This document shows positions 1-64,000 of a DNA stretch of 64,000 nt, piece after piece. The number at the start of each line of letters is the position of its first letter. Positions within the stretch are counted from its first letter, which is position 1. The notes beneath the pieces are model-generated. The model ran no database searches, was not told where the DNA came from, and worked only from the letters and a program-made list of their open reading frames with translations. The stretch is from the NCBI GenBank assembly GCA_001778235.1, contig MFGJ01000006.1:7121-71120 (forward strand). Reading direction: 5' to 3'. The position numbers were made by a program, and so were the translations under genes. This DNA comes from Candidatus Falkowbacteria bacterium RIFOXYC2_FULL_36_12 (GTDB lineage Bacteria > Patescibacteriota > Patescibacteriia > UBA11705).

Positions 1-105
1 CAGGCAAGCCCCGAGGCTTACGATGTTAGTGGGAGCTAGGATTAAATTTTGTTGAAATATTTGAAAGTTTAGATTATAGTTAGTTAATGAAATTGGTAGA
101 AATTA

Positions 106-891
106 ATGGTTATAATAAAAAATATGATTGGGATTTTTGATTCTGGGCTTGGAGGTCTGACTGTGCTGAAGGAAATAAGAAAAGTTTTACCAACGAATGA
201 TTTGATGTATTTCGGGGACACAGCCCATGTGCCATATGGCAATCGATCGGATGAAGTGATTTTTCAGTTAACACAAAAGGCAGTTGAATTTTTATTTAGC
301 CAAGGAGCAGAATATGTTGTGGTAGCTTGTAATACTGCTTCAGCCAGAGCATTGCCCAAATTATTGGATAAGTATAAAAATATTTCAGGTGTGATTGAGC
401 CGGTAGTAAATTTTTTGATAAAAAAAGATTTTGATAAAATTGGGGTGATTGGTACGAGAGCAACAATCAATTCAAATGTTTACAAAAATAAAATTTTAGA
501 AATAAAACCTGAAATTGAAGTTACGAGTGTAGCGACGCCACTTCTAGTGCCATTGGTTGAAGAAAATTGGATAGAAAAAGTTGAAACTGAAGCAATTTTA
601 CTCGATTATTTAAAAGTGCTAAGATTAAAGCAAGTTCAGGCTTTGATTTTGGGCTGTACCCACTATCCGATGTTACTGGTAAAGATCAGAAATATTATGG
701 GGCAAAATTGTTTTGTTCCTAATCCAGCAGAAATAGTGGCGCAGGATTTAATTAATAATAAAAAAATTCAAGATTTATCATCTGGAAATGGAAATGTTCG
801 TTACTCTGTAAGTGATTTGACGGATAATTTTCAGCAGATAGCGACTGAATTTCTTGATGAAAAAGTAATTCTTGAATTGGTAAAATTATAA
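106..891 (+). CDS. murI: glutamate racemase
   Basis: Translation has the FDSGLGGLTV, VVACNTASA and GCTHYP motifs typical of MurI. Confidence 0.9.
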   Translation: MVIIKNMIGIFDSGLGGLTVLKEIRKVLPTNDLMYFGDTAHVPYGNRSDEVIFQLTQKAVEFLFSQGAEYVVVACNTASARALPKLLDKYKNISGVIEPVVNFLIKKDFDKIGVIGTRATINSNVYKNKILEIKPEIEVTSVATPLLVPLVEENWIEKVETEAILLDYLKVLRLKQVQALILGCTHYPMLLVKIRNIMGQNCFVPNPAEIVAQDLINNKKIQDLSSGNGNVRYSVSDLTDNFQQIATEFLDEKVILELVKL

Positions 892-893
892 TT

Positions 894-2051
894 ATGTTTA
901 TAACAATAATAATATTTATTTTAATTTTAGGCTTGTTGGTTTTTGTTCATGAGCTTGGGCACTATGTTAGCTCGAAAAAACTGGGTGTAAAGGCTGAAGA
1001 ATTTGGCTTTGGTATTCCACCTAGAATTTTTGGGTGGAAAAAAATTAATGGTAAGAGAAAGTTTTTCTGGGGCAATAAAGATGTTGAAACCATAAAATCA
1101 GATGATACTATTTGGTCGCTAAACTGGTTGCCACTTGGTGGTTTTGTAAAAATCAAGGGTGAAGATGGAGCCAATAAAGCTGACAATGATAGTTTTGCCT
1201 CGCAGAAAGCTTGGAAAAGGGTGATTATATTAAGTGCTGGAGTCTTGATGAATTTTGTGCTGGCAGCAGTTTTGTTAGCAATAGCTTTTAACATTGGCGC
1301 ACCTCAAGTGATTGAGTCCACATCCAATTCTGGTGGAATAATTGTTGGTGAGTCTAGGGTTCAGATTTTGCAGGTTGTGCCAGATTCTCCGGCTGACAAA
1401 ATAGGACTCCAAGTCGGAGATGTTATTGTTAAAATTAATAATGAAAAAAGAGGTGTAAAAGAATTGGTCCAAAAATATATAGCAGAAAATAGAAATCAGG
1501 ATTTGGAATTTGTAGTTGAGAGATTTGGTGAGGAACAAATTGTAACTATTCCAGCGCTTGAAACAGAAAGTTCGGATGATCGATTGATCGGCGTGGCTCT
1601 GATTGAATCGGCAATTGTAAAATATCCTTGGTATACCTCGATTTGGCTTGGAATAAAAGCTATGGTTATAATGACCGGTGCTATTATCAAAGCATTTGCC
1701 CTGATAATCAGAAATTTATTTATTGGTATGCCAGTCGGTGTGGAAGTTGCCGGTCCAGTTGGAATCGCGGTCTTGACTGGTCAGGCGGCGAAACTTGGCT
1801 TGGCTTATTTGCTACAATTTGCCGCTATATTGTCAATAAATTTGGGTATAATTAATTTTATGCCGTTTCCGGCGCTTGATGGTGGTAGAGTATTATTTAT
1901 TCTGATTGAAAAAATTAGAAGAAAACCAATTAGCCAGAAAATTGAAAATGCGATTCATGCGGTTGGTTTTTTCTTGCTTATATTTGTAATATTGTTAGTG
2001 ACTATAAAAGACCTCAAGTTGGGACAGCTGTTTGGAAGAATATTTGGTTGA
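894..2051 (+). CDS. rseP: RIP metalloprotease / site-2 protease, RseP family
   Basis: HELGH zinc motif in the first TM helix, a central PDZ-like segment (GLQVGDVIVKINN) and an LDGG motif near the C-terminus. Stop-start overlap with murI. Confidence 0.85.
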   Translation: MFITIIIFILILGLLVFVHELGHYVSSKKLGVKAEEFGFGIPPRIFGWKKINGKRKFFWGNKDVETIKSDDTIWSLNWLPLGGFVKIKGEDGANKADNDSFASQKAWKRVIILSAGVLMNFVLAAVLLAIAFNIGAPQVIESTSNSGGIIVGESRVQILQVVPDSPADKIGLQVGDVIVKINNEKRGVKELVQKYIAENRNQDLEFVVERFGEEQIVTIPALETESSDDRLIGVALIESAIVKYPWYTSIWLGIKAMVIMTGAIIKAFALIIRNLFIGMPVGVEVAGPVGIAVLTGQAAKLGLAYLLQFAAILSINLGIINFMPFPALDGGRVLFILIEKIRRKPISQKIENAIHAVGFFLLIFVILLVTIKDLKLGQLFGRIFG

Positions 2052-2098
2052 AATATAATTTAAAGTCGAGATGATTTTAGTAAATTTGTAATAAATAT

Positions 2099-2854
2099 AT
2101 GCCGAGAAAAAAAGTTGCGAAAAAAGTAAATACAATAATCAAAACAAAAACAGAAAGAAAAGAATTTTACAAGGGTTCGGCGTTTATTGGTTTTGTTGCA
2201 ATCGTATTGTTGATTTTAGTTTTCTTGGTTGTTGTTTATTCTAGTTTGCAAAAAGTTCAAAGCGATGTCTTCAATGTCAGAGAAGTTATTTCTGAACAAC
2301 AGAAATTTAATTTGCAAGAAATCAAAGATCAGGTAAAACAGGAAGAACTTGAGAATAAAACATATTTATATCTAAATCGCAGGTTGGGGATAAAATTTGA
2401 AATACCTGCAGGTTATAATCAGGAAGAAGGTGTGATTGAAGATAATGGAATTTTGATGTTCGGTCCGATTCAGGATTTATCAGGCGTTAAATTGCCGAAA
2501 TTTACCTTGCGGATTTTTGAAAAAACAAATTTGGAAGATTACAAGAAGAATTTTTATTTTGCTGATGAGACTTGTGGGAGTGCTAATAGTTATTGTTTGA
2601 TGTTTGATTTTAATTATACTGATTTGTCAGAAAATAGAGTTGAAGCAGTTGATAAATTGCTCGAAGAAGAAGATGTAATTCAGTATCCAGCTTGGAAATA
2701 TTCTATTGAGAATGAATGTTTGGTGCCAACCATTATTATTTATAATGAAAAAACAAATACTATGTATGAATTCCAAGAACATTGCAGTGAAGAGGGTTCT
2801 GTGAAATATCTTCAGCTACAAGAAATGTTAAAAAGTTTTTCTTTTATTGAATAA
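2099..2854 (+). CDS. hypothetical protein, K-rich N-terminus plus a single TM anchor
   Basis: 251-aa ORF. Basic N-terminus, one hydrophobic helix, then a soluble domain. Confidence 0.5.
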   Translation: MPRKKVAKKVNTIIKTKTERKEFYKGSAFIGFVAIVLLILVFLVVVYSSLQKVQSDVFNVREVISEQQKFNLQEIKDQVKQEELENKTYLYLNRRLGIKFEIPAGYNQEEGVIEDNGILMFGPIQDLSGVKLPKFTLRIFEKTNLEDYKKNFYFADETCGSANSYCLMFDFNYTDLSENRVEAVDKLLEEEDVIQYPAWKYSIENECLVPTIIIYNEKTNTMYEFQEHCSEEGSVKYLQLQEMLKSFSFIE

Positions 2855-2917
2855 AGTGATATGATGTTGTTGTAATATTGAAATAAAGTTGAAAATATAT
2901 TGTAATTTTATAAATAT

Positions 2918-3655
2918 ATGACTAGGAGGGTTGCAAAAAAAGCAATAAAAAATTCCAAATCAAGTAAAAAAGAATTATCAGCGGTGGAAAATTGTTCAGC
3001 TGAATCAAATTATTTTCATGGTTTAAGTTTGTTTTTGTTATTTTTGTTGTCAGTAATATTTTTCACTTTTAGTTTTCTGTTTGCTTCAATGTACAAAGAA
3101 ACTAAGTTGATTCGGGTAAATTATGAAGATACTCACAATCGTTTGGTTGATGTCCTTGAGGGGAAAAATGGGGGGTCTGTTGACTCAAAGGCTTTGGCTG
3201 ACCAAGTGGTTGAACAAAAGGAATCTGTAAATGTTGATAAGTGGCAGAGTTTTTCTAAATATGGTTTTAGGTTGAAGTTCCCAGAAACTTGGACATATAG
3301 GGATGATCCTTATCAAAAAAGAGTAGATTTTTATACTGATGGTGTTGTGAGAGGATTGGACAATAAAGATTCAGGTAATTTTTATATTAGGATTACGAAT
3401 GGTTTCGAGGATAGTTTTCTGAATACTGATGATGTTATTCATAATGAAGCAATAGAAATTGCTAATCGTACTGGAAGAAAATATGAGCTGATTGGTCTTG
3501 GAGATTCAATAAATAAAACAGCTGTAGCTGTGCTCGGAGAAGTAGGATTTTATGAATTGGTATTCGGATATCCTGCTGGCTGTGTTGATTTGTGCCCAAC
3601 CATACCTGAAGAAATCCAAGTTCAAATTGTTCAGAATTTTGAGATTATTAAATAG
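2918..3655 (+). CDS. hypothetical protein, K-rich N-terminus plus a single TM anchor
   Basis: 245-aa ORF with the same architecture as the preceding gene, so a possible paralog. Confidence 0.5.
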   Translation: MTRRVAKKAIKNSKSSKKELSAVENCSAESNYFHGLSLFLLFLLSVIFFTFSFLFASMYKETKLIRVNYEDTHNRLVDVLEGKNGGSVDSKALADQVVEQKESVNVDKWQSFSKYGFRLKFPETWTYRDDPYQKRVDFYTDGVVRGLDNKDSGNFYIRITNGFEDSFLNTDDVIHNEAIEIANRTGRKYELIGLGDSINKTAVAVLGEVGFYELVFGYPAGCVDLCPTIPEEIQVQIVQNFEIIK

Positions 3656-3835
3656 TTTTTAATTATAAAAAATGGTTCAAGCTCGTGATGTTGTGAATGA
3701 TAAGGTTGTAAAGTTGATACTTGATTATATTGAAAAAGAATAATTTCGGGTTATTTGAAAATTAATTGGAAGATTTATTTGTTTGGTTTAATCTTTGAAA
3801 TGATAAATCGGTCAATCGCAGGAAAGGCGGAGGAA

Positions 3836-5176
3836 ATGAGAGTACTGCTTATTAGTCCTAATATCTTGGGTGTAAGAGGTGGTATTAATAGAATCCAGCC
3901 ACCACTGGGGCTTGGTTATGTCGCAAGCTTTGCAAGGCAAGCTGGTCACGAGGTTTTTGTTCGTGATACTGCTTTGGAAGGTTATGGCAATCAAATTGAA
4001 TTAGACAATGGATTGATAAGAATTGGCGAAACTGATGATCAGATAAGGGCTTTTATTAGAAAAATAAATCCTGATGTTGTAGGTATAACTGCCACCTTGT
4101 CCAATTTGGAAGTTGCTGCTTTGGAAGTTGCAAGACTGACCAAGGAGGTAAATCCGCAGATTGTGACTGTGCTTGGGGGGAACCATATTAGCTTTTCTGA
4201 TAAAGATTATGATGTTGATTATGTGGTTAAAGGCGAAGGAGAGATTGCTTTTGTTAAATTGTTGGAAGAATTGGGAAAGGGGAATAACCCAAATAAAGTA
4301 ATAGTCGGTATAGCTTTTGAAAATTTGAATCATCTGCCAAGTCCTGCGCGTGATTTAATGAATATGGAGGCCTATTTCAGAATTAATTTGTTTCATTCTA
4401 GTCGAAGTGATAAACGAATTTTGAATGTGATGACTAGCCGAGGTTGTCCTCATAGCTGTTCTTTTTGTACCAGTCCACAAATGTGGGGGCGACGAGTGCG
4501 ATTTAGAGATGCTAGCAATGTAATGGCGGAAATTGTTGAGGCGATTGAGAAATATGGTATTGAGGAGGTTCAATTTGAGGATGATACTCTGACTGTTAAT
4601 TATCAAAGGCTGATGGAATTGTGTGATTTATTACGGCCGCCACATAACATTCAGTGGTGTGTCCCCAATGGGATTAGAATAAATTGCCATAGTTCAAAGC
4701 AAGATCAAATGTTTAAGCGGATGAAAGAGTCAGGTTGTTATCAAGTTACGCTGGCTTGTGAAAGTGGTTGTCAGAGAGTACTGGATCAAATTTTAAATAA
4801 AAATTTAAAATTAGCTGAAATTAAACCAGCGATTAGAAAAGCTCATGATGCCGGTCTTCTAGTCCATACTTTTTGGCTGGTTGGCTCACCTGGTGAGACC
4901 AAGTCAGAAATGGAACAAACAATTGCATTTGCGCAAAGTTGTGGAGCAGATAGTTATTCGGTCAGCATTCTATGTCCATTGCCTGGAACTAGGGTCAATG
5001 ATGAGGTTGAGCAGAAAAATCTATGGTGGACTGGCATTGATTTGAAACAGATGATTTACAGAAAATCTTTATTCAAAGTTGATGGATTTAGTTGTGCCGA
5101 GGATTTTGAAGCTTGGGCAGAGGAACAAAATAGAGTTCTTAATCAGGGGGATAAAATTGAAGTAAAGCAAACATAA
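3836..5176 (+). CDS. B12-binding domain / radical SAM protein
   Basis: CX3CX2C motif (SRGCPHSCSFCTS) after an N-terminal B12-binding-like domain (MRVLLISPN...). The in-frame ATG at 3836 is preceded by GGCGGAGGAA, so it is preferred over the ORF-track start at 3755. Confidence 0.8.
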   Translation: MRVLLISPNILGVRGGINRIQPPLGLGYVASFARQAGHEVFVRDTALEGYGNQIELDNGLIRIGETDDQIRAFIRKINPDVVGITATLSNLEVAALEVARLTKEVNPQIVTVLGGNHISFSDKDYDVDYVVKGEGEIAFVKLLEELGKGNNPNKVIVGIAFENLNHLPSPARDLMNMEAYFRINLFHSSRSDKRILNVMTSRGCPHSCSFCTSPQMWGRRVRFRDASNVMAEIVEAIEKYGIEEVQFEDDTLTVNYQRLMELCDLLRPPHNIQWCVPNGIRINCHSSKQDQMFKRMKESGCYQVTLACESGCQRVLDQILNKNLKLAEIKPAIRKAHDAGLLVHTFWLVGSPGETKSEMEQTIAFAQSCGADSYSVSILCPLPGTRVNDEVEQKNLWWTGIDLKQMIYRKSLFKVDGFSCAEDFEAWAEEQNRVLNQGDKIEVKQT

Positions 5177-5484
5177 TTGAGAGTATAAATTAATTTAAAA
5201 CTGTGTTATAAACCAGTTTTTTTGTTTGAAAAAAATAATTGTTCAGGATTTTGAAATTATTAAATAGATTAGATAAAAAGAACCGTCTTGAGCTAGTTGA
5301 AGGGTGATTTTTGTGGAAAAAGGGTTTAAACATGTCTTCCGATTGAGGTGTAAAAAACAGCTCTTTTTTGTTTTATTTGTTTATAAATTATGCTATAATT
5401 CTAATAGATTTATTTATAATTGATAACAAAATAACTACGCAATTTTTGCAGATTCGCAGTAAATTTGTTATTTGTTGAAAATTT

Positions 5485-6483
5485 ATGCCAAAAAGAGTTG
5501 CTATCAATGGTTTTGGTCGCATTGGGAGGGCTGTGGCCAAGGTATTGTTGAGCAAAGGCTCAAAGTATCAAATTGTAGCTATTAATGATTTGGGAAATTG
5601 GGATAATTTAGCTTATCTTATGAAGTATGATTCTGCTTATGGCAGATATGATAAACCAGTAGAAATGGTTGGAAAAAACTTGAAAATTGGGAATAAATTA
5701 ATTCCGGTTTTATCAGATCCAAACCCAGCCAAATTGCCTTGGAAGAGATTGAAAGTAGATGTTGTGCTTGAATGTACTGGTGCTTTTACCAAAAAAGAGG
5801 AAGCTGGTAAACATTTGAAAGCTGGGGCAAAGAGTGTTATTATTTCTGCTCCAAGTAATAGTGATGGGATTGTTACTGTAGTAAAAGGTGTAAATGAAAA
5901 GATGGCGAAAAATGCTGGTGTTGTGGCCAATGCATCTTGTACCACCAATTGTACCGGTCCGGTGATGGCAGTGCTCGAGAGTGTTTTTGGCGTTGAAAAA
6001 GCTTTGTTAACAACGATTCACGCTGTAACTGCTTCACAGAGAACTGTTGATTTGCCGACTGAAGATGATTATCGGCGAGGCAGGTCTGCGCTCAATAATC
6101 TGATCCCAACAACAACTGGTGCAGCCATTGCGACAACTTTAACCTTACCATCTTTGAAAGATAAGTTTGATGGAATTTCAATTCGCGTACCAATGATTAC
6201 AGGTTCGCTAGTTGATATTACAGCTTTGTTGAGAAAAAATACTAGCGTCAAGGAAATTAATAATGCTTTTATTAAGTACTCTAAAATGCCAAGATTCAGA
6301 GGAATTCTTGAGGTGACTGAAGATGAGCTTGTTTCCAGTGATATTATTGGAACTGCAGCTTCAGCTATTGTTGATTTGAAATTTACCAAAGTAGTTGATG
6401 GCAATTTGGTGAAAATATTGGCTTGGTATGATAATGAATGGGGTTATTCAAATAGATTGGCAGAAATGGTTGATGAGGTTTAA
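5485..6483 (+). CDS. gap: type I glyceraldehyde-3-phosphate dehydrogenase
   Basis: NGFGRIGR NAD-binding motif and active-site ASCTTNC. Confidence 0.9.
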   Translation: MPKRVAINGFGRIGRAVAKVLLSKGSKYQIVAINDLGNWDNLAYLMKYDSAYGRYDKPVEMVGKNLKIGNKLIPVLSDPNPAKLPWKRLKVDVVLECTGAFTKKEEAGKHLKAGAKSVIISAPSNSDGIVTVVKGVNEKMAKNAGVVANASCTTNCTGPVMAVLESVFGVEKALLTTIHAVTASQRTVDLPTEDDYRRGRSALNNLIPTTTGAAIATTLTLPSLKDKFDGISIRVPMITGSLVDITALLRKNTSVKEINNAFIKYSKMPRFRGILEVTEDELVSSDIIGTAASAIVDLKFTKVVDGNLVKILAWYDNEWGYSNRLAEMVDEV

Positions 6484-6657
6484 GATAAAAGGATATTTTA
6501 AATTGTTATACTGAACTTTTATCAGAATATATTTGGTAAGGTGTGGGTTATGGATATTTAAATTGTTGATGAATATATTTGGCAAGGTGTGTGTTATGGA
6601 TATTTAAATTGTTCATGAATATATTTGGTAAGGTGTGGGTTATGGAGATTTTAAATT
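6484..6657. repeat. tandem repeat, 46-bp unit, about 3.7 copies
   Basis: Unit gaatatatttggtaaggtgtgggttatggatatttaaattgttgat begins at 6525, 6571 and 6617, with a partial copy upstream. Confidence 0.8.
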
Positions 6658-6685
6658 GTCACCCTGAATTTATTTCAGGGTATAA
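6658..6685 (-). repeat. REP-like hairpin element, inverted copy
   Basis: GTCACCCTGAATTTATTTCAGGGTATAA is the reverse complement of the TTATACCCTGAA-loop-TTCAGGGTGAC unit that is arrayed at 6955-7497. Confidence 0.8.
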
Positions 6686-6693
6686 AGGAAAAT

Positions 6694-6954
6694 ATGTATT
6701 ATGTTTATATTTTGACAACAAAAAATAATGCGATGACATATATTGGTGTTACTAATTGTCTTGAGAAGAGAGTTTATAAACATAAAGAGAAAATTAATGA
6801 AGGTTATACAAGAAAGTATAATGTGAATAAGTTGGTTTATTATGAGGAATTTCAATATGTTGAAGATGCAATTAATCGAGAAAAGCAGTTGAAGAATTGG
6901 AGGAAGGAATGGAAAATTAATTTGATTAAAGAATTTAATCCGAGTTTTGAATAA
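6694..6954 (+). CDS. GIY-YIG nuclease family protein (UPF0213-like)
   Basis: 86 aa. YYVYIL...YIGVT...L..R..KHK...Y matches a GIY-YIG domain. RBS-like AAAGGAAAA upstream. The stop codon lies inside a repeat unit. Confidence 0.8.
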   Translation: MYYVYILTTKNNAMTYIGVTNCLEKRVYKHKEKINEGYTRKYNVNKLVYYEEFQYVEDAINREKQLKNWRKEWKINLIKEFNPSFE

Positions 6955-7497
6955 TTATACCCTGAAACAAGTTCAGGGTGACAAGTGAGTGAGAGGTGGT
7001 GATAAGTGTATGGTTGAATAATTATACCCTGAAATCCATCTTCGTTAAAACTTCGATGGACAAGCAAGTTCAGGGTGACAAGTGAGTGAGAGGTGGTGAT
7101 AAGTGTATGGTTGAATAATTATACCCTGAAATCCATCTTCGTTAAAACTTCCGACTACGCTCTTTTGGGAGCTTCGACGGACAAGTCGATGGACAAGCAA
7201 GTTCAGGGTGACAAGTAAGAGGTGATTAATTATACCCTGAAATAAATTCAGGGTGACAAGTGAGTGAGAGGTGGTGATAAGTGTATGGTTGAATAATTAT
7301 ACCCTGAAACAAGTTCAGGGTGACAAGTTGGGAGATCCTGAAACAAGTTCAGGATGACGAGTGTAGGGTTCAGGGTGACAAGTAAGAGGTGATTAATTAT
7401 ACCCTGAAACAAGTTCAGGGTGACAAGTGAGTGAGAGGTGGTGATAAGTGTATGGTTGAATAATTATACCCTGAAATAAATTCAGGGTGACAAGACT
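6955..7497 (+). repeat. array of about 7 REP-like hairpin units
   Basis: Each unit is TTATACCCTGAA-(loop of 5-70 nt)-TTCAGGGTGACAAG followed by GTGAGTGAGAGGTGGTGATAAGTGTATGGTTGAATAA. Some loops carry nested palindromes. The array ends 1 nt before the prepilin peptidase ATG. Confidence 0.85.
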
Positions 7498-8292
7498 ATG
7501 TTGATGATTTATATAATTGCAATTTTACTGGGATTGGCGATTGGTAGTTTTTTAAATGTTGTGATATTTAGATTGCCAGAAGAAAAATCTTTGATAAAAA
7601 TTAGAAGATCTGTTTGTCGTTTTTGTAATAAATTTTTGAAAATAGCTGAATTAATCCCAGTTGTAAGTTTTGTCGTTCAAAAAGGTAAATGTCTTGGTTG
7701 TAAGAAAAAGATTTCTTGGCAGTATCCGATAATTGAGATTATTACAGTTTTGTTTTTTGTGATTGAGGTTTGGTACAGATTGAACCCGACTTTGAATAAT
7801 TTGGGTCATGATATGATTTTGATAGCCAGAGATTTGGTTTTTATCTGTACTTTGATAGTAATTTTCATGATAGATGTTAAACATTTACTTATTTTTGACA
7901 GAACTATCTACCCAGCTATGGTTATTGTATTTATTTTGAATTTTATAGCGTCGGGATTTGATAATAATATATTGTGGAGAATGATTTTAGCCGGTTGTAT
8001 TGGGTATTTGTTTTTTGCTTTGCAATATTATGGGTCAAGAAAGAAATGGGTTGGTGGTGGAGATATGAAGTTAGCAGCTTTGATAGGTGTGGCACTTGGT
8101 GTTTCAGGAATATTGTTAACATTGTTTATTGCCTATGTAGGTGGAGCGATTATTGCTTTGTGTCTGGTTTGGATGAGGAAAAAGCAGATGAACAGTCAGT
8201 TGCCAATGGGGGCATTTTTAGCTCCAGCAGCCATTATAGTCTTATTTTTTGGTACGCAGATATTGGATTGGTATTGGGGGTTTTTGTGGTAG
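7498..8292 (+). CDS. pilD: prepilin peptidase (A24 family)
   Basis: N-terminal TM helix with GSFLNV, a C-x-x-C...C-x-x-C cluster, and multi-TM DUF/peptidase A24-like helices. Confidence 0.75.
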   Translation: MLMIYIIAILLGLAIGSFLNVVIFRLPEEKSLIKIRRSVCRFCNKFLKIAELIPVVSFVVQKGKCLGCKKKISWQYPIIEIITVLFFVIEVWYRLNPTLNNLGHDMILIARDLVFICTLIVIFMIDVKHLLIFDRTIYPAMVIVFILNFIASGFDNNILWRMILAGCIGYLFFALQYYGSRKKWVGGGDMKLAALIGVALGVSGILLTLFIAYVGGAIIALCLVWMRKKQMNSQLPMGAFLAPAAIIVLFFGTQILDWYWGFLW

Positions 8293-8301
8293 ATTTGTTT
8301 T

Positions 8302-8823
8302 ATGAAAAAGATTAAATTCAAAAAAAATGAATTGATAAATATTGTATTGTTGTCTGCCATGGGTTTGATTTTAGTTTTTTTTATAGTTTATAATGTAAAT
8401 TCATTGCGTAGTTCGCAGTTAATTGTTTCGCAAATGAATATGGTAAAACAATTTTTTGTTGATGCTCGGGAAAAAGCAATTTGGGGTGAAAAGCTTGAGG
8501 GCGCAGGAGAGAGTCCGGCTGCTTATGGTGTTTATTATGATGTGGCGCGAAATGAATTGGTGATGTGTGCGGACTTGGCGGGAGACCTTGATTGTGAATC
8601 CAGTGAAGTGGTTGATAAACTTCAATTGCAAGAGAATTTTGAAATTTCTGATTTCAAAGTTGTGAATTTTCTTCGTTTTCATACGGTCAATGGTGCTTGT
8701 GTGGATTTGGATTGTCAACTTGATGGCGAAACCAGTGTGCTAACATTGGAGTCAAAACAAAATAATAATATAAAAAAACAATTGATTTTAAATCAAACTG
8801 ATCTGGAGATTAAAATTCAGTAA
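8302..8823 (+). CDS. hypothetical protein with an N-terminal TM anchor
   Basis: 173-aa ORF. It has no canonical prepilin G-F-T-L-x-E motif. Confidence 0.45.
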   Translation: MKKIKFKKNELINIVLLSAMGLILVFFIVYNVNSLRSSQLIVSQMNMVKQFFVDAREKAIWGEKLEGAGESPAAYGVYYDVARNELVMCADLAGDLDCESSEVVDKLQLQENFEISDFKVVNFLRFHTVNGACVDLDCQLDGETSVLTLESKQNNNIKKQLILNQTDLEIKIQ

Positions 8824-8826
8824 TTT

Positions 8827-9705
8827 ATGACTTGGATATTATATACATTGGGTGCAATATTACTGTGGACAGTAGTCAATGTTTTGGATAAACATATTAT
8901 TTCTGATGATTTGAAAGACCCCAAATTGGTAACAACTCTATTCGGGGTGCAAGTATATTTGTTGTATATAATTTTTGCTTTGATTAATGGTTCTATTTCG
9001 GCTGAATGGACTGTAATTGTTTGGTCAATGATATCTGGTTTAGTGTATTCAAGTGCAATTTATTATTATTACACGGTAATGCAAGATCAGGAGGTTACAC
9101 GGTTTGTGCCTTTGTTTGCCCTAACTCCAGCTTTTATTGCAATTGTTGCCTATTTCATGTTTGGTGAAAAATTAGATTTGATACATTATGTTGCGATTTT
9201 TATTATTATGGTCGGAGCAGTTGTTCTAACTCATGAAAAAAAGAAAAAAACAAAAAATGGTTATATGGTTTTATTTCTAACGATGTTAACAGTATTATTG
9301 TTCAGCACTCATACAATGATTTTTGATTATACTTTGAATTTTGCTGGTGTAGGGCCGATATTGTTCTGGTTTGGAATCGGTGGTTTAATCCTGCCATTAA
9401 TTCTTTATATTTTTCATCATCCCCACATAAAAGCAAAAGCTAAACAAGGTGTATCATTATTAATAGTGGTAATTACTTTGTCAGCAATTGGGATGATTTT
9501 TCTGATAAAAGCCTTGGCAATTGGATCGGTTGTGCTGATTACCGCTTTGATTGCGACTAAACCATTATTGGTTTTTTTACTAGCGACATTTTTGAGTTTT
9601 ACTCATCCAAAATTTATTCGAGAGAAGCACAGTATGCCGGTTTTAATCCAAAAAGGAATTGGAATTGTATTAATTGTAATTGGTGGGGTGATGATTGTAA
9701 TATAA
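8827..9705 (+). CDS. EamA/DMT-family membrane transporter
   Basis: About 10 predicted TM helices in two homologous halves. Confidence 0.6.
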   Translation: MTWILYTLGAILLWTVVNVLDKHIISDDLKDPKLVTTLFGVQVYLLYIIFALINGSISAEWTVIVWSMISGLVYSSAIYYYYTVMQDQEVTRFVPLFALTPAFIAIVAYFMFGEKLDLIHYVAIFIIMVGAVVLTHEKKKKTKNGYMVLFLTMLTVLLFSTHTMIFDYTLNFAGVGPILFWFGIGGLILPLILYIFHHPHIKAKAKQGVSLLIVVITLSAIGMIFLIKALAIGSVVLITALIATKPLLVFLLATFLSFTHPKFIREKHSMPVLIQKGIGIVLIVIGGVMIVI

Positions 9706-9709
9706 ATAT

Positions 9710-12030
<2,321 letters not shown>

Positions 12031-12034
12031 AATT

Positions 12035-12676
12035 ATGAAAATTGATAAAGAAAAACAAGAATTTAATTTTTTGGAAAAATTATTGGCTGGTCGTGGAATC
12101 AAGTTTGTGATTGAAATTGGTTGTGGCGATGGCAGAATCACGAAAATGCTTGATGAAATTTTGGGGGCAGATATTACAGCAATTGATGCTGATGAAGTTG
12201 CTTTGGAAAAAGCTAAGAAAAAATTACCAAAGGTTTATTTCAAAAAAAGTGGTTTTACTGATTTTTTCAGTGATGACAAGTTTGATTTGATGGTTTTTTC
12301 AATGTCAGCTCATCATTTGCCGAATTTTGAATTTCAGTATGTCAAGATTGTCAGATTTCTGAAAGAGGAGGGCTATGTTTTGTTTATTGAGCCAAATATA
12401 AAGAATCAGATATCAAAGTTGGTGTTAATTGAAGACCCTGAAGAAGAACTCCGGGTGGAAAATACAGCCAAAATAATAAAAAATTTGCCATGGAAAAAGG
12501 TTGTTGATCAAACTTTGAAACTAATTTGGCAATTTGAAAATTTAGCCCAGTTGAATAAGAAGTTATTTGAGGATCATGATCATGTTGATGAGATAAAAAA
12601 AATATTGAAATGTGAAACTGATAAAAAAGTTGAATTGACGGATGAAATTAATTATTCTCTATTTAAAATTTCTTGA
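12035..12676 (+). CDS. class I SAM-dependent methyltransferase
   Basis: Motif I VIEIGCGDGR. Confidence 0.65.
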   Translation: MKIDKEKQEFNFLEKLLAGRGIKFVIEIGCGDGRITKMLDEILGADITAIDADEVALEKAKKKLPKVYFKKSGFTDFFSDDKFDLMVFSMSAHHLPNFEFQYVKIVRFLKEEGYVLFIEPNIKNQISKLVLIEDPEEELRVENTAKIIKNLPWKKVVDQTLKLIWQFENLAQLNKKLFEDHDHVDEIKKILKCETDKKVELTDEINYSLFKIS

Positions 12677-13722
12677 TTATGAAGTTTGTTGATGAATTTT
12701 TAATCCAATATATTGAAAATAAACAATTGACTCATAGTCCAGTTGTGGTCCAGAAATTGTTTGAACAGAAGATTGAACAATTTGAGCCAAATGAAAGAAA
12801 AACGGCAATTGAATATTTGCAACAGAAGATACAAGATTTAGAAACAGCAATGTATGGGTTACAAGAAATTAAAAAATTAAATAGTGAAGAAAAAGTTGAT
12901 TGGCGTCAAGTGTTTCAAAAGTATGATTTGACCGAGGAGGATATTAGAGATGAATTGACTGGAGTACTGGAAGAATATTTAGAAAAGAAAGGATTTTCTG
13001 ATTATGAACAGATATTAAATCTTTATCAACAAGTCCCTGAAACAATTAGAAATAATAATATTAGGCAGAAGATTTTAGAAAAGATTCTAGGTTTGCATTT
13101 GTCATATTCTTCTAGTCAGAGAAAAAATTTCTTGAGACAAATTTTGAAAAATTTTCCTGATGTTTTGGTCTTGTCTGCGTCGAAGGTTTGTAAGCTCGAT
13201 TGGCACTCCGAAGAAAAATATGCTTTGTTTCAGCAGTTTATTGATAATGAGTCTGCTCGAGAGGCGTTGGCAGAATTTGAGCTTAGCGATTTTCTGGAAT
13301 TACGCCGTAATAAGATATTGGATGAACTGTTTGCACTTTATTATGAATATAATCCAATAATGATTATTTGTCAGGCTGATGGTTTTACTGCTCAAATTGA
13401 TAGTATTAGAGGTGAACCTTTTGATGAATTGTTGCAAAAGTTATTAGCAGACAAGCCATCTGATGTTTTGAAATTTTTATTGAAAGTTGATTTACCTGAT
13501 GAACAAAAAGTAGAAATTTATAGTAGATTTATGACTGAAAATGATTGTGATTTGCTTCATAATACAGAATTATTAAAGTATTTAGGTAGTAGCCGAATAA
13601 AATATTATAAACAAATAACAGATTTGTTTCCTGATAAGGCAAAACAAATTTTAGTCACAGTTTTGCATGAGCAAGATTGTAAAACTATCCAGGAGTGTTG
13701 GGTGAAATTACAAAATTACTAA
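12673..13722 (+). CDS. hypothetical protein
   Basis: 349-aa ORF with 4-bp overlap to the upstream gene. No recognisable motifs. Confidence 0.5.
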   Translation: MIMKFVDEFLIQYIENKQLTHSPVVVQKLFEQKIEQFEPNERKTAIEYLQQKIQDLETAMYGLQEIKKLNSEEKVDWRQVFQKYDLTEEDIRDELTGVLEEYLEKKGFSDYEQILNLYQQVPETIRNNNIRQKILEKILGLHLSYSSSQRKNFLRQILKNFPDVLVLSASKVCKLDWHSEEKYALFQQFIDNESAREALAEFELSDFLELRRNKILDELFALYYEYNPIMIICQADGFTAQIDSIRGEPFDELLQKLLADKPSDVLKFLLKVDLPDEQKVEIYSRFMTENDCDLLHNTELLKYLGSSRIKYYKQITDLFPDKAKQILVTVLHEQDCKTIQECWVKLQNY

Positions 13723-13748
13723 AAATTACAAACATTACAAAAATCAGT

Positions 13749-14063
13749 ATGAATTTTAAATTCCCATACAAGAATTATAAACCCCAAGAGTTAATACGAC
13801 GAGCAGGTTATGGCCAGATTTTTAATCGACATACAAATGAAACTAGCTATAAGAGAGCTCTGGGTTCAGCTTTTTATCCAAGGTTTCATGTTTATATCAA
13901 AGAATTTGAAAAATATTTTGAGATTAGTTTGCATCTGGATCAGAAACAAGCAAGCTATGAAGGTAGCAAAGCCCATTCTGGTGAGTATAATGGTGAACAA
14001 GTTGAAAATGAAGCCAGGCGGATTACCAAGGTAATTGCTGATATTTATGGCATTGAAGTTTGA
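13749..14063 (+). CDS. hypothetical protein
   Basis: The ORF begins at 13695 in the track. The internal ATG at 13749 avoids overlap with the upstream gene. Confidence 0.4.
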   Translation: MNFKFPYKNYKPQELIRRAGYGQIFNRHTNETSYKRALGSAFYPRFHVYIKEFEKYFEISLHLDQKQASYEGSKAHSGEYNGEQVENEARRITKVIADIYGIEV

Positions 14064-14090
14064 TTTTAATAATGCTAAAATTTAATCAAT

Positions 14091-14381
14091 ATGATTTCAA
14101 AAGATGAGATTGAACATTTGGCAAAATTAGCCAAATTGGAATTAACTGAACAAGAAAAAAACAAGTTTACTGGACAGCTTGATTCTATTTTGATGTATTT
14201 TAATCAGATTGATGAAGTTGATTTGGATGGAGTTGAGGTTTCTGACCATATTACTGGGTTGCAAAATGTTATGAGACCAGATGTGGTCAGTCAGGATATT
14301 GATCCTGATGATTTGCTTCGAGGAGTACCAGAGGTTGAGGAAAATCAAGTGAAAGTTAAGCCGGTGTTAAATAATCAGTAA
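14091..14381 (+). CDS. gatC: Asp/Glu-tRNA amidotransferase subunit C
   Basis: Size, position directly upstream of gatA, and the EVDLDGVEV region. Confidence 0.8.
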   Translation: MISKDEIEHLAKLAKLELTEQEKNKFTGQLDSILMYFNQIDEVDLDGVEVSDHITGLQNVMRPDVVSQDIDPDDLLRGVPEVEENQVKVKPVLNNQ

Positions 14382-14383
14382 TT

Positions 14384-15805
14384 ATGCTCAAAAAATATAC
14401 AATAAAAGAAGTCCATGAAGGCTTGATGCAGGGTAGATTTACATGTGAAGACCTAACTTTGTTTTTTCTGCAGAGAATAAAAAACAGAAATAAGGAAATT
14501 AATGCTTTTATTTCTATTACTGAAAATTTAGCTTTGAGACAAGCAAAAAAAGTTGATGAAAAAATTGCAACTGGAGTGAAGATTGGATTGCTTGAGGGTG
14601 TTCCTTGCGCTATAAAAGATAATATTTTGGTAAAAGATGAGCTAGCAACGGCTGGGTCTAGAATTTTGGAAAACTATATTGCCAGTTATGATGCTACGGT
14701 TGTGGAGAAATTGAAACAAGCTGGTGCGGTTATTTTGGGAAAAACAAACATGGATGAATTTGCTATGGGTGGTTCAGGTGAGACTTCCAGTTTTGGACCG
14801 ACAAAAAATCCAGTTGATTTGACTAAAGTTCCCGGAGGTTCATCGTCAGGTTCAGCTGCCGCGGTTAGAGATAATTTGTGTGTTTTTGCTCTTGGATCAG
14901 ATACAGGTGGTTCAATTCGTCAGCCAGCCAGTTTTTGTGGTTTAGTTGGTTTGAAACCAACATATGGACGAGTTTCTCGATATGGACTGATGGCAATGGC
15001 TTCAAGCTTTGATCAGATTGGTCATATTACCAATTGTGCTGAAGATTCAGCGATTGTATTAAAGACAATTTCTGGATTGGATAAAAAAGATTCAACTTCG
15101 ATTGATAGAGCAGATGATTATTTGACAGATATTAATAAACCTTTGGCAGGTCTGAAAGTTGGTTTACCGGCAGAATATTTTATCAAAGGCATGGATGAGG
15201 AAGTTGAGCGCATTGTTTTGCAGGCAGTAAATAAGCTTCGTGATCTTGGAGCAGAAGTAAAAGAAATTTCTTTGGCATATTCAAAGTATGCTTTATCAAC
15301 ATATTATATCCTGATGCCAGCGGAAGTTTCATCAAATTTGGCTAGATTTGATGGTGTCAGGTATGGATTTCGCGCTGACGGTGGTAATCTAGAAGAAATG
15401 TATTTGAAGACCAGAACTCATGGTTTCGGTGATGAAGTCAAGAGAAGAATTATGCTTGGTACCTATGTTTTATCTGCAGGTTATGCTGATCAATACTATA
15501 AACAGGCGCAGAAATTGAGAACAAAAATAAAAAAAGATTTTGAAGTTGCTTTTAAGGAGGTTGATATTATTGTTACCCCAACAACTCCTTCAGTTGCTTT
15601 TGATTTGGGAGAAAAATTTGATGACCCATTAACAATGTATTTAGCTGATATTTTTACTGTTTCTGTCAATGTTGCTGGTCTGCCAGCGATTTCATTGCCT
15701 GTAGGCTTGAAAGGAGATTTGCCTATTGGTATGCAGATAATTGGTAAGTATTTTGCTGAATCAGAAATTTTAAATGTATCAAATATACTTGAACAAAATT
15801 TGTAG
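14384..15805 (+). CDS. gatA: Asp/Glu-tRNA amidotransferase subunit A
   Basis: Amidase signature GGSSSGSAAAV and the KDNI catalytic Lys region. Confidence 0.9.
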   Translation: MLKKYTIKEVHEGLMQGRFTCEDLTLFFLQRIKNRNKEINAFISITENLALRQAKKVDEKIATGVKIGLLEGVPCAIKDNILVKDELATAGSRILENYIASYDATVVEKLKQAGAVILGKTNMDEFAMGGSGETSSFGPTKNPVDLTKVPGGSSSGSAAAVRDNLCVFALGSDTGGSIRQPASFCGLVGLKPTYGRVSRYGLMAMASSFDQIGHITNCAEDSAIVLKTISGLDKKDSTSIDRADDYLTDINKPLAGLKVGLPAEYFIKGMDEEVERIVLQAVNKLRDLGAEVKEISLAYSKYALSTYYILMPAEVSSNLARFDGVRYGFRADGGNLEEMYLKTRTHGFGDEVKRRIMLGTYVLSAGYADQYYKQAQKLRTKIKKDFEVAFKEVDIIVTPTTPSVAFDLGEKFDDPLTMYLADIFTVSVNVAGLPAISLPVGLKGDLPIGMQIIGKYFAESEILNVSNILEQNL

Positions 15806-15806
15806 T

Positions 15807-16955
15807 ATGAAAACTTTTTTATTAATTTTATTGATGATTGTATTTGCTCCGGCAATGACTGGTCAGGTTTTGGCTCGAGAATTTATTTATGATGTTGGTC
15901 TGTCAGCGCAAGATATAACATTTTCTTTGCCAGTTGATCGAATGCCAGCTCATGATTTTGTCCGCATATACGCAAAAATTACTAATTATGGCAGTTCGGA
16001 TATGATGGCATCGGTGGCGTTTTACAAAGGTGTTCAGCTTATAGGCAGATCACAAGAGATTTCAATCAGAGCAGATGGTCTGGCTGACGAGGTTTTTGTT
16101 GATTGGGAGGTGCCGACAGAGCCTTTTTCAATTACAGCAAAGATTCAAAATTCTCAACCCGGTGATCAAAATTTATTGAATAATGAAACCCAATCAATTT
16201 TAATTGTGCCTTTACCAGACAGGGATAAGGATGCTATTCCTGATACTGAAGATACTGATGATGACAATGATAATGTTTCTGATATTGATGAAATTGCTCA
16301 AGGTACAAATCCTAATAATCCAGATTCAGATGAAGATGGCGTGCTGGATGATGTGGATTATTATCCCCTTGATTCAGCTAAACAAGAACAAGAAGTTATT
16401 ATTCAGCCAGTGCCAGAAGAAAAGCAACCAGTGGTTGAAGAATCTCGAACTAATAATGATTCAGCCAGTCAAAATGATTCAACAGGGCAAACAGAAAATG
16501 CACAGGATAATAATGAGCAAAATTCTTCTGACCAGGAAAGTGAAGTTGAAATTGTAGATGAAGCCCAAGATAACCAAACTCTGGATGAGTTACAAGCACA
16601 GATACTTGATGCTGATGGAATCTTGGAAAAGGTAAAAATAGTGGTTAGTCAAATTGCTTGGGGAGAGTATGAATTTTCTTTTGTGACAGATGAAGTTGAT
16701 ATAAATCCAGCTGATTTGAATCATGTTTGGGAGTTTGGGGATGGAGAAACTAGCAGTACTAGCGGAATTCATAAGTATAAGCAACCTGGAAGTTATTTTG
16801 TAAAAGTGAAAATTGATGGAGAATATGGCAACACAATAAAAGATGTTGTTGAGGTAAATGTGCCATTTTTCTCTATATACAATATTTATCTTTGGGGGGC
16901 TGGATTGTTAATACTGTTTGTTGCAATAGTATTAGTCATATTTATAAAAAAATAA
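15807..16955 (+). CDS. surface protein with thrombospondin-type-3-like Asp-rich repeats, a PKD-like domain and a C-terminal TM anchor
   Basis: Signal peptide from M at 15807, which abuts the gatA stop. DxDxDG-like acidic repeats. WEFGDGETS...GSYFVKVK is PKD-like. The C-terminus is hydrophobic. Confidence 0.55.
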   Translation: MKTFLLILLMIVFAPAMTGQVLAREFIYDVGLSAQDITFSLPVDRMPAHDFVRIYAKITNYGSSDMMASVAFYKGVQLIGRSQEISIRADGLADEVFVDWEVPTEPFSITAKIQNSQPGDQNLLNNETQSILIVPLPDRDKDAIPDTEDTDDDNDNVSDIDEIAQGTNPNNPDSDEDGVLDDVDYYPLDSAKQEQEVIIQPVPEEKQPVVEESRTNNDSASQNDSTGQTENAQDNNEQNSSDQESEVEIVDEAQDNQTLDELQAQILDADGILEKVKIVVSQIAWGEYEFSFVTDEVDINPADLNHVWEFGDGETSSTSGIHKYKQPGSYFVKVKIDGEYGNTIKDVVEVNVPFFSIYNIYLWGAGLLILFVAIVLVIFIKK

Positions 16956-16986
16956 AATATCCTGTTTCAACAGGGGTGATAAAATC

Positions 16987-17526
16987 GTGAGGGGATTGAA
17001 ATTTTTCACAATTCTAATGTTAATTATTCTGCCCAGTCTGGCCCAGGCCCAGCCTGGTGATTTTGGTACAATGAGCCAAGTTGTAATACGCTACAATCAG
17101 ATTGATTGGCAGACCTATGAATTTCTGGCTGATAGTAATGACAATGAAGAAATTTTTAGTTATATCTGGAGAGTTGATGGTAAGGATTTTTATTATTCTC
17201 CGAAAATTCAGTATCATTTCAGTCCAGGTGAACATGATGTGATGGTGACGGTCAGTGATCTGCATGGTAATAAAAAATATGATAATGTTCGTATAGATGC
17301 TAATTTCTGGTCTTTGCAAAATAATTATCTTCTGTGGTTTTTGTATGCCTTTGTGGTGCTGGTAATATTATATTATTGGATTTTGAAATTGATATATTTA
17401 TTCAATGAGCGTCGGATCGGCAAAGAGACGCGGCAATTTTTTTCCTTTCTAGATTCGCATGGTTGGGTTGAGAGGGTGATTAATCATCATAGTGGAAAAA
17501 TAAGAAAAACTTTAAAAAAGAAATAA
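16987..17526 (+). CDS. secreted or anchored protein with a PKD-like domain
   Basis: Signal peptide, a PKD-like GEHDVMVTVSDLHGN segment and a C-terminal TM helix. Confidence 0.5.
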   Translation: MRGLKFFTILMLIILPSLAQAQPGDFGTMSQVVIRYNQIDWQTYEFLADSNDNEEIFSYIWRVDGKDFYYSPKIQYHFSPGEHDVMVTVSDLHGNKKYDNVRIDANFWSLQNNYLLWFLYAFVVLVILYYWILKLIYLFNERRIGKETRQFFSFLDSHGWVERVINHHSGKIRKTLKKK

Positions 17527-17543
17527 TTAAATAAAAAAAATTT

Positions 17544-17891
17544 ATGTTTTTAATCAGATGGTTAATAAATGCATTAGCAATTTATGCGATTGCTGAATTA
17601 TATTCAGGTTTGTCAATCACGAGTTTTTATACTGCTTTGTTAATAGTGATAATTTTTGGTCTGGTAAATGCAGTAATCGGTAATATATTGAAGTTGTTAA
17701 CTTTGCCGATAAATATTTTAACTCTGGGAGTTGGTTGTTTGTTTATAAATGGATTGATGCTATGGTTAACCAGTTCTATTATTAAAGGTATGGAATTGTC
17801 TGGTTTTTGGGCAGCTTTTTTGGTGGCGCTCATTTATAGTATTATTACATTTTTTACTGGTTGGCTATTGAAGAGAGGGAAGGAGTATTAA
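17544..17891 (+). CDS. DUF360 / phage holin family 4-like membrane protein
   Basis: 115 aa with 4 TM helices. LINALAIYA...LGLxNxxIxPxLxLLTLP...TLG pattern. Confidence 0.5.
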   Translation: MFLIRWLINALAIYAIAELYSGLSITSFYTALLIVIIFGLVNAVIGNILKLLTLPINILTLGVGCLFINGLMLWLTSSIIKGMELSGFWAAFLVALIYSIITFFTGWLLKRGKEY

Positions 17892-17973
17892 GGTGGAGTT
17901 TGGATAATTGAAGATTAAAGATTGGAGAATTGAAGATCTGTGAAGTGGTGATTTATAAATTTATTAATGTTGT

Positions 17974-18345
17974 ATGGCAATAAATTTTTATGAACTTGAT
18001 GTCTGGAAGAATGCTTATGATTTATTGATGAAAATTTATGATGTTACTAAGGGTTACCCAAGGGAAGAAATTTATAGCTTGATTCAACAAACAAGAAGAT
18101 CAGCAAATTCTGTTGTGGCCAATATTGCTGAGGCACATGGAAGGTATTATTATAAAGATAAAATTAGGGTTTTGTATATTGCTAGAGGAGAAGTGACGGA
18201 AATTCAAAGTCATCTTCGTGTAGCTTTGGGTGTAGGTTATATGGAAACTATGAGTTTTAATAGCATTGATTTGAAGTATCAAGAATTGTACAAAAATTTA
18301 AGTAATTATATAAGATATTTATTGACGCAAGTTAATAAATCCTAA
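17974..18345 (+). CDS. four-helix-bundle protein (23S rRNA IVS-type protein family)
   Basis: N-terminal FYELDVWK...Y..T..FP.EE.Y.L..Q.RR.A.S...NIAEG signature. Confidence 0.8.
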   Translation: MAINFYELDVWKNAYDLLMKIYDVTKGYPREEIYSLIQQTRRSANSVVANIAEAHGRYYYKDKIRVLYIARGEVTEIQSHLRVALGVGYMETMSFNSIDLKYQELYKNLSNYIRYLLTQVNKS

Positions 18346-18408
18346 TATATTAAATTTTATTTAATTTTTAATCTTTAATCCTTGATCTTTGATTCTCAAC
18401 ATTTATTT

Positions 18409-18945
18409 ATGCCTAGAATTTTACTTCACACCTGTTGTGCGCCATGTGGTGGCTATGTGATAAAAAAACTTCAATCTATGGGATATGAAGTTACGGTTTT
18501 TTATTATAATCCAAATGTTTTTCCCGAAGATGAATATAAATTACGATTGAATGAAGCAAAGAGATTTTGTGCCAAAGAAAAGGTGGATTTAATTGAGGGG
18601 GGATATAATTATAATGAATGGAAACAGAAAATTAAGGGTTTTGAAAATGAACCTGAAAAAGGTCATCGTTGTGAAATTTGCATTGGTCTTCGATTGCTTG
18701 AAACAGCTCAAGTAGCAATTGAAAACGAATTTGAGGCTTTTGCCACAACACTGACAATAAGTCCGCATAAATCAGCTGAAATGGTTAATAAAATTGGGCA
18801 TGAAGCTACAACTTTGTATAATATAAAATTTGTTGATAATGTTTGGCGTAAGGAAGATGGGTTTAAAAAATCTTGTGATTTGGCTGAAAAAGAAAGTTTT
18901 CACCGACAGGATTATTGTGGCTGTGAGTTTTCAATTAGAGTATAA
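18409..18945 (+). CDS. queH: epoxyqueuosine reductase QueH (DUF208)
   Basis: LLHTCCAPCGGY motif near the N-terminus and conserved Cys residues later in the protein. An ORF-track start at 18382 is possible. Confidence 0.75.
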   Translation: MPRILLHTCCAPCGGYVIKKLQSMGYEVTVFYYNPNVFPEDEYKLRLNEAKRFCAKEKVDLIEGGYNYNEWKQKIKGFENEPEKGHRCEICIGLRLLETAQVAIENEFEAFATTLTISPHKSAEMVNKIGHEATTLYNIKFVDNVWRKEDGFKKSCDLAEKESFHRQDYCGCEFSIRV

Positions 18946-19065
18946 TAGATTGAAAGATTATAGTTGATAGTTGTGCTATTGACACTTGGGATGTTTTTTG
19001 TTAATGTTTATAGTCCTTTGATTATTGAAGAATAATTTCCCTTAGAGCGCAAAAGGAGCAGAAGA

Positions 19066-19533
19066 ATGACAGAACAAAAAAGAGTTTGTATTTTTTATAA
19101 TACTTCGTTTACTCCAACAAAAAATGAAATACAGTCGGTGTTTGAACATTTTTTTGATATTATAAAAGTTTCTGATTATGAAATAGACTGTATTGAATGT
19201 TTAGATACTGTTCAAGTTCAGACCGCTGTTACTAGATGCAATGAATTTTACTATGATTTGATTTTTATGGATATTGCACCGAGGTCGCAGATTGTTGTGG
19301 CTATGGGTAAAATTTTTGGTCGACTGCGGAAAAGTCTTTATACTCGAATTGTGGTTCAATATTTTCATATGGCAATGGAGTTTTTGGTGGCTTGTCACCA
19401 TATAACTTCGGAGCAGGCAGAGGCATTAGCCCAGTTGCCAAATTTGTTTGAAACAGTGGGAAACCAGACAAATACTAGAATCTTTGCTATCATCTTGGGA
19501 GTGCAACTTCCAAAGTGTTTGCAAAGTTTGTGA
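19066..19533 (+). CDS. hypothetical protein, possibly a degenerate receiver-like fold
   Basis: 155 aa, RBS AAAGGAG. Possible -35/-10 at 18981-19015. Confidence 0.4.
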   Translation: MTEQKRVCIFYNTSFTPTKNEIQSVFEHFFDIIKVSDYEIDCIECLDTVQVQTAVTRCNEFYYDLIFMDIAPRSQIVVAMGKIFGRLRKSLYTRIVVQYFHMAMEFLVACHHITSEQAEALAQLPNLFETVGNQTNTRIFAIILGVQLPKCLQSL

Positions 19534-19592
19534 GAATCTGATTAATATGTCAGATTTTTTGTTTTATTAAAGGTTTGTGTTAAAATAAGCTC

Positions 19593-21569
19593 ATGCGAAT
19601 TGATTATAAACAAGCTCTAAATCTGGAACAGTACAAGGCGGTCGTTGAAGGCGATGGTGCTTGTTTGGTTTTGGCGGGAGCCGGTAGTGGCAAGACCAGA
19701 ACTCTAGTTTACCGCGTAGCCTATCTAATGGAAAAAGGTATAGCTCCAGAAAATATCTTATTGGTAACCTTTACCAATAAAGCGGCCAAAGAAATGATTG
19801 AACGAGTTCAACATTTATTGGGGTTTAAACCAGATGGATTGAATGCGGGGACTTTCCATAGTATGGCCAATAAATTGCTCCGACAATATGCTCATAAAAT
19901 CGGTTTTACTCGAGGATTCAGTATTCTGGATCAAGAAGATTCTGTCAGTCTGGTCAAGGATTGTATGAAAGATTTTAATTTGAATGTAAAAGGACAAAAT
20001 TTTCCTAAAGCCAATGTGGTGCAGGCAATAATTTCTTTTTCTAGAAATTCCAATCAAGAAATAGCTGAAGTTGCCAGAATGAAATATGGTTATCCTGATT
20101 TTATTGCTGATACAATTGATAAATTGGCAATAAATTATAATGACAAGAAAAAAGCCAGTAATTCGATGGATTTTGATGATTTGTTATATTTTTGGTTATT
20201 ATTGCTCCAAAAATTGCCCGAAGTTAGAGCTGAACTGGCTGAACAATTTCAGTATATACTGGTTGATGAGTATCAGGATACCAATTATCTGCAAGCTGCG
20301 ATAATTTATAATTTAGCTTCAAAACATAATAATGTGTTAGTTGTCGGTGATGATTCTCAAAGTATTTATAGTTTTAGAGCAGCCGATGTTGGCAATATAT
20401 TGAATTTCCCTAAAGATTTTCCAGGAGCAAAAATATTTAAGATTGAACACAATTATCGCAGTACTCCTCAAATATTGAATTTGGCTAATAAATCAATTGA
20501 ACACAATCAAGATAAATTTGAAAAAAAATTACAAGCAATCAGAGAAGGAGGAACAATGCCGAATTTAATCCCAGCCAGAGATGTTTATCAGCAAGCACAT
20601 CTTATCTGTAATAAGATAATTGAATATGATGATAAAGGTATTGATTATAATAATATTGCAATATTGTTTCGTTCAACTTTTCATTCAGCGGAATTGCAAT
20701 TGGAATTAGCCAAGAGAAATATTCCTTTCATCGTTCGAGGTGGTTTACGATATTTTGAACAAGCGCATGTAAAGGATTTGGTATCATATTTGAAGATTTT
20801 AGGTAATTTCAAGGATGAACTTGCTTGGAAGCGAATTTTGAAAATGCATGATGGTATTGGTCAGGCAAGTGCTGAAAAAATTTGGCAGGAAATAAATAGT
20901 TATTCTAGTTTGGCGCAAATTATAAATCAGGGATTGGATTTGAGAAATTCGAGAGCTCAAAATAGTTGGGCGAAGATTATTGGTTTATTCACTTTCTTGT
21001 CGGCTATAGATTTTTCAAAAAAAGGTAGTATGGCTGAAGCAATTATTTATGTTCTTGAACATGGATATAGAGATTATTTGAAAACAACTTTTGACAATCA
21101 TAAAGAGAGAATGGATGATGTCCAGCAGTTTATTGATTTTGTTATGACTTATGACAATCTGGACAATTTGTTGTCTGATGTCATGTTGTCAGAAAGTTTT
21201 GCCAATGATAGTGAACAAAGAGAGAAATCAATTGTTCTAACAACGATTCATCAGGCCAAAGGACTTGAATGGAAATATGTTATGATTTTGGGTTTGCGCG
21301 ATGGTGATTTCCCTCATTATAAATCAATGGAGGATCAAAAACAGTTAGAAGAAGAACGACGATTGTTTTATGTAGCAGTTACTCGGGCCAAGGATCAATT
21401 ATTTATGCTTTATCCAATCAGAAAAAATACTTTTCAATACGGCGAGATGACTGGTGGACCATCAATGTTTATTCGAGAGGTAGGCAATGATAAATATGTT
21501 ACGACAAGATCAAATAATTTTGTTGATGAAGGTGGAGAGTGGGAGGATGATGTGGTGTGTTATGATTGA
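19593..21569 (+). CDS. ATP-dependent DNA helicase, UvrD/PcrA family
   Basis: Walker A AGAGSGKTRTL, motifs II (VDEYQDTN), IV and VI. Ends with a TGA stop. Confidence 0.85.
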   Translation: MRIDYKQALNLEQYKAVVEGDGACLVLAGAGSGKTRTLVYRVAYLMEKGIAPENILLVTFTNKAAKEMIERVQHLLGFKPDGLNAGTFHSMANKLLRQYAHKIGFTRGFSILDQEDSVSLVKDCMKDFNLNVKGQNFPKANVVQAIISFSRNSNQEIAEVARMKYGYPDFIADTIDKLAINYNDKKKASNSMDFDDLLYFWLLLLQKLPEVRAELAEQFQYILVDEYQDTNYLQAAIIYNLASKHNNVLVVGDDSQSIYSFRAADVGNILNFPKDFPGAKIFKIEHNYRSTPQILNLANKSIEHNQDKFEKKLQAIREGGTMPNLIPARDVYQQAHLICNKIIEYDDKGIDYNNIAILFRSTFHSAELQLELAKRNIPFIVRGGLRYFEQAHVKDLVSYLKILGNFKDELAWKRILKMHDGIGQASAEKIWQEINSYSSLAQIINQGLDLRNSRAQNSWAKIIGLFTFLSAIDFSKKGSMAEAIIYVLEHGYRDYLKTTFDNHKERMDDVQQFIDFVMTYDNLDNLLSDVMLSESFANDSEQREKSIVLTTIHQAKGLEWKYVMILGLRDGDFPHYKSMEDQKQLEEERRLFYVAVTRAKDQLFMLYPIRKNTFQYGEMTGGPSMFIREVGNDKYVTTRSNNFVDEGGEWEDDVVCYD

Positions 21570-21672
21570 AGATTAAAGATTGAAGATTAAAGATTGAAGA
21601 TTGAAGATTGAAGATTGAAGATTGAAGATTGAAGATTGAAGATTGAAGATTGAAGATTGAAGATTGAAGATT
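21566..21672. repeat. heptanucleotide microsatellite, (GATTGAA)n of about 13 units with two GATTAAA variants
   Basis: A perfect 7-bp periodicity is visible, overlapping the UvrD stop codon. Confidence 0.9.
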
Positions 21673-21748
21673 TTTATTAGAGGTGGGTTAGCTTATGGTT
21701 GAAAAGAGTATAGTTGAGAGTCGAAATGTTAGTGTGATTTTTTGGATA

Positions 21749-21781
21749 AAAAGATTCGAGTGTGTTAGCTCGAATTTTTTA
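21749..21781. terminator. bidirectional intrinsic terminator
   Basis: AAAAAG-ATTCGAG-loop-CTCGAAT-TTTTTT lies between convergent genes. Confidence 0.5.
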
Positions 21782-22324
21782 GATATTGTCGATTTTATAT
21801 TTTTTCTTACTAATTAGATGGCCTAAAATTGCTCCAAGTAAAATCAGTCCAAGAACAATTAGAATATTTAACAAAGTTTGAACCCCAGGATTTGTCGTAT
21901 TTTTTTCTGAAATTTCAACCCGAGTCAAGCCAGGACCAAAGAAATTGATATAGGATTTATCCGAGAATGTCAGTTGCTGTAAAGAGCATTGATTGAATTG
22001 GCAGGATTTCAGACCCAAGATACTTGATTGAATTGTTTGACGAAATTTTTCTTGGAACATGTCTGATCCGGTCAACTGTTCAACAGTGAAATCTGAAGTA
22101 ATGGTATCAAGGTTTTTTTGGAATTCAGCTGTTGTTACTGAATTAATATGACAGTTGTTTTCTGATGAAACGGAAATTGCCACGAGTAGAGTTTCTTTAT
22201 CAGATGTTAGTGTGGCATATGAAACAATAGTGGTATTATCCTGTACCGGTGGTGATTCAGCTTTTAGTCTGATGCCTGAAAAAATGATAAAAATTACGAT
22301 AATGAGTTGTAAGGATCTTTTCAT
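21779..22324 (-). CDS. hypothetical secreted protein with a C-terminal TM anchor
   Basis: Start taken at MKRSL (22324), preceded by GGAGAGGGGGG. Signal peptide and a C-terminal hydrophobic helix. Confidence 0.45.
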   Translation of the reverse strand: MKRSLQLIIVIFIIFSGIRLKAESPPVQDNTTIVSYATLTSDKETLLVAISVSSENNCHINSVTTAEFQKNLDTITSDFTVEQLTGSDMFQEKFRQTIQSSILGLKSCQFNQCSLQQLTFSDKSYINFFGPGLTRVEISEKNTTNPGVQTLLNILIVLGLILLGAILGHLISKKKYKIDNI

Positions 22325-22499
22325 TTGCCCCCCTCTCCTGGTGTTGACTGGGAAGGAAAATATTAACATACTAACTAATAAAAGTCAAGCTAAGATTGAT
22401 TTTTTGATATTCTTGTTGATTAAAAAACAAGTGGTTATTTAGCACTTGTTAAAGTTGTTATCCTGTAAATTTTTATATAATTAATTATAATGCAAATTT

Positions 22500-22532
22500 C
22501 AAAATAAAAAATCTAAGTATATTAACTTAGAT
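22500..22532 (-). terminator. intrinsic terminator for the upstream minus-strand operon
   Basis: AATCTAAGT-loop-ACTTAGATT hairpin followed by a U-run on the minus-strand transcript. Confidence 0.45.
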
Positions 22533-22546
22533 TCTATTAATTAAAT

Positions 22547-23578
22547 TTATTCCAGTTGAAGTCTCAATGAGTTAGTCATGTTTTCAGGGATGATGAAAAC
22601 TCTGGTATTGGAAATGTGATGTCCATCTGTTCCAACAGCTACACTGTCATCGATTGCACCTTGCAACATGTGAAAGAGTTGTTGTCTGATGATGTTGGGA
22701 TTTCTTGCAAGTGCATCGCGGAGATTTAGAGCTTCATCTCGATCAGCTTCAGCTTTGGTTTTCATGATTTCATTTTGCAACTTGGCTTGTTTTAGCATTT
22801 CTCTAAGTTGGACAACTTGAGCTTTGGCAGTTTGGATATTGCTGATTACTGCAAGCAGACTATCTGGAGCTTTGTAATCAGGGATTGAGATGGCTTCAAT
22901 GTTGATAACATCAAGGATAGAAATACTTTGCGTTGGATCATTCAAATCTGCTTCTGGATTGAATTCAAATTGACTTTCGCTGGTGATCTTAATTCTGGGG
23001 ATGCGTACTTGGCTAAGTCTTTCTGTTAGACGGCGCTCAATTTCTTTGGCAACATTAGCCATGTTGAATGTCTTACTGTTAGATTCGTCAATCACATCAC
23101 GGCTGACTTCATCAAAATATGGTAGAACATTTCGGTTGAAGATATCTTCCACTGATACTGTATCCAGTCTGAAGGCATTATTCCCAGCTGTCATAATAGT
23201 GAATTGATCTGCTGGCAGGTAATGCACAGCCGCATCAATTACGGTTTCAGGAATCATTCTCCATGAGCAATTGATGTTCAGAGGAAGATTGACTTTATCA
23301 GTCATTAAAACTTCAACGGCAACCTTTGTTTCCTGGTTAGCCAGATCAAAATCATAACAGTGAGTTGGACCATTGTCGAAATTGTGTTTGCCTGTGGTGT
23401 AGATTTTTGAAGAAATAGCTCCGCCTTCATTACTGGTGAAGAAAGCAAAGGGATAAATTACGCAGACTCTGTTGGTTTGTTGAGCAACTGTTTCATATCG
23501 GTCACAACCCACACAACCGAGATTGGAATAAAATCCAATAAAACAAATGGCAATAATGAGAAGGCTGATGCGCTTCAT
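22547..23578 (-). CDS. SPFH/band-7 (HflC/stomatin-like) domain lipoprotein
   Basis: Signal/lipobox-like N-terminus. A central SPFH-like region and a C-terminal coiled coil (AQVVQLREMLKQAKLQNE...) of HflK/C type. RBS GAGGAGG. Confidence 0.55.
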   Translation of the reverse strand: MKRISLLIIAICFIGFYSNLGCVGCDRYETVAQQTNRVCVIYPFAFFTSNEGGAISSKIYTTGKHNFDNGPTHCYDFDLANQETKVAVEVLMTDKVNLPLNINCSWRMIPETVIDAAVHYLPADQFTIMTAGNNAFRLDTVSVEDIFNRNVLPYFDEVSRDVIDESNSKTFNMANVAKEIERRLTERLSQVRIPRIKITSESQFEFNPEADLNDPTQSISILDVINIEAISIPDYKAPDSLLAVISNIQTAKAQVVQLREMLKQAKLQNEIMKTKAEADRDEALNLRDALARNPNIIRQQLFHMLQGAIDDSVAVGTDGHHISNTRVFIIPENMTNSLRLQLE

Positions 23579-24579
23579 TATTGCACCTCCTCAACCTGTT
23601 CGAAATCAATGGTTGCGCTTCGTACAGGTTTGTCAGGATTTTTTTGATTGTCTTCATTGACTTTGAACCAGACAATATTTCCATGTTCATCAACGGTGAT
23701 AATCATCGTCACATCAATGTCATCGTCGGTAATCAAACCTTCAATGATTTCTCGACCACGATATTGCATGACAGCATCGGTAAGCGCTCCGGCTTCAATC
23801 GCAGAGGCAACCATTGTTCCTTTTGATTTCTCAACTTGAATTTGGCCCCGTAGTTTAGCTGCTTCGCCTTCAATGGTTAGTGTTTCAGTGTTATAACTTT
23901 CTGTGACAGCCTTGGAAAAAGCTTGTAGCAGTGGGTCTGAAAATTGTACATTACCCGAAGAAACACCAATAAAGTAGAAGCAAGTATAGAATTCAGGATG
24001 GCTAGTCTTGAAGCGATCTTTGAAATTAGTAAGAATTTTGGCTGATACTTTTGCTCGGCTTTCAAAACTCAATGTTGCTCTAGCTGTTGCTTGATCAGCA
24101 ATTTGAGCCGCGGTCCTGTCAATCATAGGTGTAATAGAATCATCATCAATATTGAGTCCGAGATCAAGACGACCAAGTTCTTCAAGACAAGCACTGCGGA
24201 AGTGTCGTTCAACCGCTTGCTGGTAATTCTTGAACTGGCTGTAGATTATCCAAGTTTTAGTCGGATTGAGCATGAAATTGATACCCATGGTGAAAGTGAC
24301 GGTTTCATTTTTCATTTGTGGCATGACAACCGGGACGGTGGTTTGATAAAATCTGGGTGTATAGACCATGTGTTCATTGCTGGAATCAACAAAAGCTCCC
24401 GCAGTTTCATGGATGCCAATGGCAAAACTGTTTTCTAGTACTCCTCCACCTTCAGATCTGGCTCCTGCACCTTTGTGCAAAGCCATTGATTCACCAATGC
24501 CAACAATTTCATAATCAGAACAGTTCAGTCCGTTAAATGTAGTAGTAAAAGCAAGCATAATAAACAATGTTTTTCTCAT
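23578..24579 (-). CDS. SPFH-like secreted protein (paralog of the downstream gene)
   Basis: Signal peptide and band-7-like core with a C-terminal AAKLRGQIQVEKSKG. RBS GGGAGGAG. Stop/start overlaps with both neighbours. Confidence 0.45.
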   Translation of the reverse strand: MRKTLFIMLAFTTTFNGLNCSDYEIVGIGESMALHKGAGARSEGGGVLENSFAIGIHETAGAFVDSSNEHMVYTPRFYQTTVPVVMPQMKNETVTFTMGINFMLNPTKTWIIYSQFKNYQQAVERHFRSACLEELGRLDLGLNIDDDSITPMIDRTAAQIADQATARATLSFESRAKVSAKILTNFKDRFKTSHPEFYTCFYFIGVSSGNVQFSDPLLQAFSKAVTESYNTETLTIEGEAAKLRGQIQVEKSKGTMVASAIEAGALTDAVMQYRGREIIEGLITDDDIDVTMIITVDEHGNIVWFKVNEDNQKNPDKPVRSATIDFEQVEEVQ

Positions 24580-24596
24580 GCAGGCTCCTCCCTTTC

Positions 24597-26417
24597 CTAG
24601 GAGTGGCTGGGTTCGCGGTTCAGTTTGTCTCTAAGTCTGGAAATGTCGTCAGCAGTTACACCTGTATTTCTAGCATCACTGATATGGGTACTTAGACCAT
24701 TAACATCAAAGTTGATGGTTTTTGAATTTGAAATTCGATCAGTAGCTTGTTGACAGATATCTCGTGATTTTTCCATAATATCTACCAGATTTAGTGTGCT
24801 TTGCTGGTCAATAATGAGTGCGTCGGCTCGGTCAATTGCTTCTTTTAAGAAGTTTGACAAATCAATCAGCAGTTTTTTCTTGTCTACAATCATTCCAGAC
24901 AGGGCAACAAATGATTCTTCAAATGATTTGATTGCTTCGCTAACTTGTTCATAACGAGTTTCTGCTGCAAGTGCTAGATCATGCTGACCTTGATCAACAA
25001 ATCTTCTCATTTCGTCGAATTGTACATTTCGTTGGATTTTTAGTGCTTCTCGCTGTGATGATGCATCATTCATACTATCCATTTGCTTGTTGATTTCATC
25101 TACTAGTAGTTCAATCTGGGTGCAAAGTTTTGAGATGATTTTGCTTTGAGTTTTGTCAATTCTTTTATCAGTAGTTAACTCTCTGGCACGGAGGACTCGA
25201 TCATGTACGGAAGTTGATTTTGATGCGCGATTAAAGCTCGCAATGCGCTTGGTATTATTTTGAAGTTTTTCTTGAGATCGTTTTCTTTTCATCATGACCA
25301 TAAGACCAATAGCCGGGATAATAAGCAGAGCGATACCTGTGAGCCCGATAATCCATTGTACACTGGTTGAAGTTTTGCTTTCATTCATTGGTGATGGATT
25401 CATATCGTTCAATTCCTGTTGCGTATAAGTTTTTGGTCGTTCCAAAAGTTGCCTTTTCATTTTATCAATGTCCAGTTCAACTCGTGGCAAACCATATGGC
25501 AAGTTTGAAGTCTCTTTGAACGAGTATTTTTCTGCCCCATCGGCAGAAAATACTTGGAATTCAAAAGGTTTACTGCTGTTCATGAGATTGTCATTGAGTT
25601 CAACATAGCCAACATATAAAGCTGGCGAAGCAGTATGACGGAGCATCAATCTGAAATAGTATCTAGGTGTTGGCTGTGATGTTTCTTCAACATAAGCGGT
25701 AGAAATTTCAAAGTCGCTGTAAACTTGAGCAGGAATGATTGGTCTGACTTCTCGAACAAAATAAGGAATTCTTTTCATTTTAATATCATCAATTGGCATG
25801 GCTAACAATTTGTTTGGATTTTCAAAGAGTTCAGTTGGCAGATCAAATTCAACTTTGGTTAGTTCATATCCTGTTCGTGCTAAATACATGGTTCTATGTG
25901 GGACATCGGTTTGAATATAAAGGCTGGGGTTGAGCATGCCGGAAATGTCTGTTTGGCTAACATCCGAGGATTCAGTAAAATAAACATTTACATCTTTAAT
26001 CGGTCGTGAGGTTTTGTCGTCAATAACCCGAGGTCCATAGAATTTCACCCTGACATCAGAATGTAATTCTGTTGCAGGTTGAGGAAAAATAGTAAAGTAA
26101 TAGTCTTCGGTTGTAGGAATGGTTGCTGTAAGTGTTTCAAAGCAACTATTTCCTGGAACAAGAACGGTTAGAGGATTTCCGACTGAAGTATTGGGATAGT
26201 GTCTGCTGATTGTTTCGATTTGATAATTGGGATCAAAAGATGGCATTCGATTAACCACTCTACCTCGATAAATCCAACCAATATTTTCCACAAAGATAGC
26301 TGAAAATGAAGGACATAAATCATTGTTTGGGAGTTCAACTACGATTAGAGCTTGTGCAGGAAAGGCAATAAGACCTAGTAGACTAAAAACAATAAATTTT
26401 ACCAAAGATTTATTCAT
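24597..26417 (-). CDS. bitopic membrane protein: large extracytoplasmic domain, one TM helix and a cytoplasmic coiled-coil domain
   Basis: Start at MNKSL (26417) with a GGAGGAG RBS. Signal peptide, TM helix WIIGLTGIALLIIPAIGLMVMM, then about 220 aa of coiled coil. Confidence 0.5.
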   Translation of the reverse strand: MNKSLVKFIVFSLLGLIAFPAQALIVVELPNNDLCPSFSAIFVENIGWIYRGRVVNRMPSFDPNYQIETISRHYPNTSVGNPLTVLVPGNSCFETLTATIPTTEDYYFTIFPQPATELHSDVRVKFYGPRVIDDKTSRPIKDVNVYFTESSDVSQTDISGMLNPSLYIQTDVPHRTMYLARTGYELTKVEFDLPTELFENPNKLLAMPIDDIKMKRIPYFVREVRPIIPAQVYSDFEISTAYVEETSQPTPRYYFRLMLRHTASPALYVGYVELNDNLMNSSKPFEFQVFSADGAEKYSFKETSNLPYGLPRVELDIDKMKRQLLERPKTYTQQELNDMNPSPMNESKTSTSVQWIIGLTGIALLIIPAIGLMVMMKRKRSQEKLQNNTKRIASFNRASKSTSVHDRVLRARELTTDKRIDKTQSKIISKLCTQIELLVDEINKQMDSMNDASSQREALKIQRNVQFDEMRRFVDQGQHDLALAAETRYEQVSEAIKSFEESFVALSGMIVDKKKLLIDLSNFLKEAIDRADALIIDQQSTLNLVDIMEKSRDICQQATDRISNSKTINFDVNGLSTHISDARNTGVTADDISRLRDKLNREPSHS

Positions 26418-27450
26418 GTTCTCCTCCGCTTCCCTTGAGTAGTCGGGTGTTGATCTCATCTCTTGACATTTGTGCGACCTTGGCCTTGAGATCTTCAGAG
26501 GCTTTGTTCGCAGCTTTGATTGCTTCAGCTTGTTTTTGCTGGGCGTCTTTGACAGCTGTTTTTACATCATCAATCATGGCCATGACTTCAGCAGTGGTTG
26601 CTTGGATTGTTTCAGCATCAAAAATAGGTTCTTTGGTGGCTTTGATAACCCTAACAGCATCTTGTCTGGCCATTTGCGCAATCATAAGCACGGCTGCTCG
26701 CAGGCCTTCTTTGGATGATTGCAGTGTGGCTGCAGCTGTTCTAACTTCATGTTGTCCAATCAAAGTGCTCAATTCAGTTTTTAGCAAAGTTTCAAGTTGA
26801 GGTCTGAAACAACCCATTGTGCCATAAAGTTCTTCTCGTTCAGCCAATTGAATTGCAATTATAGTTGCATTTGTTTCCATGCTGATTCTGAATCCTGCCA
26901 GATTGGAAACCTGCAGTTGTCTGACGGCAATGGCTTTGTTGATTTGTTTTTCAGTCTCTGGGTCAGGTGTTTGGGATGCTTTGTATTGATTTAGATATTC
27001 AATTTGTTCATCAAGGACATCAATAGCTTTTTGAATATTATGTGCTAATTCAATATCATTCCGAGCTAGTTGTGTGAATTCATCAATGTTTGTATGAAGT
27101 TGTTTTCTGGCTACATAATATTTTGCCAACTCATTTTCAATTGCAGTTTTTAGTGATTGTCTTAGTACAATTTGTCGCTGTAGCTGTTTGCCAGCATTGG
27201 CGAAAATTCTACTTAGAAATCCTGGTTTGTTTGAGTTCTTTTTAAGTGTGGCTAGGTTTTTATTGAGGTTTCCTAGTAGCCTTTCAGCGGATTGCAGATC
27301 GCCGACTTTAATCGCTGATAAAAGTTGATCAGCTGAATTATTGACATCATCATATAGTGGTTCCAGTTGGTCTGACAGTGCTACCGCATCGATTTTCAAC
27401 AAGACGGGTAGAGATAGGTCTGTTTTTAGAGTAAGAGAATTACTTGGCAT
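26410..27450 (-). CDS. TelA-like (toxic anion resistance family) protein
   Basis: GFLSRIFANAGKQLQRQ...LK...EL...L...I..L..Y aligns in my reading with the TelA/KlaA region GFLxRLFGG..K. All-helical coiled-coil protein. Confidence 0.5.
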   Translation of the reverse strand: MPSNSLTLKTDLSLPVLLKIDAVALSDQLEPLYDDVNNSADQLLSAIKVGDLQSAERLLGNLNKNLATLKKNSNKPGFLSRIFANAGKQLQRQIVLRQSLKTAIENELAKYYVARKQLHTNIDEFTQLARNDIELAHNIQKAIDVLDEQIEYLNQYKASQTPDPETEKQINKAIAVRQLQVSNLAGFRISMETNATIIAIQLAEREELYGTMGCFRPQLETLLKTELSTLIGQHEVRTAAATLQSSKEGLRAAVLMIAQMARQDAVRVIKATKEPIFDAETIQATTAEVMAMIDDVKTAVKDAQQKQAEAIKAANKASEDLKAKVAQMSRDEINTRLLKGSGGEHE

Positions 27451-27616
27451 GATGGTCTTTCCTTTCTCTGGGGGTTTTCTTTTTCAATGGACTAGATGAA
27501 CCCACTGTTTTGTGGATTCAGAATAGCTAAAATTAGCATAAATATTAATAAAAGTCAATTTTGTAAACAGTTGCTGTTTTGGTGAAAATGGGGTATAATA
27601 TTTTTGTCTAAAATAA

Positions 27617-28249
27617 GTGAAAATCATTATGTTAACCAAAAATAAAAAATTAGCTTTAATCTTGTTGGCTGTGCCAATAGTTTCTGTTTTGTTTTCTTTG
27701 GCTGTGGTAGAAGCAATGTCACTATTGGTGGATTATCAGATAAATCTGCAAATTGCTAATGATGTCAGTGCTGGAATTACAACCGGTCAATATGATCAAA
27801 CGGATTTGATGAGGGCAATGATGTTTATTGGTTTTGTAATGTATGTATTTGGATGGATAAGTTCAATTGTTTTATTGTTTTGTTTATTGCCACTAGCAAT
27901 TTATTTTTTGATAAAAAATGATAATGAGTTGGAGATAAATAAATTAAAATCAGAAAAAGAGTTCCAGGATTTGAAAAATAATGAAATAAAATATTTGACT
28001 GGTTGGTCTTGGTCGGCATTTGTAAATCCATTGGTGTTTGCACTTGGGAATGGATTGTATTGGTGGGCGCTAGGCTCAATTATCCCGTTTTGGAATGTTT
28101 ATGTTTGGTTGACGCTAGCTCTGGCAGGTAAACAGCTAGCTTGGAAAGAGGGCTTTATAAAATTTGAGGCATTTAAAATTAAACAATATAAACTGCTTGT
28201 GGTTGGTTTGATAGTTGTCAGTGGAATTGTTTTATTGATTGGTAAATAA
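27617..28249 (+). CDS. hypothetical membrane protein
   Basis: 210 aa with 4 or more TM helices. Divergent from the TelA-like operon. Confidence 0.45.
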   Translation: MKIIMLTKNKKLALILLAVPIVSVLFSLAVVEAMSLLVDYQINLQIANDVSAGITTGQYDQTDLMRAMMFIGFVMYVFGWISSIVLLFCLLPLAIYFLIKNDNELEINKLKSEKEFQDLKNNEIKYLTGWSWSAFVNPLVFALGNGLYWWALGSIIPFWNVYVWLTLALAGKQLAWKEGFIKFEAFKIKQYKLLVVGLIVVSGIVLLIGK

Positions 28250-28451
28250 ATTAGAAATAAAGTATTTTACTTTTCGTTATTCAGTCAATAATTTTTTCAT
28301 TAATATTTAAATAATAAAAAGTAATATGTAAAAAATGTCTGGAGTTTTCCAGATTTTTTTAATTTCTTGGATTATAGAGTTGTATTGGTATTTTGATTAA
28401 TTTTGCTAATGATTATTATTGAGTTATAATAATTATATTAAAATCTATTTT

Positions 28452-29240
28452 ATGTCATTAACTAGAAGTTTGGAAGGTGCGCGTATAGCTTATAAAAAAA
28501 GAGATGTTGAAGCGAGTATAAAGGCTCATCAGGGAGGTGATGATCACGAGCATCATCAAGTCGAAGGTCGGTATATAAAAAGTTTTGTTTATGGCGGGCT
28601 TGATGGTTTGATTACTACCTTTGCGATTGTGGCTGGTGTGGCTGGAGCATCTTTATCTGTAGGGGTAATTATGATTTTAGGTTTGGCAAATTTAATAGCT
28701 GATGGTATTTCAATGGCTGTCGGGGATTTTTTGAGTTCAAAAGCAGAAAGCGAGTATAAACAAACAGAACGAAAAAGAGAGGCGTGGGAAGTTGATAATC
28801 ACCCAGAGGGGGAAAAATTGGAATTAATAGAGCTGTATCAGGAAAAAGGTATTTCCCAGAAAGATGCCAAGACAATTGTAAATGTTATTTCAAAGTATCG
28901 TGAAGCTTGGCTTGATATTATGATGCTTCAAGAATTAAAAATAGTTGATGATGAAAAGTCAGCGACAAAGAATGCTTTGGTTACTTTTTTTTCATTTTTA
29001 CTTTTTGGGTCTATTCCGGTTTTAATTTATGTTTTTTCCAAGTACTTACCGTTTATTGCCGATAATACATTTTTGTCAGCTGCTATTTTTACTAGCATAA
29101 CATTGTTTTTTCTTGGCTCTTTGAAAGTGAGGATGACTGGTAAAAATTGGTTCATGTCTGGTCTAGAAATGTTGTTTGTTGGTGGTTTGGCAGCGGGAGC
29201 AGCTTTTATGATAGGTTATTTATTGTCAGGATTAAAATAA
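28452..29240 (+). CDS. VIT1/CCC1-family iron/manganese transporter
   Basis: GGLDGLITTFAIVAGVAGA motif and a C-terminal TM bundle. Start at MSLTRS is preferred. Confidence 0.75.
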   Translation: MSLTRSLEGARIAYKKRDVEASIKAHQGGDDHEHHQVEGRYIKSFVYGGLDGLITTFAIVAGVAGASLSVGVIMILGLANLIADGISMAVGDFLSSKAESEYKQTERKREAWEVDNHPEGEKLELIELYQEKGISQKDAKTIVNVISKYREAWLDIMMLQELKIVDDEKSATKNALVTFFSFLLFGSIPVLIYVFSKYLPFIADNTFLSAAIFTSITLFFLGSLKVRMTGKNWFMSGLEMLFVGGLAAGAAFMIGYLLSGLK

Positions 29241-29262
29241 AATAATTATTAATTTGATATTT

Positions 29263-29433
29263 ATGAAAAAAATCAAAGTTGAACATCACACAATGACAGC
29301 TTTTTCATGGTTTGCTGGTTGGTTGTTCTCGATTGGTTTTCTGCACTTAACATTTTGGAAAGGTGTTTTGGCAATTATAATTTGGCCATATTATATTGGT
29401 CAGTTTATAAGTACATTAATATCTGGTGCATAA
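29263..29433 (+). CDS. small membrane protein (56 aa), not in the ORF track
   Basis: ATG 29263 to TAA 29433. Two hydrophobic helices (FSWFAGWLFSIGFLHL / VLAIIIWPYYIG). Confidence 0.3.
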   Translation: MKKIKVEHHTMTAFSWFAGWLFSIGFLHLTFWKGVLAIIIWPYYIGQFISTLISGA

Positions 29434-29457
29434 TTTTTAATGATTAATTAATATTTT

Positions 29458-29589
29458 ATGGAGGACTTGTATCGATGCACTACCTGCATGAGAGAGTCAG
29501 GTGAACCCGGCTCATGTTGCGGTGGTGAAATGGAAAAGGTTTGTAGTTGCGGATCAGGTGAAATTTATAAAGATTGCTGTGGTAGATAA
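29458..29589 (+). CDS. cysteine-rich small protein (43 aa, 8 Cys), putative metal-binding
   Basis: MEDLYRCTTCMRESGEPGSCCGGEMEKVCSCGSGEIYKDCCGR. An intrinsic terminator follows directly. No strong SD is present. Confidence 0.35.
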   Translation: MEDLYRCTTCMRESGEPGSCCGGEMEKVCSCGSGEIYKDCCGR

Positions 29590-29590
29590 T

Positions 29591-29620
29591 AAAAAAGAGG
29601 CCCGTAAGGGCTCTTTTTAA
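29591..29620 (+). terminator. intrinsic terminator
   Basis: AAAAAAGAGGCCCGTAAGGGCTCTTTTT. Confidence 0.6.
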
Positions 29621-29688
29621 TTGGTGTAAATTTTTAATAAAAATTGCTTTTGTGGTATAATATATACATTAAAAATAAAAAATATTGT

Positions 29689-29892
29689 ATGAATATTTTG
29701 GGGATGACATTGCAAACGATTGGTGAAGTAATCATCGCTCTAATGGTGATGTTGGTTCATCATCGGATGAAGGTGGAGAAAAAAATTGACATTCAAGTTT
29801 CTAGAATTATGAAAAGCGAACAAATTATAGGTTTGATTGCGATCGCTTTTATGTTGGCTGGGTTTATTTTGCAGGTAGTTTATGAAGTATAG
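29689..29892 (+). CDS. small membrane protein
   Basis: Two TM helices. Start at MNILGM is preferred. Confidence 0.35.
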   Translation: MNILGMTLQTIGEVIIALMVMLVHHRMKVEKKIDIQVSRIMKSEQIIGLIAIAFMLAGFILQVVYEV

Positions 29893-29952
29893 CTTGGTTT
29901 TTATTTTAGCAATTAGAAATAATGGTGTAAGAGATAAAATGATGATAAATTT

Positions 29953-30948
29953 ATGTTAAAAAGGAAGATTTTTGTTACAAGAGAAATTCCAGATAGTGGT
30001 TTAAAATTATTGAAACAAAAAGGTTATGAAGTAAAAATCAGCCTATTTAATCGTGCGATAAAAAAGCGTGAATTAATAAAAGAATTGAAAAAGGGATATG
30101 ATGGTCTTTTGTGTTTATTAACAGATAAAATTGATATTAAAGTATTGGAGGCAGGAATGCCGAGATTGAAGGTAATTGCAAATTATGCGGTTGGTTTTGA
30201 TAATGTTGATGTAAAGTCTGCAAATATGAAAAAAATCTTGGTTTGTAATACTCCGGCTGATGTAGTGAATGAATCTGTCGCTGAACATGTTATTGCTTTA
30301 ATGTTTGCTTTGGCAAAAAGAGTGGTGGAGTCTGACAATTTTACTCGTGATGGCAGGTATAAAGGTTGGCAACCAGATTTGTTTATTGGTCAAAACTTGA
30401 TGAATAAGACTCTGGGTATAATTGGTCTCGGTAGAATTGGCAAGGCAACGGCTCGTAGAGCTGTTGGAATGGATATGAAAGTGGTGTATGCTGATTTAAA
30501 TCAAAATAAGTCTTTTGAACAGCAATATAAAGCAAAATATTGTAGCCAAAATGAGTTATTGAAAGTTTCAGATTTTGTTTCTCTGAATGTTCCTTTGCTG
30601 GCTTCAACCAGACATTTGATTTCAACATCACAATTGAAAAAAATGAAAAAAACAGCTTTCCTAATAAATACTTCAAGAGGTTCGGTTGTTGATGAACTGG
30701 CATTATTAAAAGCTTTGATTAAGGGGGATATTGCCGGCGCTGGTTTGGATGTTTTTGAATGCGAACCTTTGATAGATTGTAATCCTCGAGATCATTATGA
30801 ACTTCGTAAAATGAATAATGTGATTATGACTCCTCATACAGCTTCTGCAACGATTGAAGCCAGAGAGGCCATGTCGATCGTGGCGGCAAATAATATTATA
30901 GCAGGGCTTTCAGGTAGGAGGCCAGTGAATTTGATTAAACTGAAATAA
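29953..30948 (+). CDS. D-isomer-specific 2-hydroxyacid dehydrogenase (glyoxylate/hydroxypyruvate reductase-like)
   Basis: NAD-binding GIIGLGRIGKATARR, a catalytic Arg/Glu/His region and the MTPHTASAT segment. Confidence 0.85.
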   Translation: MLKRKIFVTREIPDSGLKLLKQKGYEVKISLFNRAIKKRELIKELKKGYDGLLCLLTDKIDIKVLEAGMPRLKVIANYAVGFDNVDVKSANMKKILVCNTPADVVNESVAEHVIALMFALAKRVVESDNFTRDGRYKGWQPDLFIGQNLMNKTLGIIGLGRIGKATARRAVGMDMKVVYADLNQNKSFEQQYKAKYCSQNELLKVSDFVSLNVPLLASTRHLISTSQLKKMKKTAFLINTSRGSVVDELALLKALIKGDIAGAGLDVFECEPLIDCNPRDHYELRKMNNVIMTPHTASATIEAREAMSIVAANNIIAGLSGRRPVNLIKLK

Positions 30949-31109
30949 ATTTAATGATTTTAATTTCAGCACATTGAACATGTCGAAAAATTTTAAACAC
31001 TTCGATAAGCCTGACTACAAGTAGACAAGTTTGGTGTGATAAAAGCGTTTGAAAAGCTGTTGTTGAACAGTTTTTTGTTTTCGAAAAATATTATTTTATG
31101 GTATAATAA

Positions 31110-31505
31110 TTGCATAGAAAAATAAATATTATGGTGCAGAAAAGTATTACAATGAAAGCGGTAAATTTTATCGTGAAAGATTTACTTTTAGATTTTTTGT
31201 ATTGGCCGATTTGGTGGTATACCCGAGGGGTAGTAAAAGCTTTTAATATGATGACTGATACTATTGTTCAGGGCAATGATGAGCTAGCTATTGGTATTTG
31301 GATGAAAAATATTTTCACTCCAATGTTTGGCGATGCAACTTGGCAGGGGAGATTGGTTAGTTTTTTCATGAGAGTTGTTCAGATTGTCGGTCGAATTATA
31401 GCCTTTTTGTTTTGGGTTTTATTTGCTTTTATTGTTTTTATTGTTTGGTTTTTGATTCCGATTTTTGTAATTTATGAATTTGTATTTAATCTTGGTTTGA
31501 TTTAG
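31110..31505 (+). CDS. hypothetical membrane protein
   Basis: 131 aa, hydrophobic, directly upstream of the Clp ATPase. Confidence 0.4.
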   Translation: MHRKINIMVQKSITMKAVNFIVKDLLLDFLYWPIWWYTRGVVKAFNMMTDTIVQGNDELAIGIWMKNIFTPMFGDATWQGRLVSFFMRVVQIVGRIIAFLFWVLFAFIVFIVWFLIPIFVIYEFVFNLGLI

Positions 31506-31508
31506 TTT

Positions 31509-34298
31509 ATGGCAGAAGAAAAAAAAGATAATAATGAAGAAAAGTCAGAATTGAACTATCTGGTTTGTGATTCGTGCAATGGAAAAGGTTTTCTGCAGAA
31601 TGAAAAGTGTCCTAAATGTGGTGGTATGGCAATTGCTGCTCCGTTTTATGGTCGGTTTTTGTATTGGGGTAAAAAAATAGATAATTTAAATATTGTTGTT
31701 GATAGAGCTATCGTTACCATTAACAAAGCAATAAATATTATTTTGGCGGTGATTGGGGTTTTTGGTTTATTTTTCTTGATCTATGTAGCTTATATCAATA
31801 ATTTTAACGAAATATTAACAATAAAATATTGGAATTCGCCATCATATGATAAATCGATTTTTTGGTTTACGATTTTGACTGATTTATATTTATATTATCG
31901 AATTTCAATGCAATCTGGTCCAAGTAAGCAGGTAGTCAGAAAAATATTTTTAAAGCAACCAGAATTACCAGAATTTGTTGATTGGTCATTTGTTCGTAGG
32001 CAATCCAGAAGCAAGTTGGTGGATATTTCTCTGGCTTTTGACAAAGAGTCAATTGAATTGATTGAAACAGCTTGGCAATTGGCTAGAGCTTTGAAACACG
32101 CTGAACTCAAGAGAATACACTTGTTTGCAATGCTTCCGAGTTTTAATGATGGAGCTGTGATATGGGGTCGGCTTGGCATAGATCCAGAGGTTTTCAAGGA
32201 AAAAATGGGTAGGGCGTTCCGTAAATATTCTGATGAAAAAGCCAATCATACTGACATAAGTCATGAAATTTATAAAATTTTAATGAAAGCTTATTTTGAA
32301 GCTTATAATGGTGGTCGGAAAAAAGTTAGTATAACTGAAATCATGTTTGCTTTGGTTGATGTTGATTTGCTTGAAGCGTCAGAAAAGCATGATGACTATA
32401 TTGAGAAAATATTAATTGATTTTGAAATTGATTACCAAAAAGTGATAAATGTTATTGAATGGATTAGACTTCAACGACAATTGCGTGAAGGGTTGCAGAG
32501 ATTTTCAGCCAAAGCACGATATAAACCAAAATCTGGCATGGACAGAGCGATGACTGCGATTGCGACTCCACTGCTCAATCAATTTAGTATTGATTTGACT
32601 TTGCAGGCCAGAAATGGACAGCTTTTTCCCTGTATTGGTCGAGAAAAAGAATTTGAGCAGATTTTTAGAATTATTGAAGGTAGCCGTGATGGAATATTGT
32701 TAACAGGTTTTTCTGGAGTTGGACGAACAACCATATTAAATGGTTTAGCCCAGAGAATGGCGGAAGAAACTGTACCTGATGTGATAAAAGATAAAAGGTT
32801 GGTTAGTATCAGTGTGGCTCATTTGATTAGTGGTGCAGCTCCAGCTGAAGCAGAAGAAAGATTATTAATGGTGGCGGATGAAGTGGTAAAATCAAAGAAT
32901 ATTATTTTAGTGATTGAAGATTTGCATAATTTAGTTGGTGCTGGCGCTGGCAGTGGTGGAACAAGTTTGGATTTGGGCGAAGTTTTTGCTGAAATGGTAA
33001 GAAAGCATTATTTTTATGCATTGGCAACAACTGATCCTGAAAATTTTACAGACCGGATTGAAAGGGGAAGTTTGGGGGAGGTATTTCAGCGAGTACAGGT
33101 CAATGAACTGGAGTTTAATGATGCGATCCAGGTAATTGAAGCTAAAAGTGGACCGATTGAGTACAAGAATAATGTTTTCTTTTCTTATGCTTCAATTGAA
33201 GCTTCAGTTGAGTTGTCAGCAAAATATATTCATGACAAATATTTACCAGAAAAAGCTCTTGATATATTGGAAGAAGTTGCTGTCAAAGTTAGAAAAGATA
33301 GAGGCGCAAGAGCTGTGGTTTCTCGTGAAGATGTGGCTGAAACGATTTCATCAAGTACAGGAATTAAAGTAACAAAAGTGTCTGAAGATGAAAGTCAAAA
33401 ATTATTAAATCTAGAAGATGAGCTTCACAAAAGAGTGATTGGTCAGGAAGAAGCGGTAAAAATGGTTTCTGCCAGCTTACGAAGATCAAGAGCAGAACTT
33501 CGTGATGAAAAACGACCGATTGTAAATTTATTGTTCCTTGGTCCAACTGGAGTGGGAAAAACCGAGTTGGCAAAAGCTGTGGCTGAATCATATTTTGGTC
33601 AGGAAGAGAATATTTTGCGTTTTGATATGAGTGAGTTTCAGGAAAAATCAGCAATTGATAAATTGATTGGGGGTAAAGATGAAGTTGGTGTTTTGACGGA
33701 GGCGGTTCGTAAAAATCCATTTAGTTTAGTTTTGTTTGATGAAGTTGAAAAGGCTCATCCTGATATTTTGAATTTATTTTTGCAGGTGATGGATGATGGT
33801 AGATTAACCGATGGACTTGGGAGGACAATTGATTTTACCAATGTTATTTTAATCATGACCAGCAATGCAGGTGCACAGAGAATCCAGGATGAAATTCAGG
33901 CTGAATTACCGATTGAACAAATAAAAGATCATTTGATAAATGAAGAATTGAAACAAGTGATGAGGCCAGAATTGATTAATCGTTTTGATGGTGTGATTGT
34001 ATTCAAACCGTTGACACAGCTTGAAGTCAATCAGATAGCTGGTTTGATGGCCAAGAAGATTGTCAAAAAATTAGCAGATAAAGAAATTTATCTTACTTTT
34101 ACAGACGAAGCAGTTCATGAATTGGCTGAAGCTGGTTTTGATCCAAAGTTTGGTGCTCGTCCATTGAGACGCGTGATGCAAGAGCGGGTAGATGATATGT
34201 TGGCTAATGCTTTGTTAAAAGGTGAGATAAATAGGCGAGACAAGGTGACTTTGATGCCTGGAGGTGAGTTGAAGGTTGAGAAGGCAGAGGAGATTTAA
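31509..34298 (+). CDS. Clp/Hsp100-family AAA+ ATPase with an N-terminal zinc ribbon and TM segment
   Basis: CDSCNGKG...CPKCGG zinc ribbon, a TM helix near residues 75-95, Clp_N-like repeats, a D1 with an atypical P-loop GFSGVGRTT, and a canonical D2 GPTGVGKTELAKA with sensor motifs. Confidence 0.8.
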   Translation: MAEEKKDNNEEKSELNYLVCDSCNGKGFLQNEKCPKCGGMAIAAPFYGRFLYWGKKIDNLNIVVDRAIVTINKAINIILAVIGVFGLFFLIYVAYINNFNEILTIKYWNSPSYDKSIFWFTILTDLYLYYRISMQSGPSKQVVRKIFLKQPELPEFVDWSFVRRQSRSKLVDISLAFDKESIELIETAWQLARALKHAELKRIHLFAMLPSFNDGAVIWGRLGIDPEVFKEKMGRAFRKYSDEKANHTDISHEIYKILMKAYFEAYNGGRKKVSITEIMFALVDVDLLEASEKHDDYIEKILIDFEIDYQKVINVIEWIRLQRQLREGLQRFSAKARYKPKSGMDRAMTAIATPLLNQFSIDLTLQARNGQLFPCIGREKEFEQIFRIIEGSRDGILLTGFSGVGRTTILNGLAQRMAEETVPDVIKDKRLVSISVAHLISGAAPAEAEERLLMVADEVVKSKNIILVIEDLHNLVGAGAGSGGTSLDLGEVFAEMVRKHYFYALATTDPENFTDRIERGSLGEVFQRVQVNELEFNDAIQVIEAKSGPIEYKNNVFFSYASIEASVELSAKYIHDKYLPEKALDILEEVAVKVRKDRGARAVVSREDVAETISSSTGIKVTKVSEDESQKLLNLEDELHKRVIGQEEAVKMVSASLRRSRAELRDEKRPIVNLLFLGPTGVGKTELAKAVAESYFGQEENILRFDMSEFQEKSAIDKLIGGKDEVGVLTEAVRKNPFSLVLFDEVEKAHPDILNLFLQVMDDGRLTDGLGRTIDFTNVILIMTSNAGAQRIQDEIQAELPIEQIKDHLINEELKQVMRPELINRFDGVIVFKPLTQLEVNQIAGLMAKKIVKKLADKEIYLTFTDEAVHELAEAGFDPKFGARPLRRVMQERVDDMLANALLKGEINRRDKVTLMPGGELKVEKAEEI

Positions 34299-34302
34299 TG
34301 TG

Positions 34303-34345
34303 AGTTGATTAAGTTGATTGAGTTGATTGAGTTGATTGAGTTAAT
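34303..34345. repeat. 9-bp tandem repeat (GTTGATTGA, about 5 copies)
   Basis: Seen directly after the Clp stop codon. Confidence 0.7.
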
Positions 34346-34473
34346 TAAGTTAACTAGTTAATTAAGGAGTGATTAAAAATCGATTTATATTTAAAATAAC
34401 TTTCAGTTTTGAGGGTTATTTTTTTTTGAATGCCAGGGAAGACTACTTTGATACTTTGTCTGAACAGACAGGA

Positions 34474-34900
34474 GACTGTCACGTCATGTATTCTCATTCC
34501 TCACAGATTGTGTGGTTTAGTGTATCCAATCTTATGAATGTTGATAAACCAGTTGCGAATCTTTGCCAGAGACTGTCATGTTATGTATTCTCATTCCTCA
34601 CAGATTGTGTGGTTTAGTGTATTCAATCTTGTGAATGTTGATAAACCAGTTGCGAATCTTTGCCAGAGACTGTCACGTCATGTATTCTCATTCCTCACAG
34701 ATTGTGTGGTTTAGTGTATTCAATCTTGTGAATGTTGATAAACCAGTTGCGAATCCTTGCCAGAGACTGTCACGTCATGTATTCTCATTCCTCACAGATT
34801 GTGTGGTTTAGTGTATTCAATCTTGTGAATGTTGATAAACCAGTTGCGAATCTTTGCCAGAGACTGTCATGTCATGTATTCTCATTCCTCACTGGCTTGA
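34474..34900. repeat. 97-bp tandem direct repeat, 4.4 copies
   Basis: The unit GACTGTCACGTCATGTATTCTCATTCCTCACAGATTGTGTGGTTTAGTGTATTCAATCTTGTGAATGTTGATAAACCAGTTGCGAATCTTTGCCAGA starts at 34474, 34571, 34668, 34765 and 34862 (partial), with only a few point differences. Confidence 0.9.
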
Positions 34901-34984
34901 TTGGTATAGGAACTTCTTGTAAAATGAGTGAGAAGTGTGATGCTTGAAAAAATGGATGATTAGGGGTAAAATACAGGCAATAAT

Positions 34985-36103
34985 ATGACTGTGATAGATT
35001 ATATTTTTGCTTTGGTTTTGAGCTTTATTTTGGCAGGATTTCTGACACCGGCAGTTATTTGGTTTGCCAAGAAAATAAAAGTTTTGGATTATCCGAAAAA
35101 AGAAAGAAAAATTCACAAAAAACCAATACCGCTTCTTGGTGGCTTAGCAATTTTTTTGGCGATAAATATTAGTATAGTTATTTATTATTTTTTTAGTTCA
35201 AGCCTTGTTTATGACAATCTAGTGCCTAAATTTTTGTTAGGAATAATTATTGGTGGATTTTTTGTGATGATTGGTGGTTTTCTTGATGATAAGTTTGATT
35301 TGAATCCCAAATATCAAATTTTATTTCCGGTTGCTGCGATTTTGGCAGTAATTGTCAGCGGAGTTGGAATTGATCAAATGACAAATCCTTTTTCTGGAGG
35401 ATTGTTCCACCTTGATAAATATGTAACAATATTATTTTGGTTTAAGGGGTTGCCATACAAGTTTACACTGCTCGCAGATTTATTTACTTTGATTTGGATG
35501 TTACTGATGATGTATACGACAAAATTGCTTGATGGTCTAGATGGTTTGGTTTCAGGTGTGTCGGTGGTTGGAGGTTTGTTTATTTTTATAACAGCCTTGA
35601 TGAATGATACTGCTCAACCTGATGTAGCAATGCTGGCAATGATAATTATCGGTAGTTTTTTAGCTTTTTTGATTTTTAATTTTAATCCGGCAAAAATATT
35701 TCTTGGAGAAGGTGGTAGTTTGTATTCAGGCTTTATGCTTGGTGTATTGTCGATTATTTCCGGTAGCAAGGTGGCAGTAACTTTGATTGTTATGGGTATT
35801 CCTGTTCTGGATATGTTATGGACCATTATTAGGAGATTAATGGAAGGCAAAAATCCTCTTCGGACTGCTGATCGCAAACATTTGCATTTTCGATTACTTG
35901 ATGCAGGTTTATCAGTTCGACAATCAGTATTTATTTTGTATATTATTTCAATAATTTTCGGTCTAGCAGCCTTGTTTTTACAAAAAATCAGTTTAGGGTT
36001 GACTATTTTAGGGATGATGGTGATATTAACTTTTATTATTATGTCAGGATATTTGTATAAAATTAGGAAAGAAAAGGAAAAAGGTGCACTTGACATATCT
36101 TGA
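34985..36103 (+). CDS. glycosyltransferase family 4 (MraY/WecA-like phospho-sugar transferase)
   Basis: 10-11 TM helices with DDxxD (DDKFDL) and LLDGLDGL motifs. Confidence 0.8.
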   Translation: MTVIDYIFALVLSFILAGFLTPAVIWFAKKIKVLDYPKKERKIHKKPIPLLGGLAIFLAINISIVIYYFFSSSLVYDNLVPKFLLGIIIGGFFVMIGGFLDDKFDLNPKYQILFPVAAILAVIVSGVGIDQMTNPFSGGLFHLDKYVTILFWFKGLPYKFTLLADLFTLIWMLLMMYTTKLLDGLDGLVSGVSVVGGLFIFITALMNDTAQPDVAMLAMIIIGSFLAFLIFNFNPAKIFLGEGGSLYSGFMLGVLSIISGSKVAVTLIVMGIPVLDMLWTIIRRLMEGKNPLRTADRKHLHFRLLDAGLSVRQSVFILYIISIIFGLAALFLQKISLGLTILGMMVILTFIIMSGYLYKIRKEKEKGALDIS

Positions 36104-36126
36104 GAAGTAATGTACTATATTGCTAT
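36091..36126 (+). promoter_or_regulatory. sigma70-like promoter upstream of rplU
   Basis: TTGACA, 17 bp, then TACTAT. Confidence 0.5.
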
Positions 36127-36268
36127 ATTAAATTAAGAAAGTAGTTTCCACAAATTGCCTACCTACGCTGACTTCAGCTTTGGCAGGTGAACAAATTAGC
36201 TACAAATCTACGAATCTAAGAATTAGTATTTGTAATATTTGTAACAATTTGTAGATTTGTAATAAAAT

Positions 36269-36664
36269 ATGACTATTGCTGTAATAAAAACTGGCGGAAA
36301 ACAATATAAAATTAAAGAAAATCAACAGTTGAAAGTTGAGAAATTAGCTGGTGAAGTTGGTGAAAAGATTGTTTTTGACAATGTTTTGCTTGTAGCAGAT
36401 GCCGAAGGCAAAAATGTTCAGATTGGACAGCCAATACTTGAGGTAAAAATTGAAGCTGAAATCATGGAACAAGGCAAAGCAAGAAAAGTATCTGTAGTAA
36501 AGTATAAAGCCAAAACCAGATATCACAAAACTCAAGGGCATAGACAAGCTTTTACCAGAGTAAAGATTTTGAAAATTGGAGCTGGAAGTCTAAGTGTAGA
36601 GAAAAAAGTTGTAGCAAAGAAACCAACAGTAAAGAAAGTGGTAAAGAAGGTAAGTGAAAAATAA
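36269..36664 (+). CDS. rplU: 50S ribosomal protein L21 with a K-rich C-terminal extension
   Basis: MTIAVIKTGGKQYKIKENQ...ILKIGAGS is the canonical L21 sequence. Confidence 0.9.
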   Translation: MTIAVIKTGGKQYKIKENQQLKVEKLAGEVGEKIVFDNVLLVADAEGKNVQIGQPILEVKIEAEIMEQGKARKVSVVKYKAKTRYHKTQGHRQAFTRVKILKIGAGSLSVEKKVVAKKPTVKKVVKKVSEK

Positions 36665-36717
36665 GCAAGAAATAGTTATTTAGATAAAAAATCATCTGTT
36701 CGGATGGTTTTTTGTTG

Positions 36718-36825
36718 TTGACAAGATAAATTAATTGTGATAAATAAGAGTTGTCCTTTACCAGAGGTTCTGGGAAGGGCAGGGTGCGACTAGGCAGCGG
36801 TGCTGCCAAGACAAGGAGGTGTGCG
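36718..36825 (+). promoter_or_regulatory. promoter plus a GC-rich structured 5' leader
   Basis: TTGACA at 36718, 17 bp, then TGaTAAATA. The roughly 80-nt leader is much more GC-rich than its surroundings, contains the hairpin GGCAGCGGTGCTGCC, and ends with an AAGGAGG RBS. Confidence 0.4.
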
Positions 36826-37236
36826 ATGTTCCTTAAATCGGCTTGGCTGACTGCCAATGAATTGGCAGCATTAGCAGCTTTGTATTGTTCAGTACATAAT
36901 TGTGTGGATATCTTGCGAACTATTGAAGAAAAAGATGGTCACGATGTTGATCACTCAAAGAAGACAAAAGTTGTCTCCTTCCGAGAACACTGGTTTAAAG
37001 TGGTTAAAACTAATATAGATGAAAAATCTTTTAATCCAAAGGGGGAGTTGCGGTTTATGGTAGAAATTGAGATTTGTGATGGATATTGGGATTTGCCTGA
37101 AGAAACTTTTGGCAATGGTGGCTGGTTTGCCGGTACAAAGCAAAGTTTGTCGGTGGAAGGTTACTTACTAAAAATGCCGTTTTCTCTTATGAAGCAACTT
37201 TTGGTTTTGACCAATAAGTTTGATATGGAACTCTAA
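36826..37236 (+). CDS. hypothetical protein
   Basis: Start MFLKSAWLT with RBS AAGGAGGTG. The ORF-track N-terminal extension overlaps the GC-rich leader. Confidence 0.4.
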   Translation: MFLKSAWLTANELAALAALYCSVHNCVDILRTIEEKDGHDVDHSKKTKVVSFREHWFKVVKTNIDEKSFNPKGELRFMVEIEICDGYWDLPEETFGNGGWFAGTKQSLSVEGYLLKMPFSLMKQLLVLTNKFDMEL

Positions 37237-37292
37237 TTTTAAATTGAATTAAAAAGACAGAATAAATCTGTCTTTTCTATTTTTAGTGTATT

Positions 37293-37709
37293 TTATTTTG
37301 TTAAGGGATTGAATTGTTGTTTCAACAAATTTTGTTGAGGCAGAAATAGAGGTTGTGGCAGTTTGTCCTCATCCCATTCAAACCATTGCCAGATTTCGCA
37401 TTTGTCAGGTTCCATGATTTTTACTTCACCTGAATCATAGTCTGCCTGCATTATTATGGTGATGTAATGTTTTTCTTCATCAGTGTAGATATCATTAGTG
37501 ACTGCAGAGAATTGAATATTTTTTATATTGATGCCAGCTTCTTCCAGTGTTTCGCGAATAGCGCAATCTTTCCATGATTCACCATATTCCAGGTGTCCGC
37601 CAGGAAAGCACCAAGCTCTTTGGCCGTGCGCACTTTTTCTTTTGCCAAGTAATACTTTGTTATCTTTTATAATACAAACACCTACTCCGACTTTTGGTCG
37701 TTCTGGCAT
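37293..37709 (-). CDS. NUDIX hydrolase
   Basis: Nudix box GGHLEYGESWKDCAIRETLEEAGI. Confidence 0.85.
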   Translation of the reverse strand: MPERPKVGVGVCIIKDNKVLLGKRKSAHGQRAWCFPGGHLEYGESWKDCAIRETLEEAGINIKNIQFSAVTNDIYTDEEKHYITIIMQADYDSGEVKIMEPDKCEIWQWFEWDEDKLPQPLFLPQQNLLKQQFNPLTK

Positions 37710-37739
37710 AATTTTTTTTATTAATTTTATTAGAGAAAA

Positions 37740-37940
37740 TTATTTTTTCTTTTGGAAAAATAAAATGTAAACAATCGGTAAAATACCAACTGTGTTGAAG
37801 ATCATGATGCAAATAAACCAAGCAAGCTGTTTGTGTCCAGCTGATTTCCACAGGCCAATGGCTTTCCAGACAGCGTCCCAGAGCATTAGAGGGATGATTA
37901 GCAGGAGATAGAGTGGATTAAAGGGTAATTCGTCGATCAT
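37740..37940 (-). CDS. small membrane protein (PLDc_N-like, two TM helices)
   Basis: 66 aa, two TM helices and a C-terminal KKK. Confidence 0.35.
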   Translation of the reverse strand: MIDELPFNPLYLLLIIPLMLWDAVWKAIGLWKSAGHKQLAWFICIMIFNTVGILPIVYILFFQKKK

Positions 37941-37966
37941 AGATTTTTATTTTTATTAATAATTAT

Positions 37967-38191
37967 TTATTTTATAAATTTAAATCGAGGAATTAATTCA
38001 TTGTTTACTTCAACAAAATCCGCAAACATTTTTTTTGGTCTGACCCAGATGGCTTGATCGCCAAATTCAGTTGATGGATATAGTGCTTGATAGACAACTA
38101 ATTCTTCCAGAGTTTCTGAATTTTTGGCAAGGCCAATCACCTGATAGTGTTTTCCTTTGAAATGTTGATATTTACCGAGTTTTATATCCAT
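37967..38191 (-). CDS. DUF1653-family protein
   Basis: G.YQHFKG..Y.V...A.NSET.EELVVYQALY...W.RP..MF pattern. Confidence 0.5.
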   Translation of the reverse strand: MDIKLGKYQHFKGKHYQVIGLAKNSETLEELVVYQALYPSTEFGDQAIWVRPKKMFADFVEVNNELIPRFKFIK

Positions 38192-38258
38192 AGTTTTTTC
38201 ATTAATCTTGATTTGCTTCTAGCTACAGTGTTTTCTTCAATCCAGTGTATAAGCAATA

Positions 38259-40088
38259 CTAGTATAATTTCCAAGCTACTGGCAATGTCCCTGTAAAAGA
38301 ATAATCTCCAAACAAGACATCTGTCACTCCCTGTCCCTCGCTTCCTGGAAGCCAGGTCGCTATAACCCCGTCCCAATTTTTAGCATAGTCTTTTATATCC
38401 AATGGGCGTCCAGACACTATTATAACTACGATTTTTTTACTTTTTGCTTTTACTTTTTCTATTGCTAATAGATCTTCAGGACTTAAACTTGGATTAGCAT
38501 TATCTCCCCAACCTTCGGCATAAGGTTTTTCGCCAACAATTGCAATTCCAACATCTGCAAAATCATTTTTGATAGGAAAATCGCCATCTTTATTATATTC
38601 AATCTCCGTATTTTTGGAAACTGCATTTTTTATGGCTTCAAGTATGGTGGTTCCCGAAATACCCTCATTACCATCAATGCCTTGCCACTCCGTTGTCCAA
38701 CCTCCTGCTTGGCGACCTAAATTGTCGGCTGATGAACCAGCCACTATAATTTTTTTCAATGATTTAGATAGAGGTAAGACAAAGTTTGTATTTTTTAATA
38801 ATACTTGAGATTTACGAACTGCTTCCCTGCCTATCTCTCGATGCTGGTCACTACCTATAACCGATAATCCCTCTGGTAGAGCTTGGGGACGGTCAAATAG
38901 ACCTGTCTCAAATTTTACTGTTAAAATTCTTTTAACTGCATCGTCTATTCGTTCTTTTGTTATATCGCCATTAGATAAGGCTTTTTGTATATTAGATATA
39001 AAATCTTTGTATTCAAACGGAGTCATTACCATATCAATCCCGGCATTCACCGCTCTGACCAATGAATTGTATTTATCTGTTTCAATTTGATAAACACCAT
39101 ACCAATCGGAAACGATAAAACCAGAAAATTCCAATTCGTTTTTTATGACCTCTGTTAAAAGGTAATTATTATCAGAGTTTATTTTACCTTGCCAACTGGC
39201 AGTACTTACCATTATAACTCGCGCTCCAGAGGTGATGGCTTTTTGAAAAGGGACCAGGTGTGTTTGCCGTAATGTTTTTTCGTCAATAGTTATATTTCCT
39301 TCTTCTACTTTAAAATTATTATTGCGGGATGTGCCGTATTTCATATCTCCACCACCAATAAAGTGTTTGGGATTAGCCAAGACATTGAAGTAGTCATGTG
39401 ATGAATCTTGTAGCCCCTCTAAATAGGCGACTCCGAGTCGCGCTACATTGTTCGTGTTTGAGCCAAAAGTTTCGTAGGTTTTCCCCCAACGAATATCTTT
39501 TGCCACATCAAGATTCGGGGCAAAATTCCAATATATTCCGGTTGCAGCCATTTCTTCGGCAGTTGCTTTGGCAACCTGTTTGACTAATTCAGGATCTCTA
39601 GTAGCGCCCAAGCCAATGAAATGAGGGAAAATTGTAGCTTCAAGAACATTGCCATGACCATGGACAGCGTCAATCCCATACAAAAGTGGTATGCCTAAAC
39701 AAGTGTCTTTGGCGGCGGATTGGAAATCGTTTATCATTTGAAGCCATGCTAACGGAGTCTCTTGTTTTGGCCCGGCTCCGCCACCGCTTAAGAGTGCTCC
39801 TAAATTATATTGTGTAATATCCTTAAGATCATGGATACTGTTTTTTTCAATCAAAACCATTTGTCCAATTTTTTCCGCGTCGGTCATTCTGTTCATTAAA
39901 TCAGTAACTCTTTCGTCAATAGGTAATGTCTGATTTTGATATGGAAGATTTGTTTGGTGACAACGGATGTCTTTATTGGTGGCTGGTGAAAGTTGTATCT
40001 TGAGAAAAATAAAAACTAACATCGCGACTGAAAGCAGTGTTATAATAATAACTGTAATAAATCTTGAGTGATAAAAATTAGTATTCAT
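38259..40088 (-). CDS. glycoside hydrolase family 3 (BglX-like beta-glucosidase / beta-hexosaminidase), membrane-anchored
   Basis: N-terminal TM anchor, KHFIGGGD, a nucleophile region GFIVSDW, and a C-terminal GH3 domain. Confidence 0.85.
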   Translation of the reverse strand: MNTNFYHSRFITVIIITLLSVAMLVFIFLKIQLSPATNKDIRCHQTNLPYQNQTLPIDERVTDLMNRMTDAEKIGQMVLIEKNSIHDLKDITQYNLGALLSGGGAGPKQETPLAWLQMINDFQSAAKDTCLGIPLLYGIDAVHGHGNVLEATIFPHFIGLGATRDPELVKQVAKATAEEMAATGIYWNFAPNLDVAKDIRWGKTYETFGSNTNNVARLGVAYLEGLQDSSHDYFNVLANPKHFIGGGDMKYGTSRNNNFKVEEGNITIDEKTLRQTHLVPFQKAITSGARVIMVSTASWQGKINSDNNYLLTEVIKNELEFSGFIVSDWYGVYQIETDKYNSLVRAVNAGIDMVMTPFEYKDFISNIQKALSNGDITKERIDDAVKRILTVKFETGLFDRPQALPEGLSVIGSDQHREIGREAVRKSQVLLKNTNFVLPLSKSLKKIIVAGSSADNLGRQAGGWTTEWQGIDGNEGISGTTILEAIKNAVSKNTEIEYNKDGDFPIKNDFADVGIAIVGEKPYAEGWGDNANPSLSPEDLLAIEKVKAKSKKIVVIIVSGRPLDIKDYAKNWDGVIATWLPGSEGQGVTDVLFGDYSFTGTLPVAWKLY

Positions 40089-40249
40089 GGTAATTTATTA
40101 AGATTTTTTATGTCTTGAGTGGAAAAAAGCTCATTTCAGCTAAAAGATGTTTGCGATATATTGTCAGGTTTGCAACAGTCAAACATAAACAAAATATTAT
40201 TGTACTGGGGGTGGAAGTACATTTGTGTGCTGTTGACTGGTATTGGTGG

Positions 40250-40399
40250 TTACAATATTTTTTGACCTTTAATCAGTCTTACAAGCACTACGATAATAGC
40301 TACTACGAGTAGGATGTGGATGAAACCTCCGATTGTGTAGGAAGTAACTACTCCGAGTAGCCATAAAATGATGAGAATGACTGCGATAGTCCAAAGCAT
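40250..40399 (-). CDS. lmo0937-family small membrane protein (49 aa), not in the ORF track
   Basis: MLWTIAVILIILWLLGVVTSYTIGGFIHILLVVAIIVVLVRLIKGQKIL. Confidence 0.5.
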   Translation of the reverse strand: MLWTIAVILIILWLLGVVTSYTIGGFIHILLVVAIIVVLVRLIKGQKIL

Positions 40400-40590
40400 A
40401 TGGTATGTATTAGTGAATAAAATTTTGTTCTTTTAGAATAACTTATTTTGAGTGTAAACAAGATTGAAGTTAGTGCGTTAATTTGTCAATATCTCTTTAT
40501 TTAAGTATAGCACGAGAATTTAATATACTATAGTATAATTTGGTTAGAGAAAAATCTTGGAATCGGATGATTGTTGTTTTTGGATATTAT

Positions 40591-40617
40591 AAAAAACCTT
40601 TGGTCGAAAGGTTTTTT
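40591..40617. terminator. intrinsic terminator (palindromic, bidirectional)
   Basis: AAAAAACCTTT-GGTCG-AAAGGTTTTTT at the 3' end of the 507-aa gene. Confidence 0.6.
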
Positions 40618-42139
40618 ATTTATATGTTACAAGTACATCAACATTGATATTTTTAGGTGTGGCTGTTCCTCTGATGAAATCACCAGTGACAGTTTCTAAA
40701 TTTCCGTAGTTTGGTACTTTGCTATCATGGAAGTCTGCTGAACCGACTACCACCTTTAAATTTTTTGGAAAGTTAATCCATTTTTCCGTGCTGATTCTAG
40801 ACAAAACACCTATAAAAACGATAGTTTCATCAGTGATTTTATCATCTTCGGTTGCCACTTGGTTAATATTACAGCTATAAATTCTAGCGTAATCCTCTTT
40901 TTGGTTTCGTTTTTTTACTATTTCTTTTATTCTTGGGTCTTTTTTTCCGCTAAATCCTTCTATTTTATAATCGATTTCGTAAAGAAATTTTAGTTCACTT
41001 AATGTCAGCTTTTCATTTAGGCTGGATTTGGTTTCAATATCAGTTAATAATTGCATATCGTGTGATTTTTTTCTAAATTCATTGTAACCCGGTAATGGCC
41101 GAGCTTTCTCAATTGCAATTTCTAACAGGGAAGGCTCAATTTCTTGATCTGGGTCAACGCCTCGGATTTCTGCAATTCGACCATTTTCCATTCTAATAGC
41201 AATTCGAGGTATGGTATTTTTGCCCTTTTTGTCTCTTGTATGATAAACATAAAAATCTCCGAATTGTAGATGTTTCTTTGCTGTTTCTTGTCCAGCTGTA
41301 CACCACCCAGTTCCTTTTCCTTGCAGTGTTTTTACAAGTAATAAAGAATCAGAACCCTGATCGTATTTTACCCATTCTCCAGTTGTTTGTTCACGTTCTT
41401 CTTGGGATGAGGGTGTGACATGTTCAATTGAATATGCATAAAGTTCACCAAAATTCATTTTTTTTAAAATTTTCCACCATTCATCTTTTTCCCCTTTTGT
41501 ATCTTTATCATGAGGAGGTTCTACTTTTCCTTCTTCCGTCATGGCATGACTTACCTCATCATAGACATAAGCCAATGCCTCATAGTCTATGTCGGGAAAA
41601 ACGGCTACGGTGTGGGTGGTGCGTTTTTTGAAACTTTTATCTTTCTTATTATACGGACAAAGATTTAAAACATTCCGAATAACATAGTATCTGAACCAAG
41701 TTGGATATTTTGCGTCGTTTTGTAACACTAAATAGTCAATCCAGGTATCAAGACTGTGTTGTTGTTCAGCAATAATATCTTGAGCCATCAAATAGCGAAG
41801 TTTTTCTGTGATTTCAACATTTCCGTACCCTTGCTGTTTAAGGATTTCTTTTTGATGCTCATAATATCTATCTGGGATATCAGCTTCTTTGATTGTAAAA
41901 AGTTCATACAAATTTTGTTTAAGGCGTTGAGTTCTCGCTTCTAATTTAATTCGATCTGTAATATCAAAAATTTTTTCAAGACGATCTAAAAATAATTGTA
42001 TTTTTTTATTTTTATCTGTTTGACTAGGGAGTTCTGCTTTTCCTCTCTTTTTCCAATCATCAACCGCTTTTGTTACTTCTTTTGAAGCGTGTAAGTCGTT
42101 GTATTTTTTATTTAAGAATTGAGATCCAGGTTCATGCAT
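40616..42139 (-). CDS. hypothetical protein (507 aa)
   Basis: Long ORF with no recognisable motifs. It shares its upstream element with the SET-domain gene. Confidence 0.5.
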   Translation of the reverse strand: MHEPGSQFLNKKYNDLHASKEVTKAVDDWKKRGKAELPSQTDKNKKIQLFLDRLEKIFDITDRIKLEARTQRLKQNLYELFTIKEADIPDRYYEHQKEILKQQGYGNVEITEKLRYLMAQDIIAEQQHSLDTWIDYLVLQNDAKYPTWFRYYVIRNVLNLCPYNKKDKSFKKRTTHTVAVFPDIDYEALAYVYDEVSHAMTEEGKVEPPHDKDTKGEKDEWWKILKKMNFGELYAYSIEHVTPSSQEEREQTTGEWVKYDQGSDSLLLVKTLQGKGTGWCTAGQETAKKHLQFGDFYVYHTRDKKGKNTIPRIAIRMENGRIAEIRGVDPDQEIEPSLLEIAIEKARPLPGYNEFRKKSHDMQLLTDIETKSSLNEKLTLSELKFLYEIDYKIEGFSGKKDPRIKEIVKKRNQKEDYARIYSCNINQVATEDDKITDETIVFIGVLSRISTEKWINFPKNLKVVVGSADFHDSKVPNYGNLETVTGDFIRGTATPKNINVDVLVTYK

Positions 42140-42198
42140 AGTGTTGAAAAGTAAGATTTTTTATTAATCGGGTGTTAATTTGAAAAATAAAAGGAATG

Positions 42199-42272
42199 TT
42201 TTAGCTAATGTTTCGGCATAGACGATGTTTGCCAAAATTCCTTAAAAATCAATTGGTTTTGGCAAATTTGGG
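42199..42272 (-). promoter_or_regulatory. duplicated upstream element, copy 1: 10-bp inverted repeat TTTGCCAAAA-N19-TTTTGGCAAA
   Basis: The roughly 72-bp segment is about 90% identical to 43316-43390. Both copies sit just 5' of minus-strand genes. Confidence 0.6.
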
Positions 42273-42400
42273 TGAAGAAATTTTGCATTACTTGGTTTTA
42301 TTAAAGTGTAAAATTTTTGAATCAGATACGCCGTGTTATCGGATGTAAATTTTTTATTCATATTTCCCTACATAGAGTTGATCCGATAAAAACTAAAAGA

Positions 42401-42766
42401 TTAATGGGGGTTTGCAATTTCACCAATAACCATAAAGATCCAAAAGGCTAAGACTAAAACAGCTAAGAAAATTCCAGTCCATACAGCCCATGATTTATTA
42501 CCTTGCCTCAAAGTATTTACACCTTTAGTAATCGCAAAAATAGAAATTATCGAAGAAAGTAGAAAAGACGCAAAACCAGCTTCTCCTAAAATAGTTCTAG
42601 ATGGATTAACGCTTTCAGGATCAAAGATTTGACGAGTAATTGAGGTAAAAAATCCTAATATTGGAACAATTAAAACTGCACAAAAGCTAAGCAGTAATAC
42701 CAACCAAGATTTTACCGGGACTTTTTTATCTTTTAGTTTATTGAAGTTTATTTCGACATGTTTCAT
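42401..42766 (-). CDS. hypothetical membrane protein
   Basis: 121 aa with 3-4 TM helices. Confidence 0.4.
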   Translation of the reverse strand: MKHVEINFNKLKDKKVPVKSWLVLLLSFCAVLIVPILGFFTSITRQIFDPESVNPSRTILGEAGFASFLLSSIISIFAITKGVNTLRQGNKSWAVWTGIFLAVLVLAFWIFMVIGEIANPH

Positions 42767-42784
42767 ATATAAAGAATTTATCCA

Positions 42785-43300
42785 TTACACTCCATTATTC
42801 AATTTTTGGATTCGCTTGTTGAGGAGAGGTGAAAAATGTTCTTTATAGCGGTTTTGCAAATCAGACTTTTTCCAGTCGATCCCTGTGACCCGACCACGGC
42901 ACAAGGGCGAACCACATTTGCACTCCCATTTTGAAATATAATTTTCATCAGCTTCAAATAACGCATAATCAACAGTCAGTTCTTCGCCCGATTTAATATC
43001 TCTACTCGTGATTAAAGTATAAGCGTCTGACATCCATATATTAGGGTCACAGGAATGGTTGATGAAATATCCATCGTCATCAGCTCTATCTTCGTAGCTA
43101 TAAAGATCGTCGTCCCATTGCATAACCAACATACCATTTTTTCTCATTAATTCTGCGCCAACTGTATCAGTATAATTTCCTCCCCAGACGACGATTTTTT
43201 CGCCTCGGTTAATGTCAGAGTTAGCAAACAAGCCCTTTCCTTCAACTGGACTGGCATGAATATCAACCTTTGGACTTTTCCAATCTTGTTTAACGCTCAT
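42785..43300 (-). CDS. SET-domain protein (putative protein-lysine methyltransferase)
   Basis: GKGLFA (GxG), NHSCDPN, ELTVDY, and the post-SET Cys cluster CKCGSPLC. Start at 43300 or 43369. I do not regard the 43369 start as coding, because its N-terminal extension would be encoded by the duplicated element. Confidence 0.75.
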   Translation of the reverse strand: MSVKQDWKSPKVDIHASPVEGKGLFANSDINRGEKIVVWGGNYTDTVGAELMRKNGMLVMQWDDDLYSYEDRADDDGYFINHSCDPNIWMSDAYTLITSRDIKSGEELTVDYALFEADENYISKWECKCGSPLCRGRVTGIDWKKSDLQNRYKEHFSPLLNKRIQKLNNGV

Positions 43301-43315
43301 AGGGAATTTTTTAAT

Positions 43316-43390
43316 TTCAGCTAATGTATCGGCATATACGATGTTTGCCAAAATTCCTTTAAAAATCAATTAGTTTTGGTAATTTATTCA
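43316..43390 (-). promoter_or_regulatory. duplicated upstream element, copy 2
   Basis: Near-identical to 42199-42272. TTTGCCAAAA-N19-TTTTGGTAA. Confidence 0.6.
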
Positions 43391-43498
43391 TTGATAGGAT
43401 AACCAAGGTCGGCTAATAGTGCTTTGAAATCACCATCCTTCCATCCTTTGTAATATTCTTCGCGGACTCCTTTGAAATATTGGTATTTGCCGAGTTGT

Positions 43499-43732
43499 TT
43501 ATCCATAGTTTAATCCTTTTATTTCCGGAGTAATTTTAAGGACATAGATGATCATGATAACAATGAAAGCAACAACTATAAGGCCGAGGATTTTCAATGA
43601 TTTTTTGAAGTTGGTGAAATCTTTTTTACTGATTGAGATAATACCAAGAACTGCGGTGACAATTATCATAATGATTGCACCAAATACTGCAATCATTCCC
43701 AAAACAGTTAAAATACTGATTAATATTGACAT
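43499..43732 (-). CDS. small membrane protein
   Basis: 77 aa with 3 TM helices. Confidence 0.35.
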   Translation of the reverse strand: MSILISILTVLGMIAVFGAIIMIIVTAVLGIISISKKDFTNFKKSLKILGLIVVAFIVIMIIYVLKITPEIKGLNYG

Positions 43733-43757
43733 AGGTTTGTTATTGTATGTGCAAATT

Positions 43758-45314
43758 TTATTTTTTTAATTCTTCTCTGATTTGTTTTATTTTTTTAACA
43801 TCCTCTATTGTCCGCTGAACTTTTTCTGTTTTTCCTTTTATTTCTTTTACGATTAAATCAAAAAAATTTTGGTAACCCGCAAGGTTTTCTTGTGTTTGTA
43901 GGTCATATCCCGCGATATCTTTAATATCTTGAAAATTTTCTGCGGTTTCTAAAAATAAAGCCAAATTTTTTTTTGCTTTCGGGGTTAAATTGGTGATTAT
44001 ACTATTCACATAGGTTTTCACAATGGATACTTCAGGTGTTTCGTTCCCGCCCTGCCTCAACGCCTCTATTACTGGTTTAATATGGGAGCCGACTAATAAA
44101 ATTTGTCTGTATAGTGCGAGTTCTTTTTCTTTAGTCCATTCTTTTTTTCTTGCTTCATCACTGCCAACCCACGCTGGTCGATTTTTTTCGTCATTTAAGT
44201 AATCCTCGTTCAGTTGGTATGATCCATCAAAATCGCATATTTCAGCAGCTAAAGTAATATCTTGCTTATGGTTATTCATCGCTCCCTGATTAATTCTATT
44301 TTCCAGCAAAATAGCTGTTTGCCGTCCCAATAATTTACTGAATGTTTTTAGAAAATTTTCATTACTCATGTCTTCTCCGAACTCTTTGGCAAGAATGAGT
44401 CTAGATGCATCTAAAATTGAGGAAACCTTTTCTATCCTTTTCTCCTGATCTTTTTCTTTCATAGCTTCTTCCAATTCGCTAACTCTCCAGACATTTCTAA
44501 ATGCTCTTACATTTTGACCCAATATTGCCGACTTATAGTCTTGAACTTCGTATGAACCTACCATTTTTTTGTAGAGTTCAGGGTCGTTAATTCTTTCTTT
44601 GTTTGCTTCTATGTGCTGAACGGGGTTTTGCCCAGCAATATCTTCTGGGTCGTCATTATCAGGTATTGGCAAATTATTATCAATACAGAATTGGCGAGAA
44701 AATTTTATAGTGGTTAGAATTTTTGGCATTCTTAAACCGTATTGCTCCATCAATTTTGACTGTTTCTCTTCTAATAGTAAATCTTCATGATAAGCGGCTC
44801 CCATAAATCTAACCAATAATTTTTCATCAACTTCTGCCACAAACAGTGGCATGGCATTTTCTTTGCCCAAAGGAAATAACATTGTTCCGCCTTTGGCTTC
44901 AATTTTTTTCTGCCCTTGTTCGTTAACGCGATTTTCTCCTACACCTTTCCATTGCACAAAATTATAATCAGTGTTCCCGATTCGTGTTTGATGTTCAATA
45001 CACGCGGCTTTGCCCATGGCAACGGTCGATTTTACGGCTATAGCGGACATGTTCATATCTCCCGCCATATTTTTGCCTTGTTCTCCAACAAACATTGGTC
45101 GCAAGTAAGTTCGTGAAATCTGTGGCACTTCATTTGTTTGAGAAAAACCATTATCAGGAATCAAAAAGCCGGTGTCTTCGAAGACTAGGCCTTCTGCAGG
45201 TGACAACTCAATTTTTTCCCTTGGTTTTTTGATTTCCACTGCTTCTTGTGGTCGTTTGAGGGTAGCGACTTGTTCGTGATCGGGATTTGGTCCAAATTCG
45301 CTCATAAATATCAC
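43758..45314 (-). CDS. hypothetical protein (518 aa)
   Basis: Long ORF with no recognisable motifs. It is preceded by GC-rich element copy A. Confidence 0.5.
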   Translation of the reverse strand: MIFMSEFGPNPDHEQVATLKRPQEAVEIKKPREKIELSPAEGLVFEDTGFLIPDNGFSQTNEVPQISRTYLRPMFVGEQGKNMAGDMNMSAIAVKSTVAMGKAACIEHQTRIGNTDYNFVQWKGVGENRVNEQGQKKIEAKGGTMLFPLGKENAMPLFVAEVDEKLLVRFMGAAYHEDLLLEEKQSKLMEQYGLRMPKILTTIKFSRQFCIDNNLPIPDNDDPEDIAGQNPVQHIEANKERINDPELYKKMVGSYEVQDYKSAILGQNVRAFRNVWRVSELEEAMKEKDQEKRIEKVSSILDASRLILAKEFGEDMSNENFLKTFSKLLGRQTAILLENRINQGAMNNHKQDITLAAEICDFDGSYQLNEDYLNDEKNRPAWVGSDEARKKEWTKEKELALYRQILLVGSHIKPVIEALRQGGNETPEVSIVKTYVNSIITNLTPKAKKNLALFLETAENFQDIKDIAGYDLQTQENLAGYQNFFDLIVKEIKGKTEKVQRTIEDVKKIKQIREELKK

Positions 45315-45377
45315 AATTAAAAAATAAAATTTGCCTGAATAATTTTTGCTCCGCAGAGCAAAAGAGTTTATTTATTT

Positions 45378-45557
45378 CAGCTAATGGGCTGCGCCTAATG
45401 CGAAGTTGCGGACGGGTAGCGGAGCTACCCGACGGGCAATGTCGCATAGGCGCTGTTGTGCGATGCCATAGCGAGCACACAGCGCCGGAGGCGCAGCCCA
45501 TTGTGCAAAACAACGGGAGCGACACGCGGAGCGTGTGCGAGCGGTTTTGCACAACGT
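45378..45557. repeat. GC-rich structured element, copy A (the GC-rich region extends to about 45700)
   Basis: The GC content is far above the flanks. Long-range complementary pairs are visible: TGGGCTGCGCC/GGCGCAGCCCA, TTGTGCAAAAC/GTTTTGCACAA, CGGGTAGC/GCTACCCG, ACACGC-GGA-GCGTGT. A near-identical copy sits at 48316-48515. Confidence 0.7.
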
Positions 45558-45810
45558 TTCAGTATATGCGATGTTTTGCGTAGTGAAACGGAGCAAAATA
45601 TGGGAGAGCGAAGTGCAACGAGCGAACTGCATATACTGTGTTAGGCGAGCCGAACGAAGCGATAGCGGAGTGAGAGTGCAACGTGCCTTGCGTATTTTTG
45701 AAAAATTTATCCATATTATTCCGTTTTTGGTGGGCTTTTTATTGTATTTGATTTTTTTGTTTTGAAAAATGGAAGAGGGGCTGGGGGTGAATTCCATTTT
45801 TCAAAACTCC

Positions 45811-46707
45811 TTATTTTAATATCTTTTTAAATATTTCTTCTACTTTTAAATCAATATTTTCAACTTTTTTTGAATGAGGAATACATAGTTTTGTTAATAT
45901 CTCTTCAAACTTCATATATCCATTTTTTGATCTTAATTCTACCCAATTTACTTTTAACATTTCAGCTTGTTTTTTATTCAAATCTGATAGCTTGTCTGCT
46001 ACAAATATATTACTTTCTCTTGCAAATATTGCATCAGCACTTTCAGGGTTTCCTTTTCCCATTAACTTGACTTCACATCTATAATAATTCTCATTATTGA
46101 TGATGAAAAAATCCACCTCTCTCATACTTTCAGGAACTCTGCTTTGATCAAAATGAATGAATGGAACATCGAATAAATGACAAAGTGTAGCCATCAAAAA
46201 CTTTTCAACTCTTTTTCCGGCAGTACTCCATAAACCACCTCTTAAAGCGGCTCTTTTAACAGCGAGTGTATTTATCACAATCAAGCTTTCATTCATATTT
46301 AGATCCACACTTACGCCTTTTAGTTTAATTGTAAGTGTTAAATCAATATCTGGCTGACTATCTACTAGACTACTAATAGAGTCATACAAAACATCATAGT
46401 GCTCGTTTGATGCATCAATAACTATTTCTTTTGATGCAGAATTGTACATATTTGTAATTGTTTTTTTATTCAATCCTGAGTTAATTGCGATATCTGTTGA
46501 ACTTAAATTTGAATTTAAGAATGTTTTTTTATACCAATCAACCGTTAAATCTTTATTTGATAATTTTGCTTCGATAACTTGTTTAAAAAAGTCTATTGCA
46601 AACTGTAAAAATTCAGCATTAATAAGTGCAACTACTTCAATTCTATAGTCCTTTCCATTTATTAATCTTTTAATTATATTTTTAATTACTTGATCTGTTA
46701 ATGTCAT
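45811..46707 (-). CDS. putative Type II restriction endonuclease (PD-(D/E)xK-like)
   Basis: 4-bp overlap with the upstream methyltransferase. EVDFF...CEVKLMGKG is a candidate D...ExK motif. Confidence 0.45.
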   Translation of the reverse strand: MTLTDQVIKNIIKRLINGKDYRIEVVALINAEFLQFAIDFFKQVIEAKLSNKDLTVDWYKKTFLNSNLSSTDIAINSGLNKKTITNMYNSASKEIVIDASNEHYDVLYDSISSLVDSQPDIDLTLTIKLKGVSVDLNMNESLIVINTLAVKRAALRGGLWSTAGKRVEKFLMATLCHLFDVPFIHFDQSRVPESMREVDFFIINNENYYRCEVKLMGKGNPESADAIFARESNIFVADKLSDLNKKQAEMLKVNWVELRSKNGYMKFEEILTKLCIPHSKKVENIDLKVEEIFKKILK

Positions 46708-48116
46708 ATTGTATTACTTAAAGAAATAAAAGTATTTAAATCAACAAAATTAACTTGTTGTTTCTGTAAATCAAATAAATCGCTATTTTTTAATAGATCC
46801 TGTTTCATTCTGTCTATGTATTTATCTTCTTTTTCGGTTAAGAAGAAATTCCTTTTTAATTTTAATGCAGATTTACCAAGTGTGCCACTCCCTGCAAAAG
46901 GATCAAAGACCAAATCATTAATGAATGAATAGTATTTTATAACTCTATCACATAATTCAATTGGGAATACCGCACTATGTACTTTGTCAAAGGTAGGATC
47001 AATTTGCCATACATTTGTAGTTTCATATTTTTCTTCGACTTTACTATTTTTTACTTTTTCCCAACTATACTGCTTCATGTTCCAATCAATAAGTTTATCT
47101 GTTTTTTTTCTATATACCATTAAACATTCCGTAATCGCATTTGGTTTATATCCAAGAGGTTTTCTATGTTGAAGAAAACCACCATTTCTATTTTTTACAC
47201 TAGCTTCAGGTTTTACCCATACAATATCATCAATAAATTCCCATCCCATTTTTATAAGCAATGGATGTATGTCATAAGGAATTGGATACCTTTTACTTGA
47301 ATGAGCACGACTAATTCTTGGAACTATTACTGGAGATGTATTTAGAATAAAAAATCTTCCCTCCTTTGTTATTCTGTGGACTTCCTTAAATACTTCTTCT
47401 AGAAAATTTAAATATTCTTCATAGCTTTGATATATTGAATAGTCTCTTGCATTATAGTATGGGGGAGATGTAAAGGTTAAATGTATTGATTCGTTTGGTA
47501 CATATTTCATTGTTTCTTGAACATCTGCACCAACAACTGTGTTTTGCATATAAATCGGGGATTCATCGTGTTTCTGCGATGATTTAGAGCTATATTTACT
47601 ACCATTTAATTCTTTACTAATAACTTCTTGAATTACTTCATTTGGATGATTTATTAGCTTTTTAAGTTCATCTTTTATTTCTTTTTTACTTGAAAAAACC
47701 AACAATCCTCTAATTGCTTGCATTACAACTTTAGGATCATTGTCTTTTAAAAAATTGCAGAGTGTCGGGATTATCTCTGGCTTTCTCAAACGCCCAATAG
47801 CTGATACAGATTCTCTTCTAACATCCGTGCTTTCATCTTTACTTGCATGTTTTACAAAAATATCAAGTAATTTTATATCACCAATTTTAGCCAAGTTTTT
47901 AATAGAGAGCGAACGTATTTTTTCATTAGGATTTTCTAATAAATTCAACAAAGGATTACGGCTGTTGTCATTATCTAATTTTCCAAGTTTTTCCAAAGTA
48001 TAAATTATAGTTCCATCATTCTGATTTTCTAAAAAAGATAATAATACATTTGTATCATTTTTTAATTCATCTATTGTTTTTTTATCAATTTTTTTCCCCA
48101 AAGTTGCTCTATTCAT
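46704..48116 (-). CDS. DNA methyltransferase (beta-class N4-C/N6-A; SPPY then FxGxG) with N-terminal HEAT-like repeats
   Basis: Motif IV TSPPYYNARDY lies upstream of motif I VFDPFAGSGTLGK. Residues about 40-170 carry 4 tandem PBS-lyase/HEAT-like repeats (D..VR..A..A.G.L). Confidence 0.8.
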   Translation of the reverse strand: MNRATLGKKIDKKTIDELKNDTNVLLSFLENQNDGTIIYTLEKLGKLDNDNSRNPLLNLLENPNEKIRSLSIKNLAKIGDIKLLDIFVKHASKDESTDVRRESVSAIGRLRKPEIIPTLCNFLKDNDPKVVMQAIRGLLVFSSKKEIKDELKKLINHPNEVIQEVISKELNGSKYSSKSSQKHDESPIYMQNTVVGADVQETMKYVPNESIHLTFTSPPYYNARDYSIYQSYEEYLNFLEEVFKEVHRITKEGRFFILNTSPVIVPRISRAHSSKRYPIPYDIHPLLIKMGWEFIDDIVWVKPEASVKNRNGGFLQHRKPLGYKPNAITECLMVYRKKTDKLIDWNMKQYSWEKVKNSKVEEKYETTNVWQIDPTFDKVHSAVFPIELCDRVIKYYSFINDLVFDPFAGSGTLGKSALKLKRNFFLTEKEDKYIDRMKQDLLKNSDLFDLQKQQVNFVDLNTFISLSNTI

Positions 48117-48315
48117 AATTATTTTCCTAATTTAGTAAAATCTTTTGTATTATATAAGTATTTTTCTTCTTTAATCAATTTATAATAAATCGTTTTCGGA
48201 ACGATAGTGGAGAAAACACCTTTTACCCCCCTCTTTAAAAATTAAAAAAATCAAATTCCTTATTTCTTAAAGCCCACCAAAAACATTTCAATTAACAAAT
48301 TTTTCAAAAATATGT

Positions 48316-48515
48316 CGCCTAATGGGCTGCGCCTAATGCGAAGTTGCGGACGGGTAGCGGAGCTATCCGACAGGCAATTTCGTATAGGCGCTGTTGTGCG
48401 CTTGTCCGCCTGAGGCGGGATGCCATGCGAGCACACAGCGCCGGAGGCGCAGCCCATTGTGCAAAACAACGGGAGCGACACGCGGAGCGTGTGCGAGCGG
48501 TTTTGCACAACGTTC
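48316..48515. repeat. GC-rich structured element, copy B (the GC-rich region runs about 48300-48650)
   Basis: Direct repeat of copy A with a 19-bp hairpin insertion (CCGCCTGAGGCGG). Confidence 0.7.
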
Positions 48516-48718
48516 ACCGATATCAGATGTGTCGCCGTTGTTTCTGCGCTCAAATTTTGGGTTATCACATTACTTGCTCCTTGCTGTGAACATTCACATT
48601 ACGAAGCGGCATATGGGAGAAGAAAATTGCGACACCTTTGAAATTATTAAGAGCAATTTTCTGAACCTGATATCGGTTGTTAGCTGATGTAATTAAAATT
48701 TTCTCCCCCCCATATCAT

Positions 48719-49171
48719 TTATGGATTTACAGTGAATTTTTTGTTAGCGATATCATACATAAATATTTTTTTGTCGATACTAAATAAAACTTTCCCCTCA
48801 TTTTGATTTGAAAGTAGCTCAAATTCAGGATCTTTATTTTCTGATGAAATGGGCAATGAAGCTTTAGACTTTTTTGATACCAGTGTGCCTGTGTGTGGTG
48901 AAGCAGAATCATCCCAAACCATTTCAAGGTAAAAAAGTTCTTCATTGCCTTGACACACATGTCTAATTGTTGGCGCGTGATTCATTCCATTAAAAAATTC
49001 TGATGAAATCCACAACTCGTTGTTAGTGGGCTTTACTTCGTCGCACCAGGTAATGACCTTGGTCTGTATATTTTCTGATTGTTTATCTGTAGTCTGAGTG
49101 TTCCTTGTTGAAGTACAACCAGCGCCAACAATTACAAAAAAGATGATGGGGACAAAAAAATATTTAAGCAT
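48719..49171 (-). CDS. hypothetical lipoprotein
   Basis: Signal peptide plus lipobox (VGAGC). Confidence 0.45.
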   Translation of the reverse strand: MLKYFFVPIIFFVIVGAGCTSTRNTQTTDKQSENIQTKVITWCDEVKPTNNELWISSEFFNGMNHAPTIRHVCQGNEELFYLEMVWDDSASPHTGTLVSKKSKASLPISSENKDPEFELLSNQNEGKVLFSIDKKIFMYDIANKKFTVNP

Positions 49172-49334
49172 AGATTTGAGTAAAAAAATTTTAATTATTT
49201 TAGCTAACTCCTTTTATGCGAAGTTTGTATTCTAGGTATTTAATATCCGCTATAATAAGTGAATAAAAGGAGTATGAATTGCTTAAAATAGTAATTTATA
49301 AGTATATTATGATTATAGCAAAAATAATGGAAAA

Positions 49335-49928
49335 TTAAACCTCCCGTCTATTGGATAGGGCGTTGGAAAGAGTAACTTCATCTGCATATTCGAGGTCAGA
49401 GCCCATTGGCAGACCACGGGCAAGGCGGGTGATTTTTATTTTATTTGGTGAAAGATGTTTTTTCAAAAATATAATTGTAGCTTCCCCTTGCATGTCAGGA
49501 TTGAGGGCTAAAATTACTTCTAGTATATTATTTTTTTCAATTTTTGGTATAAGTGTTTTAATATTTAAGTCATTTTCTGTGAAATCTTCAAGTGGATTTA
49601 ATACTCCGCCGAGAACATGATAAAGTCCATGATATTCATGGGTTTCTTCAATCACATTGAGATCATGTTGTTCGGCAACAATACAAAGCTGGGTTCGGTC
49701 GCGGTTTGAATTATTGCAGATTGGGCAAAGGCCGTTGTCGGAAAAATTAAAACATTCTGTGCAGAGTTTGAGTGATTGCAGTTCTTTTAGGTGCTGGGCA
49801 AATAGTTCTAAATCATTTTGTTGTTTTTTTAATAAACTAAAAACTAAGCGTTCGGCGGTTTTTCGGCCAATGCCAGGGAGTTTGGAAAAATCTTCAATTA
49901 GATTTTGGATTTTGTCGGGAAAGCGCAT
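49335..49928 (-). CDS. recR: recombination protein RecR
   Basis: HhH (LPGIGRKTAERL), a C4 zinc finger (CTECFNFSDNGLCPIC) and a Toprim domain. Confidence 0.9.
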   Translation of the reverse strand: MRFPDKIQNLIEDFSKLPGIGRKTAERLVFSLLKKQQNDLELFAQHLKELQSLKLCTECFNFSDNGLCPICNNSNRDRTQLCIVAEQHDLNVIEETHEYHGLYHVLGGVLNPLEDFTENDLNIKTLIPKIEKNNILEVILALNPDMQGEATIIFLKKHLSPNKIKITRLARGLPMGSDLEYADEVTLSNALSNRREV

Positions 49929-50042
49929 GATGTTACAAATTTACTAATACTACAAATATTACAAATTCAAGAAAAAATGTTGTGTCTGTTGAGAAATAAA
50001 TTGCTAGTATTTGTAATTTCCGTAAATTTTTCTATTTGTATT

Positions 50043-50330
50043 CTACATTCCTGGAAGACTAAAACCACCTTGTTGCATTTTCATCGCCATGATTCTTTGG
50101 ATTTTTTTTATGGCGTCGTTAATTGCTTCTTTAAGCGCGCCCTCGAGTTTTTCTTTGTCTGCAAGCATTTCTGGTTCAATTATTACAGATTGGACTTCTT
50201 GATTGCCGTTCATAATTACTTTGACTTTGCCCCAAGCTCCGGAGCCTTCAGCTGTTTCAGTTGAAAGTTGTGATTGAAGTTGTTTGGCTTGATCGCGGAG
50301 TTCTTTGAAGTTTTTAAGTTTGTTGAACAT
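50043..50330 (-). CDS. ybaB: YbaB/EbfC nucleoid-associated protein
   Basis: 95 aa with an N-terminal coiled coil and the GSGAWGKVKVIMNGNQEV region. Confidence 0.85.
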   Translation of the reverse strand: MFNKLKNFKELRDQAKQLQSQLSTETAEGSGAWGKVKVIMNGNQEVQSVIIEPEMLADKEKLEGALKEAINDAIKKIQRIMAMKMQQGGFSLPGM

Positions 50331-50378
50331 AAGATAAGATTAGAGATTAAATTTGATAGATTAGAGATTTTTAATTGT

Positions 50379-51761
50379 TTACATTCCTGGTGGTAGGTTT
50401 CGGTGTTGTTCAATTGTTTTAAATGATGCTTGAGACCCTTCGAAGAAGAATTTAATTGTTCCTGTTGGGCCGTTTCTGTGTTTAGCAATGTGAACTTCGG
50501 CTGAACTTTTTTCTTCTGGGGTAAGCTCTTCAATGTTGTAATTGCGATCAGCTGCTTTACGATAAATAAACATAACTATGTCAGCGTCTTGTTCAATAGA
50601 ACCTGATTCACGCAAGTGAGAAAGTTTTGGAATAGCTGGTTTATTCATTTCCACAGCACGGGAAAGCTGTGATAAGGCGAGAATTGGAATATCAAGTTCA
50701 CGGGCTATTTGTTTCAGACCACGAGAAATTTCAGAGACTGCTTGTAAACGGTTTTCAGCACCTGGTCGGCCTTCCATCAGTTGCATATAGTCGACAACAA
50801 TTAAACCAAGACCTTTTTCCATTTTTAATCTTCTAGATTTAGTCCTGACATCAATAATGTTTAGTCCAGCTGAATCATCAATATAGATGGGTGCTTCAGA
50901 TAAAACCCCCATGGCATGTCCAAGTCTCTGGAAGTCATCATCACCTTCGCCTGAAGATAATTTTCCGGTTCTGATTTTCCATAGATCAATGCCTGATTGG
51001 GCGCAAAGCATACGATCGACCAGCTGTTCTTTGCTCATTTCCAAACTAAAATAGCCGACAGATATTTTTGACTCAACAGCAACTTTTCTGGCAATGTCTA
51101 ATGCTAATGAAGTTTTCCCAACTGAAGGACGAGCTGCCAAGATAACTAAATCTGATTTTTGCAAACCAGCGAGATGATTATCAAGGTCACGAAAACCAGT
51201 TGGTACGCCTCGAAGTTCGCCAGCGTTTTTGTGTAGATCATCAATACGGTCAAAAGCATCGGTTAAAACAGAGGAAATAGGAACAAAAGATTTTTTTTGA
51301 TTTTTTTGTGAGACTGTAAAAAGTTCTTGTTCAGCAGAATCAATGATTGCATCAACATCTTCATCTTCTTGATAACCAAGGTTGGTAATTTTATTAGCAG
51401 CCATGAGCAGGCGTCTAAGTGTGGCTTTTTTTACAACAATTTTGGCGTAGTTGACAATGTTTGATGAGGTAGCAATCGAGTTGGTTAAATTGACCAGATA
51501 ACTTCGACCACCTACTTGTTCAAGCAATTTTTTTTCATCTAATAGATTTGTCAGTGTCAGTAAATCAATTGGATCATGACGGCTGTATAGTTCCATCATG
51601 TTTTCATAAATCTGTTCGTGGGCTTTTTTGTAAAAATCAGGAGCATTGATAATGTCAGCGATTTTATAAAAAGATTCATTGTCAATCAAAATAGAGCCAA
51701 GCAGTGATTGTTCTGCTTCAAGGTTTTGTGGTGGGATTTTACCTAAATTTTCACTGCTCAT
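50379..51761 (-). CDS. dnaB: replicative DNA helicase
   Basis: Walker A GKTSLALD, Walker B IVVDYMQLM and a DnaB N-terminal domain. There is no intein. Confidence 0.9.
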   Translation of the reverse strand: MSSENLGKIPPQNLEAEQSLLGSILIDNESFYKIADIINAPDFYKKAHEQIYENMMELYSRHDPIDLLTLTNLLDEKKLLEQVGGRSYLVNLTNSIATSSNIVNYAKIVVKKATLRRLLMAANKITNLGYQEDEDVDAIIDSAEQELFTVSQKNQKKSFVPISSVLTDAFDRIDDLHKNAGELRGVPTGFRDLDNHLAGLQKSDLVILAARPSVGKTSLALDIARKVAVESKISVGYFSLEMSKEQLVDRMLCAQSGIDLWKIRTGKLSSGEGDDDFQRLGHAMGVLSEAPIYIDDSAGLNIIDVRTKSRRLKMEKGLGLIVVDYMQLMEGRPGAENRLQAVSEISRGLKQIARELDIPILALSQLSRAVEMNKPAIPKLSHLRESGSIEQDADIVMFIYRKAADRNYNIEELTPEEKSSAEVHIAKHRNGPTGTIKFFFEGSQASFKTIEQHRNLPPGM

Positions 51762-51888
51762 AGTATGTTGTTAGTACCCTTATTTTATCTTAATTCTAGG
51801 CTATAAACAAGTTGATAATATGTTGATAATTATAGTGTTTTTAATTCGGTTAATATGCCTAAATTTAGCTAAATTTATTGGTTGCCTG

Positions 51889-51917
51889 TTGACAAAGTTA
51901 AAAATCTGTGATATAAT
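51889..51917 (+). promoter_or_regulatory. consensus sigma70 promoter with an extended -10
   Basis: TTGACA, 17 bp, TGaTATAAT. Confidence 0.7.
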
Positions 51918-51923
51918 GATTAG

Positions 51924-52548
51924 TCGTGAAGATGGAAGTATCCGTGGTCGGAGCTTTCCATCAGATCGGTTGCAGTACATCTTTCCTGGATGCTGAGGCA
52001 TTCTTGACGGCGCCCAAGGAGCTTTCCTCGTGCGACTTGTACTGACCCCGTTGACCCGCTTTCGACACCAAGCGGTGAGGGGCCTTTGAAATCAGGGTGT
52101 CAGGTCTGCGAAGCTCGCGGGGACCTTAAATACCGCAGAGTTAGATTGCCACGGCAATCGAATTGCTACTAGCTCATGGACTGCCAAGAGGCGGATATGA
52201 ATCTCCTGACGCGGTAGTTAGCTCTCAGAACAAAACCTCGACACCGGTCGATCAAGTAAGAAAAACAGCGATGTACGATGATCGAGGTTGAGCTGGGAGG
52301 GTAAACTGGGCGTAGACAACAAGACGCAGTTGGCGTATGAGTCGAAGCGCCCAAAGCGCGTAAACCAGAGTTGATCTGTGTGGCTCGCAGTAGCCCACGG
52401 ACGACTCATAATGTCATGGGAAAGGAAGAAGCCATGACAAAGGCAAGGCCACCGCCGTTGTAAAATTCTCTGCGGAGATTCAACGACGACGACAGCGCCG
52501 AACCCCCGGAATCGCCATGCGATCGGGGGTTGTGTTTTTTTAAATTTA
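51924..52548 (+). ncRNA. unclassified GC-rich structured RNA of about 620 nt (candidate large ncRNA)
   Basis: A consensus promoter lies upstream. The transcript ends in an 11-bp GC stem (CCCCCG...CGGGGG) followed by TTGTGTTTTTTT. The GC content is much higher than in flanking DNA. No plus-strand ORF longer than about 20 codons is present. Confidence 0.55.
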
Positions 52549-52610
52549 ATTTTTAATTTGAACAAAACTGCCGACCAGGAGCTTGGCTCCTGGTCGGCAG
52601 TAATAAACAG

Positions 52611-53477
52611 TTACTTTTTTGTTTGAGTTTGTTTATTGAAAAGTTGTAGTGTATTTTTTAGTAAATAAGCAATGGTCATGGGACCGACTCCACCTGGAAC
52701 GGGTGTGATGAATGAAGCCTTTAGAATAACATTGTTTGCATCAACATCACCGACTGTTTCACCTGAAATTTCATTTATCCCAATATCAATTACTATTGCA
52801 TTATCTTTTATAAATTTATTATTGACGAATTTTGGTTTGCCAATGGCAACAATCAGAATATCAGCTTCATGACATTTTTCTTGTGCCTGATGATCATTGA
52901 GTGAAGTAAAAATTATTTTATTGTTTTTTTCATATAAAAATTTAAATGGTTCTGCAAAAATTTCATGATTGGCAAAAATTGTGATAATTTTGTTGTTTAA
53001 TTCAGTTTTTGTTTCTTGAATCAGACGGTCAACTCCGAGTACAAGCGGTGAAAGAATTGTTGGTTTACCTAACTTGATTTTTTCTATATTTTTTGGATGA
53101 AAACCATCGACATCTTTATTCTGGTCAATTGATAATATTATTTTATTAGCATCAAATTTTTCAGGTAATGGTAATTGAACTAAGATGGCGTTGGTTTCCT
53201 CGTCAGCATTTAGGAATTTTATAACTTCAATTATTTCTTTTTCTGATGAAGATTCGTCAAATTTATATAAATGAAAATTGATGTTGGCATTGAGACAAGC
53301 TCTTTGTTTCAAAGAAACATATAGTTCAGAGGCTGGATCATTGCCAACAAGAATAACAGCTAAACCAGGTTCAATTTTATTTGAATTTATTGTTTTGTAT
53401 GTCTCTAAATTGATTTGTTCTGCCAGATATTTGCCATCAATTATTTGACATTTAAGTTTTGGACCTGTGATTTTCAT
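52611..53477 (-). CDS. folD: bifunctional methylene-THF dehydrogenase/cyclohydrolase
   Basis: LAVILVGNDPAS...YV..K motif and GxGxxVG in the NAD(P)-binding half. Confidence 0.9.
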   Translation of the reverse strand: MKITGPKLKCQIIDGKYLAEQINLETYKTINSNKIEPGLAVILVGNDPASELYVSLKQRACLNANINFHLYKFDESSSEKEIIEVIKFLNADEETNAILVQLPLPEKFDANKIILSIDQNKDVDGFHPKNIEKIKLGKPTILSPLVLGVDRLIQETKTELNNKIITIFANHEIFAEPFKFLYEKNNKIIFTSLNDHQAQEKCHEADILIVAIGKPKFVNNKFIKDNAIVIDIGINEISGETVGDVDANNVILKASFITPVPGGVGPMTIAYLLKNTLQLFNKQTQTKK

Positions 53478-53486
53478 GGTGTTTTA

Positions 53487-54716
53487 TTATTCTTGTTTTA
53501 AACTAGGATATAATGGGAATTTGGCAGTAAGCTTATGAACTTTTGCTCGGATTTCAGCTAGCTTGTCATTGTTTTCATGATTTGTCAAGGCTTCATCAAT
53601 TAGATCCACAATATATTCCATTTCCGGTTGTTTCATCCCTCTTGTAGTCAAAGCTGGGGTTCCAAGTCTGATCCCTGAAGGGTCCATTGGGCCTCTTGGG
53701 TCGTCTGGGATGGCGTTTTTGTTGATGGTTATTCCTGCTAAATCAAGAGCGCTTTGTGCTTGTTTGCCGGTTATATTTTTATTGGTTAGGTCAATTAGAA
53801 GTAGGTGATTGTCTGTGGTGCCAAAACAGATAGAATAATTTTTTTCCTTAAATTTTTTTTCAAGAGCTTTTGCGTTTAATAAAATTTGTTTACAATAATC
53901 TTGAAATTCAGGCTGAAGTGCTTCAGCAAAAGCTATGGCTTTGGCCGCAATATTATTTTCATGAGGGCCCCCTTGGAGTCCTGGAAAAACTGCTTTATCA
54001 ATTTTTTTAGCTAAAGCTTGTTTGCACATGATCATGGCACCACGCGGTCCACGAAGAGTTTTGTGTGTAGTGGTGGTGACAACATCAAAAATTGGGACTG
54101 GATTTTCCAATTGTTTGCCGGCAATAAGCCCGGCAATATGAGCAATATCTGCCATGGTGTAGGCACCGACTTCATCAGCTATTGCTTTGAATTTTTTATA
54201 ATCAAGATGACGAGAGTAAGCAGAAAATCCGGCTAGAATTAATTTTGGTTTATGTTCGATTGCCATTTGTCTAAGATTGTCAAAATCAATATCACCTTCT
54301 GCATTGGTTTTGTAACGAATAAAATTAAAAATCTTGGACATGTGAGTTACCGGATGGCCGTGAGTCAAGTGTCCGCCATGGCCTAGGTCCATGCCGAGAA
54401 TTGTATCGCCAGGTTCGAGCAAAGCAAAATAAACTGCAATATTGGCTGGTGCACCTGAAAGTGGTTGAACATTTACATGTTCGGCGTCAAACAATTGTTT
54501 AGCGCGATCAATGGCCAGTTGTTCAACTTGGTCAATAATTTCATTGCCACCATAATATCTGGCGCCGGGATAACCCTCTGAATATTTGTTGGTCAAAACA
54601 CTACCTAGCGCTTTCAGAACATCGAGAGAAACAAAGTTCTCTGATGGGATCATTTCTAGGTCATTTTCCTGTCGTTCAAGTTCTTTTTTGATAAGTTGTT
54701 GTATTTGTGTGTCCAT
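53487..54716 (-). CDS. glyA: serine hydroxymethyltransferase
   Basis: PLP-lysine region TTTTHKTLRGPRGAMI. Confidence 0.9.
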   Translation of the reverse strand: MDTQIQQLIKKELERQENDLEMIPSENFVSLDVLKALGSVLTNKYSEGYPGARYYGGNEIIDQVEQLAIDRAKQLFDAEHVNVQPLSGAPANIAVYFALLEPGDTILGMDLGHGGHLTHGHPVTHMSKIFNFIRYKTNAEGDIDFDNLRQMAIEHKPKLILAGFSAYSRHLDYKKFKAIADEVGAYTMADIAHIAGLIAGKQLENPVPIFDVVTTTTHKTLRGPRGAMIMCKQALAKKIDKAVFPGLQGGPHENNIAAKAIAFAEALQPEFQDYCKQILLNAKALEKKFKEKNYSICFGTTDNHLLLIDLTNKNITGKQAQSALDLAGITINKNAIPDDPRGPMDPSGIRLGTPALTTRGMKQPEMEYIVDLIDEALTNHENNDKLAEIRAKVHKLTAKFPLYPSLKQE

Positions 54717-54939
54717 AATTTTCAGGTTATTTTTCTTAATTTTGGCTATAAATTTAATTATATCAGATTGCAGGAACTTGACAAGTTTGATTTTTTACTG
54801 TTAAATAAGGTATTAACTTGTTCATTATATTCTATATTCTGAATTTAATATTAGTGATAATAGAAATTTTTTATAATATTATTTTATTATTACTTGCGCC
54901 CAGAGCGAAAACCCATGGAAAAAGGGAGGAATTGTAGCC

Positions 54940-56025
54940 ATGGTAGACAAGAAGTCTAAGAATGTGACCCAGCCTTTTGATGTGGCAGTACAAGTCTTGA
55001 GACAGCTTTATGATGCTCATACAGCCAGAATTAATGAATTGATCCACGAACAAAAATATTTGGCTGATAAAACAAGTCGTGATTGGGGTGCAGAAATCAG
55101 GAATGAATTGATGAGGTTTAATTCGTTGGTTGAGAATTTTACTACACTTGATGATATCGGTGCATCATTAATGAGAGATAGTGTGAAATCTTTGGGAGCT
55201 TTGGTTGAAGATGCCTTGAACTATCGTGAGATGCTTTGTAAGGTGGATCGTCAGTTGACTGCAGAAAGTGTCAATCAGGAAGCTTGTGGTCGTGTTTGGG
55301 ATGAATTGGTAAGGAGAGGTGCAATTGTTGAAACTAAGAAGATTGAAGAAAAAAAGATTGATGACGACAAAAAGGATGAAAATGATCCGGCTTTGGTTAG
55401 TTTTGCAATGGGTCCATGGTCATTTGGTGATGCAATTGTTTGTGCTTTGATTGGGCGAGAGAAAGTGTCTTTTGGAGAACTGTATTCTCAACTGTTTGCA
55501 TGGAAAGTTATTTCTAAATCAGAGGTTGAGAGCTATGAATTCATTGCTGAAGCAATTCTTCATAATTCCAAGTATATCAATGTGTGGAATGAGCCGGTTG
55601 GAGTAGAGGATGTTCGGAAGCGTTTTTGTGCTTTGACTGAAAATGGGAAAATGCATTTTGCGCAGAAATTGCACATGGAGTTGTTTGTTGAGCTCACAGG
55701 GATGAAGTCATTGAAGTTTATTCCATTGGTGGCGCAGAAGCTTGCTTCAAGATCGGATTTTTTGGTTGCCTTTGCAATTGATCTTCACCTGGAAAAGGGA
55801 TTTACACGCGATCAGCTACATGAGGCAATGAAAAAATATGGTCTGGATTTGCCGAAAAAAGAATATGTTGTCAGTCCGATTAACCAGGACCGGCAGTTGG
55901 CAAATACGAGATTTACACATGTTGGTGATAGTACTCTCAAATCACAGAATGCAAAATTTGTTGTGTCAGAATATGGTTTGACGAAATATCAAGAAATTTT
56001 GGATCAACATTTTGCTGTAAAGTAA
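54940..56025 (+). CDS. hypothetical protein
   Basis: 361 aa with RBS AAGGGAGGA. Confidence 0.5.
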   Translation: MVDKKSKNVTQPFDVAVQVLRQLYDAHTARINELIHEQKYLADKTSRDWGAEIRNELMRFNSLVENFTTLDDIGASLMRDSVKSLGALVEDALNYREMLCKVDRQLTAESVNQEACGRVWDELVRRGAIVETKKIEEKKIDDDKKDENDPALVSFAMGPWSFGDAIVCALIGREKVSFGELYSQLFAWKVISKSEVESYEFIAEAILHNSKYINVWNEPVGVEDVRKRFCALTENGKMHFAQKLHMELFVELTGMKSLKFIPLVAQKLASRSDFLVAFAIDLHLEKGFTRDQLHEAMKKYGLDLPKKEYVVSPINQDRQLANTRFTHVGDSTLKSQNAKFVVSEYGLTKYQEILDQHFAVK

Positions 56026-56044
56026 CTTTAGATACAAAAAATCA

Positions 56045-56072
56045 AAACCGCAGATAAATCTACGGTTTTTTA
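56045..56072. terminator. bidirectional intrinsic terminator
   Basis: AAAACCGCAG-ataaat-CTACGGTTTTTT lies between convergent genes. Confidence 0.5.
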
Positions 56073-56082
56073 TGTGGGAAAA

Positions 56083-57990
56083 TTATTTTGTTGTTAGAGA
56101 AATTATATTGCTATAAGTACCACAAGCCTCACCTACGGCTTGGCAAACACGAAAAAAATAGGTGGTTGCAGGCTTGAGATTGGCCCAACGATAATTTTTG
56201 TTTGAAGTTTTGACAGTATCGCTATTTTCCAGTGTTGGTTCAGTAGAAAAAGAAACCATGATGAAAAATTCACTATTAGTGGGGTTGGCGGTTGTCAAAG
56301 ATAGGTTTACAGCTGATTGTTCTGATTCTCCTGATAAAGTTATTGCTCCTGGGTTTGAGTTGGTTGGAGGAGTTTCAGTATTGGTATTTTCCGCTGGATC
56401 AGTTTTAATGGTTAGGATATTGCTATAAGTTTGACAGTCATTGTCTTTGAATAAACAAACTCTGATTTTATATTCTGTGTCATTGGTTAAATCAGTTAAA
56501 GTGTCGGTAAAAATTAATTTATTGACTACATGATAATTTGAAGTCGGCCAGCTCGGAGTTGTTTCATTACTGAAAAGAATGTGGAAATTATCAAATTGGT
56601 TGTCTGTTAGATTTTCTCCAGACCAAGTTAATGATATTGAATTTGAAGTCTTGGTGCCGGTTAAGGATAGAGAAGCTGAAACGCCTCCAATTTTTTCGGA
56701 AATAGTATTGCTCCAACTAATACATTTATCATCGGCAAAAGCACAAACGCGAAAATAATATGTTCCGTCCGCTAGGTTTTCCCAAATATCAGAAGTGTTT
56801 TCTGTGAAATGATATGGCTCTGTTCCACTGGAAATATTGTTTGTTGTAGCCTGAAAAACTCGATATCCAGTTGGAGTCGTTTCAGAATTTATTTTCCAAG
56901 ACAAGGAAAGATTTTTGTTTTGTAGGGTAGAAGTTAAGGTGATATTTTCTTCTGCATCTGTTTTGGTGATATAGAGAATTTTCTTTTCAATTTTTTTATC
57001 TTTTTTGACTACAATGTTGATGATGTTTTCGCCAGCTTGAAGTGCAACCTCGGTTTCAAAGTTTCCGTTATTATTTTTTACATCTTTGCCATCAATGAAT
57101 ATTTCTGCTTCAGTATCTGTTGAGCCTTTGATGGTGATTTTATCTTCATTGGTTTTTAATTCTGTTTGTGTTGGTTCTGATAAAGTCAGTACAATATTTT
57201 TTTCAAAAATTCCAAGGTAAACACCAAGCTGGCTGTCTTGTTCTTTATTCCAAACTAACCAATCATTATTAATGATATCTGCGAGCTCTTTTTCTTCGGA
57301 TTCAATCATTTTGTCAGGCTCAAGTGTCGGATTTATTTTGGCATAATATCCTTCATCAATTGTTCTCATTGAAAGAATATTGTCAAGATCAGTGTTTTCA
57401 TAAACTTTTACTTTGACCCGGCTGGCTATTACTTGTAATTCAGAATTTTGTTCACTGACAATGAGATCAAACCCAGTACCAAGGGCGGTTGATTCGGTTA
57501 GGTTATGTCTAACATTATAAATTGAAGGGCTTTGTTCATTGACACGATGATAGACTTCACCTTTTTCTTGGATTAATACAATATTGGCAAAATTAAATTG
57601 TTCCAGGGTTATTTGGGAATTTGAGTTCATGCGAAATATACTACCATCTGGTAATTTTATAATTGCTCGGCCAGAGTCAGAAGTCAGGATCGTGCTTCCT
57701 TCGGCTAAAATGTCATCTTGATTTAAATTTGTCCATTGATTTTCTTCTTGTTGGTAAATTTGGACTATTCCTTTTATTCCAATAATTTGAGCTTCAGACA
57801 ACTTTTCACTTGAGTTTGTATCGACTAGAGAGATTTGTTCGGAACTTTTTGGGCTATTAAGATTGAAAATTATAATTAAAAATAAAATAATTAAAATAAT
57901 AAAAAAAATAAAAAATTTTTTACTTAAAAATTTTGGTTTAGCCCAAATTTTCTTTGGTTTTTTGGGCGTAAATGAAGAATAGATTTTCAT
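56083..57990 (-). CDS. membrane-anchored FecR-domain protein with fibronectin-III-like repeats
   Basis: N-terminal TM anchor, a FecR-like region (EGSTILTSDSGRAIIKLPDGSIFRMNSNSQITL), then 3-4 Fn3-like repeats (YYFRVCA...). Confidence 0.5.
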   Translation of the reverse strand: MKIYSSFTPKKPKKIWAKPKFLSKKFFIFFIILIILFLIIIFNLNSPKSSEQISLVDTNSSEKLSEAQIIGIKGIVQIYQQEENQWTNLNQDDILAEGSTILTSDSGRAIIKLPDGSIFRMNSNSQITLEQFNFANIVLIQEKGEVYHRVNEQSPSIYNVRHNLTESTALGTGFDLIVSEQNSELQVIASRVKVKVYENTDLDNILSMRTIDEGYYAKINPTLEPDKMIESEEKELADIINNDWLVWNKEQDSQLGVYLGIFEKNIVLTLSEPTQTELKTNEDKITIKGSTDTEAEIFIDGKDVKNNNGNFETEVALQAGENIINIVVKKDKKIEKKILYITKTDAEENITLTSTLQNKNLSLSWKINSETTPTGYRVFQATTNNISSGTEPYHFTENTSDIWENLADGTYYFRVCAFADDKCISWSNTISEKIGGVSASLSLTGTKTSNSISLTWSGENLTDNQFDNFHILFSNETTPSWPTSNYHVVNKLIFTDTLTDLTNDTEYKIRVCLFKDNDCQTYSNILTIKTDPAENTNTETPPTNSNPGAITLSGESEQSAVNLSLTTANPTNSEFFIMVSFSTEPTLENSDTVKTSNKNYRWANLKPATTYFFRVCQAVGEACGTYSNIISLTTK

Positions 57991-58033
57991 AACTTAAAGA
58001 TTCAATTGCTATTTTAAATCAGGTACTTCGAAT

Positions 58034-59614
58034 TTATTTCTTTAGGGTTTTTATCATGTAAGTGCCTTTGAGCTTATAATAATTTTTCTTGTAATAGCTT
58101 CTTACTCCAATTCCAGAGATTACTGCTATTTTATCAAAATTATTTTTTTTGGCAATCTTTTCTGCTTCTAAAAGAAGTTTTTTGCCAAAACCCATGTGTT
58201 GTACAGCTTTTTCTTTGCTACCGAGTGAGATAAGTTTTCCATAAGTATGTACTTCTCGAATCAGGGCACAATCCTGTAATTCTGGGATGAAATGTTTAAA
58301 TTTTTGATCTAAACGCAAACGAAGAAACGCGTATAAGATTTTTTTGTTTGGTGAACTATAATGCAAAAAATATTCGGTTCCTTCAGAAGCGGGATATTTT
58401 ACAATAAAGAGCTTGGCTTTGCTAATTCCTGTAATATTCTCACGCGCTTCTCGGCAACGAATACATTGACATTCAACACCTTGTTCATCAAGCTGGGTTT
58501 TCAAGGTTTGGCGCAGGTTTGATACTTTATTTCCGGCGAGGATGCTTTGTTCAGGTATATCTCGAATTAATCGAATAATTCGGACATAATTAGGGATGAT
58601 TTTTTTGATTTTTATTAAAAGAGTTATTAATTGTTTGTTTGAATAAGGTTTGAATTTGCCTTTTTTCCACCAGGTATAAATTTTTGTTCCTGCTGTTACC
58701 ACTGTCGGGTAAATTTTTAGCATGTCTGGTTGAAAATTTTCATCAGAAAAAAGTTTTTCAAACATTTTGAAATCTTTTGTGGGAGTAGAGCCTGGTAAAT
58801 TTGGCATCATGTGATAAGCGACTTTGAATCCTGCTTGTTTCATCAGTTTGGTAGCTTTGACAATTTGTTCGACTGTATCACCCCGTTGATTGAGTTCTAA
58901 TATTTTGTTATCAATAGCCTGAACACCGATTTCGATTTTGGTACAACCAAGTTGGCGAAATCGGATTAATTCTTTTTGATTAATATAATCTGGTCGTGTT
59001 TCTAGAGTCAAACCAATAATTCGGTGTTTAGCTCGTTCATTGGTTTTTTGCGCTTGGGCTAGAGATTGACTGGTTTTCTTGTTGCAGGCGTCAAAACAGC
59101 GTCTGATAAACCATGTTTGGTATTGTTTTGGTAGAAATGAAAAAGTACCTCCCATGATAATTAATTCAATTTTGTCAGTTTGGTGTCCATGTTCTTCCAA
59201 GGCTCGAAGTCGGTATTTTACTTGATCATAGGGATTGAATTTTGTTAGAATGGCGCGCATAACCGCTGGTTCGTTTGAAAGGTAGCTTTTTGGCATGTCT
59301 TTTTCATTTGGGCAAAAAGCGCAGTTTCCTGGACATTTGTAATGCTTGGTTAGGACTGCAACTGGTGCAACTCCAGACAAAGTTCTGATTGCTCGCTTTT
59401 TTAAAAGATGTTCAATTTCTGGTTTGGCCGAGATTTTTTTCTTCTTTAGTAAATGTTTGTAGGTATATAAAAGTTCAGCATTGCTGACAATGCCGACCTT
59501 GTAATTATTAGCCATTCTGTTTTTTACTTTTTTCAATCGGTTTTGGTTGAGGATTTTGGCAGATAACAGAATTTTAATTATTTGTTCATTGATGTTTACC
59601 GTTGTTTTTTGCAT
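58034..59614 (-). CDS. Elp3-like tRNA uridine(34) carboxymethyl-modification enzyme (radical SAM + GNAT)
   Basis: RTLSGVAPVAVLTKHYKCPGNCAFCPN (Cx4Cx2C), IELIIMGGTFSFLP, and the C-terminal GNAT region HMGFGKKLLLEAEKIAK. Confidence 0.8.
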   Translation of the reverse strand: MQKTTVNINEQIIKILLSAKILNQNRLKKVKNRMANNYKVGIVSNAELLYTYKHLLKKKKISAKPEIEHLLKKRAIRTLSGVAPVAVLTKHYKCPGNCAFCPNEKDMPKSYLSNEPAVMRAILTKFNPYDQVKYRLRALEEHGHQTDKIELIIMGGTFSFLPKQYQTWFIRRCFDACNKKTSQSLAQAQKTNERAKHRIIGLTLETRPDYINQKELIRFRQLGCTKIEIGVQAIDNKILELNQRGDTVEQIVKATKLMKQAGFKVAYHMMPNLPGSTPTKDFKMFEKLFSDENFQPDMLKIYPTVVTAGTKIYTWWKKGKFKPYSNKQLITLLIKIKKIIPNYVRIIRLIRDIPEQSILAGNKVSNLRQTLKTQLDEQGVECQCIRCREARENITGISKAKLFIVKYPASEGTEYFLHYSSPNKKILYAFLRLRLDQKFKHFIPELQDCALIREVHTYGKLISLGSKEKAVQHMGFGKKLLLEAEKIAKKNNFDKIAVISGIGVRSYYKKNYYKLKGTYMIKTLKK

Positions 59615-59656
59615 TTTAGAAGGATGTTAGGGATGATATGGTTGTAATTGCTTATC

Positions 59657-60286
59657 TTAATCCGCAATATTGATTTTGGCAAGGTCAGAATTGGAAATTC
59701 CTAAGCCCATACCTCTCATGATTTCAAAGGCATCAGATGGTCGGCCAAGAAAATATCTTTTGCCGTTGCTAGGATAAACATACCAGGCTTCACCATGATT
59801 TTCGACTTGGAGGAGAATTTTGCCTTTTACTAGGTTGATTAAGTCTTGATCCAGTGGAAGAATAGGAAATCGGCCATCGCCGTTTGGGTTGTAGCCATTT
59901 AGTAGTTCTTCTTTGTCAAGAAAATTGTCAGCATCAGAGTCTGGATTGTTTAAGTTGGTTTTAATGGCTGTTTCAAGAAGGTCAACTAAACCGTCTTTGT
60001 CTGTATCTTCCCCTGACTGGGCAAAAAGTCCGATTGGAATTTTATCAAGATGTTCATTGGTAATACCCAGACCAAGTGTTTTCATAAGTCTGAAGGCAGA
60101 ATCTGGTCGGTCAAGGAAAAAACGGGTGTCAGTGCTTGGGTTGATGTACCAAGCCTCGCCATTATCTTCAACTTGCAAGACAATTTTACCTCGAAGTTCG
60201 TCTATAATATTGCCGGCAAAAACAGAATAGGTAGTAACAACGGCAATGGCAAGTATTATAATAAATAAAGCAATTATTTTTTTCAT
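59657..60286 (-). CDS. secreted protein with an internal duplication and an Asp-rich TSP3-like loop
   Basis: Signal peptide. GKI(V/L)LQVE(D/N)(N/H)GEAWY...RP.DAF..M..(L/M)GLGI(T/S)N occurs twice. Confidence 0.5.
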   Translation of the reverse strand: MKKIIALFIIILAIAVVTTYSVFAGNIIDELRGKIVLQVEDNGEAWYINPSTDTRFFLDRPDSAFRLMKTLGLGITNEHLDKIPIGLFAQSGEDTDKDGLVDLLETAIKTNLNNPDSDADNFLDKEELLNGYNPNGDGRFPILPLDQDLINLVKGKILLQVENHGEAWYVYPSNGKRYFLGRPSDAFEIMRGMGLGISNSDLAKINIAD

Positions 60287-60406
60287 AAATTGAAAATGGT
60301 TATTTTTTGTTTTTGGTTCAATTGATTGATATTATGAATAAATTATAGCAGAAAAGCTTAGAATTTTGAAATAAAGCGTAGTTTAAGAACTGAATAATGT
60401 TTTTTT

Positions 60407-60441
60407 CGCCCGAACCGACAGCCGGGCTGTCGGTTCGGGCG
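60407..60441. repeat. GC-rich perfect palindrome, copy 1
   Basis: CGCCCGAACCGACAGC-CGG-GCTGTCGGTTCGGGCG followed by GAAAGAGAAGTCGGGCGAAAGAG. Confidence 0.8.
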
Positions 60442-60842
60442 AAAGAGAAGTCGGGCGAAAGAGAAAATTGACAAAATTATTTATCTGTACAATTATGATA
60501 TATACATAATCTATGGAATTAGAGGTGACCAAAGGTCACTTCTTACAAAAGGAGGTGTGGATGGTACCACTCAATGAAAGTGATGATTTTACTGCGTCAG
60601 CATGTTCAAACTCAAGTAAATCTAATGCTGTACTTTATCTTGTGGTGGGTTCTCCAAGAATTTTATCGCTACCTTTGATAAGGATAAGGCTTATCGAGCA
60701 TTAAAAAAAGCGGAGCAATTTTCTAGTCATGCTCATGTTGTAGCTATGCCACTTGATGTTTATGATCAAAATAGGTGGGTTGTGTAAAACATTGATAATA
60801 TCAGTGTTTTTTTGTAAAAAGTTAGTTAATGAAAAAACATTT

Positions 60843-60947
60843 TCGCCCGAACCGACAGCCAGGCTGTCGGTTCGGGCGAAAGAGAAGTCGGGGAAAAAGA
60901 AGTCGGGGAAAAAGAAGTCGGGGAAAAGAGAAGTCGGGGAAAGCTTG
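60843..60947. repeat. GC-rich palindrome copy 2 plus a tandem (GAAGTCGGGGAAAAA) x4
   Basis: Same palindrome with one substitution, then four 12-13-bp units. Confidence 0.8.
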
Positions 60948-60984
60948 ATTTCTATTAGGCTTGAAGCTATAATTTAATAGTATT

Positions 60985-61716
60985 ATGAAAGATAAGTTCC
61001 AACAAATTACCCAGAAAAGCTATGATCAGATTGCAGGGCAGTTTTCTTATTCTCGAAATTATGTTTGGAGTGATTTGCAGGTGTTTCTGGAATATGTAAA
61101 TGATGGTGATGATGTTTTGGATCTTGGCGCTGGTAATGGTCGAATGGTGGAATTTTTGCAGGACAAGGCAGTGAATTATTTGGGGGTTGATAGTAGTCGA
61201 GAATTGATAAAACAAGCAAAACAAAAATTTCCTAAATTTAAATTTCAGGTAAAAGATGCCTTGAAGATAAATTATAGGAATAAATTTGATGTGGTGATCG
61301 CAACTGCTGTTTTGAATCATTTTGCTGATGAAAAATCCAGAATTGTTGTTTTGAAAAATATTTATAGAAGCTTGAAGCCCGGTGGTGATTTGCTTATGAG
61401 CAATTGGAATATGTGGAATGAAAAAAATCCAAAAGGAATGAGAAAATTTGAAAAAATGAAAAAAGAATTGAATGATGAAAACTTTTTTGACAAATTTGGG
61501 GTTAAAAAGTCTGAAATTGACACTGGTGATGTCTTGACTGTGTGGGGTGAAGACAGTGTTTTGTATTATCATGCTTTTACAATTGAAGAGTTGAAAGAGT
61601 TGTGCGAAAAAGTTGGATTTAAGGTTGTGAAAAATTATTATTCTTTGCGCGGTGTGAAAAGTACGAAATTGAAAGGGGATAATTTGATTTTGGTTGGGAA
61701 GAAATGGGAAAAATAG
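60985..61716 (+). CDS. class I SAM-dependent methyltransferase
   Basis: Motif I VLDLGAGNGR, with motif II/III spacing typical of the class. Confidence 0.7.
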   Translation: MKDKFQQITQKSYDQIAGQFSYSRNYVWSDLQVFLEYVNDGDDVLDLGAGNGRMVEFLQDKAVNYLGVDSSRELIKQAKQKFPKFKFQVKDALKINYRNKFDVVIATAVLNHFADEKSRIVVLKNIYRSLKPGGDLLMSNWNMWNEKNPKGMRKFEKMKKELNDENFFDKFGVKKSEIDTGDVLTVWGEDSVLYYHAFTIEELKELCEKVGFKVVKNYYSLRGVKSTKLKGDNLILVGKKWEK

Positions 61717-61749
61717 ATTTAGATCAATTATACATAATTTAGAAAAAGT

Positions 61750-62028
61750 ATGGGTATGTTTGAATGGATTCGTTCAAAACCAAAAAAAGAAGAGCCTGCG
61801 ATTGGAGTTTTTGAGTACGAAGATGAAAACGGAGTATTGCGAACTGAGGGAGGGATTGAAGATGCTGACGATGCGGATACTCCAGAGGATGAGTTTGATA
61901 ATGATAGCGAAGATGCAGAAGATACTTTTACAGCGCGTGAGGATGAAGATGGTGATGCTGATGAGGATGCTGGAAACGAGGATGGTCATGATGCAGAAGA
62001 TGAAGGTGTGGATGATGGGGAGGAATAA
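61750..62028 (+). CDS. hypothetical highly acidic (D/E-rich) protein
   Basis: 92 aa, more than 40% D+E. It may be a purine-run artefact. Overlapping alternative frames look spurious. Confidence 0.3.
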   Translation: MGMFEWIRSKPKKEEPAIGVFEYEDENGVLRTEGGIEDADDADTPEDEFDNDSEDAEDTFTAREDEDGDADEDAGNEDGHDAEDEGVDDGEE

Positions 62029-62111
62029 ATATTGTAAAAGATAAGCCAACTTCCAGTTTGAAATATAGCTGGATTTTGGTATAATAAAGATAGATTAAGA
62101 ATTAGTAAATT

Positions 62112-63476
62112 ATGCAGTTAAATTACAAGAAGGTATATTTTTCAGGAATTGGTGGAATTGGTGTGTCTGCCTTGGCAAAAATGTTTTTGCAATCTGGGGT
62201 TGAAGTGGTTGGTTCAGATTCTAATAAATCAGAAATAACTGAAGAAATCGAAAAATTAGGTATCAAAGTAAATTATAAACAAACAGCTGGTAATATTACG
62301 GGTAATTTTGATTTGATGATTTACTCTCCAGCTGTGTCTGAAAATAATCCCGAGCGACAGAAAGCAAAAAAAATAGAATTAATACAAAAAAGTTATCCTG
62401 AAATGCTTGGTAAGATCAGTAAAATGTTTGAAACTGTGGCTGTTTCTGGTACCAATGGCAAATCAACAACAACGGCTATGTTGGCGCAGATTTTGCTTGA
62501 TGCAGGCATTGACCCAACCGTTATTTTGGGATCAAAAATGCCAAGGATTGATGGAAATTTTCACCAAGGTAAAAGTAAATATTTTGTGGTTGAAGCCTGT
62601 GAATATCGTAGTCACATGATGAATTTATCGCCAAAAGCGATTATTTTAACCAATATTGAAGAAGATCATTTGGATTATTTCAAGGATTTGCATCATATAA
62701 TCAGTTCTTTCCAGCAATATATTGAAAAGTTGGGGGTTGATGATTTGCTAGTTATCAATAATGATGATCTCAATATTGCTCAACTGAATTTGCCTGATTG
62801 CAAAATAATGACTTATGGTATTAATAAAGTTTCAGATGTCATGGCTAGTAATGTGCATATAAAAGACGGGCATCAAATTTTTGAACTAGCTTTTAAGGGA
62901 GAAAATGTTGGTGAGGTAAAGTTACAAGTTCCTGGTGTTTTTAATGTTTACAATGCTTTGGCGGCAATCTGCTATGCCATGAGTTTGAATGTTTCGCTTG
63001 AAAAAATAAAAAACAGTTTGCACAGTTTTCCCGGTTTATGGCGAAGATTTGAAAAAATTTGTAATGATGATATTACTGTAATTTCAGATTATGCACATCA
63101 TCCGACTGCGGTGGCAGGAACAATTCAAGCTGCTCGTGATTTTTATTCCGGACGAAGAATTATTGCGGTCTTTCAGCCTCATCAGCATAGCAGGACAAAA
63201 GAATTATTTAATGAATTTGTTGAATCATTAATTAATGCTGATGTGATTATCTTATCAGAGATATTTGATGTGGCAGGACGAGAAGAAACCAAAGATCAAG
63301 ATGTTAGCTCGGATGATTTAGCGAAAGAATTAAATGAAAAAGGTAAGGAAGTATATTTTACTGAAAATTTGAAAAAAACAATAAAGCAAATACAAAAAGT
63401 GATGCAAGCTGGTGATGTTATTTTGGTAATGGGTGCGGGTTCGGTTTATACGATTGTTGAAAAAATTATACCCTGA
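62112..63476 (+). CDS. murC: UDP-N-acetylmuramate--L-alanine ligase
   Basis: GTNGKSTTT P-loop and Mur ligase middle and C-terminal domains. The stop codon lies inside a REP-like unit. Confidence 0.9.
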   Translation: MQLNYKKVYFSGIGGIGVSALAKMFLQSGVEVVGSDSNKSEITEEIEKLGIKVNYKQTAGNITGNFDLMIYSPAVSENNPERQKAKKIELIQKSYPEMLGKISKMFETVAVSGTNGKSTTTAMLAQILLDAGIDPTVILGSKMPRIDGNFHQGKSKYFVVEACEYRSHMMNLSPKAIILTNIEEDHLDYFKDLHHIISSFQQYIEKLGVDDLLVINNDDLNIAQLNLPDCKIMTYGINKVSDVMASNVHIKDGHQIFELAFKGENVGEVKLQVPGVFNVYNALAAICYAMSLNVSLEKIKNSLHSFPGLWRRFEKICNDDITVISDYAHHPTAVAGTIQAARDFYSGRRIIAVFQPHQHSRTKELFNEFVESLINADVIILSEIFDVAGREETKDQDVSSDDLAKELNEKGKEVYFTENLKKTIKQIQKVMQAGDVILVMGAGSVYTIVEKIIP

Positions 63477-63720
63477 AACCATGTACTATAAACAAGTTTA
63501 AGTGCATGGCGAGTAAATTCAGGGTGACAAGTGAGTGAGAGGTTGTGACAAGTGGGTTTTGAAGAATTATACCCTGAAATAAATTCAGGGTGACAAGTGA
63601 GTGAATGTTTTGGCAGGCTTAGCGTGACAAATTATTTGTAGGTTTTTGACAAGCTTACTGGGATAGTTTAATTTATAATTTCTAGCAAATTCAGGATGAC
63701 GAGAAATGTTAATAATTATG
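63463..63720 (+). repeat. REP-like hairpin units, 2 clear copies plus degenerate copies
   Basis: TTATACCCTGAA-loop-TTCAGGGTGACAAGTGAGTGAG... is the same family as 6955-7497. The tail has TTCAGGATGACGAG as seen at about 7350. Confidence 0.8.
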
Positions 63721-63894
63721 AAAAATAATCACGAACAATTAGAAAATAGTGTATTGAATAAGACTCGAGTGAGAAAACAAAATAAAAGACTTGTTAGCGC
63801 GAAGACAGGGACTCTTAGTCGTGAATTGAAAAAACAGGAAATAGCAATGAAGCGGAAAAAGATAGGGGTTAGGGTTCGGGTGAAGAAAATATAG
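63706..63894 (+). CDS. small basic hypothetical protein
   Basis: 62-aa K/R-rich ORF whose start lies inside a degenerate repeat. Weak evidence. Confidence 0.2.
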   Translation: MLIIMKNNHEQLENSVLNKTRVRKQNKRLVSAKTGTLSRELKKQEIAMKRKKIGVRVRVKKI

Positions 63895-64000
63895 TTACAA
63901 ATATACAAATATTACAAATACTACAAATACTAGAATGCTAGAAATACGAATTACTAATATTAAAATTTTACAATATGTTAGATAAATTAAAATTGGATTA

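What the first reader, a model, noticed from the sequence alone, without database searches (positions are those of the whole stretch)
6658..6985. GIY-YIG nuclease gene bracketed by inverted REP-like hairpins (REP-associated GIY-YIG?)
The 86-aa GIY-YIG ORF (6694-6954) lies between GTCACCCTGAATTTATTTCAGGGTATAA (6658-6685) and its reverse-complement partner TTATACCCTGAAACAAGTTCAGGGTGAC (6955-6982). The same hairpin is amplified into an array of about 7 units immediately downstream and occurs again 56 kb away. A nuclease flanked by inverted copies of a dispersed palindromic repeat is the arrangement known for REP-associated tyrosine transposases (RAYTs). Here the nuclease is GIY-YIG instead, so this could be the protein that mobilises or processes this repeat family, or a selfish cassette.
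Basis: partly seen in the sequence, partly recalled or inferred. Interest (0 to 1): 0.6.

Follow-up and report, generated by a model that had tools for sequence, protein, structure and literature searches.

The report
Ssn hairpin-cutting nuclease with its repeats
A tiny GIY-YIG nuclease gene in a groundwater CPR bacterium sits between inverted copies of a tagged DNA hairpin that is also amplified next to it, and this gene-plus-hairpin partnership is the Ssn/SRM system described in 2025, so it is a real but already known kind of element, here in a slightly unusual variant.

Summary
An 86-aa single-domain GIY-YIG ORF (6694-6954) is bracketed by inverted copies of a TGTC-tagged 8-bp hairpin. Eight full copies and one half copy follow it, and two full copies and one half copy lie at 63.5 kb.

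The pairing is not chance. Among 83 homologous genes from many phyla, 54 have the same tagged hairpin upstream and 36 have it inverted downstream. Control windows gave 2 and 3 of 145. In a blind search for inverted canonical Neisseria-type hairpins about 330 nt apart, 55 of 80 intervals encoded a homologue of this ORF.

This is the Ssn family of Chenal et al. 2025 (PMC11893778): site-specific single-stranded-DNA nucleases flanked by their cognate hairpin motifs (NTS/SRM). The hairpins belong to the "CGTC-tagged REPs" of Di Nocera et al. 2013.

A related genome has gap and pilD 1 nt apart, so the whole 1014-bp block is an insertion.

Local peculiarities:
- The base after the palindrome is A, against C in 549 of 560 relatives.
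- The published SRM search string does not match.
- The protein is the shortest seen.
- Several hairpins carry nested hairpins in their loops.

Mobilisation by the nuclease remains unproven.

Verdict: a new member of a known kind, of moderate-to-low interest.

The parts
6484..7497 (.). The whole 1014-bp block between the gap stop codon and the pilD start codon. It is an insertion relative to a related genome.
   Evidence: Relative L229/L230 has the gap stop, 1 nt, then the pilD ATG. Its downstream gene order is the same, and it has no ssn gene or tagged hairpin. The block is identical in two JGI assemblies.
6491..6655 (+). Decayed upstream units. These are an AT-rich hairpin-like relic (6505-6531) and a 46-bp tandem repeat x2.9 (6525-6659) that runs into the forward hairpin.
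   Evidence: Family D5 is 78% identical to the intact hairpin region, and D4 has 3 copies. TRF reports period 46, 92% matches. The relic folds weakly (-1.6 kcal/mol, z -1.2).
6656..6685 (+). Forward-oriented tagged hairpin (SRM-like): TTGTC | ACCCTGAA | TTTAT | TTCAGGGT | ATAA. The TGTC tag starts 37 nt before the ssn ATG.
   Evidence: ssDNA fold is -7.4 kcal/mol, z -3.5. Position and orientation match 54 of 83 homologous loci.
6694..6954 (+). ssn: an 86-aa single-domain GIY-YIG nuclease of the Ssn family.
   Evidence: PF01541, E=1e-18. Y5, Y16, R26, H30 and E63 are invariant in the alignment. It is 50-68% identical to homologues across phyla and 31-56% identical to proteins flanked by canonical NTS-type hairpins.
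6955..6985 (-). Reverse-oriented hairpin R1, abutting the ssn stop codon. On the minus strand it reads CTTGTC ACCCTGAA CTTGT TTCAGGGT ATAA.
   Evidence: Fold is -7.3 kcal/mol, z -3.6.
6986..7021 (.). 36-nt spacer TGAGTGAGAGGTGGTGATAAGTGTATGGTTGAATAA. It recurs identically at 7083, 7261 and 7428. A 14-nt spacer, TAAGAGGTGATTAA, occurs at 7216 and 7383.
   Evidence: Identical spacers mean the array grew by duplication of units (TRF periods 97 and 67).
7022..7082 (-). Hairpin R2 with a 30-nt second tagged hairpin (CTTGTCC ATCGAAGTTTTAACGAAGAT GGA) inserted in its loop after CTTG.
   Evidence: It folds as one coaxially extended hairpin, -10 kcal/mol, z -2.95.
7119..7215 (-). Hairpin R3. It is the same as R2 with a third tagged hairpin (CTTGTCC GTCGAAGCTCCCAAAAGAGCGTAGTC GGA) nested inside the second.
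   Evidence: Fold is -15.6 kcal/mol, z -3.0.
7230..7260 (-). Hairpin R4 (loop TTTAT).
7297..7327 (-). Hairpin R5 (loop CTTGT).
7331..7361 (-). Hairpin R6. It is the only copy of the cosmopolitan canonical type: CTCGTC ATCCTGAA CTTGT TTCAGGAT C.
   Evidence: The same motif flanks ssn homologues in many phyla. Fold is -6.1 kcal/mol, z -4.1.
7369..7382 (-). Half-site: the tag plus the 5' arm only (CTTGTCACCCTGAA).
   Evidence: Comparable half-site runs occur in other loci.
7397..7427 (-). Hairpin R7.
7464..7494 (-). Hairpin R8. It ends 3 nt before the pilD start codon.
63466..63531 (-). Second cluster: a hairpin with a 35-nt inner hairpin in its loop. Its arm supplies the murC stop codon (63474-63476).
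   Evidence: Fold is -12 kcal/mol, z -4.8.
63567..63597 (-). Second cluster: an intact hairpin, preceded by a diverged copy of the 36-nt spacer.
63690..63703 (-). Second cluster: a half-site of the ATCCTGAA variant (CTCGTCATCCTGAA).

Best explanation
ORF 6694-6954 encodes an Ssn-family nuclease, a stand-alone GIY-YIG domain. The TGTC-tagged hairpins around it are its cognate recognition motifs, the Ssn-related motifs (SRM). SRMs are a subset of the 'CGTC-tagged REPs'.

**Proposed working**
1. When DNA carrying a motif becomes single-stranded, the 8-bp palindrome folds into a hairpin. This can happen with incoming transforming DNA, at replication or repair intermediates, or on ssDNA elements.
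2. The nuclease binds the hairpin together with its oriented 5' tag (C/T)GTC.
3. It cuts that strand a few nucleotides 5' of the tag. Double-stranded DNA, RNA and the complementary strand are not cut.
4. Such cuts shorten or destroy incoming homologous ssDNA that carries the motif. They may also create breaks whose repair duplicates or spreads the motif.

**Shown here**
- Family membership by homology and catalytic residues.
- The conserved position and orientation of the hairpin, upstream forward and downstream reverse.
- The cassette plus array is an insertion between gap and pilD.
- The array grew by duplication of units, and some units have additional tagged hairpins nested in their loops.

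**Taken from published experiments on four homologues (PMC11893778), not on this protein**
- ssDNA-specific, orientation-specific binding and cleavage.
- The effect on natural transformation.

**Inferred**
- This particular 86-aa protein is active.
- It recognises the local variant hairpin, which has A instead of C after the palindrome.
For: **The protein**
- PF01541 E=1e-18 is the only domain.
- Residues corresponding to the SsnA residues whose mutation abolished cleavage (Y6, Y17, E64) are present as Y5, Y16 and E63, and are invariant in the alignment.
- It is not a UPF0213/YhbQ protein (best PDB hit E=5.6e-4).
- It is not a group-I-intron endonuclease (15 bits against a cut-off of 56).

**The gene-hairpin association**
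- Among 83 homologous loci from GTDB genomes, 54 have a perfect GTC-tagged hairpin in forward orientation within 200 nt upstream. 36 have one in reverse orientation downstream, and 27 have both. Control windows gave 2 of 145 and 3 of 145.
- Stems differ between loci while staying palindromic (ATCCTGAA, ATGCTGAA, ACCCTGAA, ATTCCGCA, ATGCCGAA, ATTGCGGG and others).
- Blind reverse test: the pattern CGTCATTCCCGC-N315-345-GCGGGAATGACG in metagenomes gave 80 stored intervals. 55 of them encode a homologue of the window ORF (E from 1e-11 to 1e-30), and the other 25 have no convincing ORF.

**The literature**
- The same architecture, statistics and biochemistry are published.
- CGTC/TGTC-tagged REPs with 8-9 bp stems and 4-5 nt loops were reported to lack a dedicated transposase.

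**Insertion and array growth**
- An empty site exists in relative L229/L230.
- Array length differs between assemblies of the same species, at 101, 446 and 543 nt.
- Loop extensions are tolerated by SsnA in vitro, and the composite hairpins keep the outer stem when folded.
Against: - The base immediately 3' of the palindrome is C in 549 of 560 tagged hairpins from 196 other loci. It was the most critical base for SsnA binding. In the window's amplified family it is A, and only copy 7331-7361 has C.
- The published degenerate SRM string has 0 matches in the window and matched near only 3 of the 83 homologous loci.
- The protein is shorter than all listed homologues. It lacks the conserved W and D-L near the C-terminus, so it could be impaired.
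- Only two repeat clusters are visible in 64 kb, far from the hundreds of copies seen in Neisseria.
- No biochemistry exists for this protein.
Confidence: 0.78

Rival explanations
1. The cassette is an autonomous selfish mobile element, and the GIY-YIG protein acts as its transposase or homing nuclease. On this view ssn plus its inverted hairpins moves as a unit, and the solo hairpins are its non-autonomous derivatives, analogous to REPINs or MITEs. This overlaps with the best explanation rather than excluding it.
For: - A related genome has an empty site, and another relative has a different small gene in the same spacer.
- Nearly identical hairpins and 55-68% identical proteins occur in unrelated phyla.
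- Solo copies sit at a second locus and overlap the murC stop codon.
- Nested tagged hairpins occur in loops, repeatedly right after a loop 'CTTG', in the window and in L015, L025, L028 and L081.
- The authors of the Ssn paper raise the IS-like hypothesis themselves.
Against: - GIY-YIG enzymes hydrolyse DNA and form no covalent intermediate (established knowledge of the superfamily). Strand transfer would therefore need host functions.
- No target-site duplications or precise ends of a moving unit could be defined.
- There is only one ssn copy in 64 kb.
- The array units share identical spacers, which fits local duplication rather than transposition.
- No excision or insertion polymorphism was seen among assemblies, only changes in unit number, and those could be assembly collapse.
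Confidence: 0.25
2. The locus is a decaying relic. The nuclease is impaired by its truncated C-terminus. The A-tailed hairpins are no longer its substrates and persist or expand passively. At most they act as RNA or DNA stem-loops that affect transcript stability or termination between gap, ssn, pilD and murC.
For: - The critical C is replaced by A in 11 of 12 full copies.
- This is the shortest protein of the family. Reading in frame past its TAA gives LYPETSSG*, the kind of C-terminus that homologues encode through the hairpin.
- Decayed hairpin relics lie upstream.
- On the minus strand the hairpins are followed by a T-rich run and score as terminator-like.
Against: - All catalytic and nearly all invariant residues are intact.
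- The ORF and both flanking hairpins are identical in many independent assemblies.
- The hairpins are perfectly paired and homogeneous, which argues for recent amplification or selection.
- No minus-strand genes are present for them to terminate.
- On the plus, transcribed strand they lack a T-run.
Confidence: 0.15
3. The hairpins are generic REP-like or terminator elements with no functional tie to the GIY-YIG gene, which would be a housekeeping UPF0213/YhbQ-type protein or an intron-type homing endonuclease.
For: - Hairpins at the 3' ends of genes are common in bacteria.
- There is a weak PHROG hit to a 'homing endonuclease with GIY-YIG motif' (E=5.8e-4).
Against: - The association is 54 of 83 against 2 of 145, and the blind reverse test gave 55 of 80.
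- Similarity to the UPF0213 structures is weak.
- There is no DNA-binding extension, no intron context, and no Rfam hit.
Confidence: 0.03

Closest known systems
Ssn nucleases with NTS/SRM hairpin repeats (SsnA of Neisseria meningitidis, NMB0047/NMV_0044; CDD cd10448, GIY-YIG_unchar_3). Chenal et al., Nat Commun 2025, PMC11893778.
   Same: - A single-domain GIY-YIG protein of about 90 aa with the same catalytic residues.
- A gene flanked by inverted copies of an oriented hairpin: (C/T)GTC tag, A-start 8-bp stem, short loop.
- Further copies clustered nearby and elsewhere in intergenic DNA.
- A wide, patchy phylogenetic distribution.
   Different: - The host is a CPR/Patescibacteria bacterium, a group not mentioned in the paper.
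- The stem is ACCCTGAA with a 5-nt loop, and it does not match the published degenerate SRM string.
- The base after the palindrome is A, not the near-universal C.
- The protein is shorter at the C-terminus.
- Some hairpins have nested hairpins in their loops.
- Few copies are visible.
- Activity has not been tested.
CGTC-tagged REPs (families CGTC-1 to CGTC-4, including Neisseria dRS3 and Rickettsia RPE-4/6). Di Nocera, De Gregorio and Rocco, BMC Genomics 2013, PMC3733652.
   Same: - The terminal CGTC tag is often changed to TGTC.
- 8-9 bp stems and 4-5 nt loops.
- A short unpaired tail.
- Mostly intergenic, lying downstream of genes.
- Head-to-head pairs.
   Different: - That paper found no dedicated enzyme. 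Here, and in the Ssn paper, the GIY-YIG gene is the partner.
- The stem starts AC rather than the usual AT.
- The tail is ATA rather than CCA.
- Copies are clustered rather than mostly dispersed.
REP/BIME elements with RAYT (TnpA-REP) tyrosine transposases, and REPINs.
   Same: - A single nuclease gene bracketed by inverted copies of the palindromic repeat it recognises as a single-stranded hairpin.
- Repeats amplified into mosaic clusters.
- An oriented unpaired tag next to the stem.
   Different: - The enzyme fold and chemistry differ: an HUH/Y1 enzyme with a covalent 5'-phosphotyrosine intermediate, against a hydrolytic GIY-YIG enzyme.
- The tag is GTAG rather than CGTC.
- There is no homology.
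IS200/IS605 'peel and paste' elements.
   Same: - Recognition of sub-terminal hairpins in ssDNA.
- Strand and orientation specificity.
- A possible link to replication-strand exposure.
   Different: - No TnpA or TnpB is present.
- The hairpins here are inverted with respect to each other, not in the same orientation on one strand.
- Transposition has not been shown.

Membership tests
Ssn nuclease family (cd10448) with SRM repeats | A stand-alone GIY-YIG domain protein of about 90-100 aa with no additional domain. | tested here: met
   86 aa. PF01541 covers residues 1-76 at E=1e-18, and there is no other real domain.
Ssn nuclease family (cd10448) with SRM repeats | The catalytic residues whose mutation abolishes cleavage in SsnA (Y6, Y17, E64). 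| tested here: met
   Y5, Y16 and E63, together with R26 and H30, are invariant in an alignment with 12 homologues. Five of these homologues are flanked by canonical NTS-type stems.
Ssn nuclease family (cd10448) with SRM repeats | Sequence homology to N. meningitidis SsnA (the paper's criterion is E<1e-10), or assignment to CDD cd10448. | not testable with these tools
   The SsnA sequence and the CDD were not available, and no supplements are held. As a proxy, 55 proteins lying between inverted CGTCATTCCCGC...GCGGGAATGACG hairpins match the window ORF at E from 1e-11 to 1e-30 and 31-56% identity.
Ssn nuclease family (cd10448) with SRM repeats | The gene is flanked on both sides by oriented hairpin motifs in inverted orientation. 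| tested here: met
   The forward copy is at 6656-6685 and the reverse copy at 6955-6985. The same layout occurs in 27 of 83 homologous loci on both sides, and in 54 of 83 on the upstream side.
Ssn nuclease family (cd10448) with SRM repeats | The motif matches the published degenerate SRM search string HGTCWYN(0-2)YYVSBRHN(0-5)WNVSBRGN(0-2)RNCYNB. | tested here: not met
   There are 0 matches in the window. The string does match the canonical NTS, but it misses all CCTGAA-type hairpins and matched near only 3 of the 83 homologous loci. The string is a search aid built from 29 genomes, not a definition.
Ssn nuclease family (cd10448) with SRM repeats | A cytosine immediately 3' of the palindrome, the base most critical for SsnA binding. 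| tested here: not met
   This base is A in all ACCCTGAA copies and C only in copy 7331-7361. It is C in 549 of 560 hairpins elsewhere.
Ssn nuclease family (cd10448) with SRM repeats | Binds and cuts only ssDNA, in one orientation, a few nucleotides 5' of the motif. | not testable with these tools
   This needs purified protein and labelled oligonucleotides. It has been shown for four homologues only.
CGTC-tagged REPs (Di Nocera 2013) | An unpaired terminal CGTC tag (or TGTC/CCTC), an 8-9 bp stem, a 4-5 nt loop and a short 3' tail. | tested here: met
   TGTC + ACCCTGAA + 5-nt loop + TTCAGGGT + ATA. Two minor departures: the stem starts AC rather than AT, and the tail is ATA rather than CCA.
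RAYT/REP (REPtron) | An HUH/Y1 tyrosine transposase (IS200/IS605 TnpA fold) flanked by GTAG-tagged REPs. | tested here: not met
   The protein is a GIY-YIG protein with no Y1 transposase hit. The tag is TGTC, not GTAG.
UPF0213 / YhbQ-type GIY-YIG proteins | Close similarity to BH0048, EF2693 or YhbQ. | tested here: not met
   There are only weak matches, at E=5.6e-4 and 0.17, against 1e-30 to Ssn-type homologues.
GIY-YIG homing endonucleases (I-TevI/Seg, group I intron type) | A GIY-YIG domain plus a C-terminal DNA-binding region, in an intron or phage context. | tested here: not met
   TIGR01453 scores 15.4 bits against a cut-off of 56. The protein is only 86 aa, with no intron and no Rfam hit. 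Homologues are rare in viral contigs, at 31 loci.
CRISPR array | Identical repeats separated by unique spacers. | tested here: not met
   The spacers are themselves repeated identically: the 36-nt spacer 4 times and the 14-nt spacer twice.

The most novel reading that the evidence does not exclude
In this reading the Ssn/SRM pair is a self-propagating single-stranded-DNA element, and the CPR locus catches it in the act.

- The cassette inserted between two adjacent genes.
- Its hairpins were amplified.
- Further tagged hairpins landed inside hairpin loops, right after a loop 'CTTG' that mimics the 5' tag.
- The lineage has switched the base that is normally essential for binding (C to A), together with a shortened nuclease C-terminus. 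That would be a natural change of specificity.

If this is true, a hydrolytic GIY-YIG nuclease would be the long-missing propagating enzyme of the CGTC-tagged REP superfamily. Its hairpin loops would be its preferred targets.
Probability: 0.2. Interest if true: 0.65.

Novelty: new member of a known kind. Interest (0 to 1): 0.3.

Why it matters
- **Host range.** The locus extends the Ssn/SRM system to CPR/Patescibacteria. These bacteria depend heavily on DNA uptake through type IV pili, and here the cassette sits directly in front of the prepilin peptidase gene.
- **A natural variant.** This variant breaks two rules drawn from Neisseria, namely the C after the palindrome and the published search string. 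Ssn enzymes are being developed as programmable ssDNA cutters. A naturally re-specified enzyme/motif pair would therefore be a useful test case for how such a small protein reads its hairpin.
- **Clues to repeat spread.** The empty site, the duplicated units and the nested hairpins are circumstantial clues to how CGTC-tagged REPs spread. That question has been open since 2013.
- **The basic finding is not new.** A GIY-YIG nuclease gene partnered with flanking hairpin repeats is already published.

Tried and rejected
- **Rfam.** A gathering-threshold search of the whole window found nothing, and an E-value search of 6300-7700 gave only chance-level miRNA and snoRNA hits. There are no tRNAs.
- **Defence and phage libraries.** PADLOC gave no hit. 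PHROGs gave only a weak generic GIY-YIG hit. NCBIfam gave nothing above its cut-offs.
- **Published SRM string.** It has no match in the window, and I verified that my implementation does match the canonical NTS.
- **Viral contigs.** A search for the window-specific hairpin found 0 matches.
- **Literature.** Searches for GIY-YIG combined with REP, RAYT or MITE terms found nothing relevant. The 'CGTC' and 'dRS3' terms then led to the Ssn paper. No later Ssn papers are in the library.
- **N. meningitidis SsnA sequence.** I could not obtain it, because no supplements are held.
- **Pair-counting covariation test.** I did not run it on the hairpins. My hairpin set was selected for perfect pairing, so the test would be circular. 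I rely instead on enrichment over control windows.
- **Intrinsic terminators.** Rejected. There is no T-run on the transcribed strand, and only minus-strand matches appeared where no genes lie.
- **CRISPR-like array.** Rejected because the spacers are identical.
- **Coding repeat.** Rejected. Minus-strand ORFs across the array are artefacts of the repeat.
- **Array-length differences between assemblies**. These cannot be separated from short-read assembly collapse.
Full report
**1. What is in the sequence**

The window has 35% G+C. Between a GAPDH gene (gap, 5485-6483) and a prepilin peptidase gene (pilD, 7498-8292) lies a 1014-nt block. From left to right it contains:
- three decayed AT-rich units (6491-6655, including a 46-bp tandem repeat x2.9);
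- one intact hairpin, TTGTC-ACCCTGAA-TTTAT-TTCAGGGT-ATAA (6656-6685);
- an 86-aa ORF (6694-6954);
- directly after its stop codon, an array of the same hairpin in the opposite orientation.

The array holds five intact copies (6955, 7230, 7297, 7397, 7464). Two more copies have extra DNA in the loop (7022-7082, 7119-7215). One is a sequence variant (7331-7361), and there is one half-site (7369-7382).

The spacers are themselves repeated. An identical 36-nt spacer occurs four times and a 14-nt spacer twice. The array therefore grew by duplication of units and is not CRISPR-like.

A second cluster lies 56 kb away, directly at the end of murC. It has one copy with a loop insertion (63466-63531), whose arm supplies the murC stop codon. 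It also has one intact copy (63567-63597) and one half-site (63690-63703).

The motif is far above chance: 13 matches against 0.56 expected, and 7 against 0 for the whole hairpin. As single-stranded DNA the hairpins fold at -6 to -7 kcal/mol, with z between -3.5 and -4.1. The block is identical in two independent JGI assemblies.

**2. The protein**

The ORF is a GIY-YIG domain and nothing else (PF01541, E=1e-18). Other GIY-YIG families do not fit:
- The UPF0213/YhbQ structures match only weakly (E=5.6e-4).
- It falls far below the cut-off of the group-I-intron endonuclease model.
- It has no PADLOC hit.

It has more than 2,200 relatives in the 5.8-billion-protein set. The best are 60-68% identical and come from very different phyla. 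Y5, Y16, R26, H30 and E63 are invariant.

It is the shortest member seen. It ends at NPSFE, where relatives continue NPxWxDL.... Read in frame past its TAA, the DNA continues LYPETSSG* through the hairpin. In at least 13 homologous loci the ORF does run through the hairpin and stops at the TGA of the TGACA tag.

**3. The gene-hairpin pairing is general**

I examined 83 homologous loci from distinct GTDB genomes. They span Flavobacteriaceae, Gammaproteobacteria, Alphaproteobacteria, Nitrospirota, Melainabacteria, Elusimicrobia, many CPR groups and others.
- 54 carry a perfect GTC-tagged hairpin in forward orientation within 200 nt upstream of the start codon, typically 31-50 nt.
- 36 carry one in reverse orientation within 200 nt downstream, typically abutting the stop.
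- 27 carry both.
- Control windows more than 1 kb away gave 2 of 145 and 3 of 145.

The stems differ between loci (ATCCTGAA, ATGCTGAA, ACCCTGAA, ATTCCGCA, ATGCCGAA, ATTGCGGG, ATCCCGGA and others). They remain palindromic, and the tag, loop types (CTTGT, CTTGA, TTTAT) and tail are conserved.

I also ran the test in reverse. I searched metagenomes for inverted canonical Neisseria-type arms about 330 nt apart (CGTCATTCCCGC-N315-345-GCGGGAATGACG). More than 120 places matched. Of the 80 stored intervals, 55 encode a homologue of the window ORF (31-56% identity, E from 1e-11 to 1e-30). The other 25 have no convincing ORF.

**4. This is already known**

Literature searches led to two papers.

*Di Nocera et al. 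2013 (PMC3733652).* They defined 'CGTC-tagged REPs'. The features are a terminal CGTC or TGTC tag, 8-9 bp stems, 4-5 nt loops and a short tail. The class includes Neisseria dRS3 and Rickettsia RPEs. They stated that these repeats 'apparently lack a dedicated transposase'.

*Chenal et al. 2025 (PMC11893778).* They reported the following.
- A 94-aa single-domain GIY-YIG protein of N. meningitidis (SsnA, NMB0047, CDD cd10448), and its homologues in many phyla, are flanked by these oriented hairpins. The hairpins are called NTS in Neisseria and, more generally, Ssn-related motifs (SRM).
- 71% of homologues have a motif nearby, and 42% have one on both sides.
- SsnA and three homologues bind the hairpin only in single-stranded DNA and only in one orientation.
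- They cut a few nucleotides 5' of the motif.
- In the meningococcus this lowers transformation by motif-carrying DNA.

The authors note the IS-like NTS-ssnA-NTS layout and the analogy to RAYT/REP, and they offer mobility or domestication only as a hypothesis. No later work on the family is in the library. The window locus has this architecture, so I file it as a member of the family.

**5. Where the window departs from the published picture**

- **(a) Search string.** The published degenerate SRM string does not match the window's hairpin. It also misses the widespread CCTGAA-type hairpins near the closest homologues, matching near only 3 of 83 loci. The same implementation does match the canonical NTS.
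- **(b) Tail base.** The base right after the palindrome is C in 549 of 560 distinct tagged hairpins from 196 other loci. It was the single most important base for SsnA binding. In the window's amplified family it is A. Only copy 7331-7361 (CGTC-ATCCTGAA-CTTGT-TTCAGGAT-C) is of the cosmopolitan type.
- **(c) Protein length.** The protein is truncated at the C-terminus.
- **(d) Host.** The host is a CPR bacterium. Its nearest named GAPDH relatives are Candidatus Falkowbacteria at 71% identity. The paper does not mention this group.

Protein similarity tracks hairpin type weakly. The window protein averages 57% identity to proteins with CTGAA-type hairpins and 44% to those with canonical NTS arms. 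The first set was chosen for similarity to the window, so this comparison is biased.

**6. Evidence on origin and dynamics**

The same species occurs in many groundwater assemblies, always with ssn between gap and pilD. The spacer between ssn and pilD measures 543 nt in the window and two JGI assemblies, 446 nt (one 97-nt unit fewer) in others, and 101 nt (two hairpins) in two ENA assemblies. Many contigs break inside the array. These differences may be real alleles or may reflect collapse in short-read assembly.

A relative (GCA_964413735.1, GAPDH 68% identical) has the same downstream gene order. In it, the pilD start lies 1 nt after the gap stop, and there is no ssn gene or tagged hairpin in 9 kb. 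Another relative (77% identical) has a 23S-rRNA-IVP family gene in that spacer instead. The whole block is therefore an insertion.

**7. Nested hairpins**

In three window copies the loop holds a further hairpin with its own 5' tag (CTTGTC or CTCGCC), and in 7119-7215 a third hairpin is nested in the second. As ssDNA these fold into coaxially extended hairpins that keep the outer stem.

The same design recurs in other phyla, with an insert right after the loop's CTTG in L015, L025, L028 and L081. Other loop-extended forms occur in L054, L062, L063 and L082. Several loci also show runs of tag-plus-5'-arm half-sites that end in one complete hairpin.

SsnA tolerates loop extensions in vitro, so such copies could remain substrates. 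Whether these structures record insertion events is unknown. They are the most interesting lead here.

**8. Mechanism and confidence**

Most likely (0.78), this is an Ssn-family nuclease with its cognate hairpins, working as published. The hairpin forms in single-stranded DNA, the nuclease binds it in an orientation-specific way, and it nicks 5' of the tag.

That this particular short protein is active on the A-tailed motif is an inference. A relic state (0.15) is possible. A truly self-mobilising element (0.25, overlapping with the main explanation) is possible but unproven. An unrelated-hairpin reading is excluded.

**9. Verdict**

This is a new member of a known kind, with a natural motif variant and nested-hairpin structures that merit a biochemical test. 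Interest is moderate to low (0.3).

Noticed in passing
window 7022-7082, 7119-7215, 63466-63531; loci L015, L025, L028, L081, L054, L062, L063, L082: Some hairpins carry one or two further tagged hairpins nested in the loop, often right after a loop 'CTTG' that resembles the 5' tag CTTGTC. They fold as coaxially extended hairpins. The same design recurs in unrelated phyla, which suggests that hairpin loops are preferred landing sites.
   Followed up: partly
L029, L065, L103, L109, L163, L043, L034; window 7369-7382 and 63690-63703: Tandem runs of half-sites (tag plus 5' arm plus 8-17 nt) end in one complete hairpin, for example five copies of CCCTATCC-GTCATTCCCGC in L163. This looks like a recurrent by-product of whatever process copies these motifs.
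   Followed up: no
window 63466-63476 and 6952-6957: The murC stop codon (TGA at 63474-63476) lies inside a hairpin arm, so the repeat supplies the end of an essential gene. The ssn stop abuts its hairpin, and the in-frame continuation LYPETSSG* looks like the ancestral C-terminus, read through the hairpin to the TGA of the tag.
   Followed up: partly
whole window: GC skew is strongly positive on the plus strand (+0.12 to +0.34 in 7 of 8 bins). 12 of the 13 motif copies, counting half-sites, have their recognisable strand on the minus strand, which would be the leading-strand template and so less exposed as ssDNA. There are too few independent events to test this.
   Followed up: no
L226 5094-5534 (relative, GAPDH 77% identical): The same gap-pilD spacer holds a 146-aa 23S_rRNA_IVP family gene in place of ssn. 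This intergenic spot seems to be a recurrent landing place for small accessory genes.
   Followed up: no
window 34472-34892: A 97-bp tandem repeat, 4.3 copies at 97% identity, lies in the intergenic region between ORFs 31509-34298 and 34985-36103. It is unrelated in sequence to the hairpin repeat.
   Followed up: no
window 21564-21672; 60435-60465 and 60872-60942: There are two kinds of short tandem repeat. GATTGAA x15.6 begins at the last bases of an ORF that ends at 21569 and runs into the intergenic region. TCGGGGAAAAAGAAG-like 15-16-mers occur at two nearby places.
   Followed up: no
window about 45433 and 48371 (minus strand): Two similar GC-rich hairpins, CCCGTCGGGTAGCTCCGCTACCCGTCC and CCTGTCGGATAGCTCCGCTACCCGTCC, lie 3 kb apart. 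The generic GTC-tag scan picked them up. They are probably unrelated to the Ssn motif.
   Followed up: no
L210/L211, L214, L223 compared with window 6955-7497: Assemblies of the same species differ in array length, at 2 units, one 97-nt unit fewer, or full length. One copy in L223 has a 5-nt loop deletion. This is either real population variation or short-read collapse.
   Followed up: partly
IMG/VR loci L231-L261: Ssn homologues are rare in 2.9 million viral contigs (31 loci), and the window-specific hairpin is absent there. The family is not mainly phage-borne.
   Followed up: partly

What the first reader, a model, noticed from the sequence alone, without database searches (positions are those of the whole stretch)
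40616..48700. Accessory island: unknown 507-aa and 518-aa genes, a SET-domain gene, small membrane proteins and an R-M system, with duplicated regulatory or structured elements
This 8-kb minus-strand block shows no housekeeping function. Two classes of sequence are each duplicated in front of different genes: a 72-bp palindromic operator-like element and a GC-rich element of about 200 bp. This suggests modular, co-regulated acquired cargo, plausibly a defence or counter-defence island.
Basis: inference. Interest (0 to 1): 0.6.

Follow-up and report, generated by a model that had tools for sequence, protein, structure and literature searches.

The report
Integron-like gene cassette array, CPR bacterium
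The "island" is a row of mobile gene cassettes, each ending in a hairpin-forming recombination site as in an integron. It sits in an ultra-small groundwater bacterium (Candidatus Falkowbacteria) and is served by a stripped-down Xer-like recombinase, an arrangement I could not find described for this bacterial group.

Summary
Both repeat classes exist and the block is accessory. The repeats are not operators, though.

The 71-nt "palindromic" repeat is the distal two-thirds of an attC-like recombination site. The GC-rich repeat (170 and 188 nt) is an ORF-less cassette made almost entirely of one giant site.

Window 49225 to about 42200 (minus strand) reads as follows:
- a relic array head
- a lipoprotein cassette
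- GC element B
- a type II restriction-modification (R-M) cassette
- GC element A
- a cassette with a 515-aa SelO-like protein and two small ORFs
- a cassette with a SET-domain gene and a 121-aa gene
- a cassette with a 507-aa protein

Every cassette begins right after (G/A)TT. In 14 of 20 cassettes from five species, the first variable tetranucleotide is the exact reverse complement of the R'' box of that cassette's own 3' site (0 of 20000 permutations match this). The inner stems of the sites covary (0 of 10000).

In six Patescibacteria species, such arrays lie directly upstream of, and divergent from, a 282-286-aa XerA/"Cand"-type tyrosine recombinase. Its best solved match is an integron integrase, but it lacks the IntI-specific domain. 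In one species, two contigs differ by exactly one R-M cassette inserted at the recombinase-proximal site.

Verdict: an integron-like platform and a new variant of a known kind. The mechanism is inferred, not tested.

The parts
49206..49322 (-). Relic array head. About 100 nt are homologous to the region upstream of the recombinase gene in sister contigs. This includes the first 14 nt of that gene (ATGATTATAGCAAA on the + strand, 49309-49322) and the head site AACTTCGCATAAAAGGAGTT| (49225-49206). No recombinase gene is present here; RecR (49335-49928) abuts it.
48509..49205 (-). Cassette 1. It starts AGCTAAAAT and holds a 150-aa ORF (48719-49171) with a lipoprotein-type signal (..VGAGC). Its own attC-like site 1 lies at 48690-48509: R'' ACATCAGCTAAC, L'' CCGATATCAG, L' CTGATATCGG, then GTT|.
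48321..48508 (-). GC element B, an ORF-less cassette of 188 nt with GC 0.62. It starts GTGCAAAAC and ends GGCGCAGCCCATT|. It carries a 19-nt hairpin insert at 48419-48401.
45553..48320 (-). R-M cassette. It starts AGGCGACAT. Contents in order: a 204-nt leader (48320-48117), the methyltransferase (46704-48116), the CfrBI-like endonuclease (45811-46707), a trailer hairpin (45801-45765), and its own site 2 (45651-45553: R'' GGCTCGCCTAAC, L'' CAGTATATGC, L' GCATATACTG, GTT|).
45383..45552 (-). GC element A, an ORF-less cassette of 170 nt with GC 0.63. It is 100% identical to copies next to the recombinase gene and after the 145-aa cassette in sister contigs.
43323..45382 (-). Cassette starting AGCTGAAAT. 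It holds the 515-aa SelO/YdiU-like protein (43758-45305), a 77-aa membrane ORF (43499-43732) and a 40-aa DUF1653 N-terminal fragment (43384-43506). Site 3 has its tip palindrome at 43382-43344 and its L'..ATT| at 43343-43323. The 5' half of site 3 is degenerate. This site contains 71-nt repeat copy 2.
42207..43322 (-). Cassette starting AGCTGAAAT. It holds the SET-domain gene (42785-43300/43369) and a 121-aa membrane ORF (42401-42766). Site 4 lies at 42346-42207: R'' ACATCCGATAAC, tip palindrome TTTGCCAAAA..TTTTGGCAAA at 42266-42228, L'..ATT|. This site contains 71-nt repeat copy 1.
40543..42206 (-). Cassette starting AGCTAAAAC. It holds the 507-aa protein (40616-42139), a terminator-like hairpin, and a weak R''-like box TTTTCTCTAAC (40553-40543). 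The profiles detect no clear 3' half of a site.
40133..40399 (-). Possible decayed end of the array: a 49-aa membrane ORF (40250-40399), then AACATCTTTT|AGCTGAAAT (40151-40133) in front of the GH3 glycosidase gene (38259-40088). This part is uncertain.

Best explanation
The block is part of a chromosomal, integron-like gene-cassette array of a Candidatus Falkowbacteria (Patescibacteria/CPR) genome.

Each cassette is a discrete unit with three parts: a start of the form NNNN(G/A)A(A/C)A(T/C), one to three genes or none, and an 70-190-nt imperfect palindrome that ends in (G/A)TT.

That palindrome has the anatomy of an integron attC site:
- an outer R''/R' stem,
- a small asymmetric internal loop,
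- an inner L''/L' stem around a conserved ATAT core flanked by AAC(A/T)TC,
- a variable tip.

The 5' start of a cassette is complementary to the R'' box of its own distal site, not to the adjacent one. This is what is expected if cassettes exist as circles whose single site is cut at a fixed point, (G/A)|TT, and joined to a site in the array.

The enzyme is inferred to be the 282-aa XerA/'Cand'-type tyrosine recombinase. Its gene sits, divergently oriented, at the head of such arrays in sister contigs and in five other species. It resembles an integron integrase but lacks the IntI-specific domain.

In the window itself the array head is a relic without the gene, so recombination would have to be supplied in trans from the intact locus (contig MFGP01000019 of the same assembly).

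The 71-nt repeats are the tip plus L'/R' parts of two related sites. The GC-rich repeats are ORF-less cassettes that consist of a 32-nt hairpin 'cargo' plus an oversized site. They have multiplied to at least five copies per genome.

What is shown and what is inferred:
- Shown: the site anatomy, the end complementarity, the covariation, the position next to the recombinase gene, and a precise one-cassette insertion polymorphism.
- Inferred: the identity of the enzyme, a single-stranded folded substrate, and use of the bottom strand.
For: 1. Anatomy. The inter-cassette sequences read GCCTAAC-L''-loop-L'-spacer-GTT|. As single-stranded DNA, most fold end to end into an R stem of 6-9 bp, a 1 x 3-5 nt internal loop, an L stem of 8-11 bp, and a variable tip (z down to -4.95).

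2. Own-end complementarity. In 14 of 20 cassettes from five species, the variable tetranucleotide after TT is the perfect reverse complement of the cassette's own R''. For non-cognate pairs the figure is 8%, and 0 of 20000 permutations reach the observed mean (first seen). In Moranbacteria, five consecutive non-training cassettes score 9/9.

3. L-box covariation. Cognate pairs score 8.47/10 against 6.18/10 for non-cognate pairs, with 0 of 10000 permutations reaching this. The families are obviously compensatory, for example CAGTATATGC/GCATATACTG and AGGGATATACG/CGTATATCCCT.

4. Specificity. Half-site profiles hit the 64-kb window only inside 42.2-48.7 kb, all on the minus strand. In other species they hit only on the upstream side of the recombinase gene, always on one strand. 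There are no hits in three control loci.

5. Linkage to the recombinase. Arrays start about 85-110 nt upstream of the gene in all six species for which at least 3 kb of upstream sequence was available. Recombinase identity across these species ranges from 50 to 100%.

6. Precise insertion. In species 2, contig L153 has ..AAGGAGTT|ATATGAAAT. Contigs L155 and L157 have ..AAGGAGTT|AGGCGACAT..[3-kb R-M cassette]..GAAACGTT|ATATGAAAT. L153 and L154 are identical for 4.43 kb and diverge right after GTT|ATAT.

7. GC element. Its limits are exact in seven copies: identity starts at TT|GTGCAAAAC and ends at CCCATT|, followed by five different cassettes. Its internal GTTTTGCACAATGGGCTGCGCC is the exact reverse complement of its 3' end joined to its 5' start.

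8. Recombinase. The best solved match is the integron integrase VchIntIA (2a3v, E 7e-45). The R, HxxR, H and Y motifs are present.
Against: - There is no experiment, and no circular junction was seen in any assembled locus.
- The recombinase lacks the IntI-specific domain. IntI4 residues 180-244 correspond to only 22 residues here, and TIGR02249 scores 227.7 against a cut-off of 265. The protein passes NCBI's XerA equivalog cut-off (228.5 >= 220), so it may primarily be a chromosome-dimer resolvase.
- In the window the array is not next to an intact recombinase gene.
- Some sites are degenerate. The 5' half of site 3 is not detectable, the 507-aa cassette has only a weak R'' (9/11), and two of nine sites do not fold end to end in the minimum-free-energy structure.
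- A simple pattern scan at a loose threshold is no better than shuffles.
- Several alternative junctions within the window's own population (L003, L148) lie inside the 170-188-nt GC repeats. They could be assembly chimeras or products of homologous recombination rather than site-specific events.
- The evidence for the bottom strand rests on only two informative substitutions.
Confidence: 0.8

Rival explanations
1. Xer/dif with IMEX-type hitch-hikers. On this view the recombinase is simply the cell's chromosome-dimer resolvase (XerA-like), and the site next to its gene is dif. The cassettes would be integrative elements that exploit Xer by carrying double-stranded dif-like sites, piling up in tandem at dif as CTX/TLC do in Vibrio or pdif modules do in Acinetobacter plasmids.
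For: - The recombinase passes the NCBIfam XerA equivalog cut-off.
- Smyshlyaev et al. 2021 class such proteins as Xer-related 'Cand' recombinases presumed to replace Xer (PMC8138268).
- The Falkowbacteria head site TTCGCATAA-AAGGAG-TTAGCTGAA can be read as 9-6-9 imperfectly palindromic arms resembling E. coli dif.
- XerS and XerH also sit next to their dif sites (my own knowledge).
Against: - The sites are 70-190-nt split palindromes, not 28-31-bp 11-6-11 sites.
- The junction halves (L'+spacer+R'+start) are not inverted repeats of each other.
- Complementarity is between a cassette's start and its own distal R'' box, which IMEX or pdif models do not predict.
- The head site is not conserved in Moranbacteria and the other species.
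- There are many sites per genome.
- The relic head in the window is not at a GC-skew inflection.
- A dual role, dimer resolution plus cassette capture, is not excluded.
Confidence: 0.1
2. A canonical integron: a true IntI and true attC sites that were simply never looked for in CPR genomes.
For: - The best solved match is VchIntIA.
- R'' boxes such as GCCTAAC fit RYYYAAC, and several R' boxes (GTTAGGC) fit GTTRRRY.
- The recombinase gene and the cassettes are divergently oriented.
- A cassette insertion at the integrase-proximal site is seen.
Against: - The IntI-defining additional domain is absent, and the integron-integrase model scores below its cut-off.
- Many R' boxes do not fit GTTRRRY (GTTGTGC, GTTATGT, ATTAGCT).
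- The conserved AAC(A/T)TC..ATAT L' motif and the NNNNGAAAT cassette starts are not features of described attC sites (my own knowledge).
- I could not run IntegronFinder's attC model.
Confidence: 0.05
3. The repeats are operators or structured regulatory RNAs placed in front of genes to co-regulate a defence island. The GC element would be a non-coding RNA gene or riboregulator, and the 71-nt palindrome a repressor operator.
For: - The GC element is very stable as RNA on either strand.
- A hairpin-tip insertion distinguishes the two copies.
- The 4 substitutions between types A and B keep pairing (as G.U wobbles) on the + strand.
- The inner palindrome of the 71-nt repeat is conserved as far as Moranbacteria.
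Against: - There is no Rfam match even at E <= 10.
- GC copies within a type are 100% identical, so they offer no covariation.
- The element's limits coincide exactly with cassette boundaries, and its ends obey the cassette end-complementarity rule.
- The 71-nt repeat is embedded in a larger site whose outer parts differ.
- The elements follow genes as much as they precede them.
- A secondary role as a transcription insulator or terminator, or as an antisense RNA, is not excluded.
Confidence: 0.03
4. The GC elements are REP/MITE-like palindromic elements mobilised by another enzyme, for example an IS200/IS605-type Y1 transposase or RAYT that inserts 3' of a short target. Rearrangements between contigs would then be homologous recombination or assembly chimeras across these repeats, not site-specific cassette shuffling.
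For: - The copies are identical, numerous and GC-rich in an AT-rich genome.
- They always follow a (G/A)TT.
- A Y1-transposase-like ORF lies a few kb from the recombinase gene in species 2 (L156; L073 4620-5051).
- The junction variants L003 and L148 fall inside the repeats.
Against: - No Y1 transposase lies in the window or next to the arrays of this species.
- ORF-carrying cassettes without any GC element show the same boundaries and rules.
- An analogous ORF-less mini-cassette with different sequence exists in L161.
- The precise R-M cassette insertion in species 2 involves no repeat.
Confidence: 0.02

Closest known systems
Integrons: sedentary chromosomal integrons and CALIN clusters of attC sites (IntI / attI / attC)
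   Same: - A tyrosine recombinase gene sits at the head, divergent from a one-directional array of mostly single-gene accessory cassettes.
- Each cassette ends in an imperfect palindrome with R''/R' and L''/L' boxes, an unpaired spacer, occasional extrahelical bases and a variable tip.
- The crossover falls at (G/A)|TT.
- The cassette start is complementary to the cassette's own R''.
- A new cassette inserts at the recombinase-proximal site.
- ORF-less cassettes occur.
- Arrays without an integrase occur (as in the window).
   Different: - The recombinase is 282-286 aa and lacks the IntI-specific domain that contacts the extrahelical bases.
- It scores as XerA in NCBIfam.
- The sites carry their own conserved motifs (AAC(A/T)TC..ATAT; starts NNNNGAAAT) and reach 190 nt, or 800 nt with an ORF inside the loop.
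- In Falkowbacteria the head site is itself palindromic.
- The hosts are Patescibacteria, for which I found no integron report in the searched library.
Archaeal integrons (Ghaly et al. 2022, PMC9668308)
   Same: They extend cassette arrays to lineages known only from metagenome-assembled genomes, where contigs break at the repeated sites.
   Different: The archaeal IntIs keep the IntI additional domain and canonical attC sites. Here the domain is missing.
Xer/dif systems with a single recombinase (XerA, XerS/difSL, XerH/difH) and IMEX or pdif modules
   Same: The recombinase family is the same (XerA equivalog cut-off met). The site lies directly next to the gene. Foreign DNA accumulates at the site.
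   Different: The sites are long split palindromes that obey cassette end complementarity, not 28-31-bp dif copies. There are many sites per genome, and the arrays run in one direction.
'Cand' subgroup of simple tyrosine recombinases (Smyshlyaev et al. 2021, PMC8138268)
   Same: This is very probably the same protein family: Xer-related recombinases of candidate phyla.
   Different: That paper only proposes that they substitute for Xer. It describes no associated sites or cassette arrays.
Type II restriction-modification system (CfrBI-like endonuclease plus N4/N6 methyltransferase)
   Same: The gene pair at 45811-48116 matches both Pfam and PADLOC models strongly.
   Different: - The methyltransferase carries an N-terminal HEAT-repeat region.
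- The pair is packaged as one cassette.
- In other species the same leader, trailer hairpin and site frame different R-M genes.

Membership tests
Integron | Integrase of the IntI family with the IntI-specific additional domain around patch III | tested here: not met
   phmmer against VchIntIA (2a3v) splits into two stretches, and IntI4 residues 180-244 correspond to only 22 residues here. TIGR02249 scores 227.7 against a cut-off of 265, and PRK15417 scores 148 against 435.
Integron | Tyrosine-recombinase catalytic residues (R, K, HxxR, H, Y) | tested here: met
   GSGLRLSE, KGNKDR, HSLRHSFATH, LGH and IYTH align with IntI4 and XerA. Pfam PF00589 and PF13495 also match.
Integron | attC-type sites: imperfect palindromes with R''/R' and L''/L' boxes, an unpaired spacer and a variable tip | tested here: met
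   See the sequences. L-box covariation gives 0 of 10000 permutations.
Integron | Consensus R'' RYYYAAC and R' GTTRRRY | tested here: inconclusive
   GCCTAAC and GTTAGGC fit. Many other boxes do not fit (CACATAAC, GTACAAC, GTTGTGC, ATTAGCT).
Integron | The cassette's 5' end is complementary to its own attC inverse core (evidence of a circular intermediate) | tested here: met
   14 of 20 cassettes are perfect, against 8% for non-cognate pairs; 0 of 20000 permutations reach this.
Integron | Insertion of cassettes at the integrase-proximal site (attI) | tested here: met
   In species 2, L153 and L155/L157 differ by exactly one R-M cassette after ..AAGGAGTT|. In the window's own species the equivalent evidence is confounded by the GC repeats.
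Integron | Recognition by IntegronFinder/HattCI attC covariance models | not testable with these tools
   Those models are not available here, and Rfam has no hit.
Integron | Recombination of the folded bottom strand of attC | not testable with these tools
   There is only a hint. The 4 substitutions between GC types A and B are unpaired or become G.T wobbles on the bottom strand, but A.C mismatches on the top strand.
Integron | Pc promoter at the head that drives promoterless cassettes | not tested
   Only weak sigma-70-like matches were found (49333-49306 and 49222-49194), and these are not enriched over shuffles.
Xer/dif chromosome-dimer resolution (XerA type) | Recombinase reaches the XerA family threshold | tested here: met
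   NF040815 scores 228.5 against a cut-off of 220. P. abyssi XerA (4a8e) aligns end to end at 149.6 bits.
Xer/dif chromosome-dimer resolution (XerA type) | A single 28-31-bp dif site (11-6-11) at the replication terminus | tested here: inconclusive
   The head site can be read as 9-6-9. However, many related sites exist, the head differs in other species, and the position of the terminus is unknown.
Type II restriction-modification | Adjacent endonuclease and methyltransferase of known type II families | tested here: met
   PF09516 and PDLC03496; PF01555 and PDLC03246.
SelO/YdiU-type protein-kinase-like AMPylase/UMPylase (515-aa protein) | Fold similarity, plus the active-site residues of the family | tested here: inconclusive
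   The AF2 model has pLDDT 88. Foldseek against YdiU and SelO gives E 2e-5 to 8e-4 and probability 1.0, but TM is only 0.33-0.40. The catalytic residues were not mapped, and no Pfam or NCBIfam hit exists.
SET-domain methyltransferase | Pfam SET domain above the gathering score | tested here: met
   PF00856 scores 53 bits against 22.4.

The most novel reading that the evidence does not exclude
Patescibacteria (CPR) as a group may carry a previously unrecognised class of gene-cassette platform. In it, a minimal Xer-type ('Cand') tyrosine recombinase, without the integron-integrase domain and possibly still doubling as the chromosome-dimer resolvase, captures and shuffles cassettes bounded by hairpin sites. 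This would be either a surviving ancestor-like form of the integron or an independent reinvention. It would also be a main route of gene flow (R-M systems, NUDIX, methyltransferases, transporters, unknown proteins) among these tiny genomes.
Probability: 0.55. Interest if true: 0.9.

Novelty: new variant of a known kind. Interest (0 to 1): 0.8.

Why it matters
- **Evolution of integrons.** Integrons are thought to have arisen when a Xer-like recombinase acquired an extra domain that lets it read folded attC hairpins. An integron-like array run by a Xer-like enzyme without that domain bears directly on this origin. It also bears on what the minimal requirements for hairpin-site recombination are.
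- **Biology of CPR bacteria.** These bacteria have very small genomes and are considered poor in classical mobile elements. A widespread cassette platform would explain strain-level variation in defence and surface functions.
- **Assembly.** It would explain why assemblies break just upstream of this recombinase gene.
- **Discovery.** It would give a handle for finding accessory genes of unknown function, such as the 507-aa and 515-aa families.
- **Annotation.** It changes how these recombinases should be annotated: they are not merely 'XerD'.

Tried and rejected
- **Rfam.** Searches of the whole window at gathering thresholds, and of 45250-48750 at E <= 10, gave nothing relevant.
- **First idea: Xer/dif.** I first read the sites as double-stranded 11-6-11 Xer/dif sites, because of AACTTCGCATAA-AAGGAG-TTAGCTAAAAT. 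I abandoned this as the main model when the arm spacing turned out to vary (6, 9, 11 nt) and the hairpin organisation became clear.
- **Metagenome scan.** A scan with the 16-mer TCGCATAAAAGGAGTT was mostly chance hits, because the pattern was too short for that collection.
- **Genome-collection scan.** A scan with the recombinase protein found only distant archaeal and Lachnospiraceae relatives. I used these afterwards as negative controls.
- **Loose pattern scanner.** A scanner for R''..stem..R' was no better than shuffles at 8/10 pairs. I replaced it with half-site profiles and permutation tests.
- **Exact-protein look-ups.** The look-up of the 518-aa ORF from its GTG start found nothing.
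- **Viral contigs.** They hold neither the GC element nor the head site.
- **Circular junction.** No R-M cassette circle or tandem junction occurs in any fetched locus.
- **Promoters and terminators.** The scan showed no enrichment over shuffles.

Full report
**Observation**

The window is AT-rich (about 34% GC) with strong strand asymmetry.

- a 507-aa and a 518-aa (515 aa from the ATG) protein with no family hit,
- a SET-domain protein,
- 77-aa and 121-aa membrane ORFs,
- a CfrBI-like endonuclease with an N4/N6 methyltransferase.

Both repeat classes are real. The GC-rich pair is at 45373-45579 and 48311-48535 (92% identity). The 71-nt pair is at 42199-42269 and 43315-43385.

The GC element folds far better than shuffles on either strand (z -8.7 and -9.9). 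It matches no Rfam family. Its two copies flank the R-M pair as direct repeats, and copy B has a 19-nt hairpin inserted at a hairpin tip.

**Organism and relatives**

Exact-protein look-ups place the window in Candidatus Falkowbacteria from the Rifle aquifer (assembly GCA_001780315.1 and many metagenome contigs). These contigs are about 99.9% identical to the window but differ in structure:
- L003/L143 joins the 515-aa block directly to a 282-aa tyrosine recombinase gene.
- L001 has a different gene (an AAA_33 kinase) and a truncated GC element upstream of the R-M pair.
- L148 has the R-M pair further down an array that starts at the recombinase gene.

The window itself has, right after RecR, a relic of that array head. 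About 100 nt are homologous to the region upstream of the recombinase gene. This includes the gene's first 14 nt and the site AACTTCGCATAAAAGGAGTT.

**The recombinase**

- It passes NCBI's XerA equivalog cut-off and falls short of the integron-integrase model.
- Its best solved match is the integron integrase VchIntIA. The alignment breaks exactly where IntI has its specific extra domain: 65 residues in IntI4 against 22 here.
- It aligns end to end with Pyrococcus XerA.
- Thousands of Patescibacteria homologues exist.
- Smyshlyaev et al. 2021 group such proteins as the 'Cand' Xer-related subgroup and only suggest that they replace Xer.

**The sites**

Reading the inter-cassette DNA of the array next to the gene (L144, L148) and of the window shows one recurring anatomy:
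1. an R'' box ending in AAC (for example GCCTAAC),
2. one or two bases,
3. an L'' arm,
4. a variable loop,
5. the motif AAC(A/T)TC followed by the L' arm complementary to L'',
6. a 3-5-nt spacer,
7. (G/A)TT.

After this the sequence of the next unit begins with NNNN(G/A)A(A/C)A(T/C).

As single-stranded DNA most sites fold end to end into an R stem, an asymmetric internal loop, an L stem and a variable tip.

The 71-nt repeats are the tip palindrome (TTTGCCAAAA..TTTTGGCAAA) plus the L'/R' part of two related sites. The same tip occurs inside a site in Candidatus Moranbacteria.

The GC element starts at TT|GTGCAAAAC and ends at GGCGCAGCCCATT| in all seven copies examined, and five different cassettes follow it. 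Its internal GTTTTGCACAATGGGCTGCGCC is the exact reverse complement of its 3' end joined to its 5' start. It is therefore an ORF-less cassette whose cargo is a 32-nt hairpin and whose site is oversized. A differently sequenced ORF-less mini-cassette of the same design exists in another species (L161).

**Tests**

*(a) Own-end complementarity.* If cassettes are inserted as circles cut at a fixed point of a hairpin site, a cassette's first bases must be complementary to the R'' box of its own distal site, not of the adjacent one. In 20 cassettes from five species the variable tetranucleotide is perfectly complementary in 14. For non-cognate pairs the figure is 8%, and 0 of 20000 permutations reach the observed mean (first noticed).

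*(b) L-box covariation.* For 19 unique sites the best 10-nt complementarity is 8.47 for cognate halves and 6.18 for non-cognate halves, with 0 of 10000 permutations reaching this. The sequence families are visibly compensatory. One family has a single extrahelical G.

*(c) Specificity.* Profiles of the two site halves hit the 64-kb window only inside 42.2-48.7 kb, all on the minus strand.

*(d) Independent genomes.* With profiles trained only on the window species and L015, paired half-site hits appear on the upstream side of the recombinase gene, all on one strand and at intergenic positions, in these loci:
- a second Falkowbacteria species (L153-L157),
- Moranbacteria GW2011_GWE2_35_2- (seven sites in 8 kb upstream, none in 8 kb downstream; 9/9 own-end complementarity in five successive cassettes),
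- two further species (L161, L163).

Three loci with distant XerA-like genes gave no hits.

*(e) Precise insertion.* In the second species, contigs with the identical recombinase and identical far flank differ by exactly one cassette at the head. L153 reads ..AAGGAGTT|ATATGAAAT (NUDIX cassette). L155 and L157 read ..AAGGAGTT|AGGCGACAT..R-M cassette..GAAACGTT|ATATGAAAT. L153 and L154 are identical for 4.43 kb and diverge immediately after GTT|ATAT of a site. No long repeat is involved, so assembly chimerism is unlikely there.

**Caveats**

- Within the window's own population, the alternative junctions L003 and L148 fall inside the 170-188-nt GC repeats. They may be assembly chimeras or homologous exchanges. 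L001's junction, and the other-species contigs L018 and L073 that carry the window's R-M leader right at their head site, are not explained that way.
- Some sites are decayed: the 5' half of site 3, and the site of the 507-aa cassette.
- The array may fade out between 40.5 and 40.1 kb.
- Which strand folds is only hinted at. The four substitutions between GC types A and B are unpaired or become G.T wobbles on the bottom strand, but mismatches on the top strand.
- The enzyme-site link is by position only.

**Cargo**

- The R-M pair is a bona fide type II system.
- The 515-aa protein has only 26 database relatives, all Patescibacteria. It models confidently (pLDDT 88) as a protein-kinase-like fold closest to SelO/YdiU AMPylases/UMPylases.
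- The 507-aa protein belongs to a family of more than 1400 Patescibacteria proteins with an invariant GxGTGWCTAG motif and no Pfam domain. It has no significant structural match in the PDB.
- Nothing except the R-M pair hits PADLOC.

**Comparison with what is known**

The system works like an integron, and in the window like a CALIN, a cluster of sites without an integrase. It fails one defining feature of integron membership, the IntI additional domain, so I do not file it as an integron.

It shares its recombinase family with Xer/dif systems, but its sites are not dif-like.

In the searched library I found no paper linking integrons, attC or gene cassettes with Patescibacteria/CPR. IntegronFinder 2.0 and the archaeal integron study do not cover this group either. 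Absence from that library does not prove the system is unpublished.

**Verdict**

The feature is an integron-like cassette array run, by inference, by a minimal Xer-type recombinase. It is a new variant of a known kind, apparently widespread in Patescibacteria. Confidence is 0.8 for the cassette-array reading and lower for the mechanistic details.

Noticed in passing
window 48320-48117 and 45801-45765; L073 945-1134; L153 ~9340-9145 and ~5968-5900; L158 ~4950-4730 and 2306-2255: R-M cassettes in three species share a roughly 200-nt leader (..TTTAAAGAGGGGGGTAAAAGGTGTTTTCTCC..TTATATAAT..). They also share a trailer hairpin whose loop is CACCCC(C/T)(A/G)(G/A)CCCCTC, and in part the same site. The enzymes inside differ: a CfrBI-like type II pair, a type IIG-like enzyme plus an S subunit, and a fused methylase-S protein. 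It looks like a reusable expression 'chassis' for R-M genes.
   Followed up: partly
window 34472-34892: A 97-nt tandem repeat with 4.3 copies at 97% identity lies in the intergenic region between the ClpB-like gene (31509-34298) and the MraY-like gene (34985-36103). Copy number differs between otherwise identical contigs. No Rfam hit.
   Followed up: partly
window 43468-43518 vs 38153-38203: The 40-aa ORF inside the 515-aa cassette is a duplicated N-terminal fragment of the DUF1653 gene that lies 5 kb away, outside the clear part of the array (51 nt, 84% identical).
   Followed up: no
L158 7331-6525 (Moranbacteria): One site has about 800 nt between its L'' and L' arms, including a 158-aa ORF on the opposite strand. 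This is either an insertion into the loop of a site or a cassette carried inside a hairpin tip.
   Followed up: no
L073 4620-5051; L156 5510-5941: A 143-aa IS200/RAYT-like Y1 transposase ORF (..HVHVIV..) lies a few kb from the recombinase gene, on its conserved side, in the second Falkowbacteria species. It is replaced by a 190-aa ORF in other contigs.
   Followed up: no
L013, L014, L018, L019, L150-L152 and others: Contigs from many assemblies end within about 100-260 nt upstream of this recombinase gene. This is a systematic assembly break, consistent with repeated or polymorphic sequence there.
   Followed up: partly
L003 6496-6560; L013, L015 and L073 upstream regions: In Falkowbacteria, an inverted copy of the head-site core (AACTCC(C/T)TTTATGC) lies 35 nt from the head site. 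It contains the likely Shine-Dalgarno sequence of the recombinase gene, whose start may be an upstream TTG giving 292 aa. Binding of the recombinase at the head could therefore autoregulate its own translation.
   Followed up: no
window 46704-48116: The N4/N6 methyltransferase carries an N-terminal HEAT-repeat region of about 170 aa (PF13646, E 9e-18), which is unusual for a type II methylase.
   Followed up: no
window 22547-27450: A four-gene minus-strand block has higher GC (0.38-0.41) and near-zero GC skew, inside an otherwise plus-strand, strongly skewed region. I did not examine it.
   Followed up: no

What the first reader, a model, noticed from the sequence alone, without database searches (positions are those of the whole stretch)
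45330..48650. Two direct copies of a GC-rich, highly self-complementary element of about 200 bp flanking the R-M cassette
Copy A (45378-45557) and copy B (48316-48515) are near-identical apart from a 19-bp hairpin insertion in B, and each is followed by about 100-150 bp of further GC-rich sequence. Their GC content is far above the surrounding DNA. They contain several long-range complementary segments, for example TGGGCTGCGCC...GGCGCAGCCCA and TTGTGCAAAAC...GTTTTGCACAA. Together they bracket exactly the methyltransferase-endonuclease pair. Possible roles are a structured ncRNA or 5' leader family, terminal repeats of a mobile R-M cassette, or an attachment-site duplication. Each copy lies 5' of a minus-strand gene (the 518-aa gene and the MTase). 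The ORF track produces stacks of overlapping Arg/Ala/Cys-rich ORFs here, which I regard as artefacts of the GC-rich sequence.
Basis: seen in the sequence. Interest (0 to 1): 0.65.

Follow-up and report, generated by a model that had tools for sequence, protein, structure and literature searches.

The report
Gene-free recombination-site cassettes flanking R-M cassette
The two GC-rich repeats are most likely two copies of a gene-free, hairpin-forming recombination-site cassette in an integron-like gene-cassette array of a Candidatus Falkowbacteria genome, and they led to a widespread system that appears to shuttle restriction-modification genes between uncultivated microbes.

Summary
Two about 97% identical GC-rich elements (45385-45554 and 48323-48510) bracket the methyltransferase/endonuclease pair. 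They are not the R-M unit's own ends, and a 5' leader is unlikely. On the gene (minus) strand the region reads as a cassette array. It starts with an attI-like site beside recR, followed by a 150-aa gene with an attC-like site. Then come core B, the R-M cassette, core A and a 518-aa gene cassette.

The R-M cassette has a 136-nt left end and a 278-nt right end. In over 100 metagenomic loci these ends are 88-99% identical. They enclose 21 different cargos, 18 of them R-M systems. Junctions fall at G|TT in RYYYAAC...GTTRRRY sites, as in integrons.

The "cores" belong to a family with at least 17 distinct sequence variants. These share one architecture with strong covariation (97% paired versus 79% in shuffles). 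They read as ORF-less, attC-only cassettes. The strand complementary to the genes folds better in 18 of 19.

In related loci the adjacent 270-aa recombinase is IntI/Xer-like but lacks the IntI-specific domain. No recombinase lies in this window.

Verdict: a new variant of a known kind (integron-like). All of this is inferred from sequence and none of it has been tested experimentally.

The parts
49197..49221 (-). attI-like site TCGCATAAAAGGAG-TT|AGCTAAAAT directly after recR. It marks the start of the cassette array, with the inferred crossover between 49208 and 49207. No recombinase gene is beside it in this window.
   Evidence: The same motif, (C)AACTTCGCATAAAAG(G/A)AGTT|AGGCGAC, lies between the divergent 270-aa recombinase gene and the first cassette in L017, L023, L042 and L011. 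It was read in the window. The strict regex finds 2 hits in the window against 0.05 in shuffles. tblastn finds no recombinase in the window.
48719..49171 (-). 150-aa ORF of unknown function, the cargo of cassette 1.
   Evidence: ORF list. No Pfam or NCBIfam hit. Called as a gene in public assemblies.
L' TGATATCGGT, GAAC, G|TT.
   Evidence: It is one of 52 distinct L-box variants of one site family (145 sites against 4 in shuffled loci).
48323..48510 (-). Core B, an ORF-less attC-only cassette (188 nt), given here in cassette orientation. The plus strand is the better-folding strand. It carries a 19-nt hairpin insertion in the hp2 loop relative to core A.
48187..48322 (-). LE, the conserved left end of the R-M cassette. 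It starts TT|AGGCGAC, which complements the R'' box of RE, and contains an inverted-repeat arm (48205-48312) and a small hairpin.
   Evidence: 90-97% identical to about 20 other loci, where it lies upstream of different R-M cargos. The inverted repeat with 45693-45790 is shown.
46704..48116 (-). HEAT-repeat + N6/N4 DNA methyltransferase (470 aa), cassette cargo.
   Evidence: Pfam N6_N4_Mtase 9.7e-40 and HEAT_2 9e-18.
45811..46707 (-). CfrBI-family restriction endonuclease (298 aa), cassette cargo.
   Evidence: Pfam RE_CfrBI 7e-24.
45553..45830 (-). RE, the conserved right end of the R-M cassette. It has a 16-bp hairpin (45759-45807), an inverted-repeat arm (45693-45790) and an attC-like site (45556-45646). 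The attC-like site reads R'' GCCTAAC, A, L'' CAGTATATGC ... L' GCATATACTG, AAAC, G|TT, with the crossover between 45555 and 45554.
   Evidence: 91-99% identical over about 260-280 nt in dozens of loci where the full RE is held. Its 26-mer occurs in 29 GTDB species representatives. Its 3' 22-mer occurs in more than 120 metagenome stretches.
45385..45554 (-). Core A, the second copy of the ORF-less attC-only cassette (170 nt).
43325..45384 (-). Next cassette. It starts TT|AGCTGAAAT and carries the 518-aa ORF (43758-45314) plus two small ORFs. It ends in a degenerate attC-like 3' end, TCGTATATGCCGATACA|TT AGCTGAAAT (43314-43341), in front of the SET-domain gene.
   Evidence: The start motif AGCTGAAAT follows RE in many other loci. 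The attC 3' end was found by the strict regex.

Best explanation
The window holds an integron-like gene-cassette array without its recombinase (a 'CALIN'-type array) in Candidatus Falkowbacteria. Cassettes are joined at G|TT within sites built as RYYYAAC-A-L''(10 nt)-variable loop-L'(10 nt)-RAAC-G|TTRRRY. These sites fold as hairpins on the strand complementary to the genes.

The R-M pair is one such cassette (48322-45555), wrapped in a conserved 136-nt left end and 278-nt right end. In the circular form these would pair into a hairpin of about 290 nt with the attC-like site at its tip.

The two GC-rich repeats are two copies of a separate cassette with no gene at all. Each starts with TT + RRRY + CAAAAY, the right half of an R' box. 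That segment pairs in cis with its complement + AAY, an R''-type box, to form hairpin H1. A long stem P1 (AAYG... / ...CRTT) then encloses two hairpins. One hairpin carries GTTRRRY...RYYYAAC and the other carries the L-box motif TATRCG...CGCATA.

If the element is circularised at G|TT, the RTT that ends it joins its own leading segment to make an R' box, with the matching R'' box just inside, and P1/hp2/hp3 between them. That gives the order of boxes of an attC site, although here a 10-bp stem separates the R and L boxes.

Inferred mechanism: a Xer/IntI-like tyrosine recombinase encoded elsewhere cuts and rejoins the folded strand at G|TT. It would excise and insert cassettes, including these gene-free ones, which thereby multiply within an array. 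The two 170-188-nt direct repeats would also let the R-M cassette be lost or regained by ordinary homologous recombination.

Shown from sequence: the anatomy, the junction positions, the covariation, the strand bias, and the recurrence of the ends with different cargos. Inferred: that the recombinase acts on these sites, that the folded single strand is the substrate, and that cores are mobile.
For: 1. Junction logic. RE conservation stops sharply at ...AACGTT|, and about 100 different sequences follow it, typically RRRY(G/C)AAAT plus a short UTR and an ORF. L013 versus L015 and L011 versus L012 are identical up to (C/G)(A/G)TT| after a core and then differ by a whole extra cassette.

2. Site family. 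There are 145 sites with 52 distinct, fully complementary L-box pairs and R'' = RYYYAAC, against 4 hits in shuffled loci. The RE site folds into a 10-bp R box, a 3-nt bulge and an 11-bp L box.

3. Cores. Nineteen sequences share one architecture. All lie in the same orientation, always after GTT of an attC-like or attI-like site. H1 has 208 Watson-Crick, 13 G-T and 7 other pairs out of 228. P1 has 227 Watson-Crick out of 228, with 2-3 pair types per position. The AAY base covaries with the terminal RTT. RNAalifold on an unfitted alignment recovers P1, H1 and the hp3 base, and 15 of 26 pairs are compensatory. Pairing is 97.0% against 79.4% in shuffles, and 75 double-change cells compare with 22.5 (0 of 500 shuffles reach this). 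Slid controls give 32-49%.

4. Strand bias. With DNA parameters the strand complementary to the genes is more stable in 18 of 19 cores (p=1.5e-4) and in 47 of 51 attC-like sites (p=2e-8).

5. Copies within one genome are near-identical and sit at cassette junctions. L011 has one beside attI and one after RE. L007 has three.

6. Recombinase. Homologous 270-aa tyrosine recombinases (44-55% identical to each other) lie divergently next to the attI-like motif or first cassette in L011, L007, L017, L023 and L042. The best solved relative is the Vibrio integron integrase 2A3V at 6.8e-45. NCBIfam 'tyrosine recombinase/integron integrase' scores 221.9 against a cut-off of 220.

7. The window has the same attI-like motif at 49197-49221.

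8. Cargo. 18 of 21 LE...RE cargos are R-M systems, in line with reports that R-M genes are common integron cargo (PMC9668308). ORF-less cassettes are known in integrons (PMC6557892).
Against: No recombinase gene lies in the 64-kb window, so activity here cannot be assumed.

The recombinases seen in related loci lack the roughly 46-aa IntI-specific domain. Query residues 193-199 span IntI4 residues 199-246. In canonical integrons that domain is required for attC recombination (PMC9668308, citing Messier & Roy 2001).

The L boxes are perfect duplexes without the canonical extrahelical bases.

In the cores, a 10-bp stem (P1) separates the R-type and L-type boxes. This geometry differs from the ordinary sites, and alternative pairings exist.

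I could not run IntegronFinder or HattCI.

No empty site or circular junction was observed. The only sister-strain contig ends inside the repeat.

The better-folding plus strand would fit a plus-strand RNA equally well.

Cores were partly ascertained by a search that required P1 and H1 pairing. Their position after RE and the alifold result on an unfitted alignment are independent of that requirement.
Confidence: 0.7

Rival explanations
1. The cores are genes for a small structured RNA transcribed from the plus strand, antisense to the cassettes, for example a regulator of the R-M genes. Alternatively they are a structured 3' UTR or insulator element of the upstream cassette on the minus strand.
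For: Folding is very stable with strong covariation. The plus strand folds better in 18 of 19 family members. A-versus-B differences are G-U on the plus strand. GC-rich islands in an AT-rich genome are typical of structured RNAs.
Against: No Rfam family matches, even at E<=10. No promoter or terminator signal exceeds shuffles around either copy. On the plus strand, the sequence upstream of a core is the start of whatever cassette follows, and it differs in every locus, so there is no conserved promoter position. The ends coincide to the base with recombination junctions (GTT|...|TT). The interior carries the same R and L box motifs as the recombination sites. Ordinary attC-like sites show the same strand bias.
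Confidence: 0.1
2. The two copies are a one-off long target-site duplication made when the R-M unit inserted. This is 'insertion with long target duplication', described for R-M genes in Helicobacter (own knowledge: Nobusato 2000, Furuta 2010). On this reading the copies have no function of their own.
For: Two direct repeats bracket the R-M unit in the window. The same pattern is seen in L011, and in L007 around two cassettes.
Against: Architecturally equivalent cores with unrelated sequences occur singly after RE (L013, L065, L129, L135). They also occur between attI and the first cassette (L034, L011) and in tandem (L108). They are absent beside the same type of R-M cassette in L017, L020, L025, L042 and L043. 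Conservation of structure with compensatory changes across at least 17 distinct sequence variants is not expected of random target DNA.
Confidence: 0.07
3. The array is not integron-like. It is a pile-up of elements integrated by the host's housekeeping Xer recombinase at a dif-like double-stranded site, like IMEX elements or the pdif modules of Acinetobacter plasmids. On this reading the hairpins are incidental.
For: The recombinase is Xer-sized (270 aa) and lacks the IntI domain. It is almost as close to archaeal XerA (3e-42) as to IntI. It belongs to a very large family in Patescibacteria. By my reading, the attI-like site can be read as an imperfect palindrome, ACTTCGCATAA-N6-TTAGGCGACAT.
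Against: Cassette-boundary sites keep distal inverted repeats (R''/R', L''/L') 60-200 nt apart, with 52 compensatory L-box variants. They also show a consistent strand bias in folding. A purely double-stranded 28-31-bp core site would need neither. L' sequences differ between cassettes, so they cannot be a fixed sequence-specific arm. Junctions follow G|TTRRRY.
Confidence: 0.1

Closest known systems
Integron gene cassettes and attC sites, including cassette arrays without an integrase (CALIN)
   Same: The sites are RYYYAAC...GTTRRRY with inner L''/L' repeats, and structure is conserved while sequence is not. Junctions fall at G|TT. Cassettes are mostly one to three genes in one orientation. 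In related loci a divergent tyrosine recombinase and an attI-like site lie at the head of the array. The bottom strand folds better. R-M genes are the cargo.
   Different: The recombinase lacks the IntI-specific additional (I2) domain. The L boxes lack extrahelical bases, and asymmetry comes from a 4-nt versus 1-nt spacer. R-M cassettes carry long conserved shells (136 and 278 nt, with about 90-nt inverted repeats) that are 88-99% identical across very different MAGs. The hosts are CPR and other uncultivated lineages.
ORF-less integron gene cassettes (e.g. oral-metagenome/Treponema cassettes, PMC6557892)
   Same: These are cassette-sized units bounded by recombination junctions with no credible ORF.
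   Different: Here the whole unit is essentially one elaborate folded site (H1 + P1 + two hairpins, 150-210 nt) that forms a covarying family. Near-identical copies occur within a genome. No promoter activity is indicated or tested.
Species-specific attC repeats of sedentary chromosomal integrons (Vibrio cholerae repeats, VCR; own knowledge)
   Same: A highly similar repeat follows many different cassettes, and the repeats break short-read assemblies.
   Different: RE is about twice as long as a VCR. It is shared at 91-99% identity among MAGs assigned to different phyla rather than within one species, and it is paired with a conserved left end.
Xer-dependent integrative elements (IMEX) and pdif modules (own knowledge)
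   Same: A Xer-like recombinase is involved. Modules of accessory or defence genes are bounded by recombination sites, and inverted-repeat sequences flank the module.
   Different: The sites here are long folded palindromes with compensatory variation, not 28-bp double-stranded dif-like sites.
Elements that target attC sites (group IIC-attC introns, PMC3001079; IS1111-attC insertion sequences, own knowledge)
   Same: These are inserts found exactly within or next to the R' end of attC sites.
   Different: Those elements are 1.3-2 kb and encode a reverse transcriptase or transposase. The cores are 150-210 nt, encode nothing, and themselves carry R and L box motifs. No group II intron model matched.

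Membership tests
Integron (attC site) | Outer inverted boxes R'' RYYYAAC and R' GTTRRRY | tested here: met
   RE has GCCTAAC ... GTT|AGGC. Across 52 site variants R'' is RYYYAAC-like and R' is G|TT + RRRY. In cores the AAY/RTT pair covaries.
Integron (attC site) | Inner L''/L' repeats, with structure conserved rather than sequence and a variable terminal structure | tested here: met
   52 distinct fully complementary 10-nt L-box pairs, with loops giving site lengths of 81-204 nt. There are 145 sites against 4 in shuffled loci.
Integron (attC site) | Extrahelical bases in the L box and an unpaired central spacer on the folded bottom strand | tested here: inconclusive
   The fold shows a 3-4-nt bulge on one side against 1 nt on the other between the R and L boxes, but the L box is a perfect 11-bp duplex without extrahelical bases.
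Integron (attC site) | The bottom strand is the better-folding (recombined) strand | tested here: met
   With DNA-parameter MFE, the bottom strand is more stable in 47 of 51 attC-like sites and in 18 of 19 cores. This shows folding preference only. Strand use in recombination was not tested.
Integron (attC site) | Recognition by the IntegronFinder/HattCI attC models | not testable with these tools
   These models are not available here, and Rfam has no attC family.
Integron (platform) | Integron integrase with the IntI-specific additional domain around patch III | tested here: not met
   The L011 recombinase aligns to VchIntIA (2A3V) at residues 3-193 = 4-199 and 199-270 = 246-317, so about 46 aa of IntI are absent. 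It scores TIGR02249 206-224 bits, below the cut-off of 265. All five relatives are 270 aa.
Integron (platform) | intI divergent from, and adjacent to, attI and the cassette array | tested here: inconclusive
   Met in related loci L011, L017, L042, L023 and L007. In the window only the attI-like motif is present (49197-49221) and no recombinase, so the window matches an integrase-less array.
Integron (cassette) | Cassette boundaries at G|TT, with presence/absence of whole cassettes between related arrays | tested here: met
   L013 versus L015 and L011 versus L012 diverge exactly after ..RTT|. About 100 different continuations follow RE ...AACGTT|.
ORF-less gene cassette | A unit bounded by cassette junctions with no credible coding sequence | tested here: met
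   The cores are 150-210 nt. The ORFs across them are Arg/Ala/Cys-rich read-throughs without homologues other than via RE DNA.
Known structured RNA family (Rfam) | Match to a curated covariance model | tested here: not met
   No hit at gathering thresholds in the window. Only chance-level hits at E<=10 in 45200-48800, none over the cores.
Xer/dif-type site (IMEX, pdif module) | A 28-31-bp double-stranded core with two fixed arms and a 6-8-bp spacer, sufficient on its own | tested here: inconclusive
   The attI-like site can be read that way (my reading). Cassette sites, however, have variable L' arms and conserved distal partners. Sufficiency cannot be tested in silico.
R-M insertion with long target duplication | Direct repeats arise only as a pair at the insertion, and the empty site has one copy | tested here: not met
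   Cores occur singly, beside attI, in tandem, or not at all next to LE...RE units. No empty site could be recovered for the window.

The most novel reading that the evidence does not exclude
This is a distinct lineage of integron-like systems, common in CPR/Patescibacteria and neighbouring uncultivated groups. Its recombinase is Xer-like and lacks the I2/additional domain, yet it works on folded attC-like hairpins. That would make it a living intermediate, or an independent solution, between Xer/dif recombination and integrons. The system circulates R-M systems packaged in a standard 136-nt + 278-nt shell across phyla, and possibly across domains. It also hosts self-propagating gene-free cassettes, the GC-rich cores found here.
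Probability: 0.4. Interest if true: 0.85.

Novelty: new variant of a known kind. Interest (0 to 1): 0.68.

Why it matters
If correct, this gives a concrete mechanism for how restriction-modification systems move among Candidate Phyla Radiation bacteria and other uncultivated lineages. At least 18 different R-M systems were found in the same "shell".

It also bears on a question about integron origins. Integron integrases are thought to have gained single-strand recombination by acquiring the I2 helix (PMC7790495). Here, cassette arrays with folded sites sit next to recombinases that lack it.

There are practical consequences too. The repeats break MAG assemblies, since many hits lie at contig ends. 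They also generate dozens of spurious "hypothetical proteins" in public databases. The conserved ends are ready-made probes for recovering R-M cassettes from metagenomes.

Tried and rejected
- **Rfam.** The search at gathering threshold and at E<=10 found nothing relevant. ARAGORN found no tRNA or tmRNA, so integration into an RNA gene was dropped.
- **Exact core 22-mer.** It gave 0 hits in genome contigs and viral contigs, so this core sequence is confined to this species.
- **Look-up of the 518-aa protein.** It is not on record with that start.
- **Retron, DGR, IscB/TnpB guide RNA and bridge RNA.** I considered these and dropped them. No reverse transcriptase or nuclease gene lies nearby, and the differences between the two copies are not adenine-specific.
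- **PF05635 hit on one database "protein" (P0045).** This is a read-through into a neighbouring gene and not informative.
- **Group II intron inserted after a terminator.** No intron model matched, and the element is too small.
- **First hand-made attC regex.** It was too noisy: 35 hits against 17-36 in shuffles. It was replaced by a stricter junction-anchored scan.
- **TIR transposon reading of LE/RE.** Rejected because the right inverted repeat lies about 135 nt inside the right end.
- **Search for RE in PLSDB plasmids and INPHARED phages.** No match.
- **Empty-site test with a sister strain.** It failed because the contig ends inside the repeat.
- **Promoter/terminator scan.** Nothing above shuffles.

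Full report

Yes. The window is about 33% GC, and two islands of 58-60% GC lie at 45.3-45.7 kb and 48.3-48.6 kb. The repeat finder reports two direct-repeat blocks, 45373-45462/48311-48400 and 45471-45579/48427-48535. The gapped alignment shows that the shared core differs by four substitutions, a 1-nt indel and a 19-nt insertion in copy B that is itself a small hairpin. A shared 23-mer occurs twice against none in 100 shuffles. BLAST between the copies gives E=8e-71, and there is no third copy in the window. Each copy folds far better than shuffled sequence, with z from -5.8 to -8.9. The copies bracket a HEAT-repeat N6/N4 methyltransferase (46704-48116) and a CfrBI-family endonuclease (45811-46707), both on the minus strand. 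By exact protein look-up the organism is Candidatus Falkowbacteria, a Candidate Phyla Radiation bacterium from the Rifle aquifer.

**2. First surprise: the widely conserved sequence is next to the repeats, not in them.**

Rfam finds nothing, and the exact core sequence is absent from the genome and viral collections. Gene callers often translate GC-rich islands, so I searched the protein database with the spurious 138-aa ORF that runs across copy A. It found 58 "proteins". Their DNA does not match the core. It matches the adjacent 278 nt (45553-45830) at 91-99% identity where the full stretch is present in the locus. A second conserved block of 136 nt (48187-48322) is matched at 90-97%.

On the gene strand these two blocks are a left end (LE) and a right end (RE) that enclose the R-M genes. 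The same LE and RE enclose quite different cargos elsewhere. Of 21 distinct LE...RE cargos, 18 are R-M systems. They include:
- C5 methylase with an NgoFVII-like enzyme;
- Tsp45I;
- a MutH/Sau3AI-like enzyme;
- IceA/NlaIII-like;
- BpuJI;
- MvaI/BcnI;
- CfrBI;
- several fused type IIG/L enzymes;
- type III Mod+Res;
- type I-like M+S+Abi_C.

The remaining three cargos are a Schlafen-like helicase, a SLAC1 channel pair and an HxlR regulator.

A 26-mer of RE occurs in 29 GTDB species representatives. Their labels include Roizman-, Magasanik-, Uhr-, Komeili-, Moranii-, Gracili- and Peribacteria, Elusimicrobiota, Spirochaetia, Bacteroidetes, "Gammaproteobacteria", Woesearchaeota and Thermoplasmatales. 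All loci examined are AT-rich. Many hits lie at contig ends, as expected of a repeat that breaks assemblies. Short cassette-only contigs may be mis-binned, so I treat the cross-phylum spread as an observation to be verified.

**3. The junctions are integron-type junctions.**

RE conservation ends to the base at ...AACGTT|. About a hundred different sequences follow, usually RRRY(G/C)AAAT, a short leader and an ORF. Two pairs of loci that are identical up to a junction then differ by a whole extra cassette: L013 versus L015, and L011 versus L012.

The last 100 nt of RE read GCCTAAC-A-CAGTATATGC...GCATATACTG-AAAC-G|TT. When an LE follows, the sequence continues AGGCGAC, so that TCGCCTAAC pairs with GTTAGGCGA. 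As single-stranded DNA this folds into a 10-bp R box, a 3-nt bulge and an 11-bp L box. A scan anchored on the junction motif finds 145 such sites, with 52 different but always complementary L-box pairs, against 4 in shuffled loci. Their consensus is RYYYAAC-A-L''(10)-loop-L'(10)-RAAC-G|TTRRRY and their lengths are 81-204 nt.

The one after copy B (48509-48685) is another member of this family (AGCTAAC-A-ACCGATATCA...TGATATCGGT-GAAC-G|TT) and belongs to the upstream 150-aa gene. That explains why the two "tails" share a layout but not a sequence. LE and RE also carry inverted repeats of about 90 nt. At a direct RE|LE joint (L025) the whole 290 nt folds into one long hairpin with the attC-like site at its tip (z=-6.6).

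**4. What the two GC-rich repeats are.**

I collected 19 sequences, representing at least 17 distinct variants. All have the same orientation and all follow the GTT of an attC-like or attI-like site.

The architecture on the gene strand is GTT - H1 hairpin - AAY - P1 stem enclosing two hairpins - RTT:
- The 5' arm of H1 is RRRY+CAAAAY, the motif with which ordinary cassettes begin. Its 3' arm is the complement followed by AAY, which makes an RYYYAAC-type box.
- hp2 carries GTTRRRY...CATCG-RYYYAAC.
- hp3 carries TATRCG...AACTTCGCATA, the same L-box motif as RE.

The covariation evidence is as follows:
- H1 has 208 Watson-Crick, 13 G-T and 7 other pairs out of 228.
- P1 has 227 Watson-Crick pairs out of 228, with two or three pair types at most positions.
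- The third base of AAY covaries with the terminal RTT.
- RNAalifold on a MAFFT alignment that was not fitted to any structure recovers P1, H1 and the base of hp3, and 15 of 26 pairs have compensatory changes.
- The pair count is 97.0% against 79.4% in shuffles, and 75 double-change cells compare with 22.5 (0 of 500 shuffles reach either value). Structures slid by 1-3 columns give 32-49%.

If such an element is cut at G|TT on both sides and circularised, its terminal RTT joins its own leading TT-RRRY-CAAAAY segment to form an R' box. The matching R'' box lies just inside, and P1, hp2 and hp3 lie between them. That is the box order of an attC site with no gene. The simplest reading is therefore an ORF-less, attC-only cassette. 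ORF-less cassettes are known in integrons (PMC6557892).

Copies within one genome are near-identical and sit at cassette junctions:
- two in the window;
- two in L011, one of them between the attI-like site and the first cassette;
- three in L007, one of them truncated;
- two different ones in tandem in L108.

Other loci with similar R-M cassettes have one core or none. This rules out an obligatory target duplication.

**5. Which strand?**

With DNA energy parameters, the strand complementary to the genes (the window's plus strand) is the more stable in 18 of 19 cores (mean 6.2 kcal/mol, p=1.5e-4). The same holds in 47 of 51 ordinary attC-like sites (p=2e-8). In the window, the A/B differences are G-U pairs on the plus strand and mismatches on the minus strand. 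In integrons the bottom strand is the one that folds and recombines (PMC2727003), so the bias fits. On its own, however, it cannot exclude a plus-strand RNA.

Several points argue against an RNA gene:
- no Rfam match;
- no promoter or terminator signal above shuffles;
- on the plus strand, the sequence upstream of a core is the start of whichever cassette follows, which differs in every locus;
- the ends of the element coincide with recombination junctions.

**6. The recombinase.**

No tyrosine recombinase is encoded in the 64-kb window. In five related loci (L011, L007, L017, L023, L042) a 270-aa tyrosine recombinase is divergently transcribed from the head of the array. These five are 44-55% identical to one another. 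The recombinase gene is separated from the first cassette by a conserved motif, (C)AACTTCGCATAAAAG(G/A)AGTT|AGGCGAC. The window has this motif at 49197-49221, directly after recR and in front of the 150-aa gene. The window array therefore reads, on the minus strand:
- attI-like site, crossover 49208|49207;
- cassette 1, the 150-aa gene with its attC-like site, ending 48511|48510;
- core B, 48510-48323;
- R-M cassette, 48322-45555;
- core A, 45554-45385;
- a cassette starting AGCTGAAAT, with the 518-aa gene and two small ORFs, ending in a degenerate site at 43314-43341;
- the SET-domain gene.

The recombinase's best solved relative is the Vibrio cholerae integron integrase (2A3V, 6.8e-45). The alignment, however, skips IntI residues 200-245, the IntI-specific additional domain. 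Archaeal XerA is almost as close (3e-42). NCBIfam places the recombinase just above the cut-off of "tyrosine recombinase/integron integrase" (221.9 against 220) and below the cut-off of the integron-integrase model (206-224 against 265). The family is very large and common in Patescibacteria. The nearest relative of the L011 enzyme is from Margulisbacteria.

**7. Comparison with what is known.**

The system works like an integron. It has G|TTRRRY junctions, RYYYAAC/GTTRRRY and L''/L' boxes, structure-not-sequence conservation, bottom-strand bias, an attI-like site with a divergent recombinase in related loci, and R-M cargo. R-M genes are common in cassettes, and archaeal and bacterial attCs with 95-100% identity have been reported (PMC9668308).

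It fails one defining test of membership. The recombinase lacks the additional domain that all bacterial and archaeal IntIs have (PMC9668308) and that is thought to have enabled single-strand recombination (PMC7790495). Consistent with that, the L boxes lack extrahelical bases, which are the canonical determinants of strand selection in attC sites (PMC2727003).

Further differences are the long conserved LE/RE shells with their large inverted repeats, and the covarying family of gene-free cores. I found no paper describing this combination. The library is incomplete, though, and metagenomic attC surveys may already have counted such sites. I therefore file it as a new variant of a known kind and call it integron-like.

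A Xer/dif (IMEX or pdif-module) reading remains possible for the recombinase and the attI-like site. It does not explain the distal compensatory repeats.

**8. Limits.**

Everything is inferred from sequence. No circular junction, empty site or activity was observed. The only sister-strain contig ends inside the repeat. The collection of cores partly required pairing, although position and the unfitted alifold result are independent of that requirement. In the cores, P1 separates the R-type and L-type boxes by 10 bp, and alternative pairings exist, so how a recombinase would bind them is open. What the cores do for the host, if anything, is unknown. My best guess is that they are minimal selfish cassettes. 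As 170-188-nt direct repeats they would also allow RecA-dependent loss and regain of the R-M cassette.

Noticed in passing
window 51889-52545 (+): A non-coding block of about 620 nt at 52% GC lies between folD and dnaB, on the strand opposite to both. It has a perfect TTGACA-17-TATAAT promoter (51889-51917) and a classic intrinsic terminator (about 52497-52540). There is no Rfam hit at E<=10 and no tRNA/tmRNA, and the MFE z-score is about -3.7. It is a candidate large unclassified ncRNA.
   Followed up: partly
window 45693-45790 vs 48205-48312: Imperfect inverted repeats of about 90-100 nt (78% column identity) flank the R-M genes. They contain the blocks TATTTTTGAAAAATTT and GTTTTTGGTGGGCTTT. 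They are part of the conserved LE/RE shell and pair around the attC-like site at RE|LE joints. Their function is unknown.
   Followed up: partly
window 45759-45830 (-) and all RE copies: RE begins 14 nt after the cargo stop codon with AAGGAG-N8-ATG. This opens an ORF (MEFTPSPSSIFQNKKIKYNNKKPTKNG...) that runs through the hairpin and the attC-like site into whatever follows. Public databases hold at least 58 clusters of such 'hypothetical proteins'. They look spurious, but the good ribosome-binding site is unexplained.
   Followed up: partly
LE hairpin (about 48195-48220), RE (about 45655-45690), H1 and hp2 loops of cores: A short motif of the form CCGCT(A/T)TCGCT(C/T)CG recurs in the loop regions of LE, RE and many cores from different loci. 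It could be a protein-binding motif. Not analysed.
   Followed up: no
window 43314-43341 and 42785-43369 (-): A degenerate attC-like 3' end followed by AGCTGAAAT lies just inside the annotated TTG start of the SET-domain gene. This suggests the SET gene is also a cassette with a later start codon. The downstream end of the array was not determined.
   Followed up: partly
window 43758-45314 (-) and 48719-49171 (-): The 518-aa and 150-aa cassette-borne proteins have no Pfam or NCBIfam match. Their function is unknown. As array cargo they are candidates for defence or accessory functions.
   Followed up: no
L017-L045, L046-L165: RE hits very often lie within about 150 nt of a contig end, and the sister-strain contig L166 stops inside core H1. 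These repeats fragment MAG assemblies, and short cassette contigs may be binned into the wrong taxa.
   Followed up: partly
L087 (2479 onward) vs L129/L138: L087 carries only the H1 module of a core, followed directly by AATGTGAAAT. L129 and L138 have the near-identical H1 plus the full P1 module. This suggests the two modules can be separated by recombination at the internal AAY.
   Followed up: no
L110:1668-3809: One LE...RE shell carries two SLAC1-family anion-channel genes instead of an R-M system, so the shell is not strictly limited to defence genes.
   Followed up: no
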